DNA of 59,865 nt, filler included. It is 4 parts of 4 records of this genome, joined end to end, with 100 filler letters (N's around TTAATTAATTAA, not from the genome) between each part and the next. Parts side by side here need not be neighbours in the genome. Positions count along the whole stretch, not along the records: positions 6,350 to 31,651 come from SRR20825019_2563; 3 more parts are not named here. One strand, 5' to 3'. A program made the translations under genes and the position numbers. Below the pieces are notes generated by a model. It saw nothing but the letters and a program-made list of their open reading frames with translations, was not told the DNA's origin and searched no databases. Numbering within the stretch: position 1 is the first letter of the stretch; every line of letters starts with the position of its first letter. Below are positions 1 to 59,865 of the stretch, piece by piece.

Positions 1-420
1 AATACCAATACTACTACAGCTACAACTGCTTCGTCCTCACAATACCCACCACAACATCAGCAGCAGCACCAACAGAAACCTCCTCCCTCTCCAAGCAGGA
101 TAACCGTCACCATTGGGGGCAGTAGTAAATCTAACTCCTCCTCGTACTGTGGCGACTACTCCCCCACTACTACAAAAACTGGGAGTGGTACAGGAACGAC
201 TGCAACAACAACGACTGGCGGTAATGGTGGTGGTAATGGTGGGTGGTACCACACCACTACTAGCAACAAGAGTGGTGCCACGAAAGGGAATAGTGCTAAT
301 GACAGTGATGGGGAGAGTGGTGGTGGTGGTGGGTTTAGCGTTCCTAGCCACTTTACCATCTCCAACAGAGGTCTAAAGAACCAACACCAATCCCAGCAGC
401 AACGTGCCAATGAGTGGTAA
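1..420 (+). CDS. 3' end of a low-complexity eukaryotic protein (5'-truncated)
   Basis: Frame +1 is open from base 1 to TAA at 418-420 (NTNTTTAT...QQQRANEW*). It is T/G/Q/S-rich like the neighbouring genes and on the same strand as the cluster. Confidence 0.6.
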   Translation, partial: NTNTTTATTASSSQYPPQHQQQHQQKPPPSPSRITVTIGGSSKSNSSSYCGDYSPTTTKTGSGTGTTATTTTGGNGGGNGGWYHTTTSNKSGATKGNSANDSDGESGGGGGFSVPSHFTISNRGLKNQHQSQQQRANEW

Positions 421-675
421 AGTGGTGTGGAATATACTAGTAGTGTTGGAGGAATACTCACACGTAGATATCCACCACATTTATCCATCACGTGAACTCC
501 TTTCTTGCTTCGCTTCTTTTTTTATATAAAAATCGATCTCTATTTTATTGCAAATGATTGTTGTTGTCTTCACCTGCTGTTACACTATTTTATTGATGTT
601 TGCCGTCCATGTCCACTATCCCTCCTTCCATCGTTTTAAGAACAAATCTTAATTTTAGAAAAAAAAGTGTCAGAT

Positions 676-700
676 ACAACACAACACAACACAACACAAC
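676..700 (+). repeat. (ACAAC)x5 microsatellite in a CA-rich leader
   Basis: Read directly from the sequence, upstream of the ATG at 752. Confidence 0.9.
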
Positions 701-751
701 ACATCAATTAGTACAGCAACAACAACAACAATAAGTACCAACTGCATTATT

Positions 752-3700
752 ATGTCATCGTCATCATCGTCATTGGCTGATACCTCTCTCAAGTCCCTTC
801 ACGAATTGGAGGCTGTGAACGGTAAATGTCTACAAACTGTCCAACAAAGATTAGCAACCCTACGTGCATCACTAAGCCACTTGGAGGTCCAACGGGCTGC
901 CATTCACCACGCCAGTCATAATAATAATACCCAAAACGCTCAAAACCGTGTGGTACCTTCTTCCACTTTGTCGTCGTCGTCAACATATGCCGAAGACTTC
1001 TATACCCCGAAAATAGTTGAAGTTACTACAGCTTCCTCTAGTAAGAAGAAAAGGGGAGGAAAACGTGGGAGGGCGGGTGAGGAGCATGACGTAGATAATA
1101 ATCATAGAAGTCGGCATACTTCAGCGGCAACAAATTCAAAGGCGCCAGTGAATACAGGCGATTTGGACCTGTCAGGGTTGTTTGGGGATGATGTGGATGC
1201 TGGGGTTGAGGCGACGACGACCACTGCCAAGAAGGTAGTAAAACAGGCATCTTCGAAGGCCAATACTAATATTATTAGGAAACCCTCCTCGATACCGTCG
1301 ATGTCATCATCACCATCAAATAATGGTCTTGATGGTGTGGATCCGTCTTGTATCTTGCAGTTGGATGTACTTGATGAAATGAAGCGTGGTGCGATGAGCT
1401 ATACCAACGGTGGTGCCTCCTCCTCCTCCTCCTCCTCCCCTCTAGTGGCTCTGTGCTTCGCGGCTATCGAGCAGGGCTTCTCTCCCTCCCCACCACCATC
1501 ATCCGCAACACAACAGCATCAATCCTCTTCCTCCTCATCTACTACTTCGACTGCTGCTGCTGCCCATCATCATCAGCCACTTTCAGGCGTTGCGCTACTG
1601 CCATTAGACAATGTCCCAAGGATGCGAGCAGTGGAGCTGTTTCCCCATATACTATCCGCACTGGAGTCAGTGGGGGGCCGTAGCCGTCAGGAGGGTACTG
1701 CCGTGGTGGGTGGGGTCATCCAGCCAGAATGTTGGCACGACACCATCGTCCACCACAACAATACCACCAATACCAATAGTACAAGGGTGTCCATCCCAGT
1801 GGGGGATCTTGACCCCTTCAGCTCTCACATCCTCCTAGCCCACCTACGGACTGAGAGGAGTAAGCGGGCTGTCGGGAAGCCCTTGGTATTGGCAACTACT
1901 ACCACCACTGCTACTGGGGGTATTGTAGGAGGGGGAGAAGGGGGAAGCGTCACCCCCAACGCAACATCCTCCTCCTTATCTCCGTCATCTCCAATGACGG
2001 TAGCGACAGAGGCTGAGTTGGCTAATATAGTTGCTGCCGAGCACCTCTTCCCGTCGCCATATAAGGGTCCCCGTGGCCACGGCATTACACCCTCTGTCCT
2101 TCCTCGTACTAAGGGATCCAGCGGCATGAAGGCCCACTCCAGTAATTGGGCCGAGGAGGAAGATGAGCTCCTGATGCAGCTCGTACTACAGCAAATGAGA
2201 AGAGATGCTATCGCTCAGAAGTCGAGAAATGCCTCTCTTATCAATCCTCCTCCTCTACCCCCATCTACTACTACCGCAAGTAATATTGATTGGGCAGCTA
2301 TTGGTACCGAGATGGGAAGTAGTTTTGGTAAAGCAAGTGTTGGGGCTAATGACATGGCATCATGGCTCCGGTGGGAGAATGTCCTGAGGCCGGTTGTGAG
2401 CTCGGCTGCACTTGGTGCTGAGCTAAGCTTTGAGGATAGTACATATTCTCCTCACAACAACGACAATGGTACCTCGATGAAGAGTAGTCAACAACATCAC
2501 CAACACAATGCCACTGACAGTAAATATGGCGATGGCGATGATAATAATAATATTAAAAATGGAGATATGGTGGTAGTTGAGGGGTCTCAGAGACTGCGGG
2601 GTATCGGAGAGGTCTTTAAGGGAGGTGGTACCAACAACATCAGCGGTACCTCCCTAAATTCGTCAAGCAATAAGAAGTACCAGAGTGCGGATGCATGGCC
2701 CACTGCTGATGATGAGTTTCTTTGGGCGCTCGTACGACAGGCGAATTTCAAGTTGGATCGGGCCTTTTGGTTGAGGATGAAGTATGTTGCGCCGTTAAGG
2801 GACTCCTACGCACCTTTTGCTATTCTTCAACGATTCCAGCAATTTACCAACCCTCTTCACTGTCCTACCATAACCGGCACCGCCAAGACTGTCACCACCA
2901 TCGCCAACAATATTATTGCTAACGAATCCACCACCACCACAAAGCGGCGACGACGACGAGTGACCAAGAGCAAAGATGATGAATGTGATGATGATGACAG
3001 TAAAGGCGTCGTTTCATTATCATCAGGAACTGCAAAAGGTAGTGGTGGCAGAGCAGCTAAGTACGAGGTGTTGACTGTACTTCGGACACACGAAGTACTC
3101 GAACAAACACCCCCCATCACCAACACCGCTTACGACGACATTATTGCTGCCGCTGCTAGGATCAATGATAAGTATCCGACCACGTATGGCTTCAGCCTCA
3201 AGAATCAATTTGGTGTTGTGGATGTGACTCCCGATGTTGTTGTTAATAATGGCGTTGCTAGTGATGTTCTTGTCACCACTGACACCCCTCCTGTTGTCAC
3301 GTCCAGCAGCAACACCAGGCCTCGTCTGCACCCCCTTATCCGTAAGCGGTCTTTACTCGACAGCAGCAACTCTACCTCCCCCCGTCGTTCGACCCCAGGT
3401 GGCACCATGACAACTGCAGAGTCCATGGTCTTCGAGGAAAGCTTTACCCCCATCAGCTCTACCTCTCCAACCACACCCTCCTTCCCTGCCGCTGCTGCTG
3501 TGTCAACGACAACAACACGCCGCCGCCAACCACGTGCTTCCCAACTGAATGGTTGGTCGACACATGAGCTACAGGTCCTTTCGATGTTGGTGAAGTCATT
3601 TGTTATGTCTAGGCACCTTTGTATCGGTGGCTATCATTCCTCATCTTCCATGGAATTGGAGGACGATGATTCATGGTTCGGTGTCGACTTTGCACTTATT

Positions 3701-3910
3701 CATAACGACTTCACTACATTGTGTAGTCGTACTCATGACGATGAGGATAGTACCACAACTACCACTACTACTAGCCGTCATAATTATCAACAAGTATCGG
3801 CGACAGGTCCACTAGGGGGTCAGATGTTGGAGCACAGCCTACAGTTCCACACAAAGGAGCAGTTACGGGGGGTGCTGAGGTCGTTGAACTCACCCGTTAA
3901 TAATAAGTGA
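752..3910 (+). CDS. Myb/SANT-repeat protein, SNAP190/SNAPC4-like, 1052 aa
   Basis: Intronless ORF with Myb-like motifs WAEEEDELL...IDWAAIG...RWENVLRP, WPTADDEFLWALV...PFAILQRFQQFTNP and WSTHELQVL, plus an N-terminal coiled coil. Confidence 0.6.
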   Translation: MSSSSSSLADTSLKSLHELEAVNGKCLQTVQQRLATLRASLSHLEVQRAAIHHASHNNNTQNAQNRVVPSSTLSSSSTYAEDFYTPKIVEVTTASSSKKKRGGKRGRAGEEHDVDNNHRSRHTSAATNSKAPVNTGDLDLSGLFGDDVDAGVEATTTTAKKVVKQASSKANTNIIRKPSSIPSMSSSPSNNGLDGVDPSCILQLDVLDEMKRGAMSYTNGGASSSSSSSPLVALCFAAIEQGFSPSPPPSSATQQHQSSSSSSTTSTAAAAHHHQPLSGVALLPLDNVPRMRAVELFPHILSALESVGGRSRQEGTAVVGGVIQPECWHDTIVHHNNTTNTNSTRVSIPVGDLDPFSSHILLAHLRTERSKRAVGKPLVLATTTTTATGGIVGGGEGGSVTPNATSSSLSPSSPMTVATEAELANIVAAEHLFPSPYKGPRGHGITPSVLPRTKGSSGMKAHSSNWAEEEDELLMQLVLQQMRRDAIAQKSRNASLINPPPLPPSTTTASNIDWAAIGTEMGSSFGKASVGANDMASWLRWENVLRPVVSSAALGAELSFEDSTYSPHNNDNGTSMKSSQQHHQHNATDSKYGDGDDNNNIKNGDMVVVEGSQRLRGIGEVFKGGGTNNISGTSLNSSSNKKYQSADAWPTADDEFLWALVRQANFKLDRAFWLRMKYVAPLRDSYAPFAILQRFQQFTNPLHCPTITGTAKTVTTIANNIIANESTTTTKRRRRRVTKSKDDECDDDDSKGVVSLSSGTAKGSGGRAAKYEVLTVLRTHEVLEQTPPITNTAYDDIIAAAARINDKYPTTYGFSLKNQFGVVDVTPDVVVNNGVASDVLVTTDTPPVVTSSSNTRPRLHPLIRKRSLLDSSNSTSPRRSTPGGTMTTAESMVFEESFTPISSTSPTTPSFPAAAAVSTTTTRRRQPRASQLNGWSTHELQVLSMLVKSFVMSRHLCIGGYHSSSSMELEDDDSWFGVDFALIHNDFTTLCSRTHDDEDSTTTTTTTSRHNYQQVSATGPLGGQMLEHSLQFHTKEQLRGVLRSLNSPVNNK

Positions 3911-4119
3911 GTGATTGGTTGGTTGATGAGAGAGAGAGCGACTTTTAATTTCCAATTTTTATATTATTAGTTCACATGAACGATTTTTTAAATTGTGTGT
4001 CTTTTATTAATGTTCATCATTTCTCCTCATCGTTATAATACGTTTTAACAGGATCAACCAAACAACAAGTTAGAGAGAACAATACTCAAAACACACACAC
4101 CACAACATTAATACAATAA

Positions 4120-4908
4120 ATGTCCGCCCCAACCCCCACCACCTCCTCCAATGGCGATGCTGCGGCCTACATCCGGGATAAGAAGATCGAGCCCCTCATG
4201 GAAGGTCTCCTCCACGACGTCCTTCTCAACCTCCCCAACGACCCCCTCGCTTTCCTCCTTGAGGCCCTCGCCACTAACCCCGCTCCAAAGTTTATCGTCT
4301 ACGGGCCCCCTGCGTGTGGAAAGGGTGAGCAGTGTAAGCGCATTGCGGCCCACACTGGTGCCGTCCACATTAGTACCGGTGACCTTCTCCGTGAGGAGAT
4401 TGCCAAGGGCTCAGAGCTTGGTCTCAGTGCCAAGCAGTTCATGGATAGTGGAGCATTGGTGCCTGATACCGTCATCACATCCCTCCTGAAGAACCGACTA
4501 TCCCAGCCCGATACCAAGTCAAAGGGGTGGGTACTGGACGGGTTCCCACGTACTCGCGCCCAGGCCATCAGCCTCCAGATCGAGGGTGTTATTCCTATGC
4601 GGTTCATCAGCATTGATGTGTCAGATGCTGTTTGTCAGGAGCGTGTTGCAGGCCGCGTCGTGGACCCCTCCACTGGTATTTCTTACAACTCCACCACCAA
4701 CCCTCCCCCTGCTGGCGTCAAGACCGAGGTCCGTACTGATGACGGCGTAGATGATCACAAGCGTCGCTTGGCCATCCATCGGCGAAATGAGCCCGAGGTG
4801 CATTCTTGCTATCCCGGTGCCCTGCGTGTATCAGGCGAGCGCACCCCTGACGAGATCTTCGTAGACATCCAGGCCGCCGTCGATGCTAAGCTCGTTACCG
4901 TAGACTAA
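4120..4908 (+). CDS. Adenylate kinase with an N-terminal Dpy-30/RIIa-like docking domain (flagellar type)
   Basis: P-loop GPPACGKG, HISTGDLLR and GWVLDGFPRT motifs. N-terminal YIRDKKIEPLMEGLLHDVLLNLPNDPLAFL. Confidence 0.92.
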   Translation: MSAPTPTTSSNGDAAAYIRDKKIEPLMEGLLHDVLLNLPNDPLAFLLEALATNPAPKFIVYGPPACGKGEQCKRIAAHTGAVHISTGDLLREEIAKGSELGLSAKQFMDSGALVPDTVITSLLKNRLSQPDTKSKGWVLDGFPRTRAQAISLQIEGVIPMRFISIDVSDAVCQERVAGRVVDPSTGISYNSTTNPPPAGVKTEVRTDDGVDDHKRRLAIHRRNEPEVHSCYPGALRVSGERTPDEIFVDIQAAVDAKLVTVD

Positions 4909-5137
4909 GAAGAGCTTCAAAAAAAATGTATCCTCCCATTTCATTTACTTGATTGTATTTTCGATTGACAGTCTCAATCAATTTGCCTTTTGTGTTTAAC
5001 CTTCCGTTTTCCCCTCACAACAACAAAACACGAAGGTGTTTCTGAAGCGGCGTTTTTAGTAAAGCTCACACAAAACACCCCACCCCTTTTTATTAAACCC
5101 ACACCCCCAATTAGTAGTACAACCCATAACAACATAC

Positions 5138-6249
5138 ATGTTGCGCACCACACCCACATCGTTGCGTTACGTGGCCTTCACCAAGCCCCGTTACTACAAC
5201 CCCCCGGCCCAGTACCCCGTCCGATCAGTCTTCCCTCTGATCTACAGTAACAACCTCCTCAGTAAGTCCCGTAAAAAGCTTGAAGATTTCCCTGGCCGCC
5301 AGGGGTTTGATGACGATCATCAGGCGCCTGTTATGGGTTCGACGAGTACCGAAAATGCTGGACGTTTTGCGTTTAATCACTACGAGTTGCGGTTGAACCC
5401 CCAGTTGATTCAGTCCCACAAGGACCTCCGCAGTAATTCAGAGTATGCCGGACCACGTGCCGGATACCTTTTCCCTCAAACTGGTTGGCACAAGCCCGGT
5501 GCCAATTGGAAGGAGGCCAAGAACTACCACATTAATAAGAAGGGTCCAATTAAGGGAGAGTGGCTTGAGAGGCATATCACTCCACGCTTCATGCTTGCGC
5601 CCCGTGTGTGTCCTGGTGGTCCTCGGTCTAGGTATGAGGGTAAGCTTGCCTACTCCATCGTGTCCCTCCCCCGCATCCTATGGTCAATCGAGTGTGGAAA
5701 GCTCAACCCCAATGAACCCATTACCCTTCGTACCCTTGTCGAGGCTGGTGTCGTTCACGACAGGAATGTGCTGTGGCCTGGGTTGAAGATTCTAGCAGGT
5801 GGACTTTCCGAGATACCCATGCCACTTCACATTGAGCTCCAACGTGCTGACCAACCCACCATCAACGCTATCGAAAAGGGTGGAGGTACTTTCACAGCAG
5901 TGTACCTTTCCCCCGAGGGAATGCACCAGGAGCTGAATCCTGACCAATACCCCACCTTTGTGGATGCGGATATGCCAAACAAGCTTAGTATGGATAGAGT
6001 AATGAGCCAGCCCAAGCAGCGTGGGTACCTTAGCCAATGGGTGAGCGAGAGCTCCCAGTACGCCCACCCCGACTCTGGCCGTCGGCTCGCACACTACGTC
6101 AAGCCTCCCGTCGACCGTGATTTCCCAACCACCTTCGCTGAGTACGAGGCAGTGAAGCATCACCAGAAGTGGCATCTTAACCAGGCCGGTTCTGGCACGG
6201 TCCTCCCCTGGAACTACCTCAATACCCTCGACGTCAGGCAGGCCACCTC
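5138..6249 (+). CDS. Mitochondrial ribosomal protein uL15m, kinetoplastid-type extended form (3'-truncated)
   Basis: MLR- mitochondrial-type N-terminus. L15 core features: GKLNPNEPITLRTLVEAGVV, GLKILAGG, AIEKGGG. The ORF runs into the linker. Confidence 0.8.
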
Positions 6250-6349
6250 NNNNNNNNNNNNNNNNNNNNNNNNNNNNNNNNNNNNNNNNNNNNTTAATTA
6301 ATTAANNNNNNNNNNNNNNNNNNNNNNNNNNNNNNNNNNNNNNNNNNNN
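6250..6349. other. Artificial contig linker (N44-TTAATTAATTAA-N44)
   Basis: N runs around a six-frame stop linker; composition changes across it. Confidence 0.99.
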
Positions 6350-6361
6350 TATAATCAAAGA

Positions 6362-6378
6362 AAAGTTCAAACAAACGA
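6362..6378 (+). repeat. 17-bp site copy 1: AAAGTTCAAACAAACGA
   Basis: Read directly; 12 bp from the contig start, upstream of parD. Confidence 0.92.
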
Positions 6379-6422
6379 TTCCTAAAACATTCCTGATATA
6401 ATTCCGTTTGACAAATATTCAA

Positions 6423-6430
6423 TAAATTTG
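6423..6430 (+). promoter_or_regulatory. Bacteroidota -7 promoter element (TAAATTTG) for parDE
   Basis: Matches TAnnTTTG about 50 bp upstream of the likely ATG at 6479. No canonically spaced -33 box was identified. Confidence 0.5.
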
Positions 6431-6478
6431 CATCAATAATATGTTATAATGTGTATATTGTATGTAAATACTATTATT

Positions 6479-6739
6479 ATGGCAACAATAAGAAAATCAT
6501 TAACTATAACTGCTGCCCAGGAAGAGTGGATAAAATTACAAATCAAGAATGGTGGCTTCGCAAACGATAGTGAATACATGCGACATCTAATACGATTGGA
6601 TGAGGAGCGCAATAGGGAGTTTCTAATCACTAAGGCGGCCATACAGGATGGTTATGATAGTGGCGTAAATTCTAAAATCAGGTCTGTTGATGAAATTATT
6701 GAAGCTGCGATAGTTCGTAAAAAGAACAGAAATGCCTAG
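6479..6739 (+). CDS. parD: ParD-family (RHH) antitoxin
   Basis: MATIRKSLTIT...WIKLQIKNGGFANDSEYMRHLIR; overlaps parE by 8 nt. Confidence 0.88.
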   Translation: MATIRKSLTITAAQEEWIKLQIKNGGFANDSEYMRHLIRLDEERNREFLITKAAIQDGYDSGVNSKIRSVDEIIEAAIVRKKNRNA

Positions 6740-7022
6740 ATATTATTTATCGTCCAAAGCGGATGACGATATCGATGATATAGTGGATTATACCTTGGAA
6801 ACTTGGGGTGAATCACAGACGCATATCTATGTTACCGAATTATACCAATTTTTACAAACTCTGGCAGATAATCCCGATCTTGGCCGAAGTGCTTCAGAAT
6901 TTGCGGCTCTACTTAGAAGATACAACTATAAGGCACACACAATTTTTTACGAACCAACTGAAAAGGGCATATTCGTCGTTCGCATTTTAGGACAAGTAAG
7001 AGATTTCAAAAGACATCTTTAG
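6732..7022 (+). CDS. parE: ParE/RelE-family toxin
   Basis: YYLSSKADDDIDDIVDYTLETWG...LADNPDLGR...HTIFY...VVRIL, the typical ParE pattern. Confidence 0.9.
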   Translation: MPRYYLSSKADDDIDDIVDYTLETWGESQTHIYVTELYQFLQTLADNPDLGRSASEFAALLRRYNYKAHTIFYEPTEKGIFVVRILGQVRDFKRHL

Positions 7023-7041
7023 CAGATATTTATCTGATTAA

Positions 7042-7056
7042 AAAGTACAAATATAC
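7042..7056 (+). repeat. Site copy 2 (variant): AAAGTACAAATATAC, directly followed by ATG
   Basis: Same spacing as the consensus. The GTT/AAC arms become GTA/TAC, a compensatory change that preserves the palindrome. The terminal G is missing. Confidence 0.7.
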
Positions 7057-7524
7057 ATGCAGAAAATAAGCGTAAATTTTGGCATACTATTGGAAATTGT
7101 CGAGGACTGGATAAGGAATGATTTGATTGCCAATCGTATTACTGCCAGGATTGTCAATGGGGAAGAGACGGTGGAAGCAACCATTGACGGAGCTTATTTT
7201 GTTGAAAATCATAAAACGGTTTACTTGGTCATGCGGCGGCGGGAGCAGGAAGACCTTTTTGATGATGACGGAAACCTTCTCAATGATCAAACTCCGAGCG
7301 GTATTTATGAAAATCTTCGAGAACTGGAGAAACTAGGCGTAGATTACAGTACTCCGATTGAAATAGAGATATGGTTCTCGGATGGTGAGGATGATATTCA
7401 GTACCGGTTGGAGTGCCATCAATACTATGTCAGCAATGAAAGGTTGGCCGTTATCCATTTTCTTGGTCGTGAAGAAGATGAAGATAAGGATGAATTTATA
7501 AACTTTCTGCACGAACAATATTAA
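7057..7524 (+). CDS. Hypothetical acidic protein, 155 aa
   Basis: ORF fills the interval between site copies 2 and 3. D/E-rich; no family recognised. Confidence 0.8.
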   Translation: MQKISVNFGILLEIVEDWIRNDLIANRITARIVNGEETVEATIDGAYFVENHKTVYLVMRRREQEDLFDDDGNLLNDQTPSGIYENLRELEKLGVDYSTPIEIEIWFSDGEDDIQYRLECHQYYVSNERLAVIHFLGREEDEDKDEFINFLHEQY

Positions 7525-7528
7525 GTTT

Positions 7529-7545
7529 AAAGTTCAAGTAAACGA
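7529..7545 (+). repeat. 17-bp site copy 3: AAAGTTCAAGTAAACGA
   Basis: Lies 4 bp after the stop at 7524; its final A is the A of the next ATG (7545). Confidence 0.92.
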
Positions 7546-8003
7546 TGAAGAATCATCTAAAATTAAACCATACCGTCCTACTAACTGTTGTAATTTGTCT
7601 TCTAGGATGCAAATCAAAAGATGCGAAAATTGCGGAGACACTAGATGGCGGCTATGTTTTAAATAAAATTGAACATAAAGGTACTGATATTACTCCTGAG
7701 GTTATTGCGGCAATCCTTTCATTTAATGATTTCAAATTCAAACCACCCATAATTTCAAGTAAAGTTGGCAAAAGAGATAAATATGATTGGAAGCCAATAG
7801 AAGAAAAAAATGAAATTAAAATCAAGTTTAACACCGAGAATCAGATCTTCAAGGATATTTTTAAGATTTCGTTCAAGATTGATGATTCAAGCGAACAAAT
7901 TCATCTGTATATGAAATCCCAAAGCACACACATAAGTGCAACAAGGGTGTTCCTATTAGATGATTTTGAAGTTGTAAAAAGGAAGTTGATACTACTAAAT
8001 TAA
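7545..8003 (+). CDS. Hypothetical lipoprotein, 152 aa
   Basis: Signal peptide with lipobox LLGC; bounded by site copies 3 and 4. Confidence 0.8.
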   Translation: MKNHLKLNHTVLLTVVICLLGCKSKDAKIAETLDGGYVLNKIEHKGTDITPEVIAAILSFNDFKFKPPIISSKVGKRDKYDWKPIEEKNEIKIKFNTENQIFKDIFKISFKIDDSSEQIHLYMKSQSTHISATRVFLLDDFEVVKRKLILLN

Positions 8004-8018
8004 TTAAAAAGGAAAACT

Positions 8019-8035
8019 AAAGTTCAAAAAAACGA
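8019..8035 (+). repeat. 17-bp site copy 4: AAAGTTCAAAAAAACGA
   Basis: 15 bp after the stop at 8003. Confidence 0.92.
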
Positions 8036-8098
8036 TGAACAGGTTTACGGTTTATGTAAAAATAACTCGGATATTCATTTACAACTAAAATTTAAACA

Positions 8099-8491
8099 AT
8101 GTTTACCATAGAGCAAATCGAAACCGCACATGAGAAGGTTAAATCTGGTGCTGATTTTCCAAAATACATTCAAGAAATCAAAGACATTGGTGTAACCGCA
8201 TTTGAAACATGGGTAACTGATAGTCATACCCAATATTTTGGAAAAGATGGATTTCAAACCAAATCTGAAGCAAAATATGATATGCTGATCATTGCTGATT
8301 TTTGTGATAAGGAAGGATTTGAAAAGTATTTAAGAATTCATCAAAAGGGAGAAACGGATTATCTTACCTTTTGTCAACATTGTGCTGAAACAGGAATCGA
8401 AAAATGGAAAGTGAATCTTGGTAGAATGACCTGTATATATTACGATAAAGTTGGAAATGAGATTCTAATAGAGATTGTACCGACAGCCTAA
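8099..8491 (+). CDS. DUF1398 (YdfO-like) protein
   Basis: MFTIEQIETAHEKVKSGADFPKYIQEIK...HQKGETDYLTFC...GIEKW, characteristic of the family. Confidence 0.85.
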   Translation: MFTIEQIETAHEKVKSGADFPKYIQEIKDIGVTAFETWVTDSHTQYFGKDGFQTKSEAKYDMLIIADFCDKEGFEKYLRIHQKGETDYLTFCQHCAETGIEKWKVNLGRMTCIYYDKVGNEILIEIVPTA

Positions 8492-8500
8492 CCTGTCAAC

Positions 8501-8517
8501 AAAGTTCAAATAAACGA
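8501..8517 (+). repeat. 17-bp site copy 5: AAAGTTCAAATAAACGA
   Basis: 9 bp after the stop at 8491. Confidence 0.93.
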
Positions 8518-8542
8518 TTCAATCCAAACCCTTAAGGGGCCA

Positions 8543-9250
8543 CTAGGTACTTTTTACTTGCAAACAATCAACCTTGGGGTGAAGCCATAAGAAAGTAGCA
8601 GGCAATTGGGTAGTTATGATTTTTTTCTTCAATTTGGAGCGTACTTCTTCTTTGCCCGTTCCATAAATCAAGAGGATTATTCTTTTGGCAGAGAGGATGT
8701 TTTGCATACCCAGCGTCATTCCGAACGATGGTTTTATATCCAAATCCTTAACCATACCATGCTTTTGTGATGCCTCCGAAAGTTGAGCCACATGGCAAAA
8801 TGGCTGCAAGTGGTAATCAGGCTCATTAAAGCCAATATGTCCGTTCTTCCCCAATCCCAAAATACACAAATCGATTAAACCATCATTTTCAATCTTTTGT
8901 TGAATCCTATTACACTCTTTCGAAGCATTTTGTGGGTTGGTGATAAAACCAGTGTATCGATCATTGGGAATATGCAAGGGACTTAGAAGGTGTTCCTGCA
9001 AATAATACTCACAAGAACCTGGGTTTGTATCGGGTAGCCCGCCCCATTCATCCAATTTTACAATATGGAGCTTTTCGAAAAGCTCTGGCCGATTCAAATA
9101 TTGCCTTGCCAAAAACTCGTAGGTTCCTGTCGGGGAGTTTCCGGTAGCTGCACAAATACGAAGGTTTTTTTTCCTTTTAAGTTCTGAGAGTACAATATGG
9201 CCCGCATGTGCGCTCATCGCTTCATAGTCTTCAAAGAATTGGTTGTTCAT
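8543..9250 (-). CDS. Glucosamine/galactosamine-6-phosphate isomerase (NagB/AgaI family)
   Basis: ATGNSP, LDEWGGL and LGLGKNGHIGFNEP motifs. Start placed at the ATGA overlap with the upstream gene. Confidence 0.88.
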   Translation of the reverse strand: MNNQFFEDYEAMSAHAGHIVLSELKRKKNLRICAATGNSPTGTYEFLARQYLNRPELFEKLHIVKLDEWGGLPDTNPGSCEYYLQEHLLSPLHIPNDRYTGFITNPQNASKECNRIQQKIENDGLIDLCILGLGKNGHIGFNEPDYHLQPFCHVAQLSEASQKHGMVKDLDIKPSFGMTLGMQNILSAKRIILLIYGTGKEEVRSKLKKKIITTQLPATFLWLHPKVDCLQVKST

Positions 9251-9801
9251 GATATCCAAACGCTTTCACCTGTATAGGGAATGCAGCCTTCAAATCTACC
9301 GGGAACTGGATTGTAACGAAGGGCTTGGGTCGCACCAATCTCAGAAGTAAAATAACCCCAAACGGTAAGCTCTTTGAGCATGGTGAAAAAATGGGGCTTC
9401 TCCAAAGATGTGGCTTTTTTGGCCTCCTCATCAAATTGGGTAAGTAGATTTAGTTTTTTTTCTTTCGATAAAGAGAGAAATGATTCTCGAAATACATCTA
9501 TGGATCTTTCCTCGATTTTATCCAAACCACTGATAAAGATTAAGGCTTCATCTTTGCTATAACAGTCATTTACGATTGTTTTCATAAATGCTCCAATATG
9601 AGCTGCCTTTGCCCCAGGGGACTCGTCTGTGTCAGGAAGAATGGTTTCGCCTATTTCATCAAGAAAGTGAACATCGTCATTGGTTACAATTTCAGACCTT
9701 TTCTTGGGGGGCACAACACAGCCCGACAAAAAGAATTGGGCTCCTATGACACTTCCTCCCAAAATGGTGGCTGTAAGTTTTAAAGCATCTCTTCTTTCCA
9801 T
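9247..9801 (-). CDS. Gluconate 2-dehydrogenase subunit 3-like Tat lipoprotein (GMC small subunit)
   Basis: MERRDALK Tat motif, LSGC lipobox, ETILPDTDESPGAK, GYFTSEIG. Confidence 0.88.
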   Translation of the reverse strand: MERRDALKLTATILGGSVIGAQFFLSGCVVPPKKRSEIVTNDDVHFLDEIGETILPDTDESPGAKAAHIGAFMKTIVNDCYSKDEALIFISGLDKIEERSIDVFRESFLSLSKEKKLNLLTQFDEEAKKATSLEKPHFFTMLKELTVWGYFTSEIGATQALRYNPVPGRFEGCIPYTGESVWIS

Positions 9802-9836
9802 GTTTTAATCTGTTTGGAATAGTGGGAACATGACCA

Positions 9837-10919
9837 CTATACTTTCTTCCATAATTTATAGGGCTTGTCCACATCCGATTTGAAAGGAAGTGGCACTTTT
9901 TTTCCAGTGCCCGCTGATTCATAGGCCGCAAGAATCACTTCCAGTACAGCCTTTCCATCTTCCCCTGTCACCAAGGGCTGTTTGTCATTTTTGACACAAT
10001 CCACAAAATGTTCAAATTCCTGTGGGAAGCCATAGTTCCAGCTCTCTTCAAACATGGTATAGCTCCACCCAATGGTGTTTCCTGCCTTTTCCACAGCATA
10101 GCCCACTCCCTTGCTACTGTATGTTTGGATTGAGTTGCCTTGGAGTATATCTGCGTAGGCCACTCCTTCAGAACCATGTATTTCGGCTTTATCGTCCATG
10201 CCCCCGAGTTTGGTCCAGCTTTCTTCCATTACGGCCGTTACACCATCTTCGAATTCCAGAATAATAATGGAGTTGTCATCACCTTCGGTTTTATCGCCGT
10301 GCACACTGGTCATCATTTGGGCATATACCGATTTAATGTTTTTTTTAGGATGTAGCCATCTAAAAAATTGGATGGCATGGCAGCCCATATCCATAGTTAC
10401 CCCACCTCCAGAGCGTTCAATATCCCAAAAGTGGTCGGCGTGAGGGCCATCGTGTTTTTCCGATTGTTTGAAGAGCACAGGCTCTCCAAGGGCTCCTTCG
10501 TCCAATAAAGCCTTCAAACGCACATATTTAGGGGCGAAACAAAGTTCTTCGGCATACATGAGCTTTACATTGGCTTTTTTACAGGCATCGATCATTAAAT
10601 CCGCTTCCTTTAAGTTCATGCACAAAGGTTTTTCAACCACTACATGTTTGCCTGCCTTTGCTATCTTTAAAGTAATCTCACAGTGTAGATAGTTGGGTGC
10701 GCCAATGACCACCATATCAATTTGCGGCATTGCCAACATTTTGTCCAGATCCGTAAAATGATTGGGAATGTTGAACTTTTCTGCAAAGTTTTCGGCATGC
10801 CCTTTTGTAGGAGACATTACCGCTAAAATCTCCGCATCCGATACCCTGCTCAATGCATCGGCATGTATACTTGATATGAATTGAGAACCGACGAGTCCGA
10901 CTCCGACTTTTTTGTCCAT
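9837..10919 (-). CDS. Gfo/Idh/MocA-family oxidoreductase
   Basis: GKHVVVEKP and GGGVTMDMGCH motifs. Confidence 0.92.
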   Translation of the reverse strand: MDKKVGVGLVGSQFISSIHADALSRVSDAEILAVMSPTKGHAENFAEKFNIPNHFTDLDKMLAMPQIDMVVIGAPNYLHCEITLKIAKAGKHVVVEKPLCMNLKEADLMIDACKKANVKLMYAEELCFAPKYVRLKALLDEGALGEPVLFKQSEKHDGPHADHFWDIERSGGGVTMDMGCHAIQFFRWLHPKKNIKSVYAQMMTSVHGDKTEGDDNSIIILEFEDGVTAVMEESWTKLGGMDDKAEIHGSEGVAYADILQGNSIQTYSSKGVGYAVEKAGNTIGWSYTMFEESWNYGFPQEFEHFVDCVKNDKQPLVTGEDGKAVLEVILAAYESAGTGKKVPLPFKSDVDKPYKLWKKV

Positions 10920-10931
10920 AATCTTAATTTA

Positions 10932-12620
10932 TTATAACAATCCTTTTTTAAACTGGGCCGCAGCATATGTGGCTGCCCGTGCTGTAAGTGCCATATACAG
11001 AATGGATGGACTTTGATTGCCCGTACTGGTCATACAGGCGCCATCGGTCACAAATACATTTTTGCATTCATGCATTTGGTTGTATTTGTTCAGAAGGGAA
11101 GTCTCAGGGTCTTTCCCCATTCTTACACCACCCATTTCGTGGATATCCAATCCAGGTGCTTGGTTGTTGTCCTGTGTGTCTATATCCGTACAGCCCATTT
11201 TTTCGAGCATGCGACGACTTTCCACAAGAAAATCTTTAATCATTTTTTCGTCATTTTCATCATAACCAACATCTGTGACAAGTAAGGGAATGCCCCAATC
11301 ATCTGTCTTATCCTGGCTCAAATAAACCCTGTTCGATGCTTTTGGGATAGTTTCTCCCTGCATGTACATATAGATTTGCCAATTCCCGGGTTTACTTAGT
11401 TTGTGTTTAAAGTCTGCCCCAAGGTGTGGTTTCTCGTCAGGGATTTCTTCGGCTCTGTTTCGATAGGCTCCGGTAAAAATAGTATATCCGCCAAGAAAAT
11501 CGGTATCCTGTTCCTTTAAATTCCGGTAATTGGCTATAATACATTCCGATGGCCTTGAACCATAATAATATTTGTCCTCATATCCACTGATTTTGGCACC
11601 TGCTCGGGCCCTGTATATATGAAAACCGATATACCTTCCCAATAAGTCATAATCGTTGCCCAGACCATTGGGAAAACGATCGGATTTTGAATTGAGTAAA
11701 ATCAAATTGGAATTGAGTGCCGATGCATTCACAAAAATAATTCTGGCGCTGAAGATGAACTCCTCTTTTGTATTGGAATCAATGACCTTGACACCGGAAG
11801 CTTTTCCCGAATCCTCATCGTAAACAATTGAATGCACTACCGAAAACGGTCTAATCGTTAGGTTACCTGTTTTCTCGGCCCAAGGCAATGTGGAGGTGTT
11901 AGAACTGAAGTACCCTCCGAATGGACATCCTCTCATACACTTATTGCGACAAAGGCACTTGCCCCTACCTTGGTCCAAATGGGTTTGCTCTGGTTCGCTG
12001 AGGTGCGCCCATCTTCCCTGAGCCAAATATCTTCCAGAGAAATGTTCTTCGAGCGTGCTTTTCATGTGTTCCTCCACGCAGTTCAATTCGAAAGGGGGCA
12101 AAAACTCCCCATCGGGCATAGCCTCAATACCATCCTTATTACCACATACGCCAATGAATTTCTCCACATGGGAGTACCATGGGGCAATATCATTATAATC
12201 AATGGGCCAACCTATCCCATAATTGTACTTTTCAGGTGCTTTGAACTCGTAATCGCTCCAACGTTGACAGGCCCTTCCCCAAATCAGGGATTTACCACCT
12301 ACTTGATATCCTCGTATCCAATCGAAAGGTTTATCCTGTACATAGGGATGATCAGTATCCTTTATAAAAAAATGGGCCGTATCCTCCCCAAATCCGGATG
12401 CCCTGGTAATCAGTGGGTTTTCTTCATAGAACTTTTTGGTCATTCGGCCCCGGTGTTCAAAATCCCACGGATCCATGGTCATGGTGGGATAATCTTTGAT
12501 GTGCTCTACATCCCTTCCCCTTTCCAGTACGAGCGTTTTTAAGCCTTGTTCACAAAGTTCTTTGGCAGCCCAGCCTCCAGATATTCCCGATCCTATAACG
12601 ATGGCATCAAAATGTTCCAT
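10932..12620 (-). CDS. GMC flavoprotein (glycoside 3-dehydrogenase-like large subunit)
   Basis: IGSGISGGWAAKEL, RGYQVGGKS, IHEMGGVRMG and QSPSILYMALTARA motifs. Confidence 0.92.
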   Translation of the reverse strand: MEHFDAIVIGSGISGGWAAKELCEQGLKTLVLERGRDVEHIKDYPTMTMDPWDFEHRGRMTKKFYEENPLITRASGFGEDTAHFFIKDTDHPYVQDKPFDWIRGYQVGGKSLIWGRACQRWSDYEFKAPEKYNYGIGWPIDYNDIAPWYSHVEKFIGVCGNKDGIEAMPDGEFLPPFELNCVEEHMKSTLEEHFSGRYLAQGRWAHLSEPEQTHLDQGRGKCLCRNKCMRGCPFGGYFSSNTSTLPWAEKTGNLTIRPFSVVHSIVYDEDSGKASGVKVIDSNTKEEFIFSARIIFVNASALNSNLILLNSKSDRFPNGLGNDYDLLGRYIGFHIYRARAGAKISGYEDKYYYGSRPSECIIANYRNLKEQDTDFLGGYTIFTGAYRNRAEEIPDEKPHLGADFKHKLSKPGNWQIYMYMQGETIPKASNRVYLSQDKTDDWGIPLLVTDVGYDENDEKMIKDFLVESRRMLEKMGCTDIDTQDNNQAPGLDIHEMGGVRMGKDPETSLLNKYNQMHECKNVFVTDGACMTSTGNQSPSILYMALTARAATYAAAQFKKGLL

Positions 12621-12871
12621 AAAAATTCATAATTAAGAAATGTTCCATTTGATTGTTAATAAACCAGATGTGCCTAACTAATAAATCCGTTCAAAAAACA
12701 ACCTCGATTTTCCGGTTTACTGTGTGTCCGAGTTTCTTATCAGTAGTGATAAACTCATTCCCAAGAACAAATTGTAATTGCCTTGATTAAAGTTTAATTT
12801 CAAATATGGTCAATTCTTATATGTGTCTTTTTGTAAATTACTCCATATTTTTTGTAAAATCATGAAAGAAT

Positions 12872-13672
12872 ATGATAAATGGAGCACAGATAGATGATTT
12901 TAAACGCTTTTATTTTGAACTTGACGATAACAAGCCCATCCAAATCTTATTGAACAGGCATGAAAACAGAGAAGAAGGTTGGTTTGACATGCATTATGAA
13001 TTCGAACTGGGAGTAGTATTGAAAGGTAAAATGAAACGCTCGTACCTAGGATACGATATAGAAATAGGGCCAGGGGAGGTTTGGTTTTGCAATATGTGGG
13101 AACCACATGGTTTTGAAATACTGGAGGCCCCCTGTGAGGTGGCTGTATTTGTTATCGACCCAAGATATTTGGCAACCACACTTTTCTTAGATAGGGATAT
13201 GACTTCAACATTTATGGTTCCACCAATGGATAGACCTAGGACAGCAGTAAATTTGAAGGGCGAAATAAAGAATCTGGCAAAAAAAGTCCAACAAAGGTTT
13301 TCCAAAAAATATGATGCGGACTGGGCTAAAATATATTTATTTGAATTGTTGCTTTTCCTTATGGAAGAATGGAAAGTTCCCTTACAAGAATCAAATCATG
13401 GGCATAGAACCTCCATTCAAGGAGCCTTACGCTTGATTTTTGAAGAAAAAAGGCTCATAACCACTAAAGAGGCAGCTTTGGCGTGCCACATGTCCGTAAC
13501 TAAATTCACGGCCTTGTTCAAAGATCTAATGGGTTCAACCTTTTCTGATTTTGCATTACAATATCGAGTGAAGGGAGCCTCTTTTCAGCTAAAAAATTCT
13601 AATCTGACCCAAGAGACCGTAGCACTTAACTGGGGATTTTCCGATGCAAGCCACCTTCACAAATATTTGTAA
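12872..13672 (+). CDS. AraC-family regulator (cupin + HTH), C-terminus apparently truncated
   Basis: Cupin motif DMHYEFELG. The HTH ends at WGFSDASHLHKYL* and lacks the usual G-x-T/S-P-x-x-Y-R tail. Confidence 0.85.
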   Translation: MINGAQIDDFKRFYFELDDNKPIQILLNRHENREEGWFDMHYEFELGVVLKGKMKRSYLGYDIEIGPGEVWFCNMWEPHGFEILEAPCEVAVFVIDPRYLATTLFLDRDMTSTFMVPPMDRPRTAVNLKGEIKNLAKKVQQRFSKKYDADWAKIYLFELLLFLMEEWKVPLQESNHGHRTSIQGALRLIFEEKRLITTKEAALACHMSVTKFTALFKDLMGSTFSDFALQYRVKGASFQLKNSNLTQETVALNWGFSDASHLHKYL

Positions 13673-13685
13673 AACACATAAAATC

Positions 13686-13705
13686 CAAAATGGGGTAAGG
13701 CTACA
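13686..13705 (+). repeat. Left copy of a 20-bp inverted repeat: CAAAATGGGGTAAGGCTACA
   Basis: 19/20 identical to the reverse complement of 27833-27852. Confidence 0.85.
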
Positions 13706-13904
13706 ACCCGAATTGAACATTTTGATTGATAAAATTGTGGCGGAAAAATGGCACACCGGAGACAAAATTTCGGAACATATTGAGGAAATAAAATTTGAGG
13801 AATTTGATAACTCAACTAAAGATAAAATTCTGACCGAATTGTTCAATATCCAAATTAGAATGGTTGATGGCGGAGAGGAAACGGACTCTTATTGGCATCT
13901 TTAA
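13706..13904 (+). pseudogene. 3' remnant (or short TTG-initiated ORF) of an acidic cassette gene
   Basis: Frame PELNILIDK...EETDSYWHL* has no convincing start. Its TAA overlaps site copy 6. Confidence 0.45.
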
Positions 13905-13919
13905 AGTTTAAATAAACGA
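13903..13919 (+). repeat. 17-bp site copy 6: AAAGTTTAAATAAACGA
   Basis: Perfect GTTT-AAAT-AAAC core; overlaps the stop codon of the upstream ORF. Confidence 0.9.
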
Positions 13920-13936
13920 CGGGCAACCATTCATTG

Positions 13937-13944
13937 TAAATTTG
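13937..13944 (+). promoter_or_regulatory. Bacteroidota -7 element (TAAATTTG) for the hydrolase gene
   Basis: TAnnTTTG about 50 bp upstream of the TTG start at 13994. Confidence 0.5.
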
Positions 13945-13993
13945 CGTCTCTACTTATAGAGGCTGAAATTTTACTCTATAAAACCATTACATT

Positions 13994-15400
13994 TTGAAGA
14001 AAATCATCCAATCAGCTGTTCATTTTCTATGCTTCTTTGCATTTTGGACCGCTCAATCCCAATCTTGTCCTAATTCCGATAATGTCCCTGAACTTGATGG
14101 CTCCGTTTGCATTACTACCAAAGCCCCCCTGAATTATCAAGAAGGTGATGAAAATACTATAAACTTGTTCGTTAGAAAGTTTCCTGCAAAAAAAGATAGA
14201 AAGGGATCTATCTGGTTAATACCTGGAGGACCTGGTGAATCCGGTGCAAGTCTATATCCTCTGATCAATCAGTTCTCTAACCTATTTCCTAATCTGGATA
14301 TTTTTGTTCCTGATCATAGGGGCACTGGATATTCCAGTAAAATATGTCCCAAAGAAGAAATAGTTGATTCTCCAGATGGGATGGCTCTGGCCAATGATGA
14401 ATGGGGTCCCTGCTTTAACTACATGTACAGTAATTTGGAGTACGTAAAGGCATTTACTATTACCAATGCCGCTAGGGACCTTAGCTTCTTGATCAATGAA
14501 TTTAGTGGAACGGAAGAGCGCTACATCTACGGTGTTTCCTATGGAACACAATTGGTATTACGTTTGTTACAATTAGGGACAGTAGATCTGGATGCCGTCA
14601 TCTTGGATTCTCTGGTTCCCCTTCAAGACGATGATGAATTTGATCTAAGCCACAGATCATTGGTCACGGATGATGTTGGAAAATCTTTCCTTGAACAAGT
14701 TGATCATAGGGCACCTAACGACATAACCTTGGAAGAGCAATTGAACAGCATCATAGAGCGCACTAAAACGGATACTGAGTTTGCTGCTAATTTACCAAAA
14801 CAGGATCTGGCCATCCTTTTTGGTATGATGTTGGACATACCATATGTACGGAATTCAATACCAGAAATCATAAAGGGGCTTAATAGCAACGACTATGAAC
14901 CACTCCAAAAGGCCATCACACAGATCACAGCGTTTTATAATGACTATGGCGCGGCGTATCAATCCTCAACCAATTCCATTCCATTAACCCAGGTCATTAC
15001 TGCTTCTGAAAATAATCTGAGACCTGAAATGACAAAAACCGAAGTTATTGATGAGTCAAAAGATTTATTGTTTAAAAGTCCACTCCCCAGTTTAATTGCT
15101 GAAAATTCGATGCCAACCTACTCTAGGGATGAACACTTTGGGAAAACACCACAACACATACCCCCAACTTTGATTATCAATGGTACGCTCGATTCCAAAA
15201 CACATATTAAGGGAGCCGTGCGACATTACAAGCGTCTTGCCCAAAACAGCAGTTCAATATCCTTTATCAGAGTTAAGAACGCTCCGCATTTTATTGCACT
15301 TTTTGCACCAAGTGCATTTGAAAAAGTTGTAAGCAGGTTTATGAATACTAAGGCAATAGGAAACCAAACCGTTTCCGATGATAGCTTAGAAATAAATTAA
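13994..15400 (+). CDS. Secreted alpha/beta hydrolase (TAP/S33 peptidase-like)
   Basis: Signal peptide; GGPGESG, DHRGTG, nucleophile GVSYGT, GTLD and APH motifs. Confidence 0.88.
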   Translation: MKKIIQSAVHFLCFFAFWTAQSQSCPNSDNVPELDGSVCITTKAPLNYQEGDENTINLFVRKFPAKKDRKGSIWLIPGGPGESGASLYPLINQFSNLFPNLDIFVPDHRGTGYSSKICPKEEIVDSPDGMALANDEWGPCFNYMYSNLEYVKAFTITNAARDLSFLINEFSGTEERYIYGVSYGTQLVLRLLQLGTVDLDAVILDSLVPLQDDDEFDLSHRSLVTDDVGKSFLEQVDHRAPNDITLEEQLNSIIERTKTDTEFAANLPKQDLAILFGMMLDIPYVRNSIPEIIKGLNSNDYEPLQKAITQITAFYNDYGAAYQSSTNSIPLTQVITASENNLRPEMTKTEVIDESKDLLFKSPLPSLIAENSMPTYSRDEHFGKTPQHIPPTLIINGTLDSKTHIKGAVRHYKRLAQNSSSISFIRVKNAPHFIALFAPSAFEKVVSRFMNTKAIGNQTVSDDSLEIN

Positions 15401-15526
15401 TTAATGATACCGCCCAATATTTTTGTTAGTTCAAAAATATGGAGCAATTTTATTGCTTAGGAACTATGTTCGCTTCTAATTCCTTTTATTGTTTTAACGT
15501 TTTTATCTAATTAAGCCTCCAGAGCA

Positions 15527-15543
15527 ATAGTTTGGAAAAACGA
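15527..15543 (+). repeat. 17-bp site copy 7 (degenerate): ATAGTTTGGAAAAACGA
   Basis: Retains AGTTT-N4-AAACGA; lies downstream of the hydrolase gene. Confidence 0.65.
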
Positions 15544-15846
15544 TTTATTTTAAGTCTTTTAGCTCCAAAAAGAATCTTGTGACTATTATTTGGCCACCAA
15601 GAAAAATAGTAGTTCGCTAAAGGAATTACTCGAGTGAATTTGGAATAGGCACTCCAAGTGCAAACAAGACTCTTCTTTATTCGAGAGAATGAGACTTTAC
15701 TTGATGATTTGGATTCGATAGTACTTATTGTGAATCTAGGAACAGGAAAGGTCCAAGAGGATAAAAAAACCCCTGAACCTCTGTTCACCTTACTTTCAAA
15801 ACATATCAATGTTCTATCAATCGCTTTGATTGGTGAAAAAATTGGA

Positions 15847-17400
15847 TTAATCCAAAAATTTTCCATTCACATCCAAAGAAATTTCCTCCCTGTCTTCTCC
15901 TCTTTCCAATCGAACCTTATATCCTATAAAATTGGTATCGTTTACAAAATGTACTCCGGTTATTTCAAATCCAGGGTATTTTGACAATAATGACTCTTCT
16001 GCTCCTTCAGGCAGTGGATCTTGATAAGGAATGGTATTGGAAAATCTACGCTCCACAATGGCTTCAGTATCCCTTTCGACAAATTCATTGGGAAGATCTG
16101 CCCTTTTAATTAAGTCAAACGCATCATAAAGCGCTCCAACGGCCGTGTAGGATTCAAAGGACAATTTATTATCCTCGATGGTGATTACTTGGAACAACTG
16201 TGTGTTTTCAGCCGCCCTATCTCTTTCGGCATCATAACCTTCCCATGCGTTTTTTCGTAAGCCATACATTTTTCCACCACTTACCGAAACTACATATACA
16301 GTTCCAGTTTTATCTCTCATATTGACCCCATCCAATACATTTTCTTTGGGAGATACCCTGCCACGGGCATAACTATGATCATGTCCCTGCAGTACTAGGT
16401 CAACCCCATATTGATCAAAAATAGGCTTCATTAACTCCCTCCATTCTTTATTGTCCCTACCCTCGGAAGCGGAAAACAAAGGATGGTGAAATGTTACGAT
16501 GACCCAATCACTATCCGTTTTCGATAGTATATGATCTACCCACTCGGCTTGTTTCTCATGGTCAACATTACTGTTCAATCCAATAATCCGCATATTCCCA
16601 TAGTCCATGTAATAAGCGGTTTCTTCCAATCCCTCAGGTCCATTTTCCGGTAAGGTAAATTGATGTTTCCATTGTACGGACAAACTTCTTTCAGAAGCTT
16701 CAGGGCTCAAATTTCGATACTCATGGTTTCCCGGAATCGGAAAAGCACCAATGGAACTATGAATCCAACCACCAGCGTCAAACCATTCTTGCCATTGTTG
16801 TTCGTTGTGGGCGTTGTTTACCAAATCACCTGCATGCACAATAAATTTTGCATCAGGGGCTTTTTTATAGCTCTCCCTGATCAGACGTGACCATAATTCC
16901 AATATAAAATTTTGGGTGTCCCCTACGTATAAAAATGAGAACTTGTCCTTACTTTCTTTTGGTGCGGTTTTAAATTGAATCCACTCGCTCCATCGTTTGC
17001 CATCCCCTACCCGATATGCATAAGTTGTATCACTCTTTAAATCTGTAAACCACACTGAATGGTAATTCGCCAGTATTTCAGCCTCATTGATCTCTATAGC
17101 ATCAAAAGTTGTGGTCACTGCTTTTATGGTCTTTGCATTACGCCAAAATTTAGGGGCTGCGGTTGCAATGGCTATTTCTGCGTAGGCAGTATCTATTTCA
17201 GAAGTTGTTCGCCACGTAACACTGGCGGTTGTTGATGGATCCTCCCCATAGGAAAGTACAATTCTATCCGGGTGATTTGTGGGTTTGCGCCATTCCACAT
17301 CAAATTCCGGCGCTTTATAGGTACGGGGTTCCTGCCCTACAGTCTTACCCACTACCAATAACCCGAAAAAAAACATTCCAATTTTAAGTTTCGCTGACAT
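15847..17400 (-). CDS. Purple-acid-phosphatase-like metallophosphoesterase with an N-terminal FN3-like domain
   Basis: GDTQ, HAGDLV, GNHEY, FHHP and GHDHSYAR motifs; signal peptide. Confidence 0.92.
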   Translation of the reverse strand: MSAKLKIGMFFFGLLVVGKTVGQEPRTYKAPEFDVEWRKPTNHPDRIVLSYGEDPSTTASVTWRTTSEIDTAYAEIAIATAAPKFWRNAKTIKAVTTTFDAIEINEAEILANYHSVWFTDLKSDTTYAYRVGDGKRWSEWIQFKTAPKESKDKFSFLYVGDTQNFILELWSRLIRESYKKAPDAKFIVHAGDLVNNAHNEQQWQEWFDAGGWIHSSIGAFPIPGNHEYRNLSPEASERSLSVQWKHQFTLPENGPEGLEETAYYMDYGNMRIIGLNSNVDHEKQAEWVDHILSKTDSDWVIVTFHHPLFSASEGRDNKEWRELMKPIFDQYGVDLVLQGHDHSYARGRVSPKENVLDGVNMRDKTGTVYVVSVSGGKMYGLRKNAWEGYDAERDRAAENTQLFQVITIEDNKLSFESYTAVGALYDAFDLIKRADLPNEFVERDTEAIVERRFSNTIPYQDPLPEGAEESLLSKYPGFEITGVHFVNDTNFIGYKVRLERGEDREEISLDVNGKFLD

Positions 17401-17436
17401 CTTTAAGTTTTTTAAAAATCTATTTTAAATTAAAAC

Positions 17437-17465
17437 AAGGTGCAGCCCAAATATGGCTGCACCTT
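17437..17465 (-). terminator. Hairpin/terminator between GH92 and the phosphatase
   Basis: Stem AAGGTGCAGCC/GGCTGCACCTT, followed by a T-rich tract on the minus strand. Confidence 0.7.
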
Positions 17466-17529
17466 ACTCACAATCAAAAAAATAAACAAACTGAATTGAA
17501 CTGTTTATCTTTTATATGTTAAGTTATGG

Positions 17530-19617
17530 TCAATCTTTTTCTATGCTAACTTTGGTCAAAAATTGATTTTCTGTTCCCCAATTCAGATTTGGAACACTAT
17601 CAGTTTCCACAATCAATTCCCCACCATTCATTATCTCCTGGTGGGTCAACCAATTTCGCAGTAAGGGTTTTCCATTCAACTGAACAGATTTGATATAAAA
17701 ATGATCCTTGTGGTAATTAGAAACCTGAATTTTGAATGATTTTTGTGAAGACCAGTTCAATTCCACCTCCTTAAAAATGGGAGCTGTTACATAGTATACA
17801 GGTTCCCCAACATTCACCGCAGAGAATCCCATGGCCCTTAGCACAAACCAAGACGACATGGTGCCCATATCATCATCCATGGTTTTTAAATACGCCCGAG
17901 GGCTATTGTTATAAATGCGACCTATATAGGGGTCGATACCTTTGCTGTTATTATTGAAATACGCTTGAACCACAGTATCCAGCATAAGTTCTCGATAGAG
18001 TTGTTGGGATTTCCAAGGTTCTTTGGTGGCGTTGTAAAGTCCAGGTACCTGAAGATCGGGCTGGTTGGCGTGATTATAGTTGTTCTCTTCAAAAAATTGG
18101 TCCAATTGTTCCCTGAAAGCACTCTCGCCACCGGCCAAACTCTGGAGTCCCTCAATATCAAAAGGTACAAACCAACGGTATTGCCAAAGCGTACCTTGAT
18201 ACAATCCTCTGGCACCCATGCGGTCCACATCGGGCCAAGCCATATCGGAAAAGTCCTTTTCCCAATAAGTTTTGTAGTCCAAAGCCTTATTTAGGTACTC
18301 GTTGGCCAGCATGGTATCCCCTATTGACAACATCAATTTGGAACTTGCCCATAGATCATAGGAAGATTCCAAAGCTTTGTCGGGCGAACCAAAATCCAAC
18401 TTTTCGATTTCCTTGATCAAAGAGTCCTTTATTTTTATCAAAGGAAGCTCGTGCCCCTTCTCCAAAGCATCCAAAAGCACCACTTGTGCATGTTCCGTGC
18501 GAACTGAATTGGAGGGCTCAAATTGGGTGGACCAATCATTTTTACCATAGAGATATAAATTGGCAATTGATCTTGCGATGTCGCCATATTTTTGGGGATA
18601 CAGCAGCGACAATAAAGGCATTTGTTCCCTGTAATTGTCCCAAATAGCCCATCCATGGTAGACAGAATCCTTGGATTTTTGAATTGTTCCATCAATCGCC
18701 TTATAACTTCCATCCGGTTCCGAGACTACATAAGGAGATTGAAGGCCTCGATACAACAACGAATAAAAAAGTGCTACCCTATCTGCTTCTCCTTCCACTT
18801 TTGCATGCCCCAAAAGGGCATTCCAAGCCAATGTGCTCTTTTCAATGGTTTTGGACAAACTACCCCCATTGACCACCCTAGTTTTGGCGAACTCCTCATT
18901 TACAGAAGAGAAACCAATTTTCAACCCTATTGTTGGATTGCCTGTGCCATAAATTACATAGCTGTCCTTTTGTGATTTTGAAATAGTGGAAACATGGTCA
19001 AACTCCATATAAAAATAGAGTCTGTACCTACCCCTATCACAAACTGTTTTGGTATCTACCCAACCTTTTATCGTATTCCCAACAGCAGTGTGTTGTGCTT
19101 CTTCGAACCGATTTAAAAAGGCATAGGCCAAATCTACTTTCAACATTTTTCCCGATTCCGGAAAATGATATTGATGCACCCCATAATTATGGTCGGTAGC
19201 CATTTCGGCACTTATTCCATTTTCAAAGGTGGCTTTGTAATAACCGGGTTTGGCGGACTCATGCTTCTTCAGCAATTTTTCATCCACTTCTTCATTTCCA
19301 ATAGGCTTTACCAAAATGTTACCTCCCCCGCCTCTACAACCAACACCTTCAATATGGGTATGGACAAAACCTAAAAATTCCTTTGCATAGTAATCATAGC
19401 CTGTATGTGTGCCAGGATGGGTCACGGGGCCAATGGATATCATATTAAATGGAGAAGCCGCTGCCGGGGACATTTGCCCATGATCTCCGGAGGTGCCCAG
19501 AAAACCGTTCACTTGTTCACTTGGGGATTTGACTAAGTCAACCTCATTTTTAGCCTTCCTTTGTTGACAAGCGAAAAACAGCAGCACCATTGGAATACAC
19601 AAACCATACTTTTTCAT
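17530..19617 (-). CDS. GH92-family (alpha-mannosidase-like) lipoprotein
   Basis: GWAIWDNYRE, WQYRWFVPFD, YNHANQPD and DDDMGTMSSWF motifs; lipobox FFAC. Confidence 0.88.
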   Translation of the reverse strand: MKKYGLCIPMVLLFFACQQRKAKNEVDLVKSPSEQVNGFLGTSGDHGQMSPAAASPFNMISIGPVTHPGTHTGYDYYAKEFLGFVHTHIEGVGCRGGGGNILVKPIGNEEVDEKLLKKHESAKPGYYKATFENGISAEMATDHNYGVHQYHFPESGKMLKVDLAYAFLNRFEEAQHTAVGNTIKGWVDTKTVCDRGRYRLYFYMEFDHVSTISKSQKDSYVIYGTGNPTIGLKIGFSSVNEEFAKTRVVNGGSLSKTIEKSTLAWNALLGHAKVEGEADRVALFYSLLYRGLQSPYVVSEPDGSYKAIDGTIQKSKDSVYHGWAIWDNYREQMPLLSLLYPQKYGDIARSIANLYLYGKNDWSTQFEPSNSVRTEHAQVVLLDALEKGHELPLIKIKDSLIKEIEKLDFGSPDKALESSYDLWASSKLMLSIGDTMLANEYLNKALDYKTYWEKDFSDMAWPDVDRMGARGLYQGTLWQYRWFVPFDIEGLQSLAGGESAFREQLDQFFEENNYNHANQPDLQVPGLYNATKEPWKSQQLYRELMLDTVVQAYFNNNSKGIDPYIGRIYNNSPRAYLKTMDDDMGTMSSWFVLRAMGFSAVNVGEPVYYVTAPIFKEVELNWSSQKSFKIQVSNYHKDHFYIKSVQLNGKPLLRNWLTHQEIMNGGELIVETDSVPNLNWGTENQFLTKVSIEKD

Positions 19618-19621
19618 ACCA

Positions 19622-20857
19622 TTATGGGTCTAAGGGTTGGTTTGGATTTTGGTGGAATGAAACTTTGTTTCCTGTAAATTCAAGGGTAGTTGGGGATAGT
19701 CTCTCATGGAAATTTACAGGTTGATAGCCCAATTCTTCCTGACAACGTCTTTTAAACGTTTCACTCCCCGTGTAATCACTATGTGAAGGATTCGTCACCA
19801 CCAAGCTCTTTTGTTCCAATGGAATCCCGTATTCCACCATTAATCGGGTTGCATTTCGCATATTGGTCGTAGTGTGTCTTGCATAAGGTTCGATGATGAT
19901 GTACTCTTCGGGAACTCCATATTCCTCCATAAGTGCTTGTTTCATTTCCACGGCCTCACAGTAAGGCGTCATATACGGATGTACATGACCTCCTGAAACA
20001 ATTATAAAAGGTGCTTTTTTGGCTCGGTATTCTTTCATGGCCAATTGAAGGTTCACCTTTCCCGCAATGGAAAGTTTATCCCGATAATTTTCGGGACCGC
20101 CTCCCAAAACCACAATGGATGCATAGGGATAAGACTTAAAATCTGTGTTTTTTATGGTTTGAACAGCTTTGACATTCTCTTTTTTGTCCAATGGATCATA
20201 ACGAACAGCTTCGTCCTTATGGTTGGCATACAACAAGTTTAAGGCAAGATATAAGCTTGGTTGAAAGAACAATTGTTCCTCTTGGGCATCATCAATGGCC
20301 AGTGTCTTTAATGTAGCAACCGCATAGAGGTATCTTTTCGATTTGGCATCAAAAGAAACCGAATCAATATTTTTATAAAATGGCATTTTCCCTGCCCCGT
20401 AAACTTCCAACACCGTATCCAATCCTTTGGCACATTGTTCCCATATGTCATAGAGATATTCATCATCAGAAGCCCGTTCAAAATTTGCATATTGGTTGGA
20501 ATCCCTTAGCTTTTTGATAAGGCCCTTAAAGTCAGCATTGCCCTTGGACAAATCCACCAATCGGTTTCCAATGGTTTGGATATCACTTTCCGACCATAAA
20601 AATGGAGTTATGATTTCCTTACCATTTTGGGGCAAGGTTTCCATGGGAATTGTCATTTTATCCCAGTAGGATTTCAATTGCTTATCCGTTTTTAGAAGAT
20701 TCATGATCCCCGCATTGTTTTCCAATACCGAAAACAAATAGAAATTTTTTGCTTGTAGCCCCTCTTGGGTTATGTTGGGATGATCTTGAGTTATAGTTTG
20801 AGCTCGAGAAATAAAAGCACAACCCATAACCCATGAAAAAAGAAGTAGTTTTTTCAT
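19622..20857 (-). CDS. Secreted YdcF/DUF218 (ElyC/SanA-like) protein with an N-terminal extension
   Basis: IVVLGGG, IIVSGG, EAVEMK, IIIEPYARHTTTN and LVVTNPSH motifs. Confidence 0.85.
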   Translation of the reverse strand: MKKLLLFSWVMGCAFISRAQTITQDHPNITQEGLQAKNFYLFSVLENNAGIMNLLKTDKQLKSYWDKMTIPMETLPQNGKEIITPFLWSESDIQTIGNRLVDLSKGNADFKGLIKKLRDSNQYANFERASDDEYLYDIWEQCAKGLDTVLEVYGAGKMPFYKNIDSVSFDAKSKRYLYAVATLKTLAIDDAQEEQLFFQPSLYLALNLLYANHKDEAVRYDPLDKKENVKAVQTIKNTDFKSYPYASIVVLGGGPENYRDKLSIAGKVNLQLAMKEYRAKKAPFIIVSGGHVHPYMTPYCEAVEMKQALMEEYGVPEEYIIIEPYARHTTTNMRNATRLMVEYGIPLEQKSLVVTNPSHSDYTGSETFKRRCQEELGYQPVNFHERLSPTTLEFTGNKVSFHQNPNQPLDP

Positions 20858-20872
20858 GCTGTTGATTTTAAA

Positions 20873-20897
20873 AAGGGCGGCTATTGAAGCCGCCCTT
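20873..20897 (-). terminator. Intrinsic terminator/stabilising hairpin after susD
   Basis: Stem AAGGGCGGCT/AGCCGCCCTT with a T-run on the minus strand. Confidence 0.75.
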
Positions 20898-20913
20898 ATG
20901 ATTAAAATTTTAG

Positions 20914-22590
20914 TTAGTATCCGTTGTTCTGGGTTACCAGACCCTCGTCAACACTGTCAATATATTCTTGTGGAATTGGCCAGTACTCATTTTTACCTAG
21001 GGTAAAGACTGCATTGGTCAAGTGGGTTCTTCTGGTTCTTTCCACCTCTAAATAATCATCAATCACCTCTTTGGCGATGCCCCAACGCACCAAATTGAAG
21101 AAACGGTGTCCTTCCATGGCAAGTTCCAAGCGTGACTCCATACGGACTTTCTCCATTGCATCAGTGGCATCGGTCCAAGCCGTATCGTAAGTTCCGATGT
21201 TGTAGTTGGCAGCATCACTTGACCCATCCAATGTTTGTACATATTGGGAATTGGCTGCACGCTCACGAATTTGGTTCACTAAAGACCTAGCTTCCTCCAA
21301 ATTACCCAATTCAACGGCGGCTTCCGCTCTCCACAATAATACCTCAGCATAACGGATGATGTAATAGTTCAACGCATCGACATACGGCCAAACAGTTACG
21401 TGGTAAGGGGAATTTGCTGAGAGGATTCGCTTTTTAGGTCCAAAAGGACCATAGGTCGCCAAATCCCTTGCCCAGCTGGCCTCATAAATAACGTTTAGGT
21501 CTTTGTAAGGAATACCTGGTCTACCAATGGTAATATCCAAACGGGGATCTACAAAATCAGTTTCGGTCACATCAACATTGTCGTTAACCGGAAGCCCAGA
21601 GGCATCTGTTTTAAAAGCATTTACCAAGTTCTGTGATGGACGGTGGAAACCATATTGAGAGTAATAAGGCCCTCCGGGAGCGGTCAAACGGTCACCAATA
21701 CTACCGTTGTAGTTACTTCCTTGCCCATCATTCACCGAATACTGCACGGCAAAAAGCACTTCTGAACCATTGTCATTTTCTGGTAAGAAAACCGATTGGA
21801 AATCATCCATCAATTCGTAGCTACCCCCCATTACAACAGTTGTAGCATCGAAAGCGGCTTGCCATTTTTCTTGAAAAAGATACGTCTTGGCCAAATATGC
21901 CATTGCCGCAAGATTGGTAGGTCTACCTATCTCTTCTTGACTGCTTGGCAAAGCATCGTAAGCGGCTTGAAAATCAGCCTCTATTTTGGCCCAAATCTCT
22001 GCAGAAGTAAATTCGGTATTGGAACGCGCATAATCAGAAACAGTTTCCGCAGTTTCATCGATATATGGAATTTGATCATAGATTTTTTTAAGCTCAAAAT
22101 AATAGTGACCTCGTATGAATCTAAGTTCAGCAGTTCGTTGAGTTTTTAAGGTTGCATCGAAATCCTCTGAGGCGTTCAACAATTTCATGGCCTCATTGGT
22201 ACGCTTTACCCCTTCGTACAACGCCATCCATTTTCGTTCTACATCATAGGTGGTAGGTGTAGTGTTGTACAGTTCCATTTGATGGATTTGGCTTTGGTCA
22301 CCGGTACCTCCACCTCCTTTGTAACAGTCATCCGATACTACGTCTCCAAAACTCCAATTGGAAGCCGGGGAATTGTAAGCATTACTAGCACCATCTATCT
22401 GACCGTTCAACACACTATATGCAGAAATAATGGCTTTTTCCACATTCTCTGCTTTTGTCATTTCATCAGGGGCAACTTCTCCATAGGTAACTTCCTCTAG
22501 AAAGTCCTTGGAACAAGAACCCAAGACCGTAAGTGCCATCGCAGCACCTACCATTATATATTTTGAATTTATTTTCAATATGTTTTTCAT
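20914..22590 (-). CDS. susD: SusD/RagB lipoprotein
   Basis: Lipobox LGSC; IIRYAEVLLWRAEA and ELAMEGHRFFNLVRWG motifs. Confidence 0.95.
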   Translation of the reverse strand: MKNILKINSKYIMVGAAMALTVLGSCSKDFLEEVTYGEVAPDEMTKAENVEKAIISAYSVLNGQIDGASNAYNSPASNWSFGDVVSDDCYKGGGGTGDQSQIHQMELYNTTPTTYDVERKWMALYEGVKRTNEAMKLLNASEDFDATLKTQRTAELRFIRGHYYFELKKIYDQIPYIDETAETVSDYARSNTEFTSAEIWAKIEADFQAAYDALPSSQEEIGRPTNLAAMAYLAKTYLFQEKWQAAFDATTVVMGGSYELMDDFQSVFLPENDNGSEVLFAVQYSVNDGQGSNYNGSIGDRLTAPGGPYYSQYGFHRPSQNLVNAFKTDASGLPVNDNVDVTETDFVDPRLDITIGRPGIPYKDLNVIYEASWARDLATYGPFGPKKRILSANSPYHVTVWPYVDALNYYIIRYAEVLLWRAEAAVELGNLEEARSLVNQIRERAANSQYVQTLDGSSDAANYNIGTYDTAWTDATDAMEKVRMESRLELAMEGHRFFNLVRWGIAKEVIDDYLEVERTRRTHLTNAVFTLGKNEYWPIPQEYIDSVDEGLVTQNNGY

Positions 22591-22597
22591 GGTTTTT

Positions 22598-25500
22598 TTA
22601 AAGTTTTAAGTTACATCCGATCACAAAAGTCCTGCTCGGGGGATACAATCCTCGGTCGATACCGATATCGAGGTTTCGGTTACTACCGCCATAGTTCTGA
22701 AGTCCGACTTGTGGGTTCATTCCACTGTAATCGGTTATAGTGAAAAGGTTACTTGCCTGAACGTAAATCCTAAGGTTCATTCCGCCCATAAGTTCTGGAT
22801 CGATGGAATATCCCAGCTGTAGGTTTGTCAAACGAACATAAGATCCGTTTTCAACGTAGTAAGTTGAAGGACGAATGTTGTTGTTTGGATCATCCAAGGA
22901 CAATCTTGGGATACTGCTACCTGTATTACTTTCTGACCAAGCGTTCAACAATACATTTTCTTTGTTGTATGCAGCTTGGTTAAAGAAATGGTTTTTGTAT
23001 TTGGTGAAGTTATAGGTATCATTCCCAAAACTACCATTGAACAAAATCCCTAGATCGAAAGCTTTATAGTTGAATTGCAGGTTAAGACCCAACATTACAT
23101 CGGGGTGTGGCGAACCGATAAAAGTTCTATCATCCGCATCTACATCACCATCACCATCAACATCTTTAAATCGAATGTCTCCAGGTTGTGCATTGGGTTG
23201 CATGCCATAGCTATCCACTTCTGCTTGACTTTGGAACAAACCATCCGCAACATAACCATAGAAAGAAGCTATGGGCTGACCTACTGCACTTCTTGAAATT
23301 TCTTGATCAAAGTTTACGCTGTGCAATGATGAACTCGGAATACCCAAGTAATCAGAGGTCGTCAACTCGGTAAGCTCGTTTTTAGACCCTGTTAGGTTCA
23401 ATCCAATACTATAGCCAAAATCACCTACCCTATCGTTATAGTTGATGTCCAATTCAAAACCCGTGTTTTTCATTTTACCATCGTTCACCCACTGTCCGTC
23501 ATTGGTACCACCGTACGTCAATGGAACGGTGTTGTATACCAAGATATCGTCCGTATTTTTAATGTAATAATCGGCGGTAATGTTCAAACGATCATCCCAA
23601 AGTCCCATATCCACACCAAAAGAGGTTTGGGTGGTAGTTTCCCATTTCAAATCTGCATTTGGAATTCGGGATTGGGTCAATCCGATATAAACTGCTTCTT
23701 GTGCACCATCGATGGCATAGTTGGAGTTGGCGTTGTTGTTCCGGTAACTATCCACTGTAGCATAATTGGAAATCTCTTGGTTACCGGTTTGACCCCAGCT
23801 ACCACGCAGCATCAAGGAAGAAATGGCTCCATCAGGATTAAAGAAATCCTCGCGATTTAATCTCCATCCCAATGAAAATGCTGGGAACGTACCCCACCTG
23901 TTATCCTCACTGAACCTGGAACTACCGTCACGTCTTACCGTAGCGGTAAAAAGGTATTTTTCGTCAAAGTTATAGTTCACCCTTCCAAAGTAAGAGTTCA
24001 AAGACCATCCATTGGCACTCCCCGAATTCAACATGTTCTCGGTACCAAAGCTTAGGTATCTGAAGTTTAAATCCTCGTACAAAAATTCACTTACAGATGC
24101 ACTAAAACCTTCGTAATTGTACTCTATGGATTCCTGACCTACGATGGCATCCAGATGATGTTTCCCAAATTGCTTTTTATAGTTCAATGTATTGGTAAAT
24201 GAGAACTGATAGTTGAAGCTGTTGGACGTTGATAAGGAGTTGGTATTGTTGGTAGACAATATCTCGTCGTAAGTAGGTGAAAAACTTCTGATATTATAGT
24301 TTTGGTAATCCAATCCAAAGGAAGTTTTAAAGGTAAAATCGCCTACATATAGATTTGCAAACACATTACCCAAAGCTTGAACCCTTTTTTGTTTGTTGTC
24401 CTTGTTTCTGGACAACTGTCCCATAGGGTTGTTACTATCGTTGATCGGGTTCCCTGCATATGCCCCGTTGATATCCTTTACTGGGACGATTGATGGAAAT
24501 TGCATGGCGGTAAGAATCACACTACCCAAAGCGGCGTTGGTCCCAACGGAAACCTGCTCCTTATAGTTGGCCGTAAAATTTTCACCAATGGTAAGGAAAT
24601 CACCAATATTATAAGAAGAGTTGAATCTTGCCGAGTATCTTTCAAAACCAGTGTATTTGATCAAACCTTCTTGGTTGAAATACCCCAATGAGAACATGTT
24701 TTGACTTTTGGAATCTCCTTTGGCCAAAGACACATTGTACGATTGAATTTGGGCAGTTTGCATGATTTCATTCACCCAATCCACATCGTCACTGGGAATG
24801 GTTTGGTCCGCATCCAACCATTGTGGAATTACCGCCTGAGTTGGATCGTTCCCATAAATATCATGGGAAGGGGTACCACCATCGTTGATCGTTGCCTCCC
24901 ACAATAGGTCACCATATTGTTGGGCATTCAACATTCTAGGCAAATTATAGGTCGACTGGAGACCCGCGTAGCCATCAAAGGAAACCACATATTCCCCACC
25001 GGTATCCGAGCCACTCTTAGTGGTAATGATCACCACCCCGTTCGCTGCTCGAGATCCATAAATAGAAGCAGAGGCAGCATCTTTCAATACTTGGATGGTC
25101 TCGATATCGGAAGGGTTGATACCATTAAGTCCATTGGAAGCTGGGATACCATCAATGATCACCAATGGATCATTACTGTTGATGGTACTAAAACCACGAA
25201 CTCGAATCGAAGTTCCACCTCCTGGAGAATTATCACTCATCACTTGAACCCCGGGCAAGCGACCATCCAACATTTCAACAACGTTGGCTTTTGGCTGGGT
25301 CACAATTTCTTCCGGCGCAACAGATGCAATGGCACCTGTAATATTTCTTCTGGCCTCGGTACCGTATCCGACCACTACAATTTCATCCAATTGGGAGGCA
25401 CTTTCAAGCAGCGTAACGGTAACATTGTTCAGTTGTTCAATGTCTACATCCTGTCTTTGATAGCCAATATAGGTAACGGACAATAGTTTAAAGTTGGATG

Positions 25501-25966
25501 GAATATCGAAGCTAAAGTTTCCGTCAAAATCTGAAACCGTACCATAATCCGTACCATCAACAAAAACGTTGGCACCTGGTATGGGTGCTCCGGCCTCATC
25601 GATAACTTTACCGGAAATACTACGTTGTTCTTGGATAAATTTTACAAGAACACCTTGCTCGGTCACTTTAAAGTCTACATTGGCCTTACTTTTAAGGTCT
25701 TCCAACACAGATTCCAAGTTTACTTTGTTGGCATCGATACTAATGCGCTGTTGCAGATATTGTGCATCGGCCGCATAAATAAATCTTTTACCTGTTTGCT
25801 TTTCAATAAGGTCGAACACCTTTTCCAGAGCAACACTTTTAAGGTTTAGGTTAATGATCTTAAAATTTTGGGTGTTTACCATAACGTTCGCCGATATGGG
25901 AACGACAGCCGCTCGACCTAACAAAGGCAAACACAATAGCAATGCTAAGAGGTTTAATTTTTTCAT
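22598..25966 (-). CDS. susC: SusC/RagA TonB-dependent transporter with an N-terminal signalling (STN) extension
   Basis: LDEIVVVGYG, LKDAASASIYGSRAANGVVIITTK and LKWETT motifs; about 110-aa N-terminal extension. Confidence 0.96.
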   Translation of the reverse strand: MKKLNLLALLLCLPLLGRAAVVPISANVMVNTQNFKIINLNLKSVALEKVFDLIEKQTGKRFIYAADAQYLQQRISIDANKVNLESVLEDLKSKANVDFKVTEQGVLVKFIQEQRSISGKVIDEAGAPIPGANVFVDGTDYGTVSDFDGNFSFDIPSNFKLLSVTYIGYQRQDVDIEQLNNVTVTLLESASQLDEIVVVGYGTEARRNITGAIASVAPEEIVTQPKANVVEMLDGRLPGVQVMSDNSPGGGTSIRVRGFSTINSNDPLVIIDGIPASNGLNGINPSDIETIQVLKDAASASIYGSRAANGVVIITTKSGSDTGGEYVVSFDGYAGLQSTYNLPRMLNAQQYGDLLWEATINDGGTPSHDIYGNDPTQAVIPQWLDADQTIPSDDVDWVNEIMQTAQIQSYNVSLAKGDSKSQNMFSLGYFNQEGLIKYTGFERYSARFNSSYNIGDFLTIGENFTANYKEQVSVGTNAALGSVILTAMQFPSIVPVKDINGAYAGNPINDSNNPMGQLSRNKDNKQKRVQALGNVFANLYVGDFTFKTSFGLDYQNYNIRSFSPTYDEILSTNNTNSLSTSNSFNYQFSFTNTLNYKKQFGKHHLDAIVGQESIEYNYEGFSASVSEFLYEDLNFRYLSFGTENMLNSGSANGWSLNSYFGRVNYNFDEKYLFTATVRRDGSSRFSEDNRWGTFPAFSLGWRLNREDFFNPDGAISSLMLRGSWGQTGNQEISNYATVDSYRNNNANSNYAIDGAQEAVYIGLTQSRIPNADLKWETTTQTSFGVDMGLWDDRLNITADYYIKNTDDILVYNTVPLTYGGTNDGQWVNDGKMKNTGFELDINYNDRVGDFGYSIGLNLTGSKNELTELTTSDYLGIPSSSLHSVNFDQEISRSAVGQPIASFYGYVADGLFQSQAEVDSYGMQPNAQPGDIRFKDVDGDGDVDADDRTFIGSPHPDVMLGLNLQFNYKAFDLGILFNGSFGNDTYNFTKYKNHFFNQAAYNKENVLLNAWSESNTGSSIPRLSLDDPNNNIRPSTYYVENGSYVRLTNLQLGYSIDPELMGGMNLRIYVQASNLFTITDYSGMNPQVGLQNYGGSNRNLDIGIDRGLYPPSRTFVIGCNLKL

Positions 25967-26062
25967 TTTTGAAAGAGTAGTTTAATATTGGTTCTCACTA
26001 ATTTTTTTAGTTTTTTGATGAAGGTTTAGAAGCTCAGTTTTGTCATACACTTTTTTACGGGG

Positions 26063-26656
26063 TTAAAATTGTTTGTTCTTCACTACCATATTTCTAATGG
26101 TCCTGAGGGCTATGGCCATATGGCTCTCTACAGTCTTAATGGACACTCCCAGAATCTCTGAGATTTCCTTGTACTTTAGTTCATCCAACCTGCTCATTTC
26201 AAAGATTTGGCGGGACTTTTTGGGAATCTGGTCCAAGATTTCCTGTATCTTCCGAACGTACATTTCCCTTTGTTCTTGATCTATAATTTCTTGTTCGATA
26301 CTTGGGCTAGTGGAATATTCATCCTCTACTCCCTTATCCAAGGTTTGCTTGAGTTTTTGGTACGAAACCGGCTCCATAAGTTTGTTTTTGACCACTACAT
26401 AGAGATAGGGTTTTGGCTTTTGGATCTCATGGATGCGATCATGGGAATTCCACAATTGGATAAATACATCGGAAACCTTTTCCTGGACCACATCCAAATC
26501 ATTTTCATAAGCGATTCCAAAACGACATAGGCTTTCATAGTACCTATTAAAAACAGCCTCCAAGGCCCCTTTTTCCCTTTGTTTGATTAACTGAAAGAGT
26601 TCCAAATCTGATTTTTGGTTCAATTCCTTGTATGTGGAAGCTTTACTTTTCATCAC
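26063..26656 (-). CDS. ECF sigma-70 factor (Bacteroidota type)
   Basis: VSDVFIQLW and LKYKEISEILGVSIKTVESHM motifs. Confidence 0.92.
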   Translation of the reverse strand: MMKSKASTYKELNQKSDLELFQLIKQREKGALEAVFNRYYESLCRFGIAYENDLDVVQEKVSDVFIQLWNSHDRIHEIQKPKPYLYVVVKNKLMEPVSYQKLKQTLDKGVEDEYSTSPSIEQEIIDQEQREMYVRKIQEILDQIPKKSRQIFEMSRLDELKYKEISEILGVSIKTVESHMAIALRTIRNMVVKNKQF

Positions 26657-27629
26657 TGGGGGCTATTGTAAATTTTTTTGATGACTGCTTCGAAATCTTC
26701 ACGTCAGCAATAAATTCCAAAGTTTGAACGAACTGATCTAAATCCTGGTCCTCAAAGGCTGCATTGATCCTCTTGTTCGCTACAACACTATCGGAAACAG
26801 TAAATGTTGTACCGTAAAATTCATTGATGGGAAGTAACGCTTCTTCCAAAGTGAGATCATGCAGTAAAAGAATATTGTCTTTCCACGCCGTGGTCTTGGA
26901 TACATCAAAATTGCGCTTTACCACTTCTCCACTTTCCATACTCCAAGAAAGTTCTTCGTTTGGCCTTAATTGGATTTTATCACCGGAATTTTCCAATGTC
27001 ACCTGTACCTTGCCACTTTCCAGAGACACTATTTTTGACATTCCTTTGGTATTTACATTGAACTTGGTTCCCAATACCTTCACTTCAAATCCGCTTGCAC
27101 CTACACTAAAAGGCCGATCAGCATCCTCCACAATATTAAAATACACCTCCCCGGACATCCAAACATCCCGCTTATCATCCGTGAAAACCTCGGGGTATTT
27201 AAGTTCTGAATTGGCATTTACTGTGACCGACGATCCGTCTGGGAGGGTAACGTGTTTCCTTTCTCCTTCAAGAGCTATGATATGATTGGTGTACCTAGGT
27301 TCATTATCCTGTGTAAACAAATACACTCCAAAAGCAACCAGAACAGCAGCTGCGACCGCAATCACCGCTTTAAGTTTAGTGGACAGAAAAATGAGTTTAG
27401 GTTTTGGGGCTTCTGAAATTTCTTCCATGACGCGTTTAGCGAAGTGCTCTTTTCTAAGCGGAAGGGAAGGTTTTGGATAGCAGTCCCACAATAACTCATA
27501 ATCTTGAAAACGTTCGTGTAAATCATCATCCAGCAGTAGGTTCACTTCAAACATGGATCTGTCCTGATCCGTATCCAATTCCCCCGAAAGCTTTCGAACG
27601 CATTTGATATCCTCTTTGGATATGTCCAT
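26643..27629 (-). CDS. fecR: FecR-family anti-sigma factor
   Basis: Single TM helix; LPDGSSVTVNANS, GEVYF and VLGTKFNV motifs. Confidence 0.92.
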   Translation of the reverse strand: MDISKEDIKCVRKLSGELDTDQDRSMFEVNLLLDDDLHERFQDYELLWDCYPKPSLPLRKEHFAKRVMEEISEAPKPKLIFLSTKLKAVIAVAAAVLVAFGVYLFTQDNEPRYTNHIIALEGERKHVTLPDGSSVTVNANSELKYPEVFTDDKRDVWMSGEVYFNIVEDADRPFSVGASGFEVKVLGTKFNVNTKGMSKIVSLESGKVQVTLENSGDKIQLRPNEELSWSMESGEVVKRNFDVSKTTAWKDNILLLHDLTLEEALLPINEFYGTTFTVSDSVVANKRINAAFEDQDLDQFVQTLEFIADVKISKQSSKKFTIAPSDEK

Positions 27630-27832
27630 ACTTTGTCTTTTAGCAATAGGAGGGTTGAAAGGTAGAATTACCCCTAGATCAGAATGTCATCAAAACGAAA
27701 AGTGTGAATTAAGTAAAGGTTAATACCCTATAAAGTCGGTAGGTACGATAAGTCAGAGAATTAGATTTAATCTCAAAATTCAGGAAATCCAGAATTATTT
27801 ATTGCTACATTTTGTGGACGTATCGATTGGTC

Positions 27833-27868
27833 TGTAGCCTTACCCCTTTTTGTAGCCTTCCCCCTTTT
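27833..27868 (-). repeat. Tandem 18-bp repeat (TGTAGCCTT[A/C]CCCCTTTT x2) containing the right copy of the 20-bp inverted repeat
   Basis: 27833-27850 and 27851-27868 differ at one base. Located 47 bp beyond the traN stop. Confidence 0.88.
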
Positions 27869-27915
27869 AGGACATCGCAAAATGCTTAAAATCCTCATGC
27901 TAGAATAAAGACATA

Positions 27916-28722
27916 CTACTTTGAACGTATAACAACTTGTCTATTCCCTTGTTTTTCTCGAAGCTCCACTAATAAATTTTCACGGCTGCCCAAGGTAACT
28001 TTGGGAATTACACAAACAAACCTTTGTTTGTATGCTGTTGGAACCCTAGAGGGCATACGGTACCTGTAGAGGGTATCCAACAATAATTTCTGATAGGAAG
28101 ACTTTTTACTTCCACTCCCCTGCTCTTTAAAGATCTGTATATAATCAACATCAAAATCAATCTTGGATTTGTTTTCGATTTCTAGGACCAGGTACGTTTC
28201 CTTTCCACAATAGCCCACTTCGCACAGCCGAAGAATAATTCCGTTCTTACGTTTAGACTTGAGCACCTTGGAACTTCGTTCCAAAAAATAATGGCTTGCC
28301 TTTCGGTACTGAACGGTGTCAGATTGCACAATGGCTTGTAACCTACTTTTTTCCTGTTGGCCCAAGGAATCCAAACGTTTTTTGATCAGCACATTTCCAA
28401 TAGCATCCTTCTTATCGATAAATCGATGGCTCTTCCTAAGCTGTTTTCCATAGGCCAGGTAAAAAGAATAGGCCAGACCGTCACTGGTCAACACCAGAAG
28501 GTTGCTGTCCGCACCAGGATGCCCTTGTAAAAGCCCCAGTCTTTCCGGTGTATCCGTGTTGTAACCAAACGTGTAGTTCGAATGCCCCGTGACCGCATTG
28601 GTAATTGGCTCAGCAAACAGTAAGGAAACAAGATGGGTTTCATTAACAATTAAGGTGTCGGTCTGGGCCTGAAGTGCTGTAATGGACCATACAAAAATGG
28701 ATATACGTTGAAGTGTTTTCAT
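27916..28722 (-). CDS. traN: Conjugative transposon TraN (DUF4138)
   Basis: Signal peptide MKTLQRISIF; SNLLVLTSDGLAYSF and C-terminal VELREKQGNR; follows traM. Confidence 0.85.
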   Translation of the reverse strand: MKTLQRISIFVWSITALQAQTDTLIVNETHLVSLLFAEPITNAVTGHSNYTFGYNTDTPERLGLLQGHPGADSNLLVLTSDGLAYSFYLAYGKQLRKSHRFIDKKDAIGNVLIKKRLDSLGQQEKSRLQAIVQSDTVQYRKASHYFLERSSKVLKSKRKNGIILRLCEVGYCGKETYLVLEIENKSKIDFDVDYIQIFKEQGSGSKKSSYQKLLLDTLYRYRMPSRVPTAYKQRFVCVIPKVTLGSRENLLVELREKQGNRQVVIRSK

Positions 28723-28732
28723 AAGGTTTGAT

Positions 28733-29638
28733 TTAAGGTTTAAGTAAAAGTTGATAGCCGTCAAGGATAGTTACCTGAACGGTTCGGTTGGAACGCCTGA
28801 AGACTTGTTTGATACCGCCCAACTGGGGCATCCCCGGAAGGTTGATATCCTGGACGGCATCGTCCATCACTTCCCGTACAGCTTCTTCCCTATAGCTGTT
28901 CTCGATATAAATGCCTTCCCGTCCATCCATCGTATCATAGGCTTTCAAGTGGACCGGGTGCTGACCAATATGGTCAATGGATACAAAGACCCGATGGGTC
29001 CTAAAGGAGATAAAGCCATAGAGCAAGGCATTACGCTTAAAAACTTTACCATCGAGCTTAATATTCTCCCTTAACCGAAGTTCGAGACGGTTTTTGGCCC
29101 GCACCCGTTGTTCTCCATTGACCATGGCCTGGATTGCAACGGGTGGATGAACACTATCACGCTTAATTGCCTTGGTGGTAAAAAAAGCGCTATGGGCCGT
29201 TGAAAAATCAATACGTTCTTGTTCTGATATTATGTGAGGGTTATGCGTTTCAGATTTTATTTCACTATCCTTTTGGGTCCCTGGTTTAGGCTTTCTGTAC
29301 ATCCCTTCTCCATAGTCGATACGTCCCTCCCTGTAGATACTGTCAACGATACGCTGACGTTCCTTATCCTCCAGTGTAGTGTCATAGCCCCCCGTGGAGT
29401 CGATATACTGTTCTCCGTAGAGGCTTGGTTTTGGCCTTTCCCGTTCCTCCTTGATGGCATCCACGGCTTCCAATTTGGAGCGGTACTCCTCAGGTTCTTC
29501 CGTCAATGTGGGCACCTTCGGCTGTTTTAGCTCCCCATCTCCCGATTCCTTATCCATTGAAAGGGCGTAGAGTACTATAAACCCGAGTAAGCAGACCAAC
29601 AGCCCTATGAATAACAGTTTGTTTCTTTCCAGTTTCAT
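28733..29638 (-). CDS. traM: Conjugative transposon TraM (VirB10-like)
   Basis: N-terminal TM helix; RLELRL, AYDTMDGREGIYI and VTILDGYQLLLK motifs. Confidence 0.88.
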   Translation of the reverse strand: MKLERNKLLFIGLLVCLLGFIVLYALSMDKESGDGELKQPKVPTLTEEPEEYRSKLEAVDAIKEERERPKPSLYGEQYIDSTGGYDTTLEDKERQRIVDSIYREGRIDYGEGMYRKPKPGTQKDSEIKSETHNPHIISEQERIDFSTAHSAFFTTKAIKRDSVHPPVAIQAMVNGEQRVRAKNRLELRLRENIKLDGKVFKRNALLYGFISFRTHRVFVSIDHIGQHPVHLKAYDTMDGREGIYIENSYREEAVREVMDDAVQDINLPGMPQLGGIKQVFRRSNRTVQVTILDGYQLLLKP

Positions 29639-29644
29639 AAGTCT

Positions 29645-30262
29645 TTATTTGGTTTGTGGTTCCAGTTTTCGGAGGGAATCCTCATAGAAATCGATGATCA
29701 GCAATCCATGTGGATTGTGCGGGAAGTTCCGATCCACAGTAATGAGTTTCCCCGATGTTTCCAATTGGTAGCAGTCGGTGATCGTGCCCCTATGGACCTC
29801 AAATAAGGTCCTTGCCCGAAAACCATAGGGTTCCGAGTTTAGGTCCAGTTCAATGTCCACCTGATCGATCTGTTGGCGCAGGGAGAACTGTACCAAACGG
29901 TTGTATACCCCATCCAACTTTTTCTGTCGATAAATGGCATCTACAGAAGCATCCCCCAACCAGAGCGCCTTTTCCAGATGGCTTCGGTAATCGGTACCGT
30001 CAATCCCATAGAACAGCCGATGGAACCGGTCGATGTGGGCCAGGGCCTCCACTTCCCGTTTGTCCTTTTGATCGACCAGTTTCAACGGTACAACTGTACC
30101 GTTCGCACCTATCGCAAAGGCGGAATTCAATAGTTTCTCCTGATAATGGTGCAGCAGGCCCAAGGAAAGTCCACTGGTCAATAGACAGAGTATGACCACG
30201 GCCAAAACGATAAAACGGTTTAGGCGAAGGATGTCGGTGATGTTCCTGTATATTTTTTTCAT
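29645..30262 (-). CDS. traK: Conjugative transposon TraK (VirB8-like)
   Basis: AHIDRFHRLFY, KALWLGDAS and NPHGLLI motifs. Confidence 0.88.
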   Translation of the reverse strand: MKKIYRNITDILRLNRFIVLAVVILCLLTSGLSLGLLHHYQEKLLNSAFAIGANGTVVPLKLVDQKDKREVEALAHIDRFHRLFYGIDGTDYRSHLEKALWLGDASVDAIYRQKKLDGVYNRLVQFSLRQQIDQVDIELDLNSEPYGFRARTLFEVHRGTITDCYQLETSGKLITVDRNFPHNPHGLLIIDFYEDSLRKLEPQTK

Positions 30263-30289
30263 AGCTTTTATGTTAAAGATTGAGTTATG

Positions 30290-31114
30290 TTAGGCACCTC
30301 CTGAAAATAGCCGGAAGGTGAAGGTCGTGGCCCGTTTGTAGAGTTTGAATTTCAATAACACGATAAAGCCGATACCTGCCAGTTCGATTACAGGAGCGAA
30401 CAGCTCGCTACCAAAATCCGTCCCAAAAAGGTTGGGCCAGAAACTCTCCACTACTTCCTGATAGAGGGTATTGACAAAAACATTGACCAAAAAGAAGGCA
30501 GGGACGATCATATATACCGCGGCATAGAGCCTGAAGAAGCGGTACCCCATTTCACGGAATTTCTCAAAGACCGCCATACTGATGACCAAAGGAAAAAAGG
30601 CCTGCATTACCCCAAGGATAAAATAGCGTTCGGCCAAAAAAAGCGGGTAAATGAACAGGTCCATTATCCAAAGGACCACACTCCCCATCCAAGCAAGGGT
30701 CCGGAGTCCCAAAAAAGGAGTGGACAGCCATTCATATAGCAACCCCATAGCTTTGGACGCTGCATCCAACAATCCCGGTTCTTCCGTTACTTCGACCTCT
30801 TGTAGGCCAAGTGGTATAAGTTCCGGTGCCGTTTCCCTATACTGTCCCTCGATGGCCACCAGTATGGTATCAAAAGTGCCCAATACTTCTGTGGAGAACA
30901 GTACTACGAGCACTACCGCAAAGTTCCGGATCAGATCGGTCGGGGTCAGCCCCCAGGTCAATCCTGTCCGGGTCGTTCCGCCCTCATAGTATTTTTTGAT
31001 GATGTTGATCAAAAAGAACAGCACGGCCAAGGCCTTCATCCCTCCAATGGTATAGGAGGCAAAACTGCTGTCCATAATGGTCTGGAAGACCGCATCCACA
31101 TATTCAAGTCCCAT
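30290..31114 (-). CDS. traJ: TraJ-like multi-TM protein (VirB6-like)
   Basis: Several hydrophobic helices; position between traI and traK. Confidence 0.7.
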   Translation of the reverse strand: MGLEYVDAVFQTIMDSSFASYTIGGMKALAVLFFLINIIKKYYEGGTTRTGLTWGLTPTDLIRNFAVVLVVLFSTEVLGTFDTILVAIEGQYRETAPELIPLGLQEVEVTEEPGLLDAASKAMGLLYEWLSTPFLGLRTLAWMGSVVLWIMDLFIYPLFLAERYFILGVMQAFFPLVISMAVFEKFREMGYRFFRLYAAVYMIVPAFFLVNVFVNTLYQEVVESFWPNLFGTDFGSELFAPVIELAGIGFIVLLKFKLYKRATTFTFRLFSGGA

Positions 31115-31125
31115 AACGATGTTCT

Positions 31126-31651
31126 TTAATAGTTCAATTTTCTGTCCTTGATAAGGGTCTGCATTTTCCGAAAGGAGATCACCATATCATATCTCCTTTT
31201 TTTGAGTTTGATATCCGCCAACATCCTTTGGGATGCCTCTCGCTGGCCCTCCAAAATCTCCAAGCGCTCCGCATCGCTCATGTTCAAAAAATCATTGCTG
31301 AGTACTTGTTCCATAAATTCCAGCTGATTTAGGGAATGTTCCATGATGCCATTAAAGGCATTGGTGATGACCTCCACTTCATCCCCATGGATATAGGGAG
31401 AGTTCAATACTTCCCTTAGGTCGTCCCCGACCATTTCGAAAAGCTCTTCATTGTTTTTGGTAATGTCCCTGACCGCTTGGTATTGCCTAACGGCATTGTT
31501 TACCTTTTCTATCTTTTCCCTAACGGCATTGAGTTCTTCCGCCATCTTTAAGAGTTCTGCGGTCTGCTTGGCCGATTCGATCAACTGTTTGCCCAAGGAC
31601 AAAAAATTGGTGTTGTCATATACCGGCATCCCCTGGGCCGTAGCACGGCCG
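31126..31651 (-). CDS. traI: TraI-like (DUF4141-type) protein, 5'-truncated
   Basis: ...ATAQGMPVYDNTN and LNMSDAERL motifs. The frame stays open to the contig edge. Confidence 0.7.
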
Positions 31652-31751
31652 NNNNNNNNNNNNNNNNNNNNNNNNNNNNNNNNNNNNNNNNNNNNTTAAT
31701 TAATTAANNNNNNNNNNNNNNNNNNNNNNNNNNNNNNNNNNNNNNNNNNNN
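31652..31751. other. Artificial contig linker
   Basis: N44-TTAATTAATTAA-N44. Confidence 0.99.
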
Positions 31752-33146
31752 GTGATGCCCGCAGGCATTGATGCAGCCGGAAATGTTCAGCGTGATCGGG
31801 CCGATCTCGGATTGCAGGGCCGGGTCGGAAAAATGCCGGCTAAGGCGCTGTGCGATCGGGATCGCCCGGGCGTTTGCAAGGTTGCAGTAGTCGAGCCCCG
31901 GGCAGGAGATGATGTCCGTGATCAGGCCGATATTGGCGTCCGCTAGGCCGTGCTCGCCAAGAGCCTGCCAAAGCGTGTGCAGATCCTGCTTGCGGACATA
32001 AGGCAGGACCACGTTCTGCTCATGCGCGATGCGCAGCTCGCCGAGCGAATATTTTTCCGCCAGATCGGCCAGTGCTTCCATCTGCTCCGCCGTGGCATCG
32101 CCCGGCACCCCGCCCGCAGGTTTCAAGGAGACCGTGACGATGGAGTAGCCCGGCTGCTTGTGCGGGAAGAGATTGGTCCGGGTCCAGGCGGCAAAGGCCG
32201 GATCGGTGAAGCGCGCGGCATCGTACGGCGCGACCGGCTCCGCGATGGTCTCATAGGTCGGCGGCGCGAAATGCCGTTCGATCTCCGCGATCTTCGCGGC
32301 GTCCAGCGTCAGTGCGCTGTCCTTGATCTCCAGCCACTCCTCCTCGACCATTTCAGCGAATTTCTCGATACCGACGGCGGCGACCAGGATCTTGATCCGG
32401 GCCTTGTAGAGATTGTCCCGGCGGCCAAGCAGGTTATAGGTCCGCAGGATTGCCTCGAGATATGACAGCAGATGCTGCTTCGGCAGGAACTCTCGGATCG
32501 TCTCACCGACGATGGGCGTACGTCCCTGCCCGCCGCCAACAATCACTTCGAAGCCGACGTCACCGGCATCGTTGCGGCGCATGCGCAAGCCGATATCGTG
32601 GAGCTTCACCGCCGCCCGGTCGTTCTCCGAGCCAGTAATGGCGATCTTGAACTTGCGCGGCAGGAAGGTGAATTCCGGGTGCAGCGTGGACCATTGCCGC
32701 ATGATTTCGGCCCAGACACGGGAATCCTCGATCTCGTCGGCGGCAACGCCGGCGAACTGATCGGCGGTCACGTTCCGAATGCAGTTTCCGCTGGTCTGAA
32801 TCGCGTGCATCTCGACATCGGCGAGCGCGTCCAGAATATCCGGCACATCGTCCAGCTTCGTCCAGTTGTACTGGATGTTCTGGCGGGTGGTGAAATGCCC
32901 CCAGTTACGGTCCCAACGCCGGGCGATATAGCCGAGCTGGCGCATCTGCGCGGCGGAAAGCGTGCCATAGGGGATCGCGACACGCAGCATATAGGCATGA
33001 AGCTGCAGATAGAGGCCGTTCATCAGGCGCAGCGGCTTGAACTCGTCCTCGGTCAGCTCACCGGCGATCCGGCGCGCAACCTGATCCCGGAATTCCGCGG
33101 TGCGGTCCCGGACGAAGGCGTGATCGAATTCGTTATAGGTATACAT
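31752..33146 (-). CDS. cysI: Sulfite reductase haemoprotein (nitrite/sulfite reductase), 3'-truncated
   Basis: Start MYTYNEFD; FKPLRLMNGLYLQLHAYMLRVAIPYG, CPGLDYCNLA and SGCINACGHH motifs. Confidence 0.93.
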
Positions 33147-33150
33147 CGCG

Positions 33151-33456
33151 TCAAACCAATGGAGTGGTTGCGGGAAGGTCGGTGCCGACGGTCGGCCCGG
33201 CCGCGCGGATGATTTCGCGCTGGCTGACCGGTGCAATGCCGGTTTCGGAAACGGATACGGCGAACAGATAGGTGCTCACGACCTCCTGCCGGGCGGCTGA
33301 CGCAGCGGCACGCGCCTCAAGTGCGGCTGCAGCCTCATCGCCGTCGGCAACCTCCGCATCGTCGAGCGCCAGAACCCAGTCATTGTCATCGGCGAGGTAA
33401 ACAACAGCGCCATCACCCAGACGGTTGGCGGTCATGACCTTGGTCGTCACTTTCAT
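33151..33456 (-). CDS. DUF2849 protein
   Basis: KVMTANRLGDGAVVYL...REIIRAAGPT; typical neighbour of cysI. Confidence 0.88.
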   Translation of the reverse strand: MKVTTKVMTANRLGDGAVVYLADDNDWVLALDDAEVADGDEAAAALEARAAASAARQEVVSTYLFAVSVSETGIAPVSQREIIRAAGPTVGTDLPATTPLV

Positions 33457-33468
33457 TCTCTTCAGTTC

Positions 33469-34884
33469 CTAAACGGCGAGGCGCCGGCCCTCAGGGACCA
33501 CGGCCTCAAAAATTTCACCTTCAGCAAGCGCGGCCACATCACCGAGAACGATCAACGCAGGGGCAGAAACCTGACGCTCGGCAACCATTCCGGCGAGATC
33601 GGCCAGAGTTGTTTTCAGGATGCGTTGGTCCGGCAGGGTCGCCTTTTCGATTACGGCAACCGGCGTTTCCGGCGCACGGCCAGAAGCGAGCGCCGTCTCC
33701 ATGATCCGTGGTGCGGCGCCGAGGCCCATATAGATGACGACTGTGCCCTTGGTATCGGCCAGCACATGGCTGTCGAATTCGGACACCCCGTTCCGGTCAT
33801 GCCCGGTCAGAATGGTCAGCCGATTGGCATGATCCCGATGGGTCAGCGGCAGGCCGGCGGCGGATGCCGCGCCGAGCGCTGCCGTCACACCCGGAACGGT
33901 CTCGACGGCAATTCCCCGTTCTTTCAGATAGGCCAGTTCCTCACCACCCCGGCCGAAGATAAACGGATCCCCGCCCTTAAGGCGCACCACGCGGCTGCCT
34001 GCTTCGGCATGTTTGGCCAGCAACGCGTTGATCTCGTCCTGACTGTAAGAATGCTGCCCTGCCCGCTTGCCGACATCGATTCGAATGGAATCCCGCCGGA
34101 CATAATCCAGCATGGTCGGACCGATCAGCGCGTCATGCACGATCACATCCGCATCCTGCATCAAACGCAGCGCCTTCAGGGTCAGCAGATCAGGGTCGCC
34201 CGGCCCGGCACCGACCAGGGCAACACTGCCCGAAGAGTTGTCTCGCTGACGCCGGGAGCCATTGACCAGCCGCAACATGGCTTCCCGCCCGGCCGCTTCC
34301 CGGCCCGCAAGCACGTCATTCGCGATGCTCCCGTCGAAAACAGTCTCCCAGAACATGCGGCGCTCACCGCCATCCGAGATAGCCGACATCACGGCACTGC
34401 GAAAACTCTGGGCGAACCGTGCCAGAGCGCCGAGCCGGACCGGCAGGGTGCGTTCGATCTGCTCCCGGATCCGGCGGACCATGACCGGTGCCGCCCCTTC
34501 GCTGCCGATGGCAACCACGATCGGATCACGGTCCACGATACCGGGGATAATGAAAGTTGAAAGATCAGGACGGTCGACGACATTGGTCGGGATGCCGGTG
34601 TCGCGGACTTGCCGCGCCAGCCGGTCAACATCCAGAGCCTCGGCATCACCAATAATAGCGAGGCGCACACCTTCAAGGTCATGTGCCTCGAAACCGCGGT
34701 GGCGCAGCTCAATGCGGCCAGCTGCAGCATGCGCTTCGATTTCGGCATTCGGCGCGGAAGTCACAACCCGGATGTTCGCTTCCGTCTTCAACAGAAGGCG
34801 CAGCTTGCGGGCGGTGTCTTCATTGCCGCCGACCAGAAGCACGTGTTGGCCGGCAAGGTCGGCGAATATCGGAAAATACTTCAT
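33469..34884 (-). CDS. cysG: Sirohaem synthase
   Basis: MKYFPIF N-terminal domain; LVGAGPGDPDLLT and RLKGGDPFIFGRGGEE motifs. Confidence 0.95.
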   Translation of the reverse strand: MKYFPIFADLAGQHVLLVGGNEDTARKLRLLLKTEANIRVVTSAPNAEIEAHAAAGRIELRHRGFEAHDLEGVRLAIIGDAEALDVDRLARQVRDTGIPTNVVDRPDLSTFIIPGIVDRDPIVVAIGSEGAAPVMVRRIREQIERTLPVRLGALARFAQSFRSAVMSAISDGGERRMFWETVFDGSIANDVLAGREAAGREAMLRLVNGSRRQRDNSSGSVALVGAGPGDPDLLTLKALRLMQDADVIVHDALIGPTMLDYVRRDSIRIDVGKRAGQHSYSQDEINALLAKHAEAGSRVVRLKGGDPFIFGRGGEELAYLKERGIAVETVPGVTAALGAASAAGLPLTHRDHANRLTILTGHDRNGVSEFDSHVLADTKGTVVIYMGLGAAPRIMETALASGRAPETPVAVIEKATLPDQRILKTTLADLAGMVAERQVSAPALIVLGDVAALAEGEIFEAVVPEGRRLAV

Positions 34885-35086
34885 TGCTGGCTGTCCGATT
34901 GGCGAAACGTAAATCTAAAAATCGACCGCGTTCCCGTTACCGGGCTTGGAGGGGTATTGAACTCTCAACGCTCCTGAAATATCATTATTTTTCCCAAATC
35001 GACAATATGACCCTACCAAAAAGAAAATATCGTTCTCATATATGAAACACAGAGAACGCGGCTGTCACAAAACAGGAAAATTAAGA

Positions 35087-35536
35087 ATGGATGACATGGA
35101 CCGAAAGATCCTGCGGCTCTTGCAGGAAGACAGCAGCATCTCCGTTTCGGATATTGCCCGGCTTGTCGGGCTCTCCGCTTCGCCTTGCTGGAAACGAATC
35201 AATCGCATGCAGGCGGAGGGATTGATAAAGCGCCAGGTGGCTGTTCTGGACGCGGACAAACTGGGCTATGGCCTGACAGTATTCGTCAGCATCAAGACCG
35301 GAGAGCATTCCGGCGGCTGGCTAAAATCCTTCGCCGACTCCGTCCAGGGCATGCCGGAAGTGCTCGAATTTCATCGGATGGCGGGCGAAGTGGACTACAT
35401 GCTGAAAGTTGTCGTTCCCGACATGAAAAGCTTCGACCTGTTCTACAAGAACCTTGTCGAACTCACAGCACTCAGCGAAGTCACGTCACGTTTCTCTATG
35501 GAGACAATCAAGGAAACGACAGCCTTGCCTGTGTGA
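35087..35536 (+). CDS. Lrp/AsnC regulator (DecR-like)
   Basis: MDDMDRKILRLLQ...GLSASPCWKRI...RMAGEVDYML; divergent from the cys genes. Confidence 0.9.
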   Translation: MDDMDRKILRLLQEDSSISVSDIARLVGLSASPCWKRINRMQAEGLIKRQVAVLDADKLGYGLTVFVSIKTGEHSGGWLKSFADSVQGMPEVLEFHRMAGEVDYMLKVVVPDMKSFDLFYKNLVELTALSEVTSRFSMETIKETTALPV

Positions 35537-35790
35537 GCCCCGCCCTGATTCGACCATATTTCGAGTTTTAAAATCGAGAAATTGATATTTTCTAACTCTA
35601 GAGAGGGGCTGTTGAGCAAATTTATACCGCATTGTTACAATCAGCGTGAAGAATGGTTGCCAAATCAAAAATTCGAACGCACTAATTTCGCGAGCTGCGA
35701 ATAGGCACTTGTAACGTGTGCGGTCAGTGGCTTCACTCTGCGAACCAATTCGCACTGATGAATGAACAAAAGAACTAGGGAGCTTTAACA

Positions 35791-36897
35791 ATGAAACGTC
35801 GTGATTTTATCACCAAAGCTGGGCTTGCCAGCGTCGGCGGCGCCACAGCCGTTGCAGCAGCATCCTCCTTCCCGAAACCGGCGCTTGCCCAAGAACGCAT
35901 CGAGATGGTGATCGTCTCGACCTGGGGCCGCGACTTCCCGGGTCTCGGAACCAACGCGCAGCTTCTCGCAAAGCGCCTTGGAGATGTGTCTGACGGCCGT
36001 ATCCATGTCGAATACTTCGCCGCTGGCGAACGTGTCGGCGCTTTCGACTCGTTTGACGAAGTCGCTTCCGGTAACGCGCAGGCTTATCACGCCGCTGATT
36101 ACTACTGGAAAGGCAAGCATCCGGCCTGGGCGTATTTCACGTCCGTACCGTTCGGCCTGACCGCCAGCGAAATGAGCGCCTGGGTCCACCACATGGGCGG
36201 CCAGGAGCTCTGGGACGAACTGGCTGGCGAATATGGCCTCAAGTGCCTTCCGGCCGGTAACACCGGTGTGCAGATGGGCGGCTGGTTCAACAAGGAAATC
36301 AACAGCGCCGACGATCTCAAGGGCCTGAAGATGCGTATCCCGGGCCTCGGCGGCGACGTCATGGCCAAGCTGGGCGCCTCTCCGGTTTCCCTGCCGGGCG
36401 GCCAGATCTATGAAAACCTTGTTTCCGGCGCCATCGAGGCAACGGAATGGGTTGGCCCGTGGAACGATTATGCGATGAAGTTCTACGAAGCCACCAAGTA
36501 CTACTACTTCCCGGGCATGCATGAGCCGGGCGGGTTCGACTCTCTCGGCATGAACGCCTCCTGGTGGGGTGGTCTCAGCAAGGCCGATCAGGCACTCATC
36601 ACCGCCGTTGCTCACCAGACCAACGACTGGATGATGGCCGAATACAACGCCAAGAACGGTGAATACCTCCGTAAGCTGGTCGACGAGCAGGGCGTTGTCG
36701 TCAAGGAATTCAACGACGACGTCTATGACGCATTCGGTGGAGCCGCTCAGGAAGTCTTCGAGGAAACCAAGGCGCACAGCGATCTGGCTCTCCGCGTTCA
36801 CGAGAGCTTCGAGCATGCCCGGAGCGAAGCCGGTGGCTGGCTGAAGCTTGCCGATGTCGGCTACTCCCAGAAGCGCAACCGGGTGCTTGGCCTCTAA
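35791..36897 (+). CDS. dctP: TRAP solute-binding protein (TakP-type, Tat-exported)
   Basis: MKRRDF, YYWKGK, GNTGVQMGGWF and KMRIPGLGG motifs. Confidence 0.93.
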   Translation: MKRRDFITKAGLASVGGATAVAAASSFPKPALAQERIEMVIVSTWGRDFPGLGTNAQLLAKRLGDVSDGRIHVEYFAAGERVGAFDSFDEVASGNAQAYHAADYYWKGKHPAWAYFTSVPFGLTASEMSAWVHHMGGQELWDELAGEYGLKCLPAGNTGVQMGGWFNKEINSADDLKGLKMRIPGLGGDVMAKLGASPVSLPGGQIYENLVSGAIEATEWVGPWNDYAMKFYEATKYYYFPGMHEPGGFDSLGMNASWWGGLSKADQALITAVAHQTNDWMMAEYNAKNGEYLRKLVDEQGVVVKEFNDDVYDAFGGAAQEVFEETKAHSDLALRVHESFEHARSEAGGWLKLADVGYSQKRNRVLGL

Positions 36898-36919
36898 ACT
36901 CAGCGTTTTCTTAACGCGT

Positions 36920-36951
36920 ACCGAGGCGGGATACCCTAATCCCGCCTCGGT
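36920..36951 (+). terminator. Hairpin after dctP (mRNA stabiliser/terminator)
   Basis: 13-bp stem ACCGAGGCGGGAT/ATCCCGCCTCGGT. Confidence 0.7.
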
Positions 36952-36971
36952 CCTATAAGAGATTTCAAGAA

Positions 36972-38030
36972 ATGTCCGAATCAACCAACGTCTCCGCGTT
37001 TAACCGGAATGGCGAGCGTTACCAGACGTCTGTCTCCGCCTTTACCCGCATATTCTGCTGGGCAAGCGTCGGACTCACGCTGATGTTCATTCTAAACAAT
37101 TACCTGATCTTCTGGCGGGATTGGCCGGGCTTTCTGACGCTCGCGGACCATCTGGGAGTCTTCGGTCCCAGCAGTCTGAAAAAGCCGCTGGAGGGAACCG
37201 CCCTGCTGCTGGGCTGGATTCAGGCCTTAAGCTACTTTGTCTGTATAGCTGGCGCAGCCTTCTACACAATTCGCACCCCCGACCGGCCGCTGCGGCAGGA
37301 TTCCGAGGCCATGGTCAAGATAGCGGCCTATATCGTCCGCTCTGCCTTCTGGGCGGTAATCTTCGTTGGGCTGGCGGATATGATCATTTCATTCCTACGT
37401 GTTGAAGACTGGCTCACAACACTGGTCGGTAGTGAGCTGACAACGTCCCTTGGACGCTCACAGTTCCGTGGCGCCTACGTCCATATCCCGCTCATACTGG
37501 TTGGATGTGTCGTGGCTGCCTTTACCCGTTCGCTCGGCTTCACATGGCTTGCCCTACTTGTGGTCGCAGCAGAACTAGGGATCGTGATCAGCAGGTTCAT
37601 TTTCTCTTACGAGCAGGCCTTCCAGGGAGATCTCGTCCGGTTCTGGTACGGCGCCCTCTTCCTGTTTGCGAGCGCTTACACACTCTACGAAGACGGACAC
37701 GTCCGGGTCGACGTACTGTATGCCGGCCTGACAACACGGATACGTGGCCTGATCAACATCTGGGGCTCGCTGCTGCTCGGCATGACATTGTGTGTCACCG
37801 TCATGACGCTTGGCATGTGGAGCAAGTCCGCAATCATCAACAGCCCGATGTTGAGCTTTGAAGTGTCTCAATCCGGCTTCGGCATGTACGTCAAATATCT
37901 GATGGCCAGTTTCCTCGGAATATTTGCTGTGACGATGATGATTCAATTTGCCAGCTATATCCTGGAAAGCCTTGCCGATTATCGAGACGAACCCGGCCGA
38001 CGCGAAATCGGCGGATCCTCGGCACATTAA
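36972..38030 (+). CDS. dctQ: TRAP small permease, elongated (352 aa)
   Basis: AYTLYEDGHVRVDVLY motif in the C-terminal half, with extra N-terminal TM helices. Confidence 0.85.
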   Translation: MSESTNVSAFNRNGERYQTSVSAFTRIFCWASVGLTLMFILNNYLIFWRDWPGFLTLADHLGVFGPSSLKKPLEGTALLLGWIQALSYFVCIAGAAFYTIRTPDRPLRQDSEAMVKIAAYIVRSAFWAVIFVGLADMIISFLRVEDWLTTLVGSELTTSLGRSQFRGAYVHIPLILVGCVVAAFTRSLGFTWLALLVVAAELGIVISRFIFSYEQAFQGDLVRFWYGALFLFASAYTLYEDGHVRVDVLYAGLTTRIRGLINIWGSLLLGMTLCVTVMTLGMWSKSAIINSPMLSFEVSQSGFGMYVKYLMASFLGIFAVTMMIQFASYILESLADYRDEPGRREIGGSSAH

Positions 38031-38053
38031 GATCTGAAGAGCGAACCTGACTG

Positions 38054-40717
38054 ATGGAACTTTTCTTTCTTCTCCTGCTTGTCGTGATCATGGCAGGCGC
38101 GCTTGCGTCCGGTTTCCCCGTCGCTTTCGCGCTTCCGGGCTCCGCAATCATCACCATTGGCCTAGCGGCCGCTACCGGAGAGATATTCGCCGGAGATCCT
38201 TCGGCCTATTTCGCCCAGGGCGGACCGGTAAACTGGCTGACAGCCGGCGTAACAAACTTCCGAGGGGTCTATTGGGAAGTCGAACGGGATACGTTGATAG
38301 CAATCCCGCTCTTTGTCTTCATGGGCATCATGCTGCAGCGCTCGAAGATCGCTGAAGATCTGCTGGTTTCAATGGCGCAGCTCTTCGGCCCCATCCGCGG
38401 CGGCCTCGGCATCTCCGTTGTCTTTGTGGGCGCCCTGCTCGCTGCAACGACCGGCATCGTCGGTGCCACAGTGGTTGCCATGGGCCTGATTTCGCTGCCT
38501 GCGATGTTGCGTAACAACTATTCACACTCGCTCGCGACCGGCACAATCGCGGCTTCAGGAACGCTCGGTCAGATCATTCCACCATCCATCGTCCTGATCA
38601 TTCTGGCCGACCAGTTGTCCAGCGCCGTCGACCAGGCAGGTATGGCACGGAAGGCCTATTACACGGAGACGACCGGCGACTTTTCGATGCCGAGTTCCTT
38701 CAGCGTCAGCTCGACAAGTGCCGGTGACATGTTCATGGGTGCCCTTTTGCCCGGGCTCGTTCTTGTCGGCCTCTATATGGCCTACATCCTGATCGTCGCC
38801 TTTTTCAAACCATCCGTCGCCCCGTCCGTGCCGTTCGAAGGTAAGTACGACCGCAAGTTTGTCGCTCGGGTTCTTCTGTCTCTGGTGCCGCCGCTGACTC
38901 TTATCTTTGTGGTGCTCGGCTCCATCATCACCGGCATTGCAACAGTGAACCAGGCCGGTGCAATCGGCGCCGTGGGCGCCATGGTGATGGCTGGCTATCG
39001 CCTTTATGAAGGCCGCAAAGGTGCCTTCTACCCGGCCATTCTTGCGATGGGGTCTCTGCTGACGATCCTCGTTATCAATAATGTAAATCCGATCAATATC
39101 CGGAACATTCAAACTACAAGCGATGTCATTGCGGTGGCTGTTGCCGTCGCTGCTGTTGCCGTATTCCTTGTGGGAATTGTCTGGAGCGGCATCCGGACCT
39201 ACAAGATTGATGACACATTGCGCGGGGTCATGGTCGAAACGGCCAAGACCTCGGCTCTGGTCTTCATCATCCTGCTGGGTGCAGCCATGCTGACCTCGGC
39301 ATTCCGCGCTTTTGGCGGCGAGGAGCTTGTCCGTGAATTCCTGACTGGTCTTCCGGGTGGTTTCTGGGCGCAGTTCATCATTGTCATGGCGGTCATCTTC
39401 GTCCTCGGCTTTTTCCTCGACTTCATCGAGATCGCCGTCGTCGTGGTGCCGATCGTCGCGCCGATCCTGCTTGCTGATCCTTCCGCCAACATCACTGCGG
39501 TCTGGCTCGGCGTTATGATCGGAATGAACATCCAGACCTCCTTCCTGACCCCGCCGTTCGGCTTTGCGCTTTTCTATCTGCGCGGTGTCGCCCCGTCGGC
39601 GGTCAAGACCCTGTCCATGTACAAGGGCGTGGTCCCGTTCATCTGCCTGCAGTTGTTCGCCCTCTTCATCGTCGGTATTGCGCCGCAACTGGTGAACTAT
39701 CTGCCGAACCGGATGTCCCTGACGTCCGAAAGCTCGCCGCCGCCGAAAAACCCCCGGCTTCAGGTTTGCGTCGAGGAATATATCCAGAGTGCATTCGCTG
39801 AACAGGGCGACACGCTGCGTACTGTCATCGCCAATGCAAAGGGTTGGGATTTATCCAACCTGCCGAAGTCAGTGCAAAACGATCTCGGCAAGAGCTTTGC
39901 CGCCGCAGAAGCTGTCTTCCCGGCACTTGATGAAGCCGTTGCGGCCACGGACGCAATTGATGCTGCCGCCGTGGATTACCGGCCTCTGCATGTCTCCGTG
40001 CGCGCATTGCAGCGTGACATCGCCAAGCACAAGGATGAGATCGAGGAACTGGAACAGCGTGTAAGCCGCTGGAAGCGCCAGAACGACGCAAAACCGGGGG
40101 CGATCGACAAGACAATCGCCAGAATCGAGATGCTGAAATCGGAAAAAGCTGAACTTGAGAGCGAGGTCCCGGCAAATTGGGAGCCCGATCACAAGACGTT
40201 CAGCAAGATCCTCGCAACGGAAAAGAAAGCCCGTCTGAGCTATCGTCGGACCGCCGATTCCGCCTATGAACCGATCCAAGCTCTGCGCTTGACACTCAGT
40301 GACACGGATGCTTTGGCAGCTCTCTCCGGTGAGATCGATTCTATTTCCAAGGCCTTGACAGAGCTAGAACCCAAAGAGGCCGAGAATTTCATCAAGGACG
40401 TGGAATCCAAGATCGGCAAGGTCCATGAAGCCGGCGCCATCCGGTCTGCCCTCAGCAAAGTCCGTCGGGCTCTGCGGGGCAAGACGCCGGACCCTGAAAA
40501 AGCCCTTGAGGAACTCGCGACCGCCAAAACCATCTACGACGAGGAAGTCTCATGGCGTCAGGCGGCGAACCAGTCGCTCAGTGCAAAGCTGGCCGATTAT
40601 GACGAGGCTATCCGGAACACGATCGGCCTGAGATTGCAGGACCGCCTTCCACACAATGTTGCGCTGGAAGTCGCCGCATGCCAGTCCGATCACAAGGATA
40701 TCTCACTACACTTCTAA
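38054..40717 (+). CDS. dctM: TRAP large permease with a long C-terminal soluble extension (887 aa)
   Basis: GTLGQIIPPSI and SFLTPPFGFALFYLRGV motifs. Confidence 0.92.
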   Translation: MELFFLLLLVVIMAGALASGFPVAFALPGSAIITIGLAAATGEIFAGDPSAYFAQGGPVNWLTAGVTNFRGVYWEVERDTLIAIPLFVFMGIMLQRSKIAEDLLVSMAQLFGPIRGGLGISVVFVGALLAATTGIVGATVVAMGLISLPAMLRNNYSHSLATGTIAASGTLGQIIPPSIVLIILADQLSSAVDQAGMARKAYYTETTGDFSMPSSFSVSSTSAGDMFMGALLPGLVLVGLYMAYILIVAFFKPSVAPSVPFEGKYDRKFVARVLLSLVPPLTLIFVVLGSIITGIATVNQAGAIGAVGAMVMAGYRLYEGRKGAFYPAILAMGSLLTILVINNVNPINIRNIQTTSDVIAVAVAVAAVAVFLVGIVWSGIRTYKIDDTLRGVMVETAKTSALVFIILLGAAMLTSAFRAFGGEELVREFLTGLPGGFWAQFIIVMAVIFVLGFFLDFIEIAVVVVPIVAPILLADPSANITAVWLGVMIGMNIQTSFLTPPFGFALFYLRGVAPSAVKTLSMYKGVVPFICLQLFALFIVGIAPQLVNYLPNRMSLTSESSPPPKNPRLQVCVEEYIQSAFAEQGDTLRTVIANAKGWDLSNLPKSVQNDLGKSFAAAEAVFPALDEAVAATDAIDAAAVDYRPLHVSVRALQRDIAKHKDEIEELEQRVSRWKRQNDAKPGAIDKTIARIEMLKSEKAELESEVPANWEPDHKTFSKILATEKKARLSYRRTADSAYEPIQALRLTLSDTDALAALSGEIDSISKALTELEPKEAENFIKDVESKIGKVHEAGAIRSALSKVRRALRGKTPDPEKALEELATAKTIYDEEVSWRQAANQSLSAKLADYDEAIRNTIGLRLQDRLPHNVALEVAACQSDHKDISLHF

Positions 40718-40740
40718 CCCATTCGCGAATGGGGTCAGAT

Positions 40741-40773
40741 AAAAGCCGGGGAATAATATGTTCCCCGGCTTTT
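40741..40773 (+). terminator. Intrinsic terminator after dctM
   Basis: Stem AAAAGCCGGGGAA/TTCCCCGGCTTTT, followed by T-rich sequence. Confidence 0.8.
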
Positions 40774-40923
40774 TCTTTGCCGCGCCTATGTTGACCCGCA
40801 CGCATCAGGTTCGAACGCACATTCACCGTTACCGAACCGTCATAAAACGAACCGTATTTCCGCAACACAGCCTCGCTAGTTTTCGCCTCGCATTCATTCG
40901 AACACCAATGCGAAGGCAATTCC

Positions 40924-41754
40924 GTGGCTCCCAGTTTTTCCTCGAACGCATCCAAACGCCGGGCTGAAATTACCGAATTGGTCCGTGCTGCCGGCTACCA
41001 GGCGATTATTGAACTTGCGGACCGGTTTGCCGTTACGGAACAGACCATCCGCCGGGACGTGAACCAGCTCTGCGATAGCGGGCTGCTTCGACGGCGGCAT
41101 GGCGGGGTCGAACTCCCATCCCCGAATACGAATATCGATTTCGACCAGCGCATGATCCTGAATGCCGGAGCCAAGGCCCGGATAGCAAACGCCGTGGCAG
41201 CGCGTATCCCCGATGGGGCCTCGATTGCCGTCAGCATCGGCACAACACCGGAAATGGTTGTGCGGGCCTTGCGCTCCCATACCGGGTTGCGGATCGTCAC
41301 GAACAATATCGCCGCCGCCCTGACAGCCAGCGCGAACCCGACATTCGAAGTCACCATCGCGGGCGGACGCATCCGGCAGGAAGGCCGTGACGTGCTCGGG
41401 CAGCAGGTCGAGCAATTCTTCTCCGCCTACAAAGTGGATTTCGGGCTCTTCGGTGTTGGCGGCGTGGACGCGGACGGCAGTCTGCTGGATTTCACCGAGG
41501 ATGAAATCCGCGCGCGCGAAACCATCAGCCAGAATTGCCGGACCAAGGTTGTCGTGCTTGATCACACAAAGTTCGGACGGGCGGCCTATGTCCGTGGCGG
41601 CCATATCTCCGATCCAGATCTTGTGTTCTGCGATGGAGAGCCGCCGGAGGACGTCAGCGCCATGATCCGCGATGCGGGGCACGAGCTGATCACTGCCGGA
41701 GATGACAGCGCCGCGCTTGCCCTCCTCCCAGAGTTCGCGGAAGCCGGAGAATGA
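40924..41754 (+). CDS. DeoR/GlpR-family regulator
   Basis: LADRFAVTEQTIRRD, RRRHGG and IGTTPE motifs. Confidence 0.92.
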   Translation: MAPSFSSNASKRRAEITELVRAAGYQAIIELADRFAVTEQTIRRDVNQLCDSGLLRRRHGGVELPSPNTNIDFDQRMILNAGAKARIANAVAARIPDGASIAVSIGTTPEMVVRALRSHTGLRIVTNNIAAALTASANPTFEVTIAGGRIRQEGRDVLGQQVEQFFSAYKVDFGLFGVGGVDADGSLLDFTEDEIRARETISQNCRTKVVVLDHTKFGRAAYVRGGHISDPDLVFCDGEPPEDVSAMIRDAGHELITAGDDSAALALLPEFAEAGE

Positions 41755-42833
41755 CCGGGATTTCCGTTACCGGACTGACAAAGCACTGGGACACGGCAAC
41801 AGCCGTGGACCATGTTTCCTTCGAGGTCGAGCCAGGCTCGTTCGCCGTTCTGCTTGGGCCGTCGGGATGCGGTAAATCCACTATTCTGAGACTGATTTCA
41901 GGGCTGGAGAGCGCCAGCAGCGGAACCATCACCATTGGCGGCAAGGATGTCACGGACCTGCCCCCGGCGGAACGCGATCTGTCGATGGTCTTTCAATCCT
42001 ATGCACTCTTTCCTCACCTGACCGTCGCCGAGAACATCCTGTTCGGGCTGAAGGTCCGCAAGACCGCCAAGAAAGAACAGAAAGACCGGCTGGACCGGGT
42101 GGCGGAGCTGATCGGTCTTTCTGCCCTGCTTGACCGCCGTCCCAACCAGCTTTCCGGCGGCCAGCAGCAGCGGGTTGCGCTCGGCCGGGCGATCATCGCC
42201 GAAAAGCCGATCTGTCTGATGGACGAGCCGCTGTCGAACCTGGACGCCAAACTGCGCCACGAGATGCGGGTGGAAATCCGCGCGCTGCAGCGCAAGCTCG
42301 GCGTGACAATGGTCTATGTCACTCACGATCAGGCCGAAGCCATGGGCATGGCTGACCGCATCATCCTGCTGAAGGATGGCCGGATCGAGCAGAATGCCAC
42401 ACCGGCGGAAACCTACCGGAAACCGGCCACGAGCTTCGCCGGGCGCTTTATTGGCACACCGCCGATGAACGTGCTCGCGCTTGAGTGGAACGGCAATGAC
42501 GCCCGGTTCAACGGGCAGGATGCAGGCAACACGGCTCCCGTTTTCTCCGGCAAGCCCGATATCCCCGTCTCCATCGGTATCCGGCCGGAAGAAATCAGTT
42601 TCAAGGCAGACAGCCCATGCCGGGCCACGGTCGAGGCCGTCGAATATCTCGGCGCCGATACGCTGGTCGATTGCCGCATCGGCACCGAGCGCCTGACGGT
42701 TCGGGCCCGGAATGCCGACGCCCTCACAACTGGCAGCGATGTCGGCCTCTCCTGGCCACGCGACGCCGTTCATCTGTTCGAAGCCGCCTCAGGCAGGCGG
42801 CGGGACGATCTCCTGACCCGTGCGGACGCATAG
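41751..42833 (+). CDS. Carbohydrate ABC ATPase (UgpC/MalK-like)
   Basis: GPSGCGKS, LSGGQQQRVALGRA and DEPLSNLD motifs. Confidence 0.95.
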   Translation: MTGISVTGLTKHWDTATAVDHVSFEVEPGSFAVLLGPSGCGKSTILRLISGLESASSGTITIGGKDVTDLPPAERDLSMVFQSYALFPHLTVAENILFGLKVRKTAKKEQKDRLDRVAELIGLSALLDRRPNQLSGGQQQRVALGRAIIAEKPICLMDEPLSNLDAKLRHEMRVEIRALQRKLGVTMVYVTHDQAEAMGMADRIILLKDGRIEQNATPAETYRKPATSFAGRFIGTPPMNVLALEWNGNDARFNGQDAGNTAPVFSGKPDIPVSIGIRPEEISFKADSPCRATVEAVEYLGADTLVDCRIGTERLTVRARNADALTTGSDVGLSWPRDAVHLFEAASGRRRDDLLTRADA

Positions 42834-42931
42834 CGCAAGCACCGGACAGGAATTGGAGCCCCCTTAGGGCTCCGGAGCATGCCGGACGGGATCCGTCCGG
42901 AAACCAGTTCAGACGAGAGGACTTGAAAGCG

Positions 42932-44218
42932 ATGCACTTCACGAAAAAACTGGGGATTGGCGCCGTCGCGGCCGCGATGTCGCTCTCCCTCGCCGGCACG
43001 GCCCAGGCCGTCGACCTGCAGTTCTTCTTCCCGGTCGCCGTCGGCGGCAAGGCAGCGGATACGATTGAGGCCCTGACCAACGAATATGCCGCGGCCCATC
43101 CGGACGTGAAAATCGACGCGGTCTATGCCGGCAGCTACCAGAACACTATCACCAAGGCGCTGACGGCCGCACGTGGCGGTCAGCCTCCGCAACTTTCCGT
43201 GATCCTGTCCGTCGACATGTTCACCCTGATCGAGGAAGACGCCATCGTCGCCTTTGACGATCTGATCAAAACCGACGAAGACAAGGCATGGCTGAAAGCT
43301 TTCTACCCGGCTTTCATGGAAAACAGCCAAACCGGCGGCAAGACCTATGGCATTCCCTTCCAGCGCTCCACCCCGGTGATGTACTGGAACAAGGAAGCCT
43401 TCAAGAAAGCCGGTCTCGACCCGAACACCCCGCCGGCAACATGGGCCGAGCTGGTTGAATTCGGCAAAAAGCTGACCGTCAAAGATGCCTCCGGCAACGT
43501 CACCCAGTGGGGTGTGCGTATCCCAAGCTCTGGCTTCCCCTACTGGCTGTTCCAGGGCCTGACCACCGAGAACGACGTCATCCTGGCCAACAGCGATGGC
43601 AACAAGACCAACTTCTCCGACCCGAAAGTCGTCGAAGCCCTGCAATATCTCGTCGATCTCAGCGCCAAGCACAAAGTCATGGCACCAGGCATCATCGAAT
43701 GGGGAGCCACCCCGAAAGCCTTCTTCGAGGGTGAGTCCGCCATCATGTGGACCACGACCGGCAACCTGACCAACGTTCGTGCCAATGCGCCGTTCGACTT
43801 CGGTGTAGCGATGCTTCCGGCCAACAAGCGTCGCGGGGCGCCGACCGGCGGCGGTAACTTCTACATCTTCAAGGACTCGACGGACGCGCAGAAGGCGGCA
43901 TCCCTCGATTTTATCAAGTGGATCACCGCACCGAAGCAGGCTGCCAAATGGACCATTGCGACCGGTTACGTCGCGCCGCGTCCGGATACCTGGGAAACGC
44001 CGGAAATGAAGGCCTATGTCGCCGATTTCCCGCCGGCCCTGGTTGCCCGCGATCAGCTTGAATATGCCGTGGCCGAGCTTGCCACCTACCAGAACCAGCG
44101 CATCACCAGCATCTTCAATGACGGCCTGGAAGCCGCCATCACAGGCAAGGCCACGCCGGAAGAAGCGATGAACGATGCGCAGCAGAAGGCGGACAAGATC
44201 CTCAAGGACTACCGCTAA
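42932..44218 (+). CDS. ABC substrate-binding protein (UgpB-like)
   Basis: Signal peptide MHFTKKLG...AQA; GIPFQRSTPVMYWNK motif. The start follows a GAGAGG RBS. Confidence 0.9.
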   Translation: MHFTKKLGIGAVAAAMSLSLAGTAQAVDLQFFFPVAVGGKAADTIEALTNEYAAAHPDVKIDAVYAGSYQNTITKALTAARGGQPPQLSVILSVDMFTLIEEDAIVAFDDLIKTDEDKAWLKAFYPAFMENSQTGGKTYGIPFQRSTPVMYWNKEAFKKAGLDPNTPPATWAELVEFGKKLTVKDASGNVTQWGVRIPSSGFPYWLFQGLTTENDVILANSDGNKTNFSDPKVVEALQYLVDLSAKHKVMAPGIIEWGATPKAFFEGESAIMWTTTGNLTNVRANAPFDFGVAMLPANKRRGAPTGGGNFYIFKDSTDAQKAASLDFIKWITAPKQAAKWTIATGYVAPRPDTWETPEMKAYVADFPPALVARDQLEYAVAELATYQNQRITSIFNDGLEAAITGKATPEEAMNDAQQKADKILKDYR

Positions 44219-44229
44219 AACTCCGGGAC

Positions 44230-44267
44230 CCGGCGGCGGGCAGTGTCCCGCCGCCGGTCTTTTTTTT
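44230..44267 (+). terminator. Hairpin plus U-tract between the SBP and permease genes
   Basis: Stem CCGGCGGCGGG/CCCGCCGCCGG followed by TCTTTTTTTT. Confidence 0.8.
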
Positions 44268-44291
44268 CGACCAGTGAAAGCACCGCGCCCA

Positions 44292-45173
44292 ATGGGACCC
44301 ACTGCAAAGAGAACCTGGATCCATGCCTGGCTGTTCCTCAGCCCGGCCATGATCCTGCTGATTGCCTTTACCCACTATCCGGCAGCGGTCACCCTCTTCC
44401 ACAGCTTCTTCTCAACGCCGCGCGGCAAACGCGAGGCGAAATTTGTCGGTCTCGAGAATTATCAAACGCTGCTTGCGGACGACACGTTCTGGACCGTGCT
44501 GGTCAACAATCTCTGGTACGCGCTTGCCACCATCCCGCTCTCGATCGGCATTGCCATCGCCATGGCGCTCTGGGTCGACAGCAAGTTGAAGGGCCGGTCC
44601 TTCGTGCGCATGGCCTACTTCACGCCGACCGTGCTGCCGCTAATCGCCGTCGCCAATATCTGGATGTTTTTCTATACGCCCGGTTTCGGCCTGATCGACC
44701 AAATCCGTGGTGTCTTCGGTTTTTCCCAGCAGAACTGGCTCGGCGATCCGGAAAGCGCGCTGAACGCCGTCATCGTGGTGGCGATCTGGAAGGAAGCCGG
44801 CTTCTTCATGATCTTCTATCTGGCCGCGCTGCAAACCATCCCGGCATCGCTCCGGGAAGCTGCCGCCATAGAAGGCGCCGGGCGCTGGTACTTCTTCCGC
44901 CGCATCACCTTCCCGCTGCTGATGCCGACCACCCTCTTTGTCTCGGTCAACGCGATCATCAATTCGTTCCGCCTGGTCGATCATATCTTCATCATGACGG
45001 AAGGCGGCCCGGACAATGCCAGCTCCCTGCTGCTGTTCTACATCTACGAGACCGCGTTCCGGTTCTGGGACACCGCCTATGCCTCGACGCTGACCGTGGT
45101 TCTGCTTGTGATCCTGTTCACCGTGGCCATCGGCCAGTTCCTGCTTCTCGACAAACGGGTGCATTACCGATGA
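44292..45173 (+). CDS. Carbohydrate ABC permease (UgpA-like)
   Basis: FVGLENY motif and EAA loop (EAAAIEGAG). Confidence 0.92.
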   Translation: MGPTAKRTWIHAWLFLSPAMILLIAFTHYPAAVTLFHSFFSTPRGKREAKFVGLENYQTLLADDTFWTVLVNNLWYALATIPLSIGIAIAMALWVDSKLKGRSFVRMAYFTPTVLPLIAVANIWMFFYTPGFGLIDQIRGVFGFSQQNWLGDPESALNAVIVVAIWKEAGFFMIFYLAALQTIPASLREAAAIEGAGRWYFFRRITFPLLMPTTLFVSVNAIINSFRLVDHIFIMTEGGPDNASSLLLFYIYETAFRFWDTAYASTLTVVLLVILFTVAIGQFLLLDKRVHYR

Positions 45174-46000
45174 GTGCCGCCAGAGCCTTCCGTTTCGACT
45201 ATGACCGGGCGCTAAACACCACTGCCGCCTGGGCACTCGCCATCGTCTGGTTCGCGCCGCTGATCTACGCCACTTGGACAGCGTTTCACCCGACGGAATT
45301 CTCCACGCGCTTCGAGCTGACAGCACCGCTGACGCTGGAGAACTTCTCCGCTGCCTGGAATGCCGCACCGTTCGCGCGCTATTTCCTGAACACCATGTTG
45401 CTGGTGACGTCGATCCTGATCGGCCAGTTCGTGCTCTGCACCCTCGCCGCCTTCGCCTTCGCCCGGTTCGAGTTTCGCGGGCGGGATACCGTCTTCGTTC
45501 TGGTGCTGCTGCAACTGCTTGTCATGCCCGATATCCTGATCGTCGAGAACTACCGGACCATGCGGTTTCTCGGCCTGGTCGACACCATCCTCGCCATCGG
45601 GCTGCCCTACATGGCGTCAGGCTTCGGCATCTTCCTGCTGCGGCAGACCTTCAAGACCATCCCGAAAGAGCTGGACGACGCGGCAAGGGTCGAGGGTGCC
45701 GGGTTCATGACCATCCTGCTGAGGGTCTATGTCCCGCTGGCAAAGCCGACCTACCTCGCCTATGGCCTGGTTTCTGTCAGCCACCACTGGAACAACTTCC
45801 TGTGGCCTCTGATCGTGACAAACTCGGTCGAGACACGGCCGGTGACCGTCGGCCTCAGCATCTTCTCCTCGACCGATCAGGGCATCGACTGGGCCGTCAT
45901 CAGCGCCGCCACACTGATGACCTCCGGCCCGCTGCTGATCGCCTTCCTGCTGTTCCAGCGGCAGTTCGTTCAGAGCTTCATGCGAGCCGGCATCAAGTAG
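45170..46000 (+). CDS. Carbohydrate ABC permease (UgpE-like)
   Basis: ELDDAARVEGA and WNNFLWPL motifs; ATGA overlap with the upstream permease. Confidence 0.92.
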   Translation: MSAARAFRFDYDRALNTTAAWALAIVWFAPLIYATWTAFHPTEFSTRFELTAPLTLENFSAAWNAAPFARYFLNTMLLVTSILIGQFVLCTLAAFAFARFEFRGRDTVFVLVLLQLLVMPDILIVENYRTMRFLGLVDTILAIGLPYMASGFGIFLLRQTFKTIPKELDDAARVEGAGFMTILLRVYVPLAKPTYLAYGLVSVSHHWNNFLWPLIVTNSVETRPVTVGLSIFSSTDQGIDWAVISAATLMTSGPLLIAFLLFQRQFVQSFMRAGIK

Positions 46001-46002
46001 GT

Positions 46003-47445
46003 TCAGGACTCAGGCACAACCTTGCCCGGGTTCATGATCCCTTTCGGGTCGATCGCCTTCTTCACCGCCTGCATCAGGGCGATTTTCGAAGGCGAGCCGT
46101 ATTTGATCAGATATGGCAGCTTTTCAGAGCCGATCCCGTGCTCGGCGGAGATGCTGCCGCCGAGCGCGATTGTGCTTTCATACATCCGCTGCGAGAGACC
46201 GGGCTTCTTAACCTCCCACTCCTCGTCGCTCATGTTCGCCGGTTTGCGGGCCGTGTAATGAATATTACCGTCCCCCATATGGCCGAAACAGTTGAAGGCC
46301 AACCCCGGCACATACTCGCTCAACGAAGCCTGCGACTGATCTATGAAGGTAGCCACCTTGGAGACCGGCACCGAAACATCGCCTGCCATGCGGGGCGTCC
46401 CCTCGCGCTTACCGGCCTCGGCCTGCTCCTCACGGATCCGCCAGAGTTCGCGGCGCTGGCCCTCGTTCTCAGCAATCACCCCGTCAGTCACCCAGCCCTG
46501 CTCCATCGCCTCGGTGAAGATCGCCTCAAGCTTGGCCCGTAGATCGTCGAGCGGAGATGGCGTCCCCATCTCCAACAGCACATACCAGGGCGAGCGCTCT
46601 GCAAGCGGATCGGTGATTCCATCAATATACTTGATCGCCATGTCGAATGAGGCCCGGGGCATGATCTCAAAGGCGAGGATCGTGTCGCCGGACAGCTCCC
46701 GCGCGCTCGACAGCAGGTGCTGTGCCTCATGCGGGGACGGTACTGACAGCATGGCGGTCTCGCGGACGCGCGGCAGCGGCATCAGACGGAACGCCGCGGC
46801 GGTAACGATGCCAAGCGTGCCTTCCGCGCCGATGAACATCTGCTTCATGTCATAGCCGGTATTGTTCTTGCGCAGCGTTTCCAGACCGTCAAACACGGAA
46901 CCGTCCGGCAGCACGGCCTCAATGCCAAGGATCTGCTCCCGGGTATTGCCGTATTTGATCGTGTTGTTGCCCCCAGCATTCGTGGAGAGCGTCCCGCCGA
47001 CCGTACTGGAACCTTCCGACGCCAGGGACAGCGGGAATAGCCGTCCTGCCTCTGCCGCAACCGCCTGCATGTTCTGGATAATGCAACCCGCTTCCGCAAT
47101 CATTGCGTAATTCTCCGGGTCAAGAGACCGCACGGTTGTCAGACGGTCGGTAGAAACGACGATGGTCGGGCGCGGTTCGGTCGGGACCGAGCCGATGGCA
47201 AGTCCGGTATTGCCGCCCTGGGGCACGATGGCGATATCCGCCTTCGCCGCCGCACGCACAACCGCCGCCGTTTCCTCCGTCGAGGCAGGCCGGGCGACGC
47301 CGAGGGCGTCGCCGGTTGGCGTGCCGCGCCAGTCAGTGCGGTATTTCAGCGTGTCGTTCGGATCTTCCAGCCAGCCCTTCGATCCAAGAATGGACCGGAT
47401 TTCCGTAAGCGCGGCATCGATGGACTGGGGCGTCTGATCGTTCAC
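46003..47445 (-). CDS. FAD-linked oxidoreductase (D-2-hydroxyacid dehydrogenase/GlcD-like)
   Basis: PQGGNTGL, KNNTGYD, GAEGTLG, GHMGDGNIH, SAEHGIG and MNPGK motifs. Confidence 0.93.
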   Translation of the reverse strand: MNDQTPQSIDAALTEIRSILGSKGWLEDPNDTLKYRTDWRGTPTGDALGVARPASTEETAAVVRAAAKADIAIVPQGGNTGLAIGSVPTEPRPTIVVSTDRLTTVRSLDPENYAMIAEAGCIIQNMQAVAAEAGRLFPLSLASEGSSTVGGTLSTNAGGNNTIKYGNTREQILGIEAVLPDGSVFDGLETLRKNNTGYDMKQMFIGAEGTLGIVTAAAFRLMPLPRVRETAMLSVPSPHEAQHLLSSARELSGDTILAFEIMPRASFDMAIKYIDGITDPLAERSPWYVLLEMGTPSPLDDLRAKLEAIFTEAMEQGWVTDGVIAENEGQRRELWRIREEQAEAGKREGTPRMAGDVSVPVSKVATFIDQSQASLSEYVPGLAFNCFGHMGDGNIHYTARKPANMSDEEWEVKKPGLSQRMYESTIALGGSISAEHGIGSEKLPYLIKYGSPSKIALMQAVKKAIDPKGIMNPGKVVPES

Positions 47446-47507
47446 CCACTCTCTCCCGTTGAGATGATTTCAGGCGGGAGGCTATCAGCGATCAAGGGAG
47501 GCGCCAA

Positions 47508-47774
47508 TCAGACGGGCAATCTGTTTATGGAAATTCTCTCGGTCAGTTCCAGACGCTGTGCGGCACCGAACAGCGCTCCGATGCGCCGCGCCGCCTCCTG
47601 CATGCCGCCGTCGAAATCCTCTTTAGAGGTCTCGGCCCGCACCATGGAAAGGGATTGCGAGAGGGTTTTGTCATCCTCGGCAACGCTCAGCAGCGTCAGG
47701 ATAAGGGTTGCCAGCTCGCGATCCGGCTCTTTTTCCGAATCGTCGGTGAGAGTTTGGGCAAATAGTCGGGACAT
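47508..47774 (-). CDS. Hypothetical 88-aa protein under a cobalamin riboswitch
   Basis: GGAGG RBS upstream of the ATG at 47774; directly downstream of the riboswitch. Confidence 0.75.
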   Translation of the reverse strand: MSRLFAQTLTDDSEKEPDRELATLILTLLSVAEDDKTLSQSLSMVRAETSKEDFDGGMQEAARRIGALFGAAQRLELTERISINRLPV

Positions 47775-47817
47775 CTAAACCTCCTCCGGTGCACCCCGCC
47801 CGGGTTAAAAATGGACA

Positions 47818-47993
47818 CAGCGTTGGCAGGTTTCCTGACTCCCGGCTCTTCGATCCGCGCCGCCTTCCCAGCCCATCAGGGCCAGTGGCATACCGGTCGG
47901 ATCTTGCCGGTTACAGTTGCGGGGGCAGTCCCGGACTTGCGGCGATAAAGCCGCGCACCGGATTCCCTTTTGTCCCGAAGGACACCAACGCTG
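47818..47993 (-). ncRNA. Cobalamin (B12) riboswitch
   Basis: Minus strand reads AGGGAATCCGGTG...CTGCCCCCGCAACTGTA...GCCACTG...GGGAAGGC...AGTCAGGAAACCTGCC, with closing stem CAGCGTTGG/CCAACGCTG. Confidence 0.95.
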
Positions 47994-48040
47994 AAAGGCT
48001 CGTCTTTGCGGCCTGCTGTGTCAAGGCAGCAGACGGGCAA

Positions 48041-48478
48041 TCACTCGCGGATCAGCCGTTCCAGCTCGCGAATGAAGGTTTCCCGGTCTCTTTTGGAGAA
48101 AGCGGGACCACCGCCCGAAACTTCTCCCATGGCACGGAGGTCGGACATCAAGTCCCGCATCGCCATGGCCATGCCGATTCCCGCCTCGGTGAACTCCTTG
48201 CCGGAATGACCGATCGCCTTCGCGCCGCTCTCGATCACCCGATGCGCTAAGGGGATATCGCCGGTGATGACGATATCGCCCGCCGCCACCTTGCCCACAA
48301 TCCAGTCATCCGCCGCATCGAACTTGTCGGAGACAAGGATGTTCTGAACATTCGCCCGGTCACCTGTCCGAAAACCACGATTGCTTACGATATAGACCTT
48401 GATGTCATGCCGGTCCGCGATTGACAGGATCTCGTTTTTAACCGGACAGGCATCGGCGTCGACATAGACAGACTTCAT
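48041..48478 (-). CDS. YaiI/YqxD (DUF188) family protein
   Basis: YVDADACPVK, DAADDWI and TGDIPLA motifs. Confidence 0.92.
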   Translation of the reverse strand: MKSVYVDADACPVKNEILSIADRHDIKVYIVSNRGFRTGDRANVQNILVSDKFDAADDWIVGKVAAGDIVITGDIPLAHRVIESGAKAIGHSGKEFTEAGIGMAMAMRDLMSDLRAMGEVSGGGPAFSKRDRETFIRELERLIRE

Positions 48479-48570
48479 TGCGTGCTTTGCCCCTTTTACA
48501 GACAACCAACCATGCTAGGTTCCGAGCCCAACCTGATCCCATTCAACACTAAGCTGGCCAAGAAACACGG

Positions 48571-49806
48571 ATGTACACGGTCCTTCAAGATTTGACAGTC
48601 GTCGAGGGCGCATCTTTCATCGCCGCGCCGTCCTGTACCCTGAACATGCTGCAGATGGGCGCGACGGTGATCCGCTTCGACGCTATCGGCGGCGGGCTTG
48701 ATTACCGGCGCTGGCCGAAGGCCCCGAACGGCGCCAGCCTCTATTGGGAAGGCCTGAACAAGGGCAAGAAGTCCGTGGCGCTGGATCTGCGCAATCCGGA
48801 AGGCCGGGAGCTGGCCCTGCAGCTCGCAACCGCCCCCGGTGAAGGGCGCGGCCTGTTCGTCACCAATTACCCGGTCTCCGGCTTCCTCTCGCATGAGGCC
48901 TTGAAGGCGCGGCGCGCGGATATCATCACTGTCCGCGTCATGGGCTGGGCGGATGGCACCCAAGGCGTCGACTACACGGCCAATGCCGGTGCCGGTTTCC
49001 CGCTGATAACCGGCGAGCCGGGTCCCGTCGGCGAGAAGCGCCCGGTGAACCATGTGCTGCCCGCCTGGGACCTGATCGCCGGTGCCAACGCGGCCTTCGC
49101 CATGCTAGCGGCCGAACGGGAGCGCCAGAAGACCGGCCAGGGCGCCGAAATCCGCCTGCCGCTTGGCGATGTCGCGCTCACCACCCTCGGCACCCTCGGC
49201 CAGGTTGCCGAAGTGATGACGGAGGAAGAAGACCGGCCAAGCTACGGCAATGACGTGTTCGGAGCCTTCGGGCGGGACTTTCGGACCAGCGACGGCCACT
49301 ACATCATGCTCATCGCCCTTTCGCCCCGGCAATGGACCGGCTTGCTGACAGCCCTTGGCATCGACGCGGAAATCGCCGCCATCGAGGCGGAGACCGGCGT
49401 GAGTTTCGCCAAGGATGAAGGGCTGCGCTTCGACTACCGGGAGAAGATCAATCCTGTCGTCGAGCGCGTTGTCGCGGCGGAGACGCTGGATGCCCTTGCA
49501 CCGCGCTTCAAGGAGAACGGTGTCTGTTGGGAGCCGTACCGCACAGTGCGCGAAGCAGTCGCGAGCGAACGCTTCAAGACCATGGGCAAGCCTTACAGCG
49601 ACGTCACCCACGGCAGCGGGCTGACTTATCCGACTTCCGACACGCCGATTGATTTTTACGGACAGGCCTCCGAGGTTCCAACACCGGCACCGCAGTTGGG
49701 ACAGCACACTGATGAGGTTCTGGCGGATTTTCTCGGTCTCGACAGTGGCGCCATCGGGCGGCTGCACGATGAAGGCATCGTCGCCGGTCCCGGGCATTCC
49801 GACTGA
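48571..49806 (+). CDS. mct: Family III CoA-transferase, mesaconyl-CoA C1-C4 transferase (Mct)-like
   Basis: [23 protein letters not shown] and [10 protein letters not shown] motifs. Confidence 0.75.
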
Positions 49807-49814
49807 GCCGCACC

Positions 49815-51065
49815 ATGACACACTCGAAAATGACACGGGAAGAGTTCGCGGCCTTCGATGCTGCCGATCCCCTCGCCTCGTTCCGCGCGGAATTCGAGCT
49901 GCCGGAAGATGTGATCTACCTCGACGGCAATTCCCTCGGACCGCTGCCCCGCATCGCGCGGGAACGTGTTGCCGCCTGCGTGACGCACGAATGGGGTAAC
50001 GGCCTGATCCGAAGCTGGAACGATGCGGGATGGATTGATCTTCCCACGCGCGTCGGCAGCAAGATCGGCGCGCTGATTGGCGCCGAGGCGGATAGCGTCG
50101 TCGCGGCAGATTCGACCTCGGTCAATCTCTTCAAATGCCTCTCCGCCGCGCTGGCACTTCGGCCGGAGCGTTGCGTCATCGTCTCGGAGAAATCGAACTT
50201 CCCGACCGATCTCTATATGGCGGAAGGTCTGTCTGCATTGCTTGGCGACCGGCACGAACTCCGGCTGATCGAGGATCCGAACGAGCTGCCGGACGCTCTT
50301 AAAGACGATGTCGCGGTGCTGATGCTGACCCATGTCAACTACCGCACCGGATACATGCACGACATGAAAACGGTGACAGACGCCGCCCACGCCGCAGGTG
50401 CGCTAACGCTTTGGGATCTCGCCCATTCCGCCGGTGCTGTTCCGGTCGATCTCGCGACGGCCAAGGCGGATTTCGCGGTCGGTTGCGGCTACAAATACCT
50501 AAATGGCGGCCCCGGTGCCCCGGCATTCCTCTATGTCGCGCCGCGCCATCAGGAAGCGGCCTCCCAGCCCCTCACCGGCTGGTTCGCCCACAAAGCGCCG
50601 TTCGCCTTCGATCACCGGTTCGCGCCAACGGACGGGGTCGGGAAATTCCTTTGTGGCACGCCGCCGGTGCTGGCCATGACAGCGCTCGATGCGGCGATGG
50701 ACATCTGGGCCCGCGCCGACATGGATGCCGTCCGGGCGATATCAGTGGCGCTGACCGAGAGCTTCATCACTCTGGTCGAAGAGCGTTGCGCCGGTCTCGG
50801 CCTGACACTCGCCAGCCCGCGAGATCCCGCCCAACGCGGCAGCCAGATCTCCTTCGCGCATGAAAACGGCTATCCGGTGATGCAGGCCCTGATCGCCCGT
50901 GGCGTTATCGGCGATTTCCGGGCACCGGACCTTCTGAGGTTCGGCTTTACGCCGCTCTATACCCGGTTCACGGATATCTGGGATGCGGTCGAGCAGCTAC
51001 GTGACATCCTGATAACCGGTGCCTGGGACCGGCCTGAATTCCATGCACGGGCGGCTGTTACCTAA
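49815..51065 (+). CDS. kynU: Kynureninase
   Basis: [18 protein letters not shown] and [14 protein letters not shown] motifs. Confidence 0.95.
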
Positions 51066-51745
51066 GCTTCCGGAAAACACTCCCGGAACCGGCGTTCTCC
51101 CTCTCCGGTAAAGGAGACAACGCGGGAGCCTTCGATCCGGTGCGCCCAGCCAAGATCGTAGAACCGGTCCAGTAGCCCGGTGCCGAGCGCACCCGCCAGA
51201 TGGGTGCGCCTCTCGCTCCAGTCGAGGCAGGATCGGCACAACGGACGGCGCGATTTTTCCAGATCCGGCAGTGCGATACCAAGTTCGCCGACGAAGCCTT
51301 CTCCCGCTTCCGTAAGGAAAATCTCTTCGCCGTCTTCCGCCAGAAAATCACGCGCCACCATGCTGTCGAACATGCGGACACCATAGTCCCCGGCCAGATG
51401 GTTGTAGCAAACCCGCGCCTTGCGCAGCGCCGGATCGCGCGGGCCGGTCCGGGCCCGCATATGTCCGCGTTTCGCCGCCAGCCCCATCATCGCTTCCAGC
51501 AAATTTCCGACCTCGTCATCCGCGAGCGCAAAATAGCGGTGCCGCCCCTGCTTGCGCTGGGATAGCAGCCCCGCCGTTTCCAGCTTGGAGAGATGGGAGC
51601 TTGCCGTCTGCGCAGTGATACCCGCCTCGGCGGCAAGCTCACTCGCCGTCAAGGCTTTGCCGGTCATCAGCGTGGTCAGCATGTTGGCCCGGGCCGGGTC
51701 TCCAATCAGAGCACCGATCAGGGCGATGTCAGGTCCTTCTTTCAT
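51062..51745 (-). CDS. ArsR-family regulator with a Cys-containing C-terminal domain
   Basis: [26 protein letters not shown] and [13 protein letters not shown] motifs. Confidence 0.92.
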
Positions 51746-51816
51746 ACTTCGACCATAACCGAAGCATGAACCTGCGCCAAGATGAGATTGTTCGCCCATC
51801 ATACATGGAGGACCAG

Positions 51817-52143
51817 ATGCTTACCTGCTTTATCCGCTATCACATCGACCCGGCCAAGAAAGATCAATTCAATCAATATGCTCGCAACTGGGGGGAAGCC
51901 ATTCCGCGCTGCGGCGCCGATCTGATCGGTTATTTCGCCCCACATGAGGGTTCCAGCACGCTGGCCTATGGTGTCTACAATATCGAGAGCCTGGCAGCCT
52001 ATGAAGCCTACCGCGCGCGACTTTCGGCCGATCCACTCGGCCGGGAAAATTATGAATTCGCACAGAAGGAAAAGTTCCTGCTGCGCGAGGACCGGACTTT
52101 TCTGATCAATGCGTCAAATCCGGCGCCAAAGAGAAATGCCTAG
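51817..52143 (+). CDS. NIPSNAP-family protein
   Basis: [12 protein letters not shown]...GYFAPHEG...SLAAYEAYR. Confidence 0.88.
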
Positions 52144-52156
52144 GGAGAAACATGCC

Positions 52157-52504
52157 ATGATAGCCGTGATTTTCGAGGTTGAACCGTATCCGGAACACAA
52201 GGGAAGTTACCTTGAGGTCGCCGCAAGCATGCGTGCGCTGGTGCAGGAGGTGGACGGCTTCATCTCCGTCGAGCGCTTCCAGAGCCTCACAAACGAAAAC
52301 AAACTCCTGTCCCTCTCCTATTTCCGAGACGAGAAAGCGGTCGAGGACTGGCGGAATCTGGTTGCTCATCGCAAGGCTCAGGCAAAGGGACGGGACAAAC
52401 TGTTCCAGAACTATCGGCTGAAGGTGGCGTCCATCCTACGGGATTACGGTCCGAACGACCGGGCAGAGGCGCCCACTGACAGCAATGCGGCCCATATCGG
52501 CTAG
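52157..52504 (+). CDS. Antibiotic biosynthesis monooxygenase (ABM) family protein
   Basis: MIAVIFEV, DGFISVERFQS and HRKAQAKGR motifs. Confidence 0.9.
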   Translation: MIAVIFEVEPYPEHKGSYLEVAASMRALVQEVDGFISVERFQSLTNENKLLSLSYFRDEKAVEDWRNLVAHRKAQAKGRDKLFQNYRLKVASILRDYGPNDRAEAPTDSNAAHIG

Positions 52505-52635
52505 GAGCGCCGCGCGTCTCGCAACTTTCGTGCGAAATCGGAATAGCGTAAGCCATGCGAGCCCGGTTGACCGGCCTCGCTGGCCCGCGTCTAATCTCCA
52601 CCTCACATTCCATAATTTCTACACGGACACATCAC

Positions 52636-53850
52636 ATGACCGACTTTCGCACAGCCAAACCTTCCGCTTTGGGCTTCAGCGGCAAGCGCCTGGAGCGGAT
52701 CGGCGACTGGATGAGGCGCTATGTCGATGACGGCAAGCTCCCCTTCGTCGAAACGTTGATTGCCCGGCGGGGGGAGATCGTGTTTCACGAAACCGTCGGA
52801 CACCGTGATGTGGAGAACGGTCTGAAGGCTGAACCTAACGGCATTCACCGGATTTATTCCATGACCAAGCCGATCGTCAGCACGGCGATCATGCAGCTCC
52901 TGGAAGACGGCAAACTGCAGCTCGATGATCCCCTGGCCTGGCACATCCCGGAACTGGCGAACCTCAAGGTCCTCGAAGAAGATGGTGAAAGCACGCATGT
53001 CGCCAAGACCCAGCCGACCCTGCACCATCTACTGACCCACACATCCGGCCTCACCTACGGCATCTTCGATCCGGGACCGGTCGGCAAGGCGCTGCGCAAG
53101 GCGAAGATCGATTTCTCCGAGAAGCATGGCCGGCTGGACGAGACTGTCGCCAAGCTCGCAGACATCCCGCTGGTCTTTGAGCCCGGCACACGCTGGAACT
53201 ATGGCGTCTCGACGGACGTGCTCGGCCGCGTGGTGGAGACCGCCTCCGGCATGTCCCTACCCGAGTTCCTGCATGACCGCATCTTCGAGCCGCTCGGCAT
53301 GGAAGACACCTTTTTCGCCGTGCCCTCCGACAAACTGGACCGGTTCAGTGCCTGCTATGCCAAAACCGAAGATAACGGTATTCGCCGGATCGACGAGATC
53401 GAGGACAGCCGCTATGCCAATTCGGTCACCATGTTCTCCGGCGGCGGCGGGCTTTGCTCCACGGCGAAAGACTATATGAGTTTCATGGAGATGATCCGTA
53501 CTCATGGCGGCAAGGGCAACGATCCAATCCTTGGCAGGAAATCCGTCGAGCTCATGCTGATGAACCATCTGCCGGGCGACATGGCGTCCATGGGCCAGTC
53601 CGTGTTCAGTGAAATGCCGATGAACGGCATCGGCTTCGGTCTCGGCGGCTCGGTCGTCCTCAACCCGGCAAAAGCACAGGTCCTCGGAACGGCCGGTGAA
53701 TGGGCCTGGGGCGGGGTTGCCTCGACCGGATTCTGGATCGACCCGGCCGAAGAGCTGAGCGTCGTCCACATGACCCAACTTATGCCGTCCTCCTCTTATC
53801 CGTTGCGGCGCGAGCTACGCACACTGGTCTATCAGGCGATGACGAACTAA
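52636..53850 (+). CDS. Serine hydrolase (beta-lactamase/class C esterase family)
   Basis: SMTK (SxxK), [16 protein letters not shown] and WGG motifs. Confidence 0.92.
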
Positions 53851-53857
53851 TAAGGAT

Positions 53858-53883
53858 CCCGGCGGCGTTTGCCCGCCGCCGGG
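53858..53883 (+). terminator. Hairpin after the serine hydrolase
   Basis: Stem CCCGGCGGCG/CGCCGCCGGG; no U-tract. Confidence 0.5.
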
Positions 53884-53927
53884 CCAACGATAAAAATTTA
53901 AAAAAACGACTTCAGGGATGGAATGAC

Positions 53928-54233
53928 GTGACCAGGGACCTCGGGACCTACGACTACATCATTGTCGGTGCGGGCAGCGCCGGCTGCGTGCTGGCAAATC
54001 GGCTGTCCGCCGATCCGGCGAACAAGGTCCTGCTGCTGGAAGCCGGGGGTAACGACAACTACCACTGGATCCACATCCCCGTTGGCTATCTCTACTGCAT
54101 CGGCAACCCGCGCACGGACTGGCTGTTCAAGACCGAGGCCGAACCCGGCCTTGGCGGACGTGCCCTCAACTACCCGCGCGGCAAGGTGATCGGCGGCTGC
54201 TCTTCGATCAACGGCATGATCTATATGCGTGGT
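53928..54233 (+). CDS. GMC oxidoreductase (choline dehydrogenase-like), N-terminal fragment
   Basis: [20 protein letters not shown] and [20 protein letters not shown]; truncated by the linker. Confidence 0.9.
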
Positions 54234-54333
54234 NNNNNNNNNNNNNNNNNNNNNNNNNNNNNNNNNNNNNNNNNNNNTTAATTAATTAANNNNNNNNNNN
54301 NNNNNNNNNNNNNNNNNNNNNNNNNNNNNNNNN
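54234..54333. other. Artificial contig linker
   Basis: N44-TTAATTAATTAA-N44. Confidence 0.99.
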
Positions 54334-54547
54334 GCGGATACATTACCCTTCGGATGGCAGGGTGGTGGTTTGGGCATGTACTCTTGTGTAATGATATTGT
54401 TGATTGGAAACTTTGAGGAAGATAGATGGGAATGTACATGTAAATGCAAGTCGTTTACGTGTTTACAATAGTTTCAAATGTACAATAATATCAAAGTGAT
54501 GTCTAACACCGGTAATGTGTAATAATTTAGTAGTTCGTATCTAGTTG

Positions 54548-56827
54548 TTAATGTTGTTGTGGTGGAGGAGGGGCTAGTGGTGGTGGTGTAGTACCACTCC
54601 CACTAGCCTTCTGCTGCTGCTCTACATGCTTCGATACGAGGGATAGTAGTGAGGACGCCTTCCTAGCGGCCATCTGGTCCCCATAGAGGGTGTTAAAGAA
54701 GTTACCCTGTGACAGCATCATGACTATGCCCTCAGCTACCTGGGATACCCTAGTAGTAGCCATGGTAGCATTGCCGTCCATTGTATCCTTAGAAATCTTA
54801 GAGGTGGCAAGATTATATGCCGCAGCTGCCGATTTATCATTCTCCTCGACATTATGACCATCATCGTCATTCAATAATGAGAAGGGGTCGATGGTGTTGG
54901 GTAGACGAGTAGGATACATCCTATAAGGGGCAGTAGTGGTGGTGACGAGGTGGGTAGTAGTAGTAGCCCGATGTGGGAGGAAGGTAGGAGGGGCAGGGAG
55001 GATATACGCCGCCAATGCGGCCGCAGTAAGACTACCCTCCCCACTTAGCTGTGCAAGGGATTTGGCGAGGGCGGAGTAGAGTGCTTTAATGGTGTCGAGG
55101 TGGGTATGAGAGCACAGACCTGCCCCAATGGCTGAGGGGGTAAGGAGCGGTACCTCCCCACCACCACTCCCACTAACACCTTTAGATGGCGGTGGTGGTG
55201 GTGGATTCATACACGAGCTAGCTAGTAGTGATGCAGGTAGTTTGATCGTCTCCCCGTGGGATATAGTCTTGGAGGCTACCGCTCTTAGCACGACCCTATA
55301 TTTAGCACCACTACCCTCTCCACCCCCACCGCCCTCCGAAGTGATCCAATGTAAATGGACCGCAACATTGGCAGTGGAGGACATACGTACATAGGCAGCC
55401 ATGGAGGAAAGTGGGAAGAAGGCCGAGATGCGCTTAGACACGTCCCCCCTATCCCCACCATTACTATTACCCCCTCCAATACCATTCATCATATCCCTCT
55501 CCAGCAGCTTCCTACGAAGGATCTCGGAGGCTTTCCCCGCACCACCACTTTGTGATGGAGTTAGATTATTGTTGTTACTGGTAACACCACCACCACCGCT
55601 ATTGGGTGCTGGGGTAAGCTGGAAGGAGAAGAGGCTGAGGGATCGGTGCTGAGCTAGGTACATAAGTATTGGGCACCACAGAGCAGCTAGAGACGGGGTG
55701 GCTGTGTTAGTCGCATCCTCAGAAGTGCCGTTGTTTAAAACATCTAGACACTTTGCGGACATCGACCCCAGACCCACTAGGGCAGCGATGGGGTCCCTAT
55801 TGGATATGCTGGCTGATTGTGTGGTGCCAGGGGATGGCCTAGAGGCGGAGTACCCACTCCGAGCAAAGTAGTGACTAAATGCCCCATGTAGCAACGATGA
55901 CGTATTAGTAGAAGAGGACGTAGAAGTAGGAATAGGAGAGCAACCCAGGAGGAGCGGTAGACCGTTAAATAGATTAAAGGTATCAATCTCAACATCCTCC
56001 ACCTCTGACTTAGTAGAGGGTGAGGTCTGGACAGGTGCGTTTCTATCTTCCCTTTGAGCTGCGTAGCCCGCTAGGCAGTAGGATAAGGCACTATAGCCCC
56101 TACCGACATGGGTACCCAGAAGGGCCTTAGTGGCAGCTTGCTGGTTTGATGTATCATTACTACCACCACCACCACTCTTATTATTATTACCCTCAGTACC
56201 CAACTTCCAGACGGCTGCTAGTCGTTGTAAGAAGGCCTTTTGGTCATCTACTGGGGCGGATGTTGGTGGTACTCCTGTTCCCCCTGATGGTGGTGGGGTC
56301 GGAGTGGGGGCTGCGTTCTTAGGTAGTAGTGATCTAAGAGCGTCGAATGTATCTGGGAATACGCTAATAGGGGCCTCCTCCCATAGTATGGTACCGGGGG
56401 GCACCGACCCTCCCCTACCTATAGTAGCTGCCGCCGACGACGCACCACCACTACCACCCCCATTCCGACTGCTGGCAAAGGTAACGGCATCTGTGAGGTG
56501 CAGTACCAACCGTGCATGGGGGGTAAAGGGCTGGGAGGATGCATCGTACCCAAAGCCGTCCCCGAGGCCCGATACCAGCCCAGATGGAGCCCCTGATCCA
56601 CTTAACATACCGCTAGAAGAGGAGACCCCTGCAGCTACCCCATCAATGGGCTGTACACGTACCAAAGGGGGAAGGTACTTACCTGTAATATGGGTAGTGG
56701 GGGAGGATGATGATGAGGATGGGGTAAGAGATAGGGGGGCTACTCCCTCTACCCATACAAAACCATTAGGAGGCCTGGGATACACAAAGTGAGATGATTG
56801 TCTTGGGGCACTGGTTTCTACCGACAT
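54548..56827 (-). CDS. Low-complexity protein with degenerate SET-domain-like motifs
   Basis: Long intronless ORF with VPPGTILWEEAPI, AFFPLSSM and VLRAVASKTISHGETI. Start placed at MSVETS. Confidence 0.6.
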   Translation of the reverse strand: MSVETSAPRQSSHFVYPRPPNGFVWVEGVAPLSLTPSSSSSSPTTHITGKYLPPLVRVQPIDGVAAGVSSSSGMLSGSGAPSGLVSGLGDGFGYDASSQPFTPHARLVLHLTDAVTFASSRNGGGSGGASSAAATIGRGGSVPPGTILWEEAPISVFPDTFDALRSLLPKNAAPTPTPPPSGGTGVPPTSAPVDDQKAFLQRLAAVWKLGTEGNNNKSGGGGSNDTSNQQAATKALLGTHVGRGYSALSYCLAGYAAQREDRNAPVQTSPSTKSEVEDVEIDTFNLFNGLPLLLGCSPIPTSTSSSTNTSSLLHGAFSHYFARSGYSASRPSPGTTQSASISNRDPIAALVGLGSMSAKCLDVLNNGTSEDATNTATPSLAALWCPILMYLAQHRSLSLFSFQLTPAPNSGGGGVTSNNNNLTPSQSGGAGKASEILRRKLLERDMMNGIGGGNSNGGDRGDVSKRISAFFPLSSMAAYVRMSSTANVAVHLHWITSEGGGGGEGSGAKYRVVLRAVASKTISHGETIKLPASLLASSCMNPPPPPPSKGVSGSGGGEVPLLTPSAIGAGLCSHTHLDTIKALYSALAKSLAQLSGEGSLTAAALAAYILPAPPTFLPHRATTTTHLVTTTTAPYRMYPTRLPNTIDPFSLLNDDDGHNVEENDKSAAAAYNLATSKISKDTMDGNATMATTRVSQVAEGIVMMLSQGNFFNTLYGDQMAARKASSLLSLVSKHVEQQQKASGSGTTPPPLAPPPPQQH

Positions 56828-57207
56828 ATTGATAAAGGACAGATAAAAGTGAATGAATGCTTTTTTAATAATAAATTTGATTTGGGGGGAAATGTGGAAC
56901 ATCAAAGGGGATTCGGAATGTCAATTGTCAAACGATAATGTGTGATCAAGATATAATTGTTGTAAATACTGAAAGGAGGGTGTGGTGGTGATGACGATGT
57001 GTTAGGGGATTTTTTGTTGTTGTTAAGGCCAAGAAGGGGAGATGACGCACTCATCCACCAACATCAAGGGGTAAAGAAGAAGATGAGTTGGTTCTGGCAT
57101 TTAAACACAAAAGCTGCAACATTCAAAATATAATGATCCATATCTTGTTGTTAGAATCACTATTTACGGTGTTCTCGTTCTCCCTCTCTTTGATGTTTTG
57201 TCCTTCT

Positions 57208-57225
57208 TGTGTGTGTGTGTGTGTG
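57208..57225. repeat. (TG)9 microsatellite
   Basis: Read directly, in the 3' region of the inhibitor-2 gene. Confidence 0.9.
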
Positions 57226-57250
57226 TTGTTTAAATAGTTGCAGTAACACA

Positions 57251-57748
57251 TTACTCCTCATCCTCCTCGTCCTCGAGATTCTTAGCATTGGCGAGCATTG
57301 CCTTGAATTTAGCCCCCTCGTCGGCATACACGGCCTTCCTCATATGTTGGAACTCGGCCTTGTGCTGCTCCTCGGCGTGGGAGTCATTAGCAGGGGCAGA
57401 TGTATCGAGTGAGAGGCCCCCCTTCTTGAAGTCGGTAGCACCTTGGTTAGCATCATAGGTCGGTGTGTGCACCACTGGTGCCTCAGCCCTAGCCCTCCGA
57501 GCGAAATCACGGGTGTTCTCATCCCACTCGGGATTCTCAGCAGCAGTGGAAGATCCGGGGTTGACCTTGCTCTTGTGGTGCTCGTCATCGGAGTCCACAA
57601 AGTTGCCCTCCTCGTCCATGGCACGGTCAGGCTCGTACGGGGTCTTGGGCTCGTCGATCTTCATAGTAACAGGGTTAGCTGCCTGCCACTCGGCATTATC
57701 ATTCAGGTTGGACTCGTCCCAGACTACACGCTTATCGGTTGATGACAT
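57251..57748 (-). CDS. Protein phosphatase 1 inhibitor-2 (IPP-2) family protein
   Basis: KRVVWDE (RVxW docking motif), MKIDEPKTPY and FQHMRKAVYADE. Confidence 0.9.
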   Translation of the reverse strand: MSSTDKRVVWDESNLNDNAEWQAANPVTMKIDEPKTPYEPDRAMDEEGNFVDSDDEHHKSKVNPGSSTAAENPEWDENTRDFARRARAEAPVVHTPTYDANQGATDFKKGGLSLDTSAPANDSHAEEQHKAEFQHMRKAVYADEGAKFKAMLANAKNLEDEEDEE

Positions 57749-57936
57749 GATGATGATATGGTGGTGGTGATGGTTTTTTAAAAAGTTGGTGGGTTTTAGA
57801 TAGATTGAGATAGTTCAATATCTTAAACAGGAAAGATGAAATGAAGGGGAGATAGAGATATATAAATTAACGGAACTTCAGAACATACCATTTATAAGAA
57901 AAGTTTTAAAATGTGCGGTTGGCGGATGACGTTACT

Positions 57937-58584
57937 TTACTTCCACAGAAGGCCGAACTCTAGCATCTTGGTGAAGAAGATCTCGTAGTCATCGTCCTGG
58001 AAATGTCCACAACCACCCATCTCGACGTAGTGGCACTGCAGCTTATCCTTCAGCCCCCTAGCTACCTCCACTGGTACAAGGTGGTCGTCTCGTGAGTGGA
58101 ATTGTAGAATCTTGGGCACTGCATCACTGTCCTCAGTGGTGGGGGTGGTGTTCCTCCGCATTGCCGCGAAATCGAAGGGCCTGTTGAAATAGCCACTCTC
58201 ACGCTCCAAGCTGTCTCCCATGTCGCTATCGTATGCTGAGACCAGTAGGCAAGCACCAATGGGATGCTCCTCCATGAGTCGAAGGGCACAGGCAGCACCG
58301 CTACTGTGGCCGATTACAAGGGTATCCTTGCCCAGGGGACTACCATCCCCACACTGCGAGAGGAGCTTCTGAACGTACGCCTTCCACACCGATTCGGTAG
58401 CACGGACAGGCTCGGGGAAGCCAGAGAGGATGATATCGTACCCTAAGGCCCGGAGGCTGTCGGCCATCCAGGGGTACCACATACAATCATCGAGACCGTC
58501 AGGCCCCTCATCGCAACCATTACCTGGGATAATGACGGCACGCTTCTGAGTAGTGGTAGTAGTAGTGGTAGGTGACGAAGACAT
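57937..58584 (-). CDS. RBBP9/YdeN-family alpha/beta hydrolase
   Basis: IIPGNG, WYPW, IGHSSGA, FHSRDDHLVP and GHF motifs. Confidence 0.92.
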   Translation of the reverse strand: MSSSPTTTTTTTQKRAVIIPGNGCDEGPDGLDDCMWYPWMADSLRALGYDIILSGFPEPVRATESVWKAYVQKLLSQCGDGSPLGKDTLVIGHSSGAACALRLMEEHPIGACLLVSAYDSDMGDSLERESGYFNRPFDFAAMRRNTTPTTEDSDAVPKILQFHSRDDHLVPVEVARGLKDKLQCHYVEMGGCGHFQDDDYEIFFTKMLEFGLLWK

Positions 58585-59058
58585 AATAATAATAATGTTA
58601 ATATAAAATTGAACTATGGAATGTGTGTTTTTTGCTGTAATGAGGTTGTGAAGAGAGGATCGAAGAAATTAAATAAAACAGTTGACAAAAATGCGCGAAT
58701 CAATGTTGTTTGCCAACCACCCAGGAATCAACAACACATAGTCGTGATGAAGCTCTGTAGGGGAGTGGAGGACAACAACAACTATAAATTTAAAAAAAGG
58801 TGGAAGCTTTTTCTGTGGTGGGATATATCATAGCGAATAAGTGTTGTAGTAATTGGGATTGTTTTCTTTTTGAAAAGCAGAGCAGGGGTGGGAGGGGGAG
58901 GTAGCAGTAAAGTATGTATGTTTCGCTGATTAGGTAGCAAGGTTCTTTGAGTGAGATATGTGTATTGGGGTAACGATGGTACTACCACATACACATAAGT
59001 GTGTGTGTGAATAGCAATCTCTCTTTTGGTGTGGTGGGAGCTCTCGTACCAACATTTA

Positions 59059-59865
59059 TTAGAAGTAGAGGTCCTTGATGCTCTGGGCGGCACGGGTAGC
59101 ATCCCCATTGGCGTAGAAGATGTGAGCCATGATGTCGCAGATCTTGATCGAGTTGCTACCCCTCTCACCAAGGAGGGACTGCACCATCAGCACAGGCTCC
59201 CAATCCACAAGTGCATCGGCGATGAATCCATCGAACTCGGTGAAGCCGTGAAGAGAGGCGAACCTCTCATCGCCGCAAAGGAGCCCTAGCTCATCGAAGC
59301 CCTCGTCGACGGCCTTGCGGAGCTGGCGGAGGATGGGGGCGGCCTCCATGACACCGCCATTCTCCATCTTGGACTGTCGGATGAGGAGGTCGGCAATGGC
59401 GATGTGGTGGGAGGGGTTGGGGGTAGGGCTGACGCGGGATAGGAGGGAGTGGAGAATCATCAACTCACGGAGGTCGTCGGCGGTGGAGGCAGTGGTCTTC
59501 TTGGACTGAAGCTTCTCCTCTACCAAGGCAAGCACACGGCCCATATTCCAGCACACAAAGGTAGCAGCATCATCGTCAGTAGTAGCGGGGGGGATAAGGA
59601 CCGAGAGGCAACGACGGTCCTGGGGGGTCAGCACCTCATCGCACTGAGCTGCATGCACGGCATCAGTTGCCAGGCGGGTGTGGTTACCGCTGTTGAAGAT
59701 CTCGGATAGGAGCTCCTGCTCGGCAACATCTACATCGGCGATGATGATAGGGACACAGGGAATACCCCAGGGGTAGACGACCATGTTTGAATCATTCATG
59801 GCGGCAGCGGGTGCAGCGGCAGCGGAAGAAGAAGATGAAGCAGCGGCGGCAGAGGATGAAGCGGC
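59059..59865 (-). CDS. Hypothetical protein, probably 5'-truncated by the window end
   Basis: The frame is open for 22 Ala/Ser-rich codons upstream of the ATG at 59799, up to the window edge. Confidence 0.7.
   Translation of the reverse strand, partial: AASSSAAAASSSSSAAAAPAAAMNDSNMVVYPWGIPCVPIIIADVDVAEQELLSEIFNSGNHTRLATDAVHAAQCDEVLTPQDRRCLSVLIPPATTDDDAATFVCWNMGRVLALVEEKLQSKKTTASTADDLRELMILHSLLSRVSPTPNPSHHIAIADLLIRQSKMENGGVMEAAPILRQLRKAVDEGFDELGLLCGDERFASLHGFTEFDGFIADALVDWEPVLMVQSLLGERGSNSIKICDIMAHIFYANGDATRAAQSIKDLYF

Follow-up and report, generated by a model that had tools for sequence, protein, structure and literature searches.

The segment from 6362 to 15425 of the window, the whole stretch of 59,865 nt that was analysed, is best explained as the distal part of a gene-cassette array whose units are separated by copies of an 18-nt site, and we regard this reading as a whole as probable. 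In related marine flavobacteria, a small serine recombinase gene is found directly ahead of such arrays, which suggests an integron-like gene collector with a different enzyme and a simpler site. An integron-like cassette system run by this serine recombinase, and often carried on conjugative elements, is the probable source of the arrangement. Site-specific gene capture at a minimal site, neither an attC hairpin nor dif, had already been proposed in a sequence-only reading of this DNA, and this proposal is borne out by co-oriented clusters, exact breakpoints and a linked recombinase. No description of such a system was found in the literature covered, which did not extend to subscription journals.

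The window consists of four contigs joined by N-linkers, and the array is located in the second of these (6350-31651). It starts 12 bp inside this contig, which is opened by the first site. The motif AGTTYNNNNAAACGA occurs six times in the window, exclusively on the plus strand, whereas 100 shuffles yielded a mean of 0.07 and a maximum of one occurrence, in agreement with an earlier estimate of well under one chance match against six seen. A sequence logo of 284 contexts defines the conserved unit as an 18-nt block, AAAGTTCAAATAAACGAT, with sharp edges and no flanking conservation. The site had initially been described as 17 bp long with a palindromic core, and as a pair of conserved arms around a variable spacer. 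Its palindromy (GTT..AAC) proved to be weak, and all 18 nt are conserved, including the middle AAAT. An attC-type folding inverted repeat of 55-140 nt is absent, as conservation is confined to the 18 nt and 118-nt site contexts give no indication of folding (mean z -0.18, n = 80). The array sites keep one half followed by AT, and the logo displays no second conserved half; the site resembles a single recombinase half-site followed by a central AT. Known sites of small serine recombinases are composed of two inverted half-sites, which makes a one-half array site unusual for this enzyme family. Loss of the final T was considered as a mark of the array end and does not serve as one, as T is present in 10 of 11 last, 35 of 37 first and 147 of 152 middle sites.

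Within the window, all sites lie on the plus strand, as do the cassette ORFs unless stated otherwise. The first site (AAAGTTCAAACAAACGAT, 6362-6379) differs from the 18-mer at one position, and a metagenome contig runs into unlike sequence just 5' of it. It is followed by a parDE cassette (6380-7041) with Pfam matches to a ParD antitoxin (6449-6739) and a ParE toxin (6732-7022); ParDE units are also found in 8 of 79 recombinase loci. Homologues of this cassette in other genomes align to 6406-7046 only and end at 7021-7046, an interval that reaches into a degenerate copy of the site at 7042-7059 (AAAGTACAAATATACATG). The last three letters of this copy form the ATG of the next ORF. It has probably decayed, since it carries five mismatches (or two substitutions and one lost G) and no metagenome contig breaks there among the listed loose ends of the assembled contigs. 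The next ORF codes for an acidic protein of 155 aa (7057-7524) that belongs to no family, without a match in Pfam or Atlas. The site at 7529-7546 (AAAGTTCAAGTAAACGAT, one mismatch), inside which a metagenome contig diverges from 7536 onwards, opens with its final AT the ATG of a lipoprotein ORF of 152 aa (7545-8003). The lipoprotein has no Pfam match and is possibly lipocalin-like, a lead only, from an Atlas feature score of 0.91-0.92. A further site at 8019-8036 (AAAGTTCAAAAAAACGAT, one mismatch) is flanked by contig breaks at 8019 and 8039 and precedes a DUF1398 ORF (8099-8491, Pfam E 2.6e-38). In 10 of 401 genomes, homologues of the parDE and DUF1398 genes were detected at 68-82% identity, for the most part without sites on either side.

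A perfect copy of the 18-mer at 8501-8518 is surrounded by contig breaks at 8498, 8501 (three contigs from two runs), 8518 and 8520. To its right, a 5.4-kb sugar-oxidation unit (8519-13902, mixed strands, assigned by Pfam) is enclosed by sites at both ends and is common to the window and genome G001. On the minus strand, it codes for a lactonase-like protein, gluconate 2-dehydrogenase subunit 3, a GFO/IDH/MocA protein and a GMC oxidoreductase, and on the plus strand for an AraC regulator and a small ORF. This unit is atypical in its length and mixed strands, given a median cassette length of 606 bp. The variant site at 13903-13920 (AAAGTTTAAATAAACGAC) has two mismatches, including a C in place of the final T that is present in 94% of sites. 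Contigs with other upstream sequence join beside it at 13922 and 13924, and one contig joining near this site has its own site copy, which ends in CGAT. The last unit contains an alpha/beta-hydrolase ORF (13994-15400, Pfam), and a degenerate copy (ttAGTTCAAAAATATGGA, 15426-15443) follows directly after a contig break at 15425. Pfam and ORF analysis confirmed the sizes and gene contents of the units as given in the sequence-only reading. Of its seven sites, those at 6362, 7529, 8019, 8501 and 13903 stand and the one at 7042 is degenerate, while the copy at 15527-15543 (ATAGTTTGGAAAAACGA), with five mismatches and no contig break among the listed loose ends, is unsupported as a site. TraM- and TraN-like genes are located at 27.9-29.6 kb on the contig of the array, and in some other loci a conjugative coupling protein or an integrase adjoins the recombinase/array module, and the assignment of the array to the cargo of an ICE is plausible.

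Breaks in homology indicate that the sites are joints. From 8498 to the end of the contig (31651), the window is collinear with contig C26 of genome G001 at 98-99% identity, and this likeness ends exactly at the site at 8501. To the left of it, the window carries four cassettes and G001 carries different ones. Among metagenome contigs from three marine or estuarine runs (assembled contigs, not raw reads), those with the window's cassettes meet unlike sequence at or inside sites in 11 of the 14 loose ends listed, out of 24; the only joint listed (12641-12772, one contig) falls away from any site, and these contigs gave no direct view of circles or deletions. The same pattern was observed for 23 cassette pairs common to different genomes, in which homology begins at position +16 of the site and stops at the next site. 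At the 5' joint, identity rises from about 0.28 before the site to about 0.77 from +16 onwards, and the 3' joint shows the reverse. The breaks fall within the 18-nt block in all 23 pairs. Site variants at -2 to +5 follow the upstream cassette (0.96 versus 0.65 at position +4), positions +6 to +8 vary equally at both joints, and the A and T at +14/+15 are identical in every pair. The crossover position rests on these 23 pairs, which are not independent of each other. In addition, 22 cassette families are common to different loci, nearly all of them with different neighbours; the window's own cassettes are absent from these families. Judged by these breaks, the motif is a recombination joint.

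It is conceivable, if rather doubtful, that the array of the window is a fossil, comparable to clusters of attC sites without an integrase, whose orphaned old joints no longer recombine. The question here is only whether the array is active today, and a fossil array would also agree with the main account of how it arose. No recombinase homologue was detected on the window (best tblastn match E 0.015) or within 12 kb upstream of the syntenic array in G001, and the window array may consequently be an orphan. Degenerate copies at 7042 and 15426, together with the C at a near-invariant T in the 13903 copy, fit such decay. However, four sites are perfect or have a single mismatch, and related DNA in G001 and the metagenomes carries different cassettes at the same joints, which implies recent exchange. 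Moreover, G001 possesses an intact recombinase elsewhere in its genome that could act on the array in trans. For the cassette system proposed here, we infer that the window array depends on a recombinase that acts in trans or is encoded past the end of the contig.

Genome-wide scans covered the nearest genome and a sample of the family. Among 151 genomes, the motif is at background level in all except five, which contain 12, 22, 12, 8 and 5 copies versus zero to one for a reversed control. In these five genomes, the copies form co-oriented clusters. The clustering and common orientation that had been suggested as a check are present, and the motif is scarce both in the rest of the genome and across most of the family. 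Of 306 cassettes, 285 code on the strand of the array, with a median of 84% coding sequence. Their content is very diverse, as 150 cassette proteins match 106 Pfam families and no family is matched more than three times.

The motif might alternatively represent an expression signal, i.e., a stop codon with translation-start context or an operator, that is reused on mobile genes, with the cassette pattern arising via ordinary or microhomology recombination. Indeed, the site supplies a TAA stop codon inside its sequence in 25 of 244 cassettes, a TAA overlaps its first letters in 21, and it gives the AT of the ATG start codon in 47. The site is also A-rich, and A-rich sequence upstream of start codons is favoured in this phylum. 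This explanation is nevertheless very improbable: the spacing between site and start codon, and likewise between stop codon and site, varies from 0 to about 300 nt, the motif is essentially missing from most genomes of the family, and the same sequence makes inverted, dimer-type sites ahead of the recombinase gene. Furthermore, the breaks in the cassette pairs are confined to a block of 18 nt, which is too short for efficient homologous recombination.

Gene order links the motif to an enzyme. In the five motif-rich genomes, each of the four small Resolvase-domain genes is followed by an array on its own strand at a distance of 0.8-4.4 kb, and a fifth array is adjoined by a decayed recombinase fragment; none of the large serine recombinases of these genomes is located near an array. 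Downstream of the recombinase gene, 80 loci anchored on it contain 288 motif copies on its strand and none on the opposite one. Upstream, seven copies on the same strand and 30 inverted copies were found, nearly all at fixed distances from the ATG, and the reversed-motif control gave ten copies in total. At least one downstream site is present in 69 of the 80 loci and at least three in 40, whereas 11 have none, six of these with the full 10 kb in view. As a negative control, 25 viral loci with distant resolvases (29-48% identity) yielded one motif match in 362 kb and no arrays. The array-linked recombinases comprise 202-227 aa with a PF00239 domain (E 3.9e-41) and an HTH_7 domain, and residues Y5, R7, S9, D66, R67 and R70 are invariant in four aligned sequences. 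Their closest solved structures are the Gin invertase (2.3e-37) and the gamma-delta resolvase (2.8e-28). Across 79 loci, conservation is limited to the PF00239 recombinase gene, and their 10-kb flanks share neither a second gene family nor a linked DDE transposase.

The inverted motif copies build palindromic sites in front of the recombinase gene. These sites have a G-T or G-C centre and therefore do not fit as partners of the AT sites. Covariation between gene-proximal and array sites at position +12 is uninformative because the distal base is nearly always C. The sequence-only reading had expected a linked tyrosine recombinase. A recombinase does co-occur with the arrays, but it is the small serine enzyme (PF00239 plus HTH). 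That a tyrosine recombinase, either the integrase of the conjugative element or an Xer-type enzyme, moves the cassettes, with the serine recombinase either carried along as a passenger or responsible for resolving the element, is very improbable: 16 of 79 loci do have a Bacteroidota-type integrase (Arm-DNA-bind_5) roughly 1 kb ahead of the serine recombinase gene, G001 has a fragment of one there and conjugation genes occur on the window's contig, but such an integrase is absent within 10 kb in the other 63 loci, the sites lack a 28-30 bp arm-spacer-arm layout and are all co-oriented, and the region upstream of the serine recombinase gene is composed of motif copies and so connects the motif with this enzyme.

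In the proposed model, a cassette would be a compact unit, usually with one promoterless gene on the plus strand, whose 3' end is the 17-nt sequence AAAGTTCAAATAAACGA, with a T directly after it. A small serine recombinase of the resolvase/invertase family would recognise the first 16 nt of the site as its half-site, and the last two letters (AT) would be the 2-bp crossover, while the variable beginning of the following cassette would provide the other half of each site. If two direct sites recombined, the cassettes between them would be released as a circle with one site, and by the reverse reaction a circle would be inserted at any site. Excision and insertion could in this way build and shuffle arrays, much as in an integron. 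In related genomes, the recombinase gene heads the array on the same strand, after complete palindromic sites that are not AT-centred and that are probably operators or accessory sites rather than exchange partners. From linkage and joint anatomy, the serine recombinase is the putative catalyst of exchange, with a predicted crossover at AT and predicted excision of cassettes as circles. On balance, it seems fairly likely that marine Flavobacteriaceae harbour a widespread, undescribed analogue of the integron, in which a resolvase-family enzyme would capture, excise and reorder promoterless cassettes via an 18-bp site that consists of one half-site and an AT crossover, with arrays that would reside on conjugative elements and could be served in trans.

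Integrons are the textbook example of a system that accumulates single genes as mobile cassettes and, to our knowledge, nearly the only one characterised in depth so far. Their operation is believed to require a specialised tyrosine recombinase and folded single-stranded sites, and Bacteroidota are regarded as a phylum poor in integrons. If the model is correct, cassette capture has evolved more than once, and the arrays described here would represent a second, independent invention of cassette-based gene capture, based on double-stranded chemistry and on a site so short that it can also provide stop and start codons. Such a system would help to explain the flux of accessory genes in a major group of marine polysaccharide degraders, and would pose the mechanistic puzzle of how a resolvase-type enzyme acts on sites with one specific half. 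A minimal directional site and a compact recombinase could also serve in gene stacking.

The likeness to integrons extends to a recombinase gene at the head of a unidirectional series of compact single-gene cassettes, which are mostly promoterless and each carry the site at the 3' end. In both cases, the cassettes are very diverse, include toxin-antitoxin pairs and are common to genomes in which they have different neighbours, and orphan arrays and decayed recombinase genes occur. In contrast to integrons, however, the enzyme is a small serine recombinase instead of the tyrosine recombinase IntI, its gene is co-oriented with the array whereas that of IntI is divergent, the site is linear, 18 nt long and free of the hairpin of attC, and no separate attI was identified in the loci examined. 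With the resolvases and invertases (res-TnpR of Tn3 and gamma-delta, Gin/Hin), the recombinase shares protein family, size and intact catalytic residues, as well as several binding sites of inverted half-sites, putative here, ahead of its gene. The central AT of the array site matches the crossover of res site I. These enzymes, however, act on two full sites, either to resolve a cointegrate or to invert one segment between them, whereas up to a dozen direct one-half sites separate unrelated genes in the present arrays; unlike in Tn3-type modules, conservation does not extend to a transposase or another partner gene. Acinetobacter pdif modules and rAID-1, which occurs in the same phylum and whose arrays in gut Bacteroidales were reportedly described by Ross and colleagues in 2019, likewise stack unrelated accessory genes in linkage with a recombinase, within mobile elements or close to them. 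Both of these systems employ Xer-like tyrosine recombinases and longer sites, neither of which was found here, and pdif sites alternate in orientation whereas the present sites are co-oriented. Finally, SCC-type islands share serine chemistry and the stacking of units at repeated joints, but their enzymes are about 450-560 aa long, compared to 202-227 aa here, and their units are multi-kb islands at one chromosomal att site instead of single genes of about 0.6 kb.

The core AGTTYNNNNAAACGA was found six times in the window, exclusively on the + strand, compared with an expectation of 0.07; at full length, the repeated unit is AAAGTTCAAATAAACGAT. Seven site copies had been proposed by the sequence-only reading, five of which (6362, 7529, 8019, 8501 and 13903, all + strand) hold up with 0-2 mismatches to the 18-mer, while the + strand copy at 7042 is degenerate, with mismatches to the 18-mer, and the one at 15527 was rejected as not credible. 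A metagenome-contig break falls at a separate degenerate copy, at 15426. The site at 13903, in which C replaces the final T, may be inactive. The units between the window's sites encode ParD with ParE, two small proteins that lack a family assignment, a member of the DUF1398 family, a sugar-oxidation set of 5.4 kb that includes an AraC regulator, and an alpha/beta hydrolase. The 5.4-kb and hydrolase units are delimited by sites and contig breaks, yet represent atypical cassettes.

The array is located at the extreme left of contig 2 (6350-31651, about 40% G+C), with the first site beginning 12 bp inside the contig. Beyond it lies a polysaccharide-utilisation locus (SusC/SusD, GH92, FecR) followed by conjugation genes; purple acid phosphatase, GH92, SusD/SusC and FecR, then TraN-like (DUF4138) and TraM genes, occupy 15847-31629. 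As this region is 98% identical to contig C26 of the related genome G001 and includes tra genes, the array appears to be situated on or beside a conjugative element common to these genomes. The 59,865-base window consists of four contigs separated by N runs (6250-6349, 31652-31751 and 54234-54333), and the linkers joining them carry a TTAATTAATTAA core. Contig G+C contents are very unequal, ranging between contig 2 at about 35-45% and contig 3 at about 60%, and the bin may therefore mix organisms.

Three lines of evidence, all drawn from sequence comparison, indicate that the sites are recombination joints. First, collinearity of the window with G001:C26 (98-99% identity) spans 8498 through to the end of the contig, and the likeness ends at site 8501, to the left of which the window carries four cassettes versus two other small cassettes behind HipBA modules in G001. 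These two HipA-HTH (HipBA-like) toxin-antitoxin modules (8186-12062 of locus L002, i.e., G001:C26) immediately precede the orphan array, at a place where the window has other cassettes. Second, contigs of four marine or estuarine metagenome runs were compared with window positions 6350-16000, and three of the runs (X8, X12 and X13) contributed to the loose ends listed. Eleven of the 14 listed loose ends (ten further ones exist outside the list) fall at or within 4 nt of sites, a comparison of assembled contigs that reveals alternative junctions rather than their frequencies. Those at sites are 6362, 7536, 8019, 8039, 8498, 8501 (three contigs, two runs), 8518, 8520, 13922 and 13924; otherwise, one lies at 15425 and two, 11029 and 11060, are away from sites. 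One alternative upstream sequence joining at 13922 terminates in its own site copy. Third, among 311 units of up to 4 kb excised between consecutive sites from all fetched loci, 22 cassette families (47 members) recur across different loci, in nearly all cases with different neighbors on both sides, the exception being duplicate contigs of a single assembly. In 23 site-aligned cassette pairs, per-position identity at the 5' joint rises from about 0.28 (positions up to -3) to about 0.77 (+16 onward), and at the 3' joint it falls from about 0.73 (up to the site) to about 0.3 (past +15). The earlier proposal of site-specific gene capture at co-oriented joints is supported by the collinearity limit, the contig breaks and the shared cassette families.

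Cassettes have a median length of 606 bp (interquartile range 356-986 bp), and in 285 of 306 the array strand carries the longest ORF, with a median coverage of 84%. A total of 150 cassette proteins match 106 Pfam families, each at most three times, including beta-lactamase fold, thioredoxin-like, peptidase, GIY-YIG, Abi_2 and AAA_15 families. The AT of the site begins an ATG start codon in 47 of 244 cassettes; a site-internal TAA serves as stop codon in 25/244, and a TAA overlapping the first letters of the site in 21/244. In the remaining cassettes, site and codon are separated by anything between a few and about 300 nt, which argues against the motif being an expression signal that acts at a fixed distance.

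In G001, the loose pattern yielded 20 matches versus six for the reversed control; seven form a single co-oriented cluster on contig C11, and four on C26 repeat the window's own site spacing. In a survey of 151 genomes of the family, using up to 1 mismatch and the reversed motif as control, counts were close to control level in nearly all genomes, and five were enriched (12, 22, 12, 8 and 5 copies versus 0-1) in co-oriented clusters. A signal placed genome-wide before housekeeping genes, named beforehand as a scenario, and the main one, that would overturn gene capture, is ruled out by these control-level counts and the clustering.

The five motif-rich genomes point to a linked enzyme. Each of the four small genes with a Resolvase domain that they carry (E between about 1e-39 and 1e-41) is followed, 0.8-4.4 kb downstream and on its own strand, by an array; the four other Resolvase matches, located elsewhere, comprise large recombinases and a fragment. 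In one genome without an intact gene, a decayed recombinase fragment adjoins the array, and in the last, the array reaches to about 1.3 kb from the contig end. The fragment (residues about 108-198; 4445-4718 of reverse-complemented L006, contig G043:C1) directly follows an array site in a genome with 22 motif copies and no intact Resolvase gene. A protein-anchored search identified 269 relatives in species-representative genomes, and the best 80 loci, all Flavobacteriaceae-type records (Flagellimonas/Allomuricauda, Maribacter, Arenibacter, Aquimarina, Croceitalea, Pricia, Euzebyella and others), were analyzed. Allowing up to 2 mismatches, these 80 contain 288 downstream copies on the recombinase strand and none on the opposite strand, seven same-strand and 30 inverted copies upstream, and 10 matches in total to the reversed control. 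At least one, two and three downstream sites were present in 69, 50 and 40 loci, respectively; five of the 11 loci without any have under 3 kb in view. Omitting L020, the same sequence as L001, no second conserved gene was found in the remaining 79 loci, eight of which carry ParDE pairs, 16 a tyrosine integrase and seven a conjugative coupling protein. A tyrosine recombinase had been anticipated: linkage to a recombinase is confirmed by the 288 versus 0 downstream copies, but its class is serine. In L001 (G001; 14190-14819), the serine recombinase is immediately preceded by a truncated tyrosine integrase that retains only its arm-binding and SAM-like domains; at this place, 16/79 loci have a full-length one.

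The recombinase comprises 202-227 aa with PF00239 and HTH_7 domains and an intact catalytic set, and its nearest solved structures are Gin invertase and gamma-delta/Tn3 resolvase. One clade (L014 5181-5852, L015 2677-3348, L016 12731-13414) is extended at the C-terminus by about 25 aa with a CxxC...CxxH pattern; this tail, which may be a zinc ribbon, is absent from the 202-aa clade. Among 25 viral loci with resolvases of 29-48% identity, the motif matched once in 362 kb. One viral contig, whose resolvase is distant (34% identity; L124 4711-6981), exhibits four same-strand GGTAAACCTGTGG copies, 0.5-0.9 kb apart, upstream of the gene, which may represent another motif-punctuated array.

Across 284 distinct contexts, conservation is confined to the 18 nt from -2 to +15; positions -2, -1 and +15, unused in selection, are still 90-94% conserved. 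No excess folding was detected in 80 site contexts (mean z -0.18, 7.5% below -2), in agreement with the original view that the site is not an attC-like hairpin. Site variants at -2 to +5 go with the upstream cassette (+4 identity 0.96 at 3' joints versus 0.65 at 5' joints, 23 pairs), and +12 tends likewise (0.83 versus 0.70). A(+14) and T(+15) are identical in 23/23 pairs, and T occupies +15 in 192 of 200 sites regardless of array position. These 23 pairs, a small and non-independent sample, suggest an exchange point at or adjoining the final AT, which would make the conserved 17 nt the 3' end of the cassette.

Inverted copies occupy fixed places in front of the recombinase gene, about -9 and -93 from the ATG, with a forward half-site-like element between them. 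Read on the complement of the array strand, the distal copy is AAAGTTCAATAAAACGGT in both recombinase clades, and in many loci it forms with a left half a palindrome of roughly 34 bp, e.g., AGTTCAAAAAAACGG|CCGATAAATTGAACT. Res and gix/hix sites are the established form of resolvase-type dimer binding sites, and the resemblance of the upstream copies to these ties the motif to the serine recombinase. The gene-proximal sites have a G-T or G-C center, in contrast to A-T in array sites; since serine recombinases obey a 2-bp-overlap rule for exchange, they should not exchange with array sites, and the gene should hence not invert. We take the palindromic upstream sites for putative operators or accessory sites.

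Alongside the observed linkage, joint anatomy and enzyme family, we infer binding, chemistry, direction control and expression in the cassette system. A dimer would bind each array site, with one subunit on the specific half-site and the second over the variable start of the next cassette, and two such sites would synapse. Cleavage of both strands at AT, with rotation of the subunits, would then either delete the intervening cassettes as a one-site circle or insert a circle of this kind. A cassette system of a new kind, run by a serine recombinase in this manner, is probable. With only 12 bp of contig ahead of the first site and no homologue of the recombinase found across the window, this array may be served by an enzyme encoded past the contig end or at another place in the genome, or may have none. 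In G001, the array at the equivalent place has no adjoining recombinase, and an intact one is present on another contig. Overall, the sequence-only reading was largely right in its observation and is supported in its interpretation, with the enzyme class corrected.

A full-text search of literature outside subscription journals and supplements returned no description of such a serine-recombinase cassette system. The array-linked enzyme belongs to the resolvase/invertase family, for no known member of which a role in rows of unrelated cassettes is described. The site form of rAID-1, pdif modules and SCC islands is different, as is their enzyme class or size. Both defining parts of integrons, IntI and attC, were sought in these arrays and not encountered, yet layout and behavior parallel those of integron cassette arrays. 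We lean towards the boldest reading, a widespread serine-recombinase analogue of the integron in marine Flavobacteriaceae.
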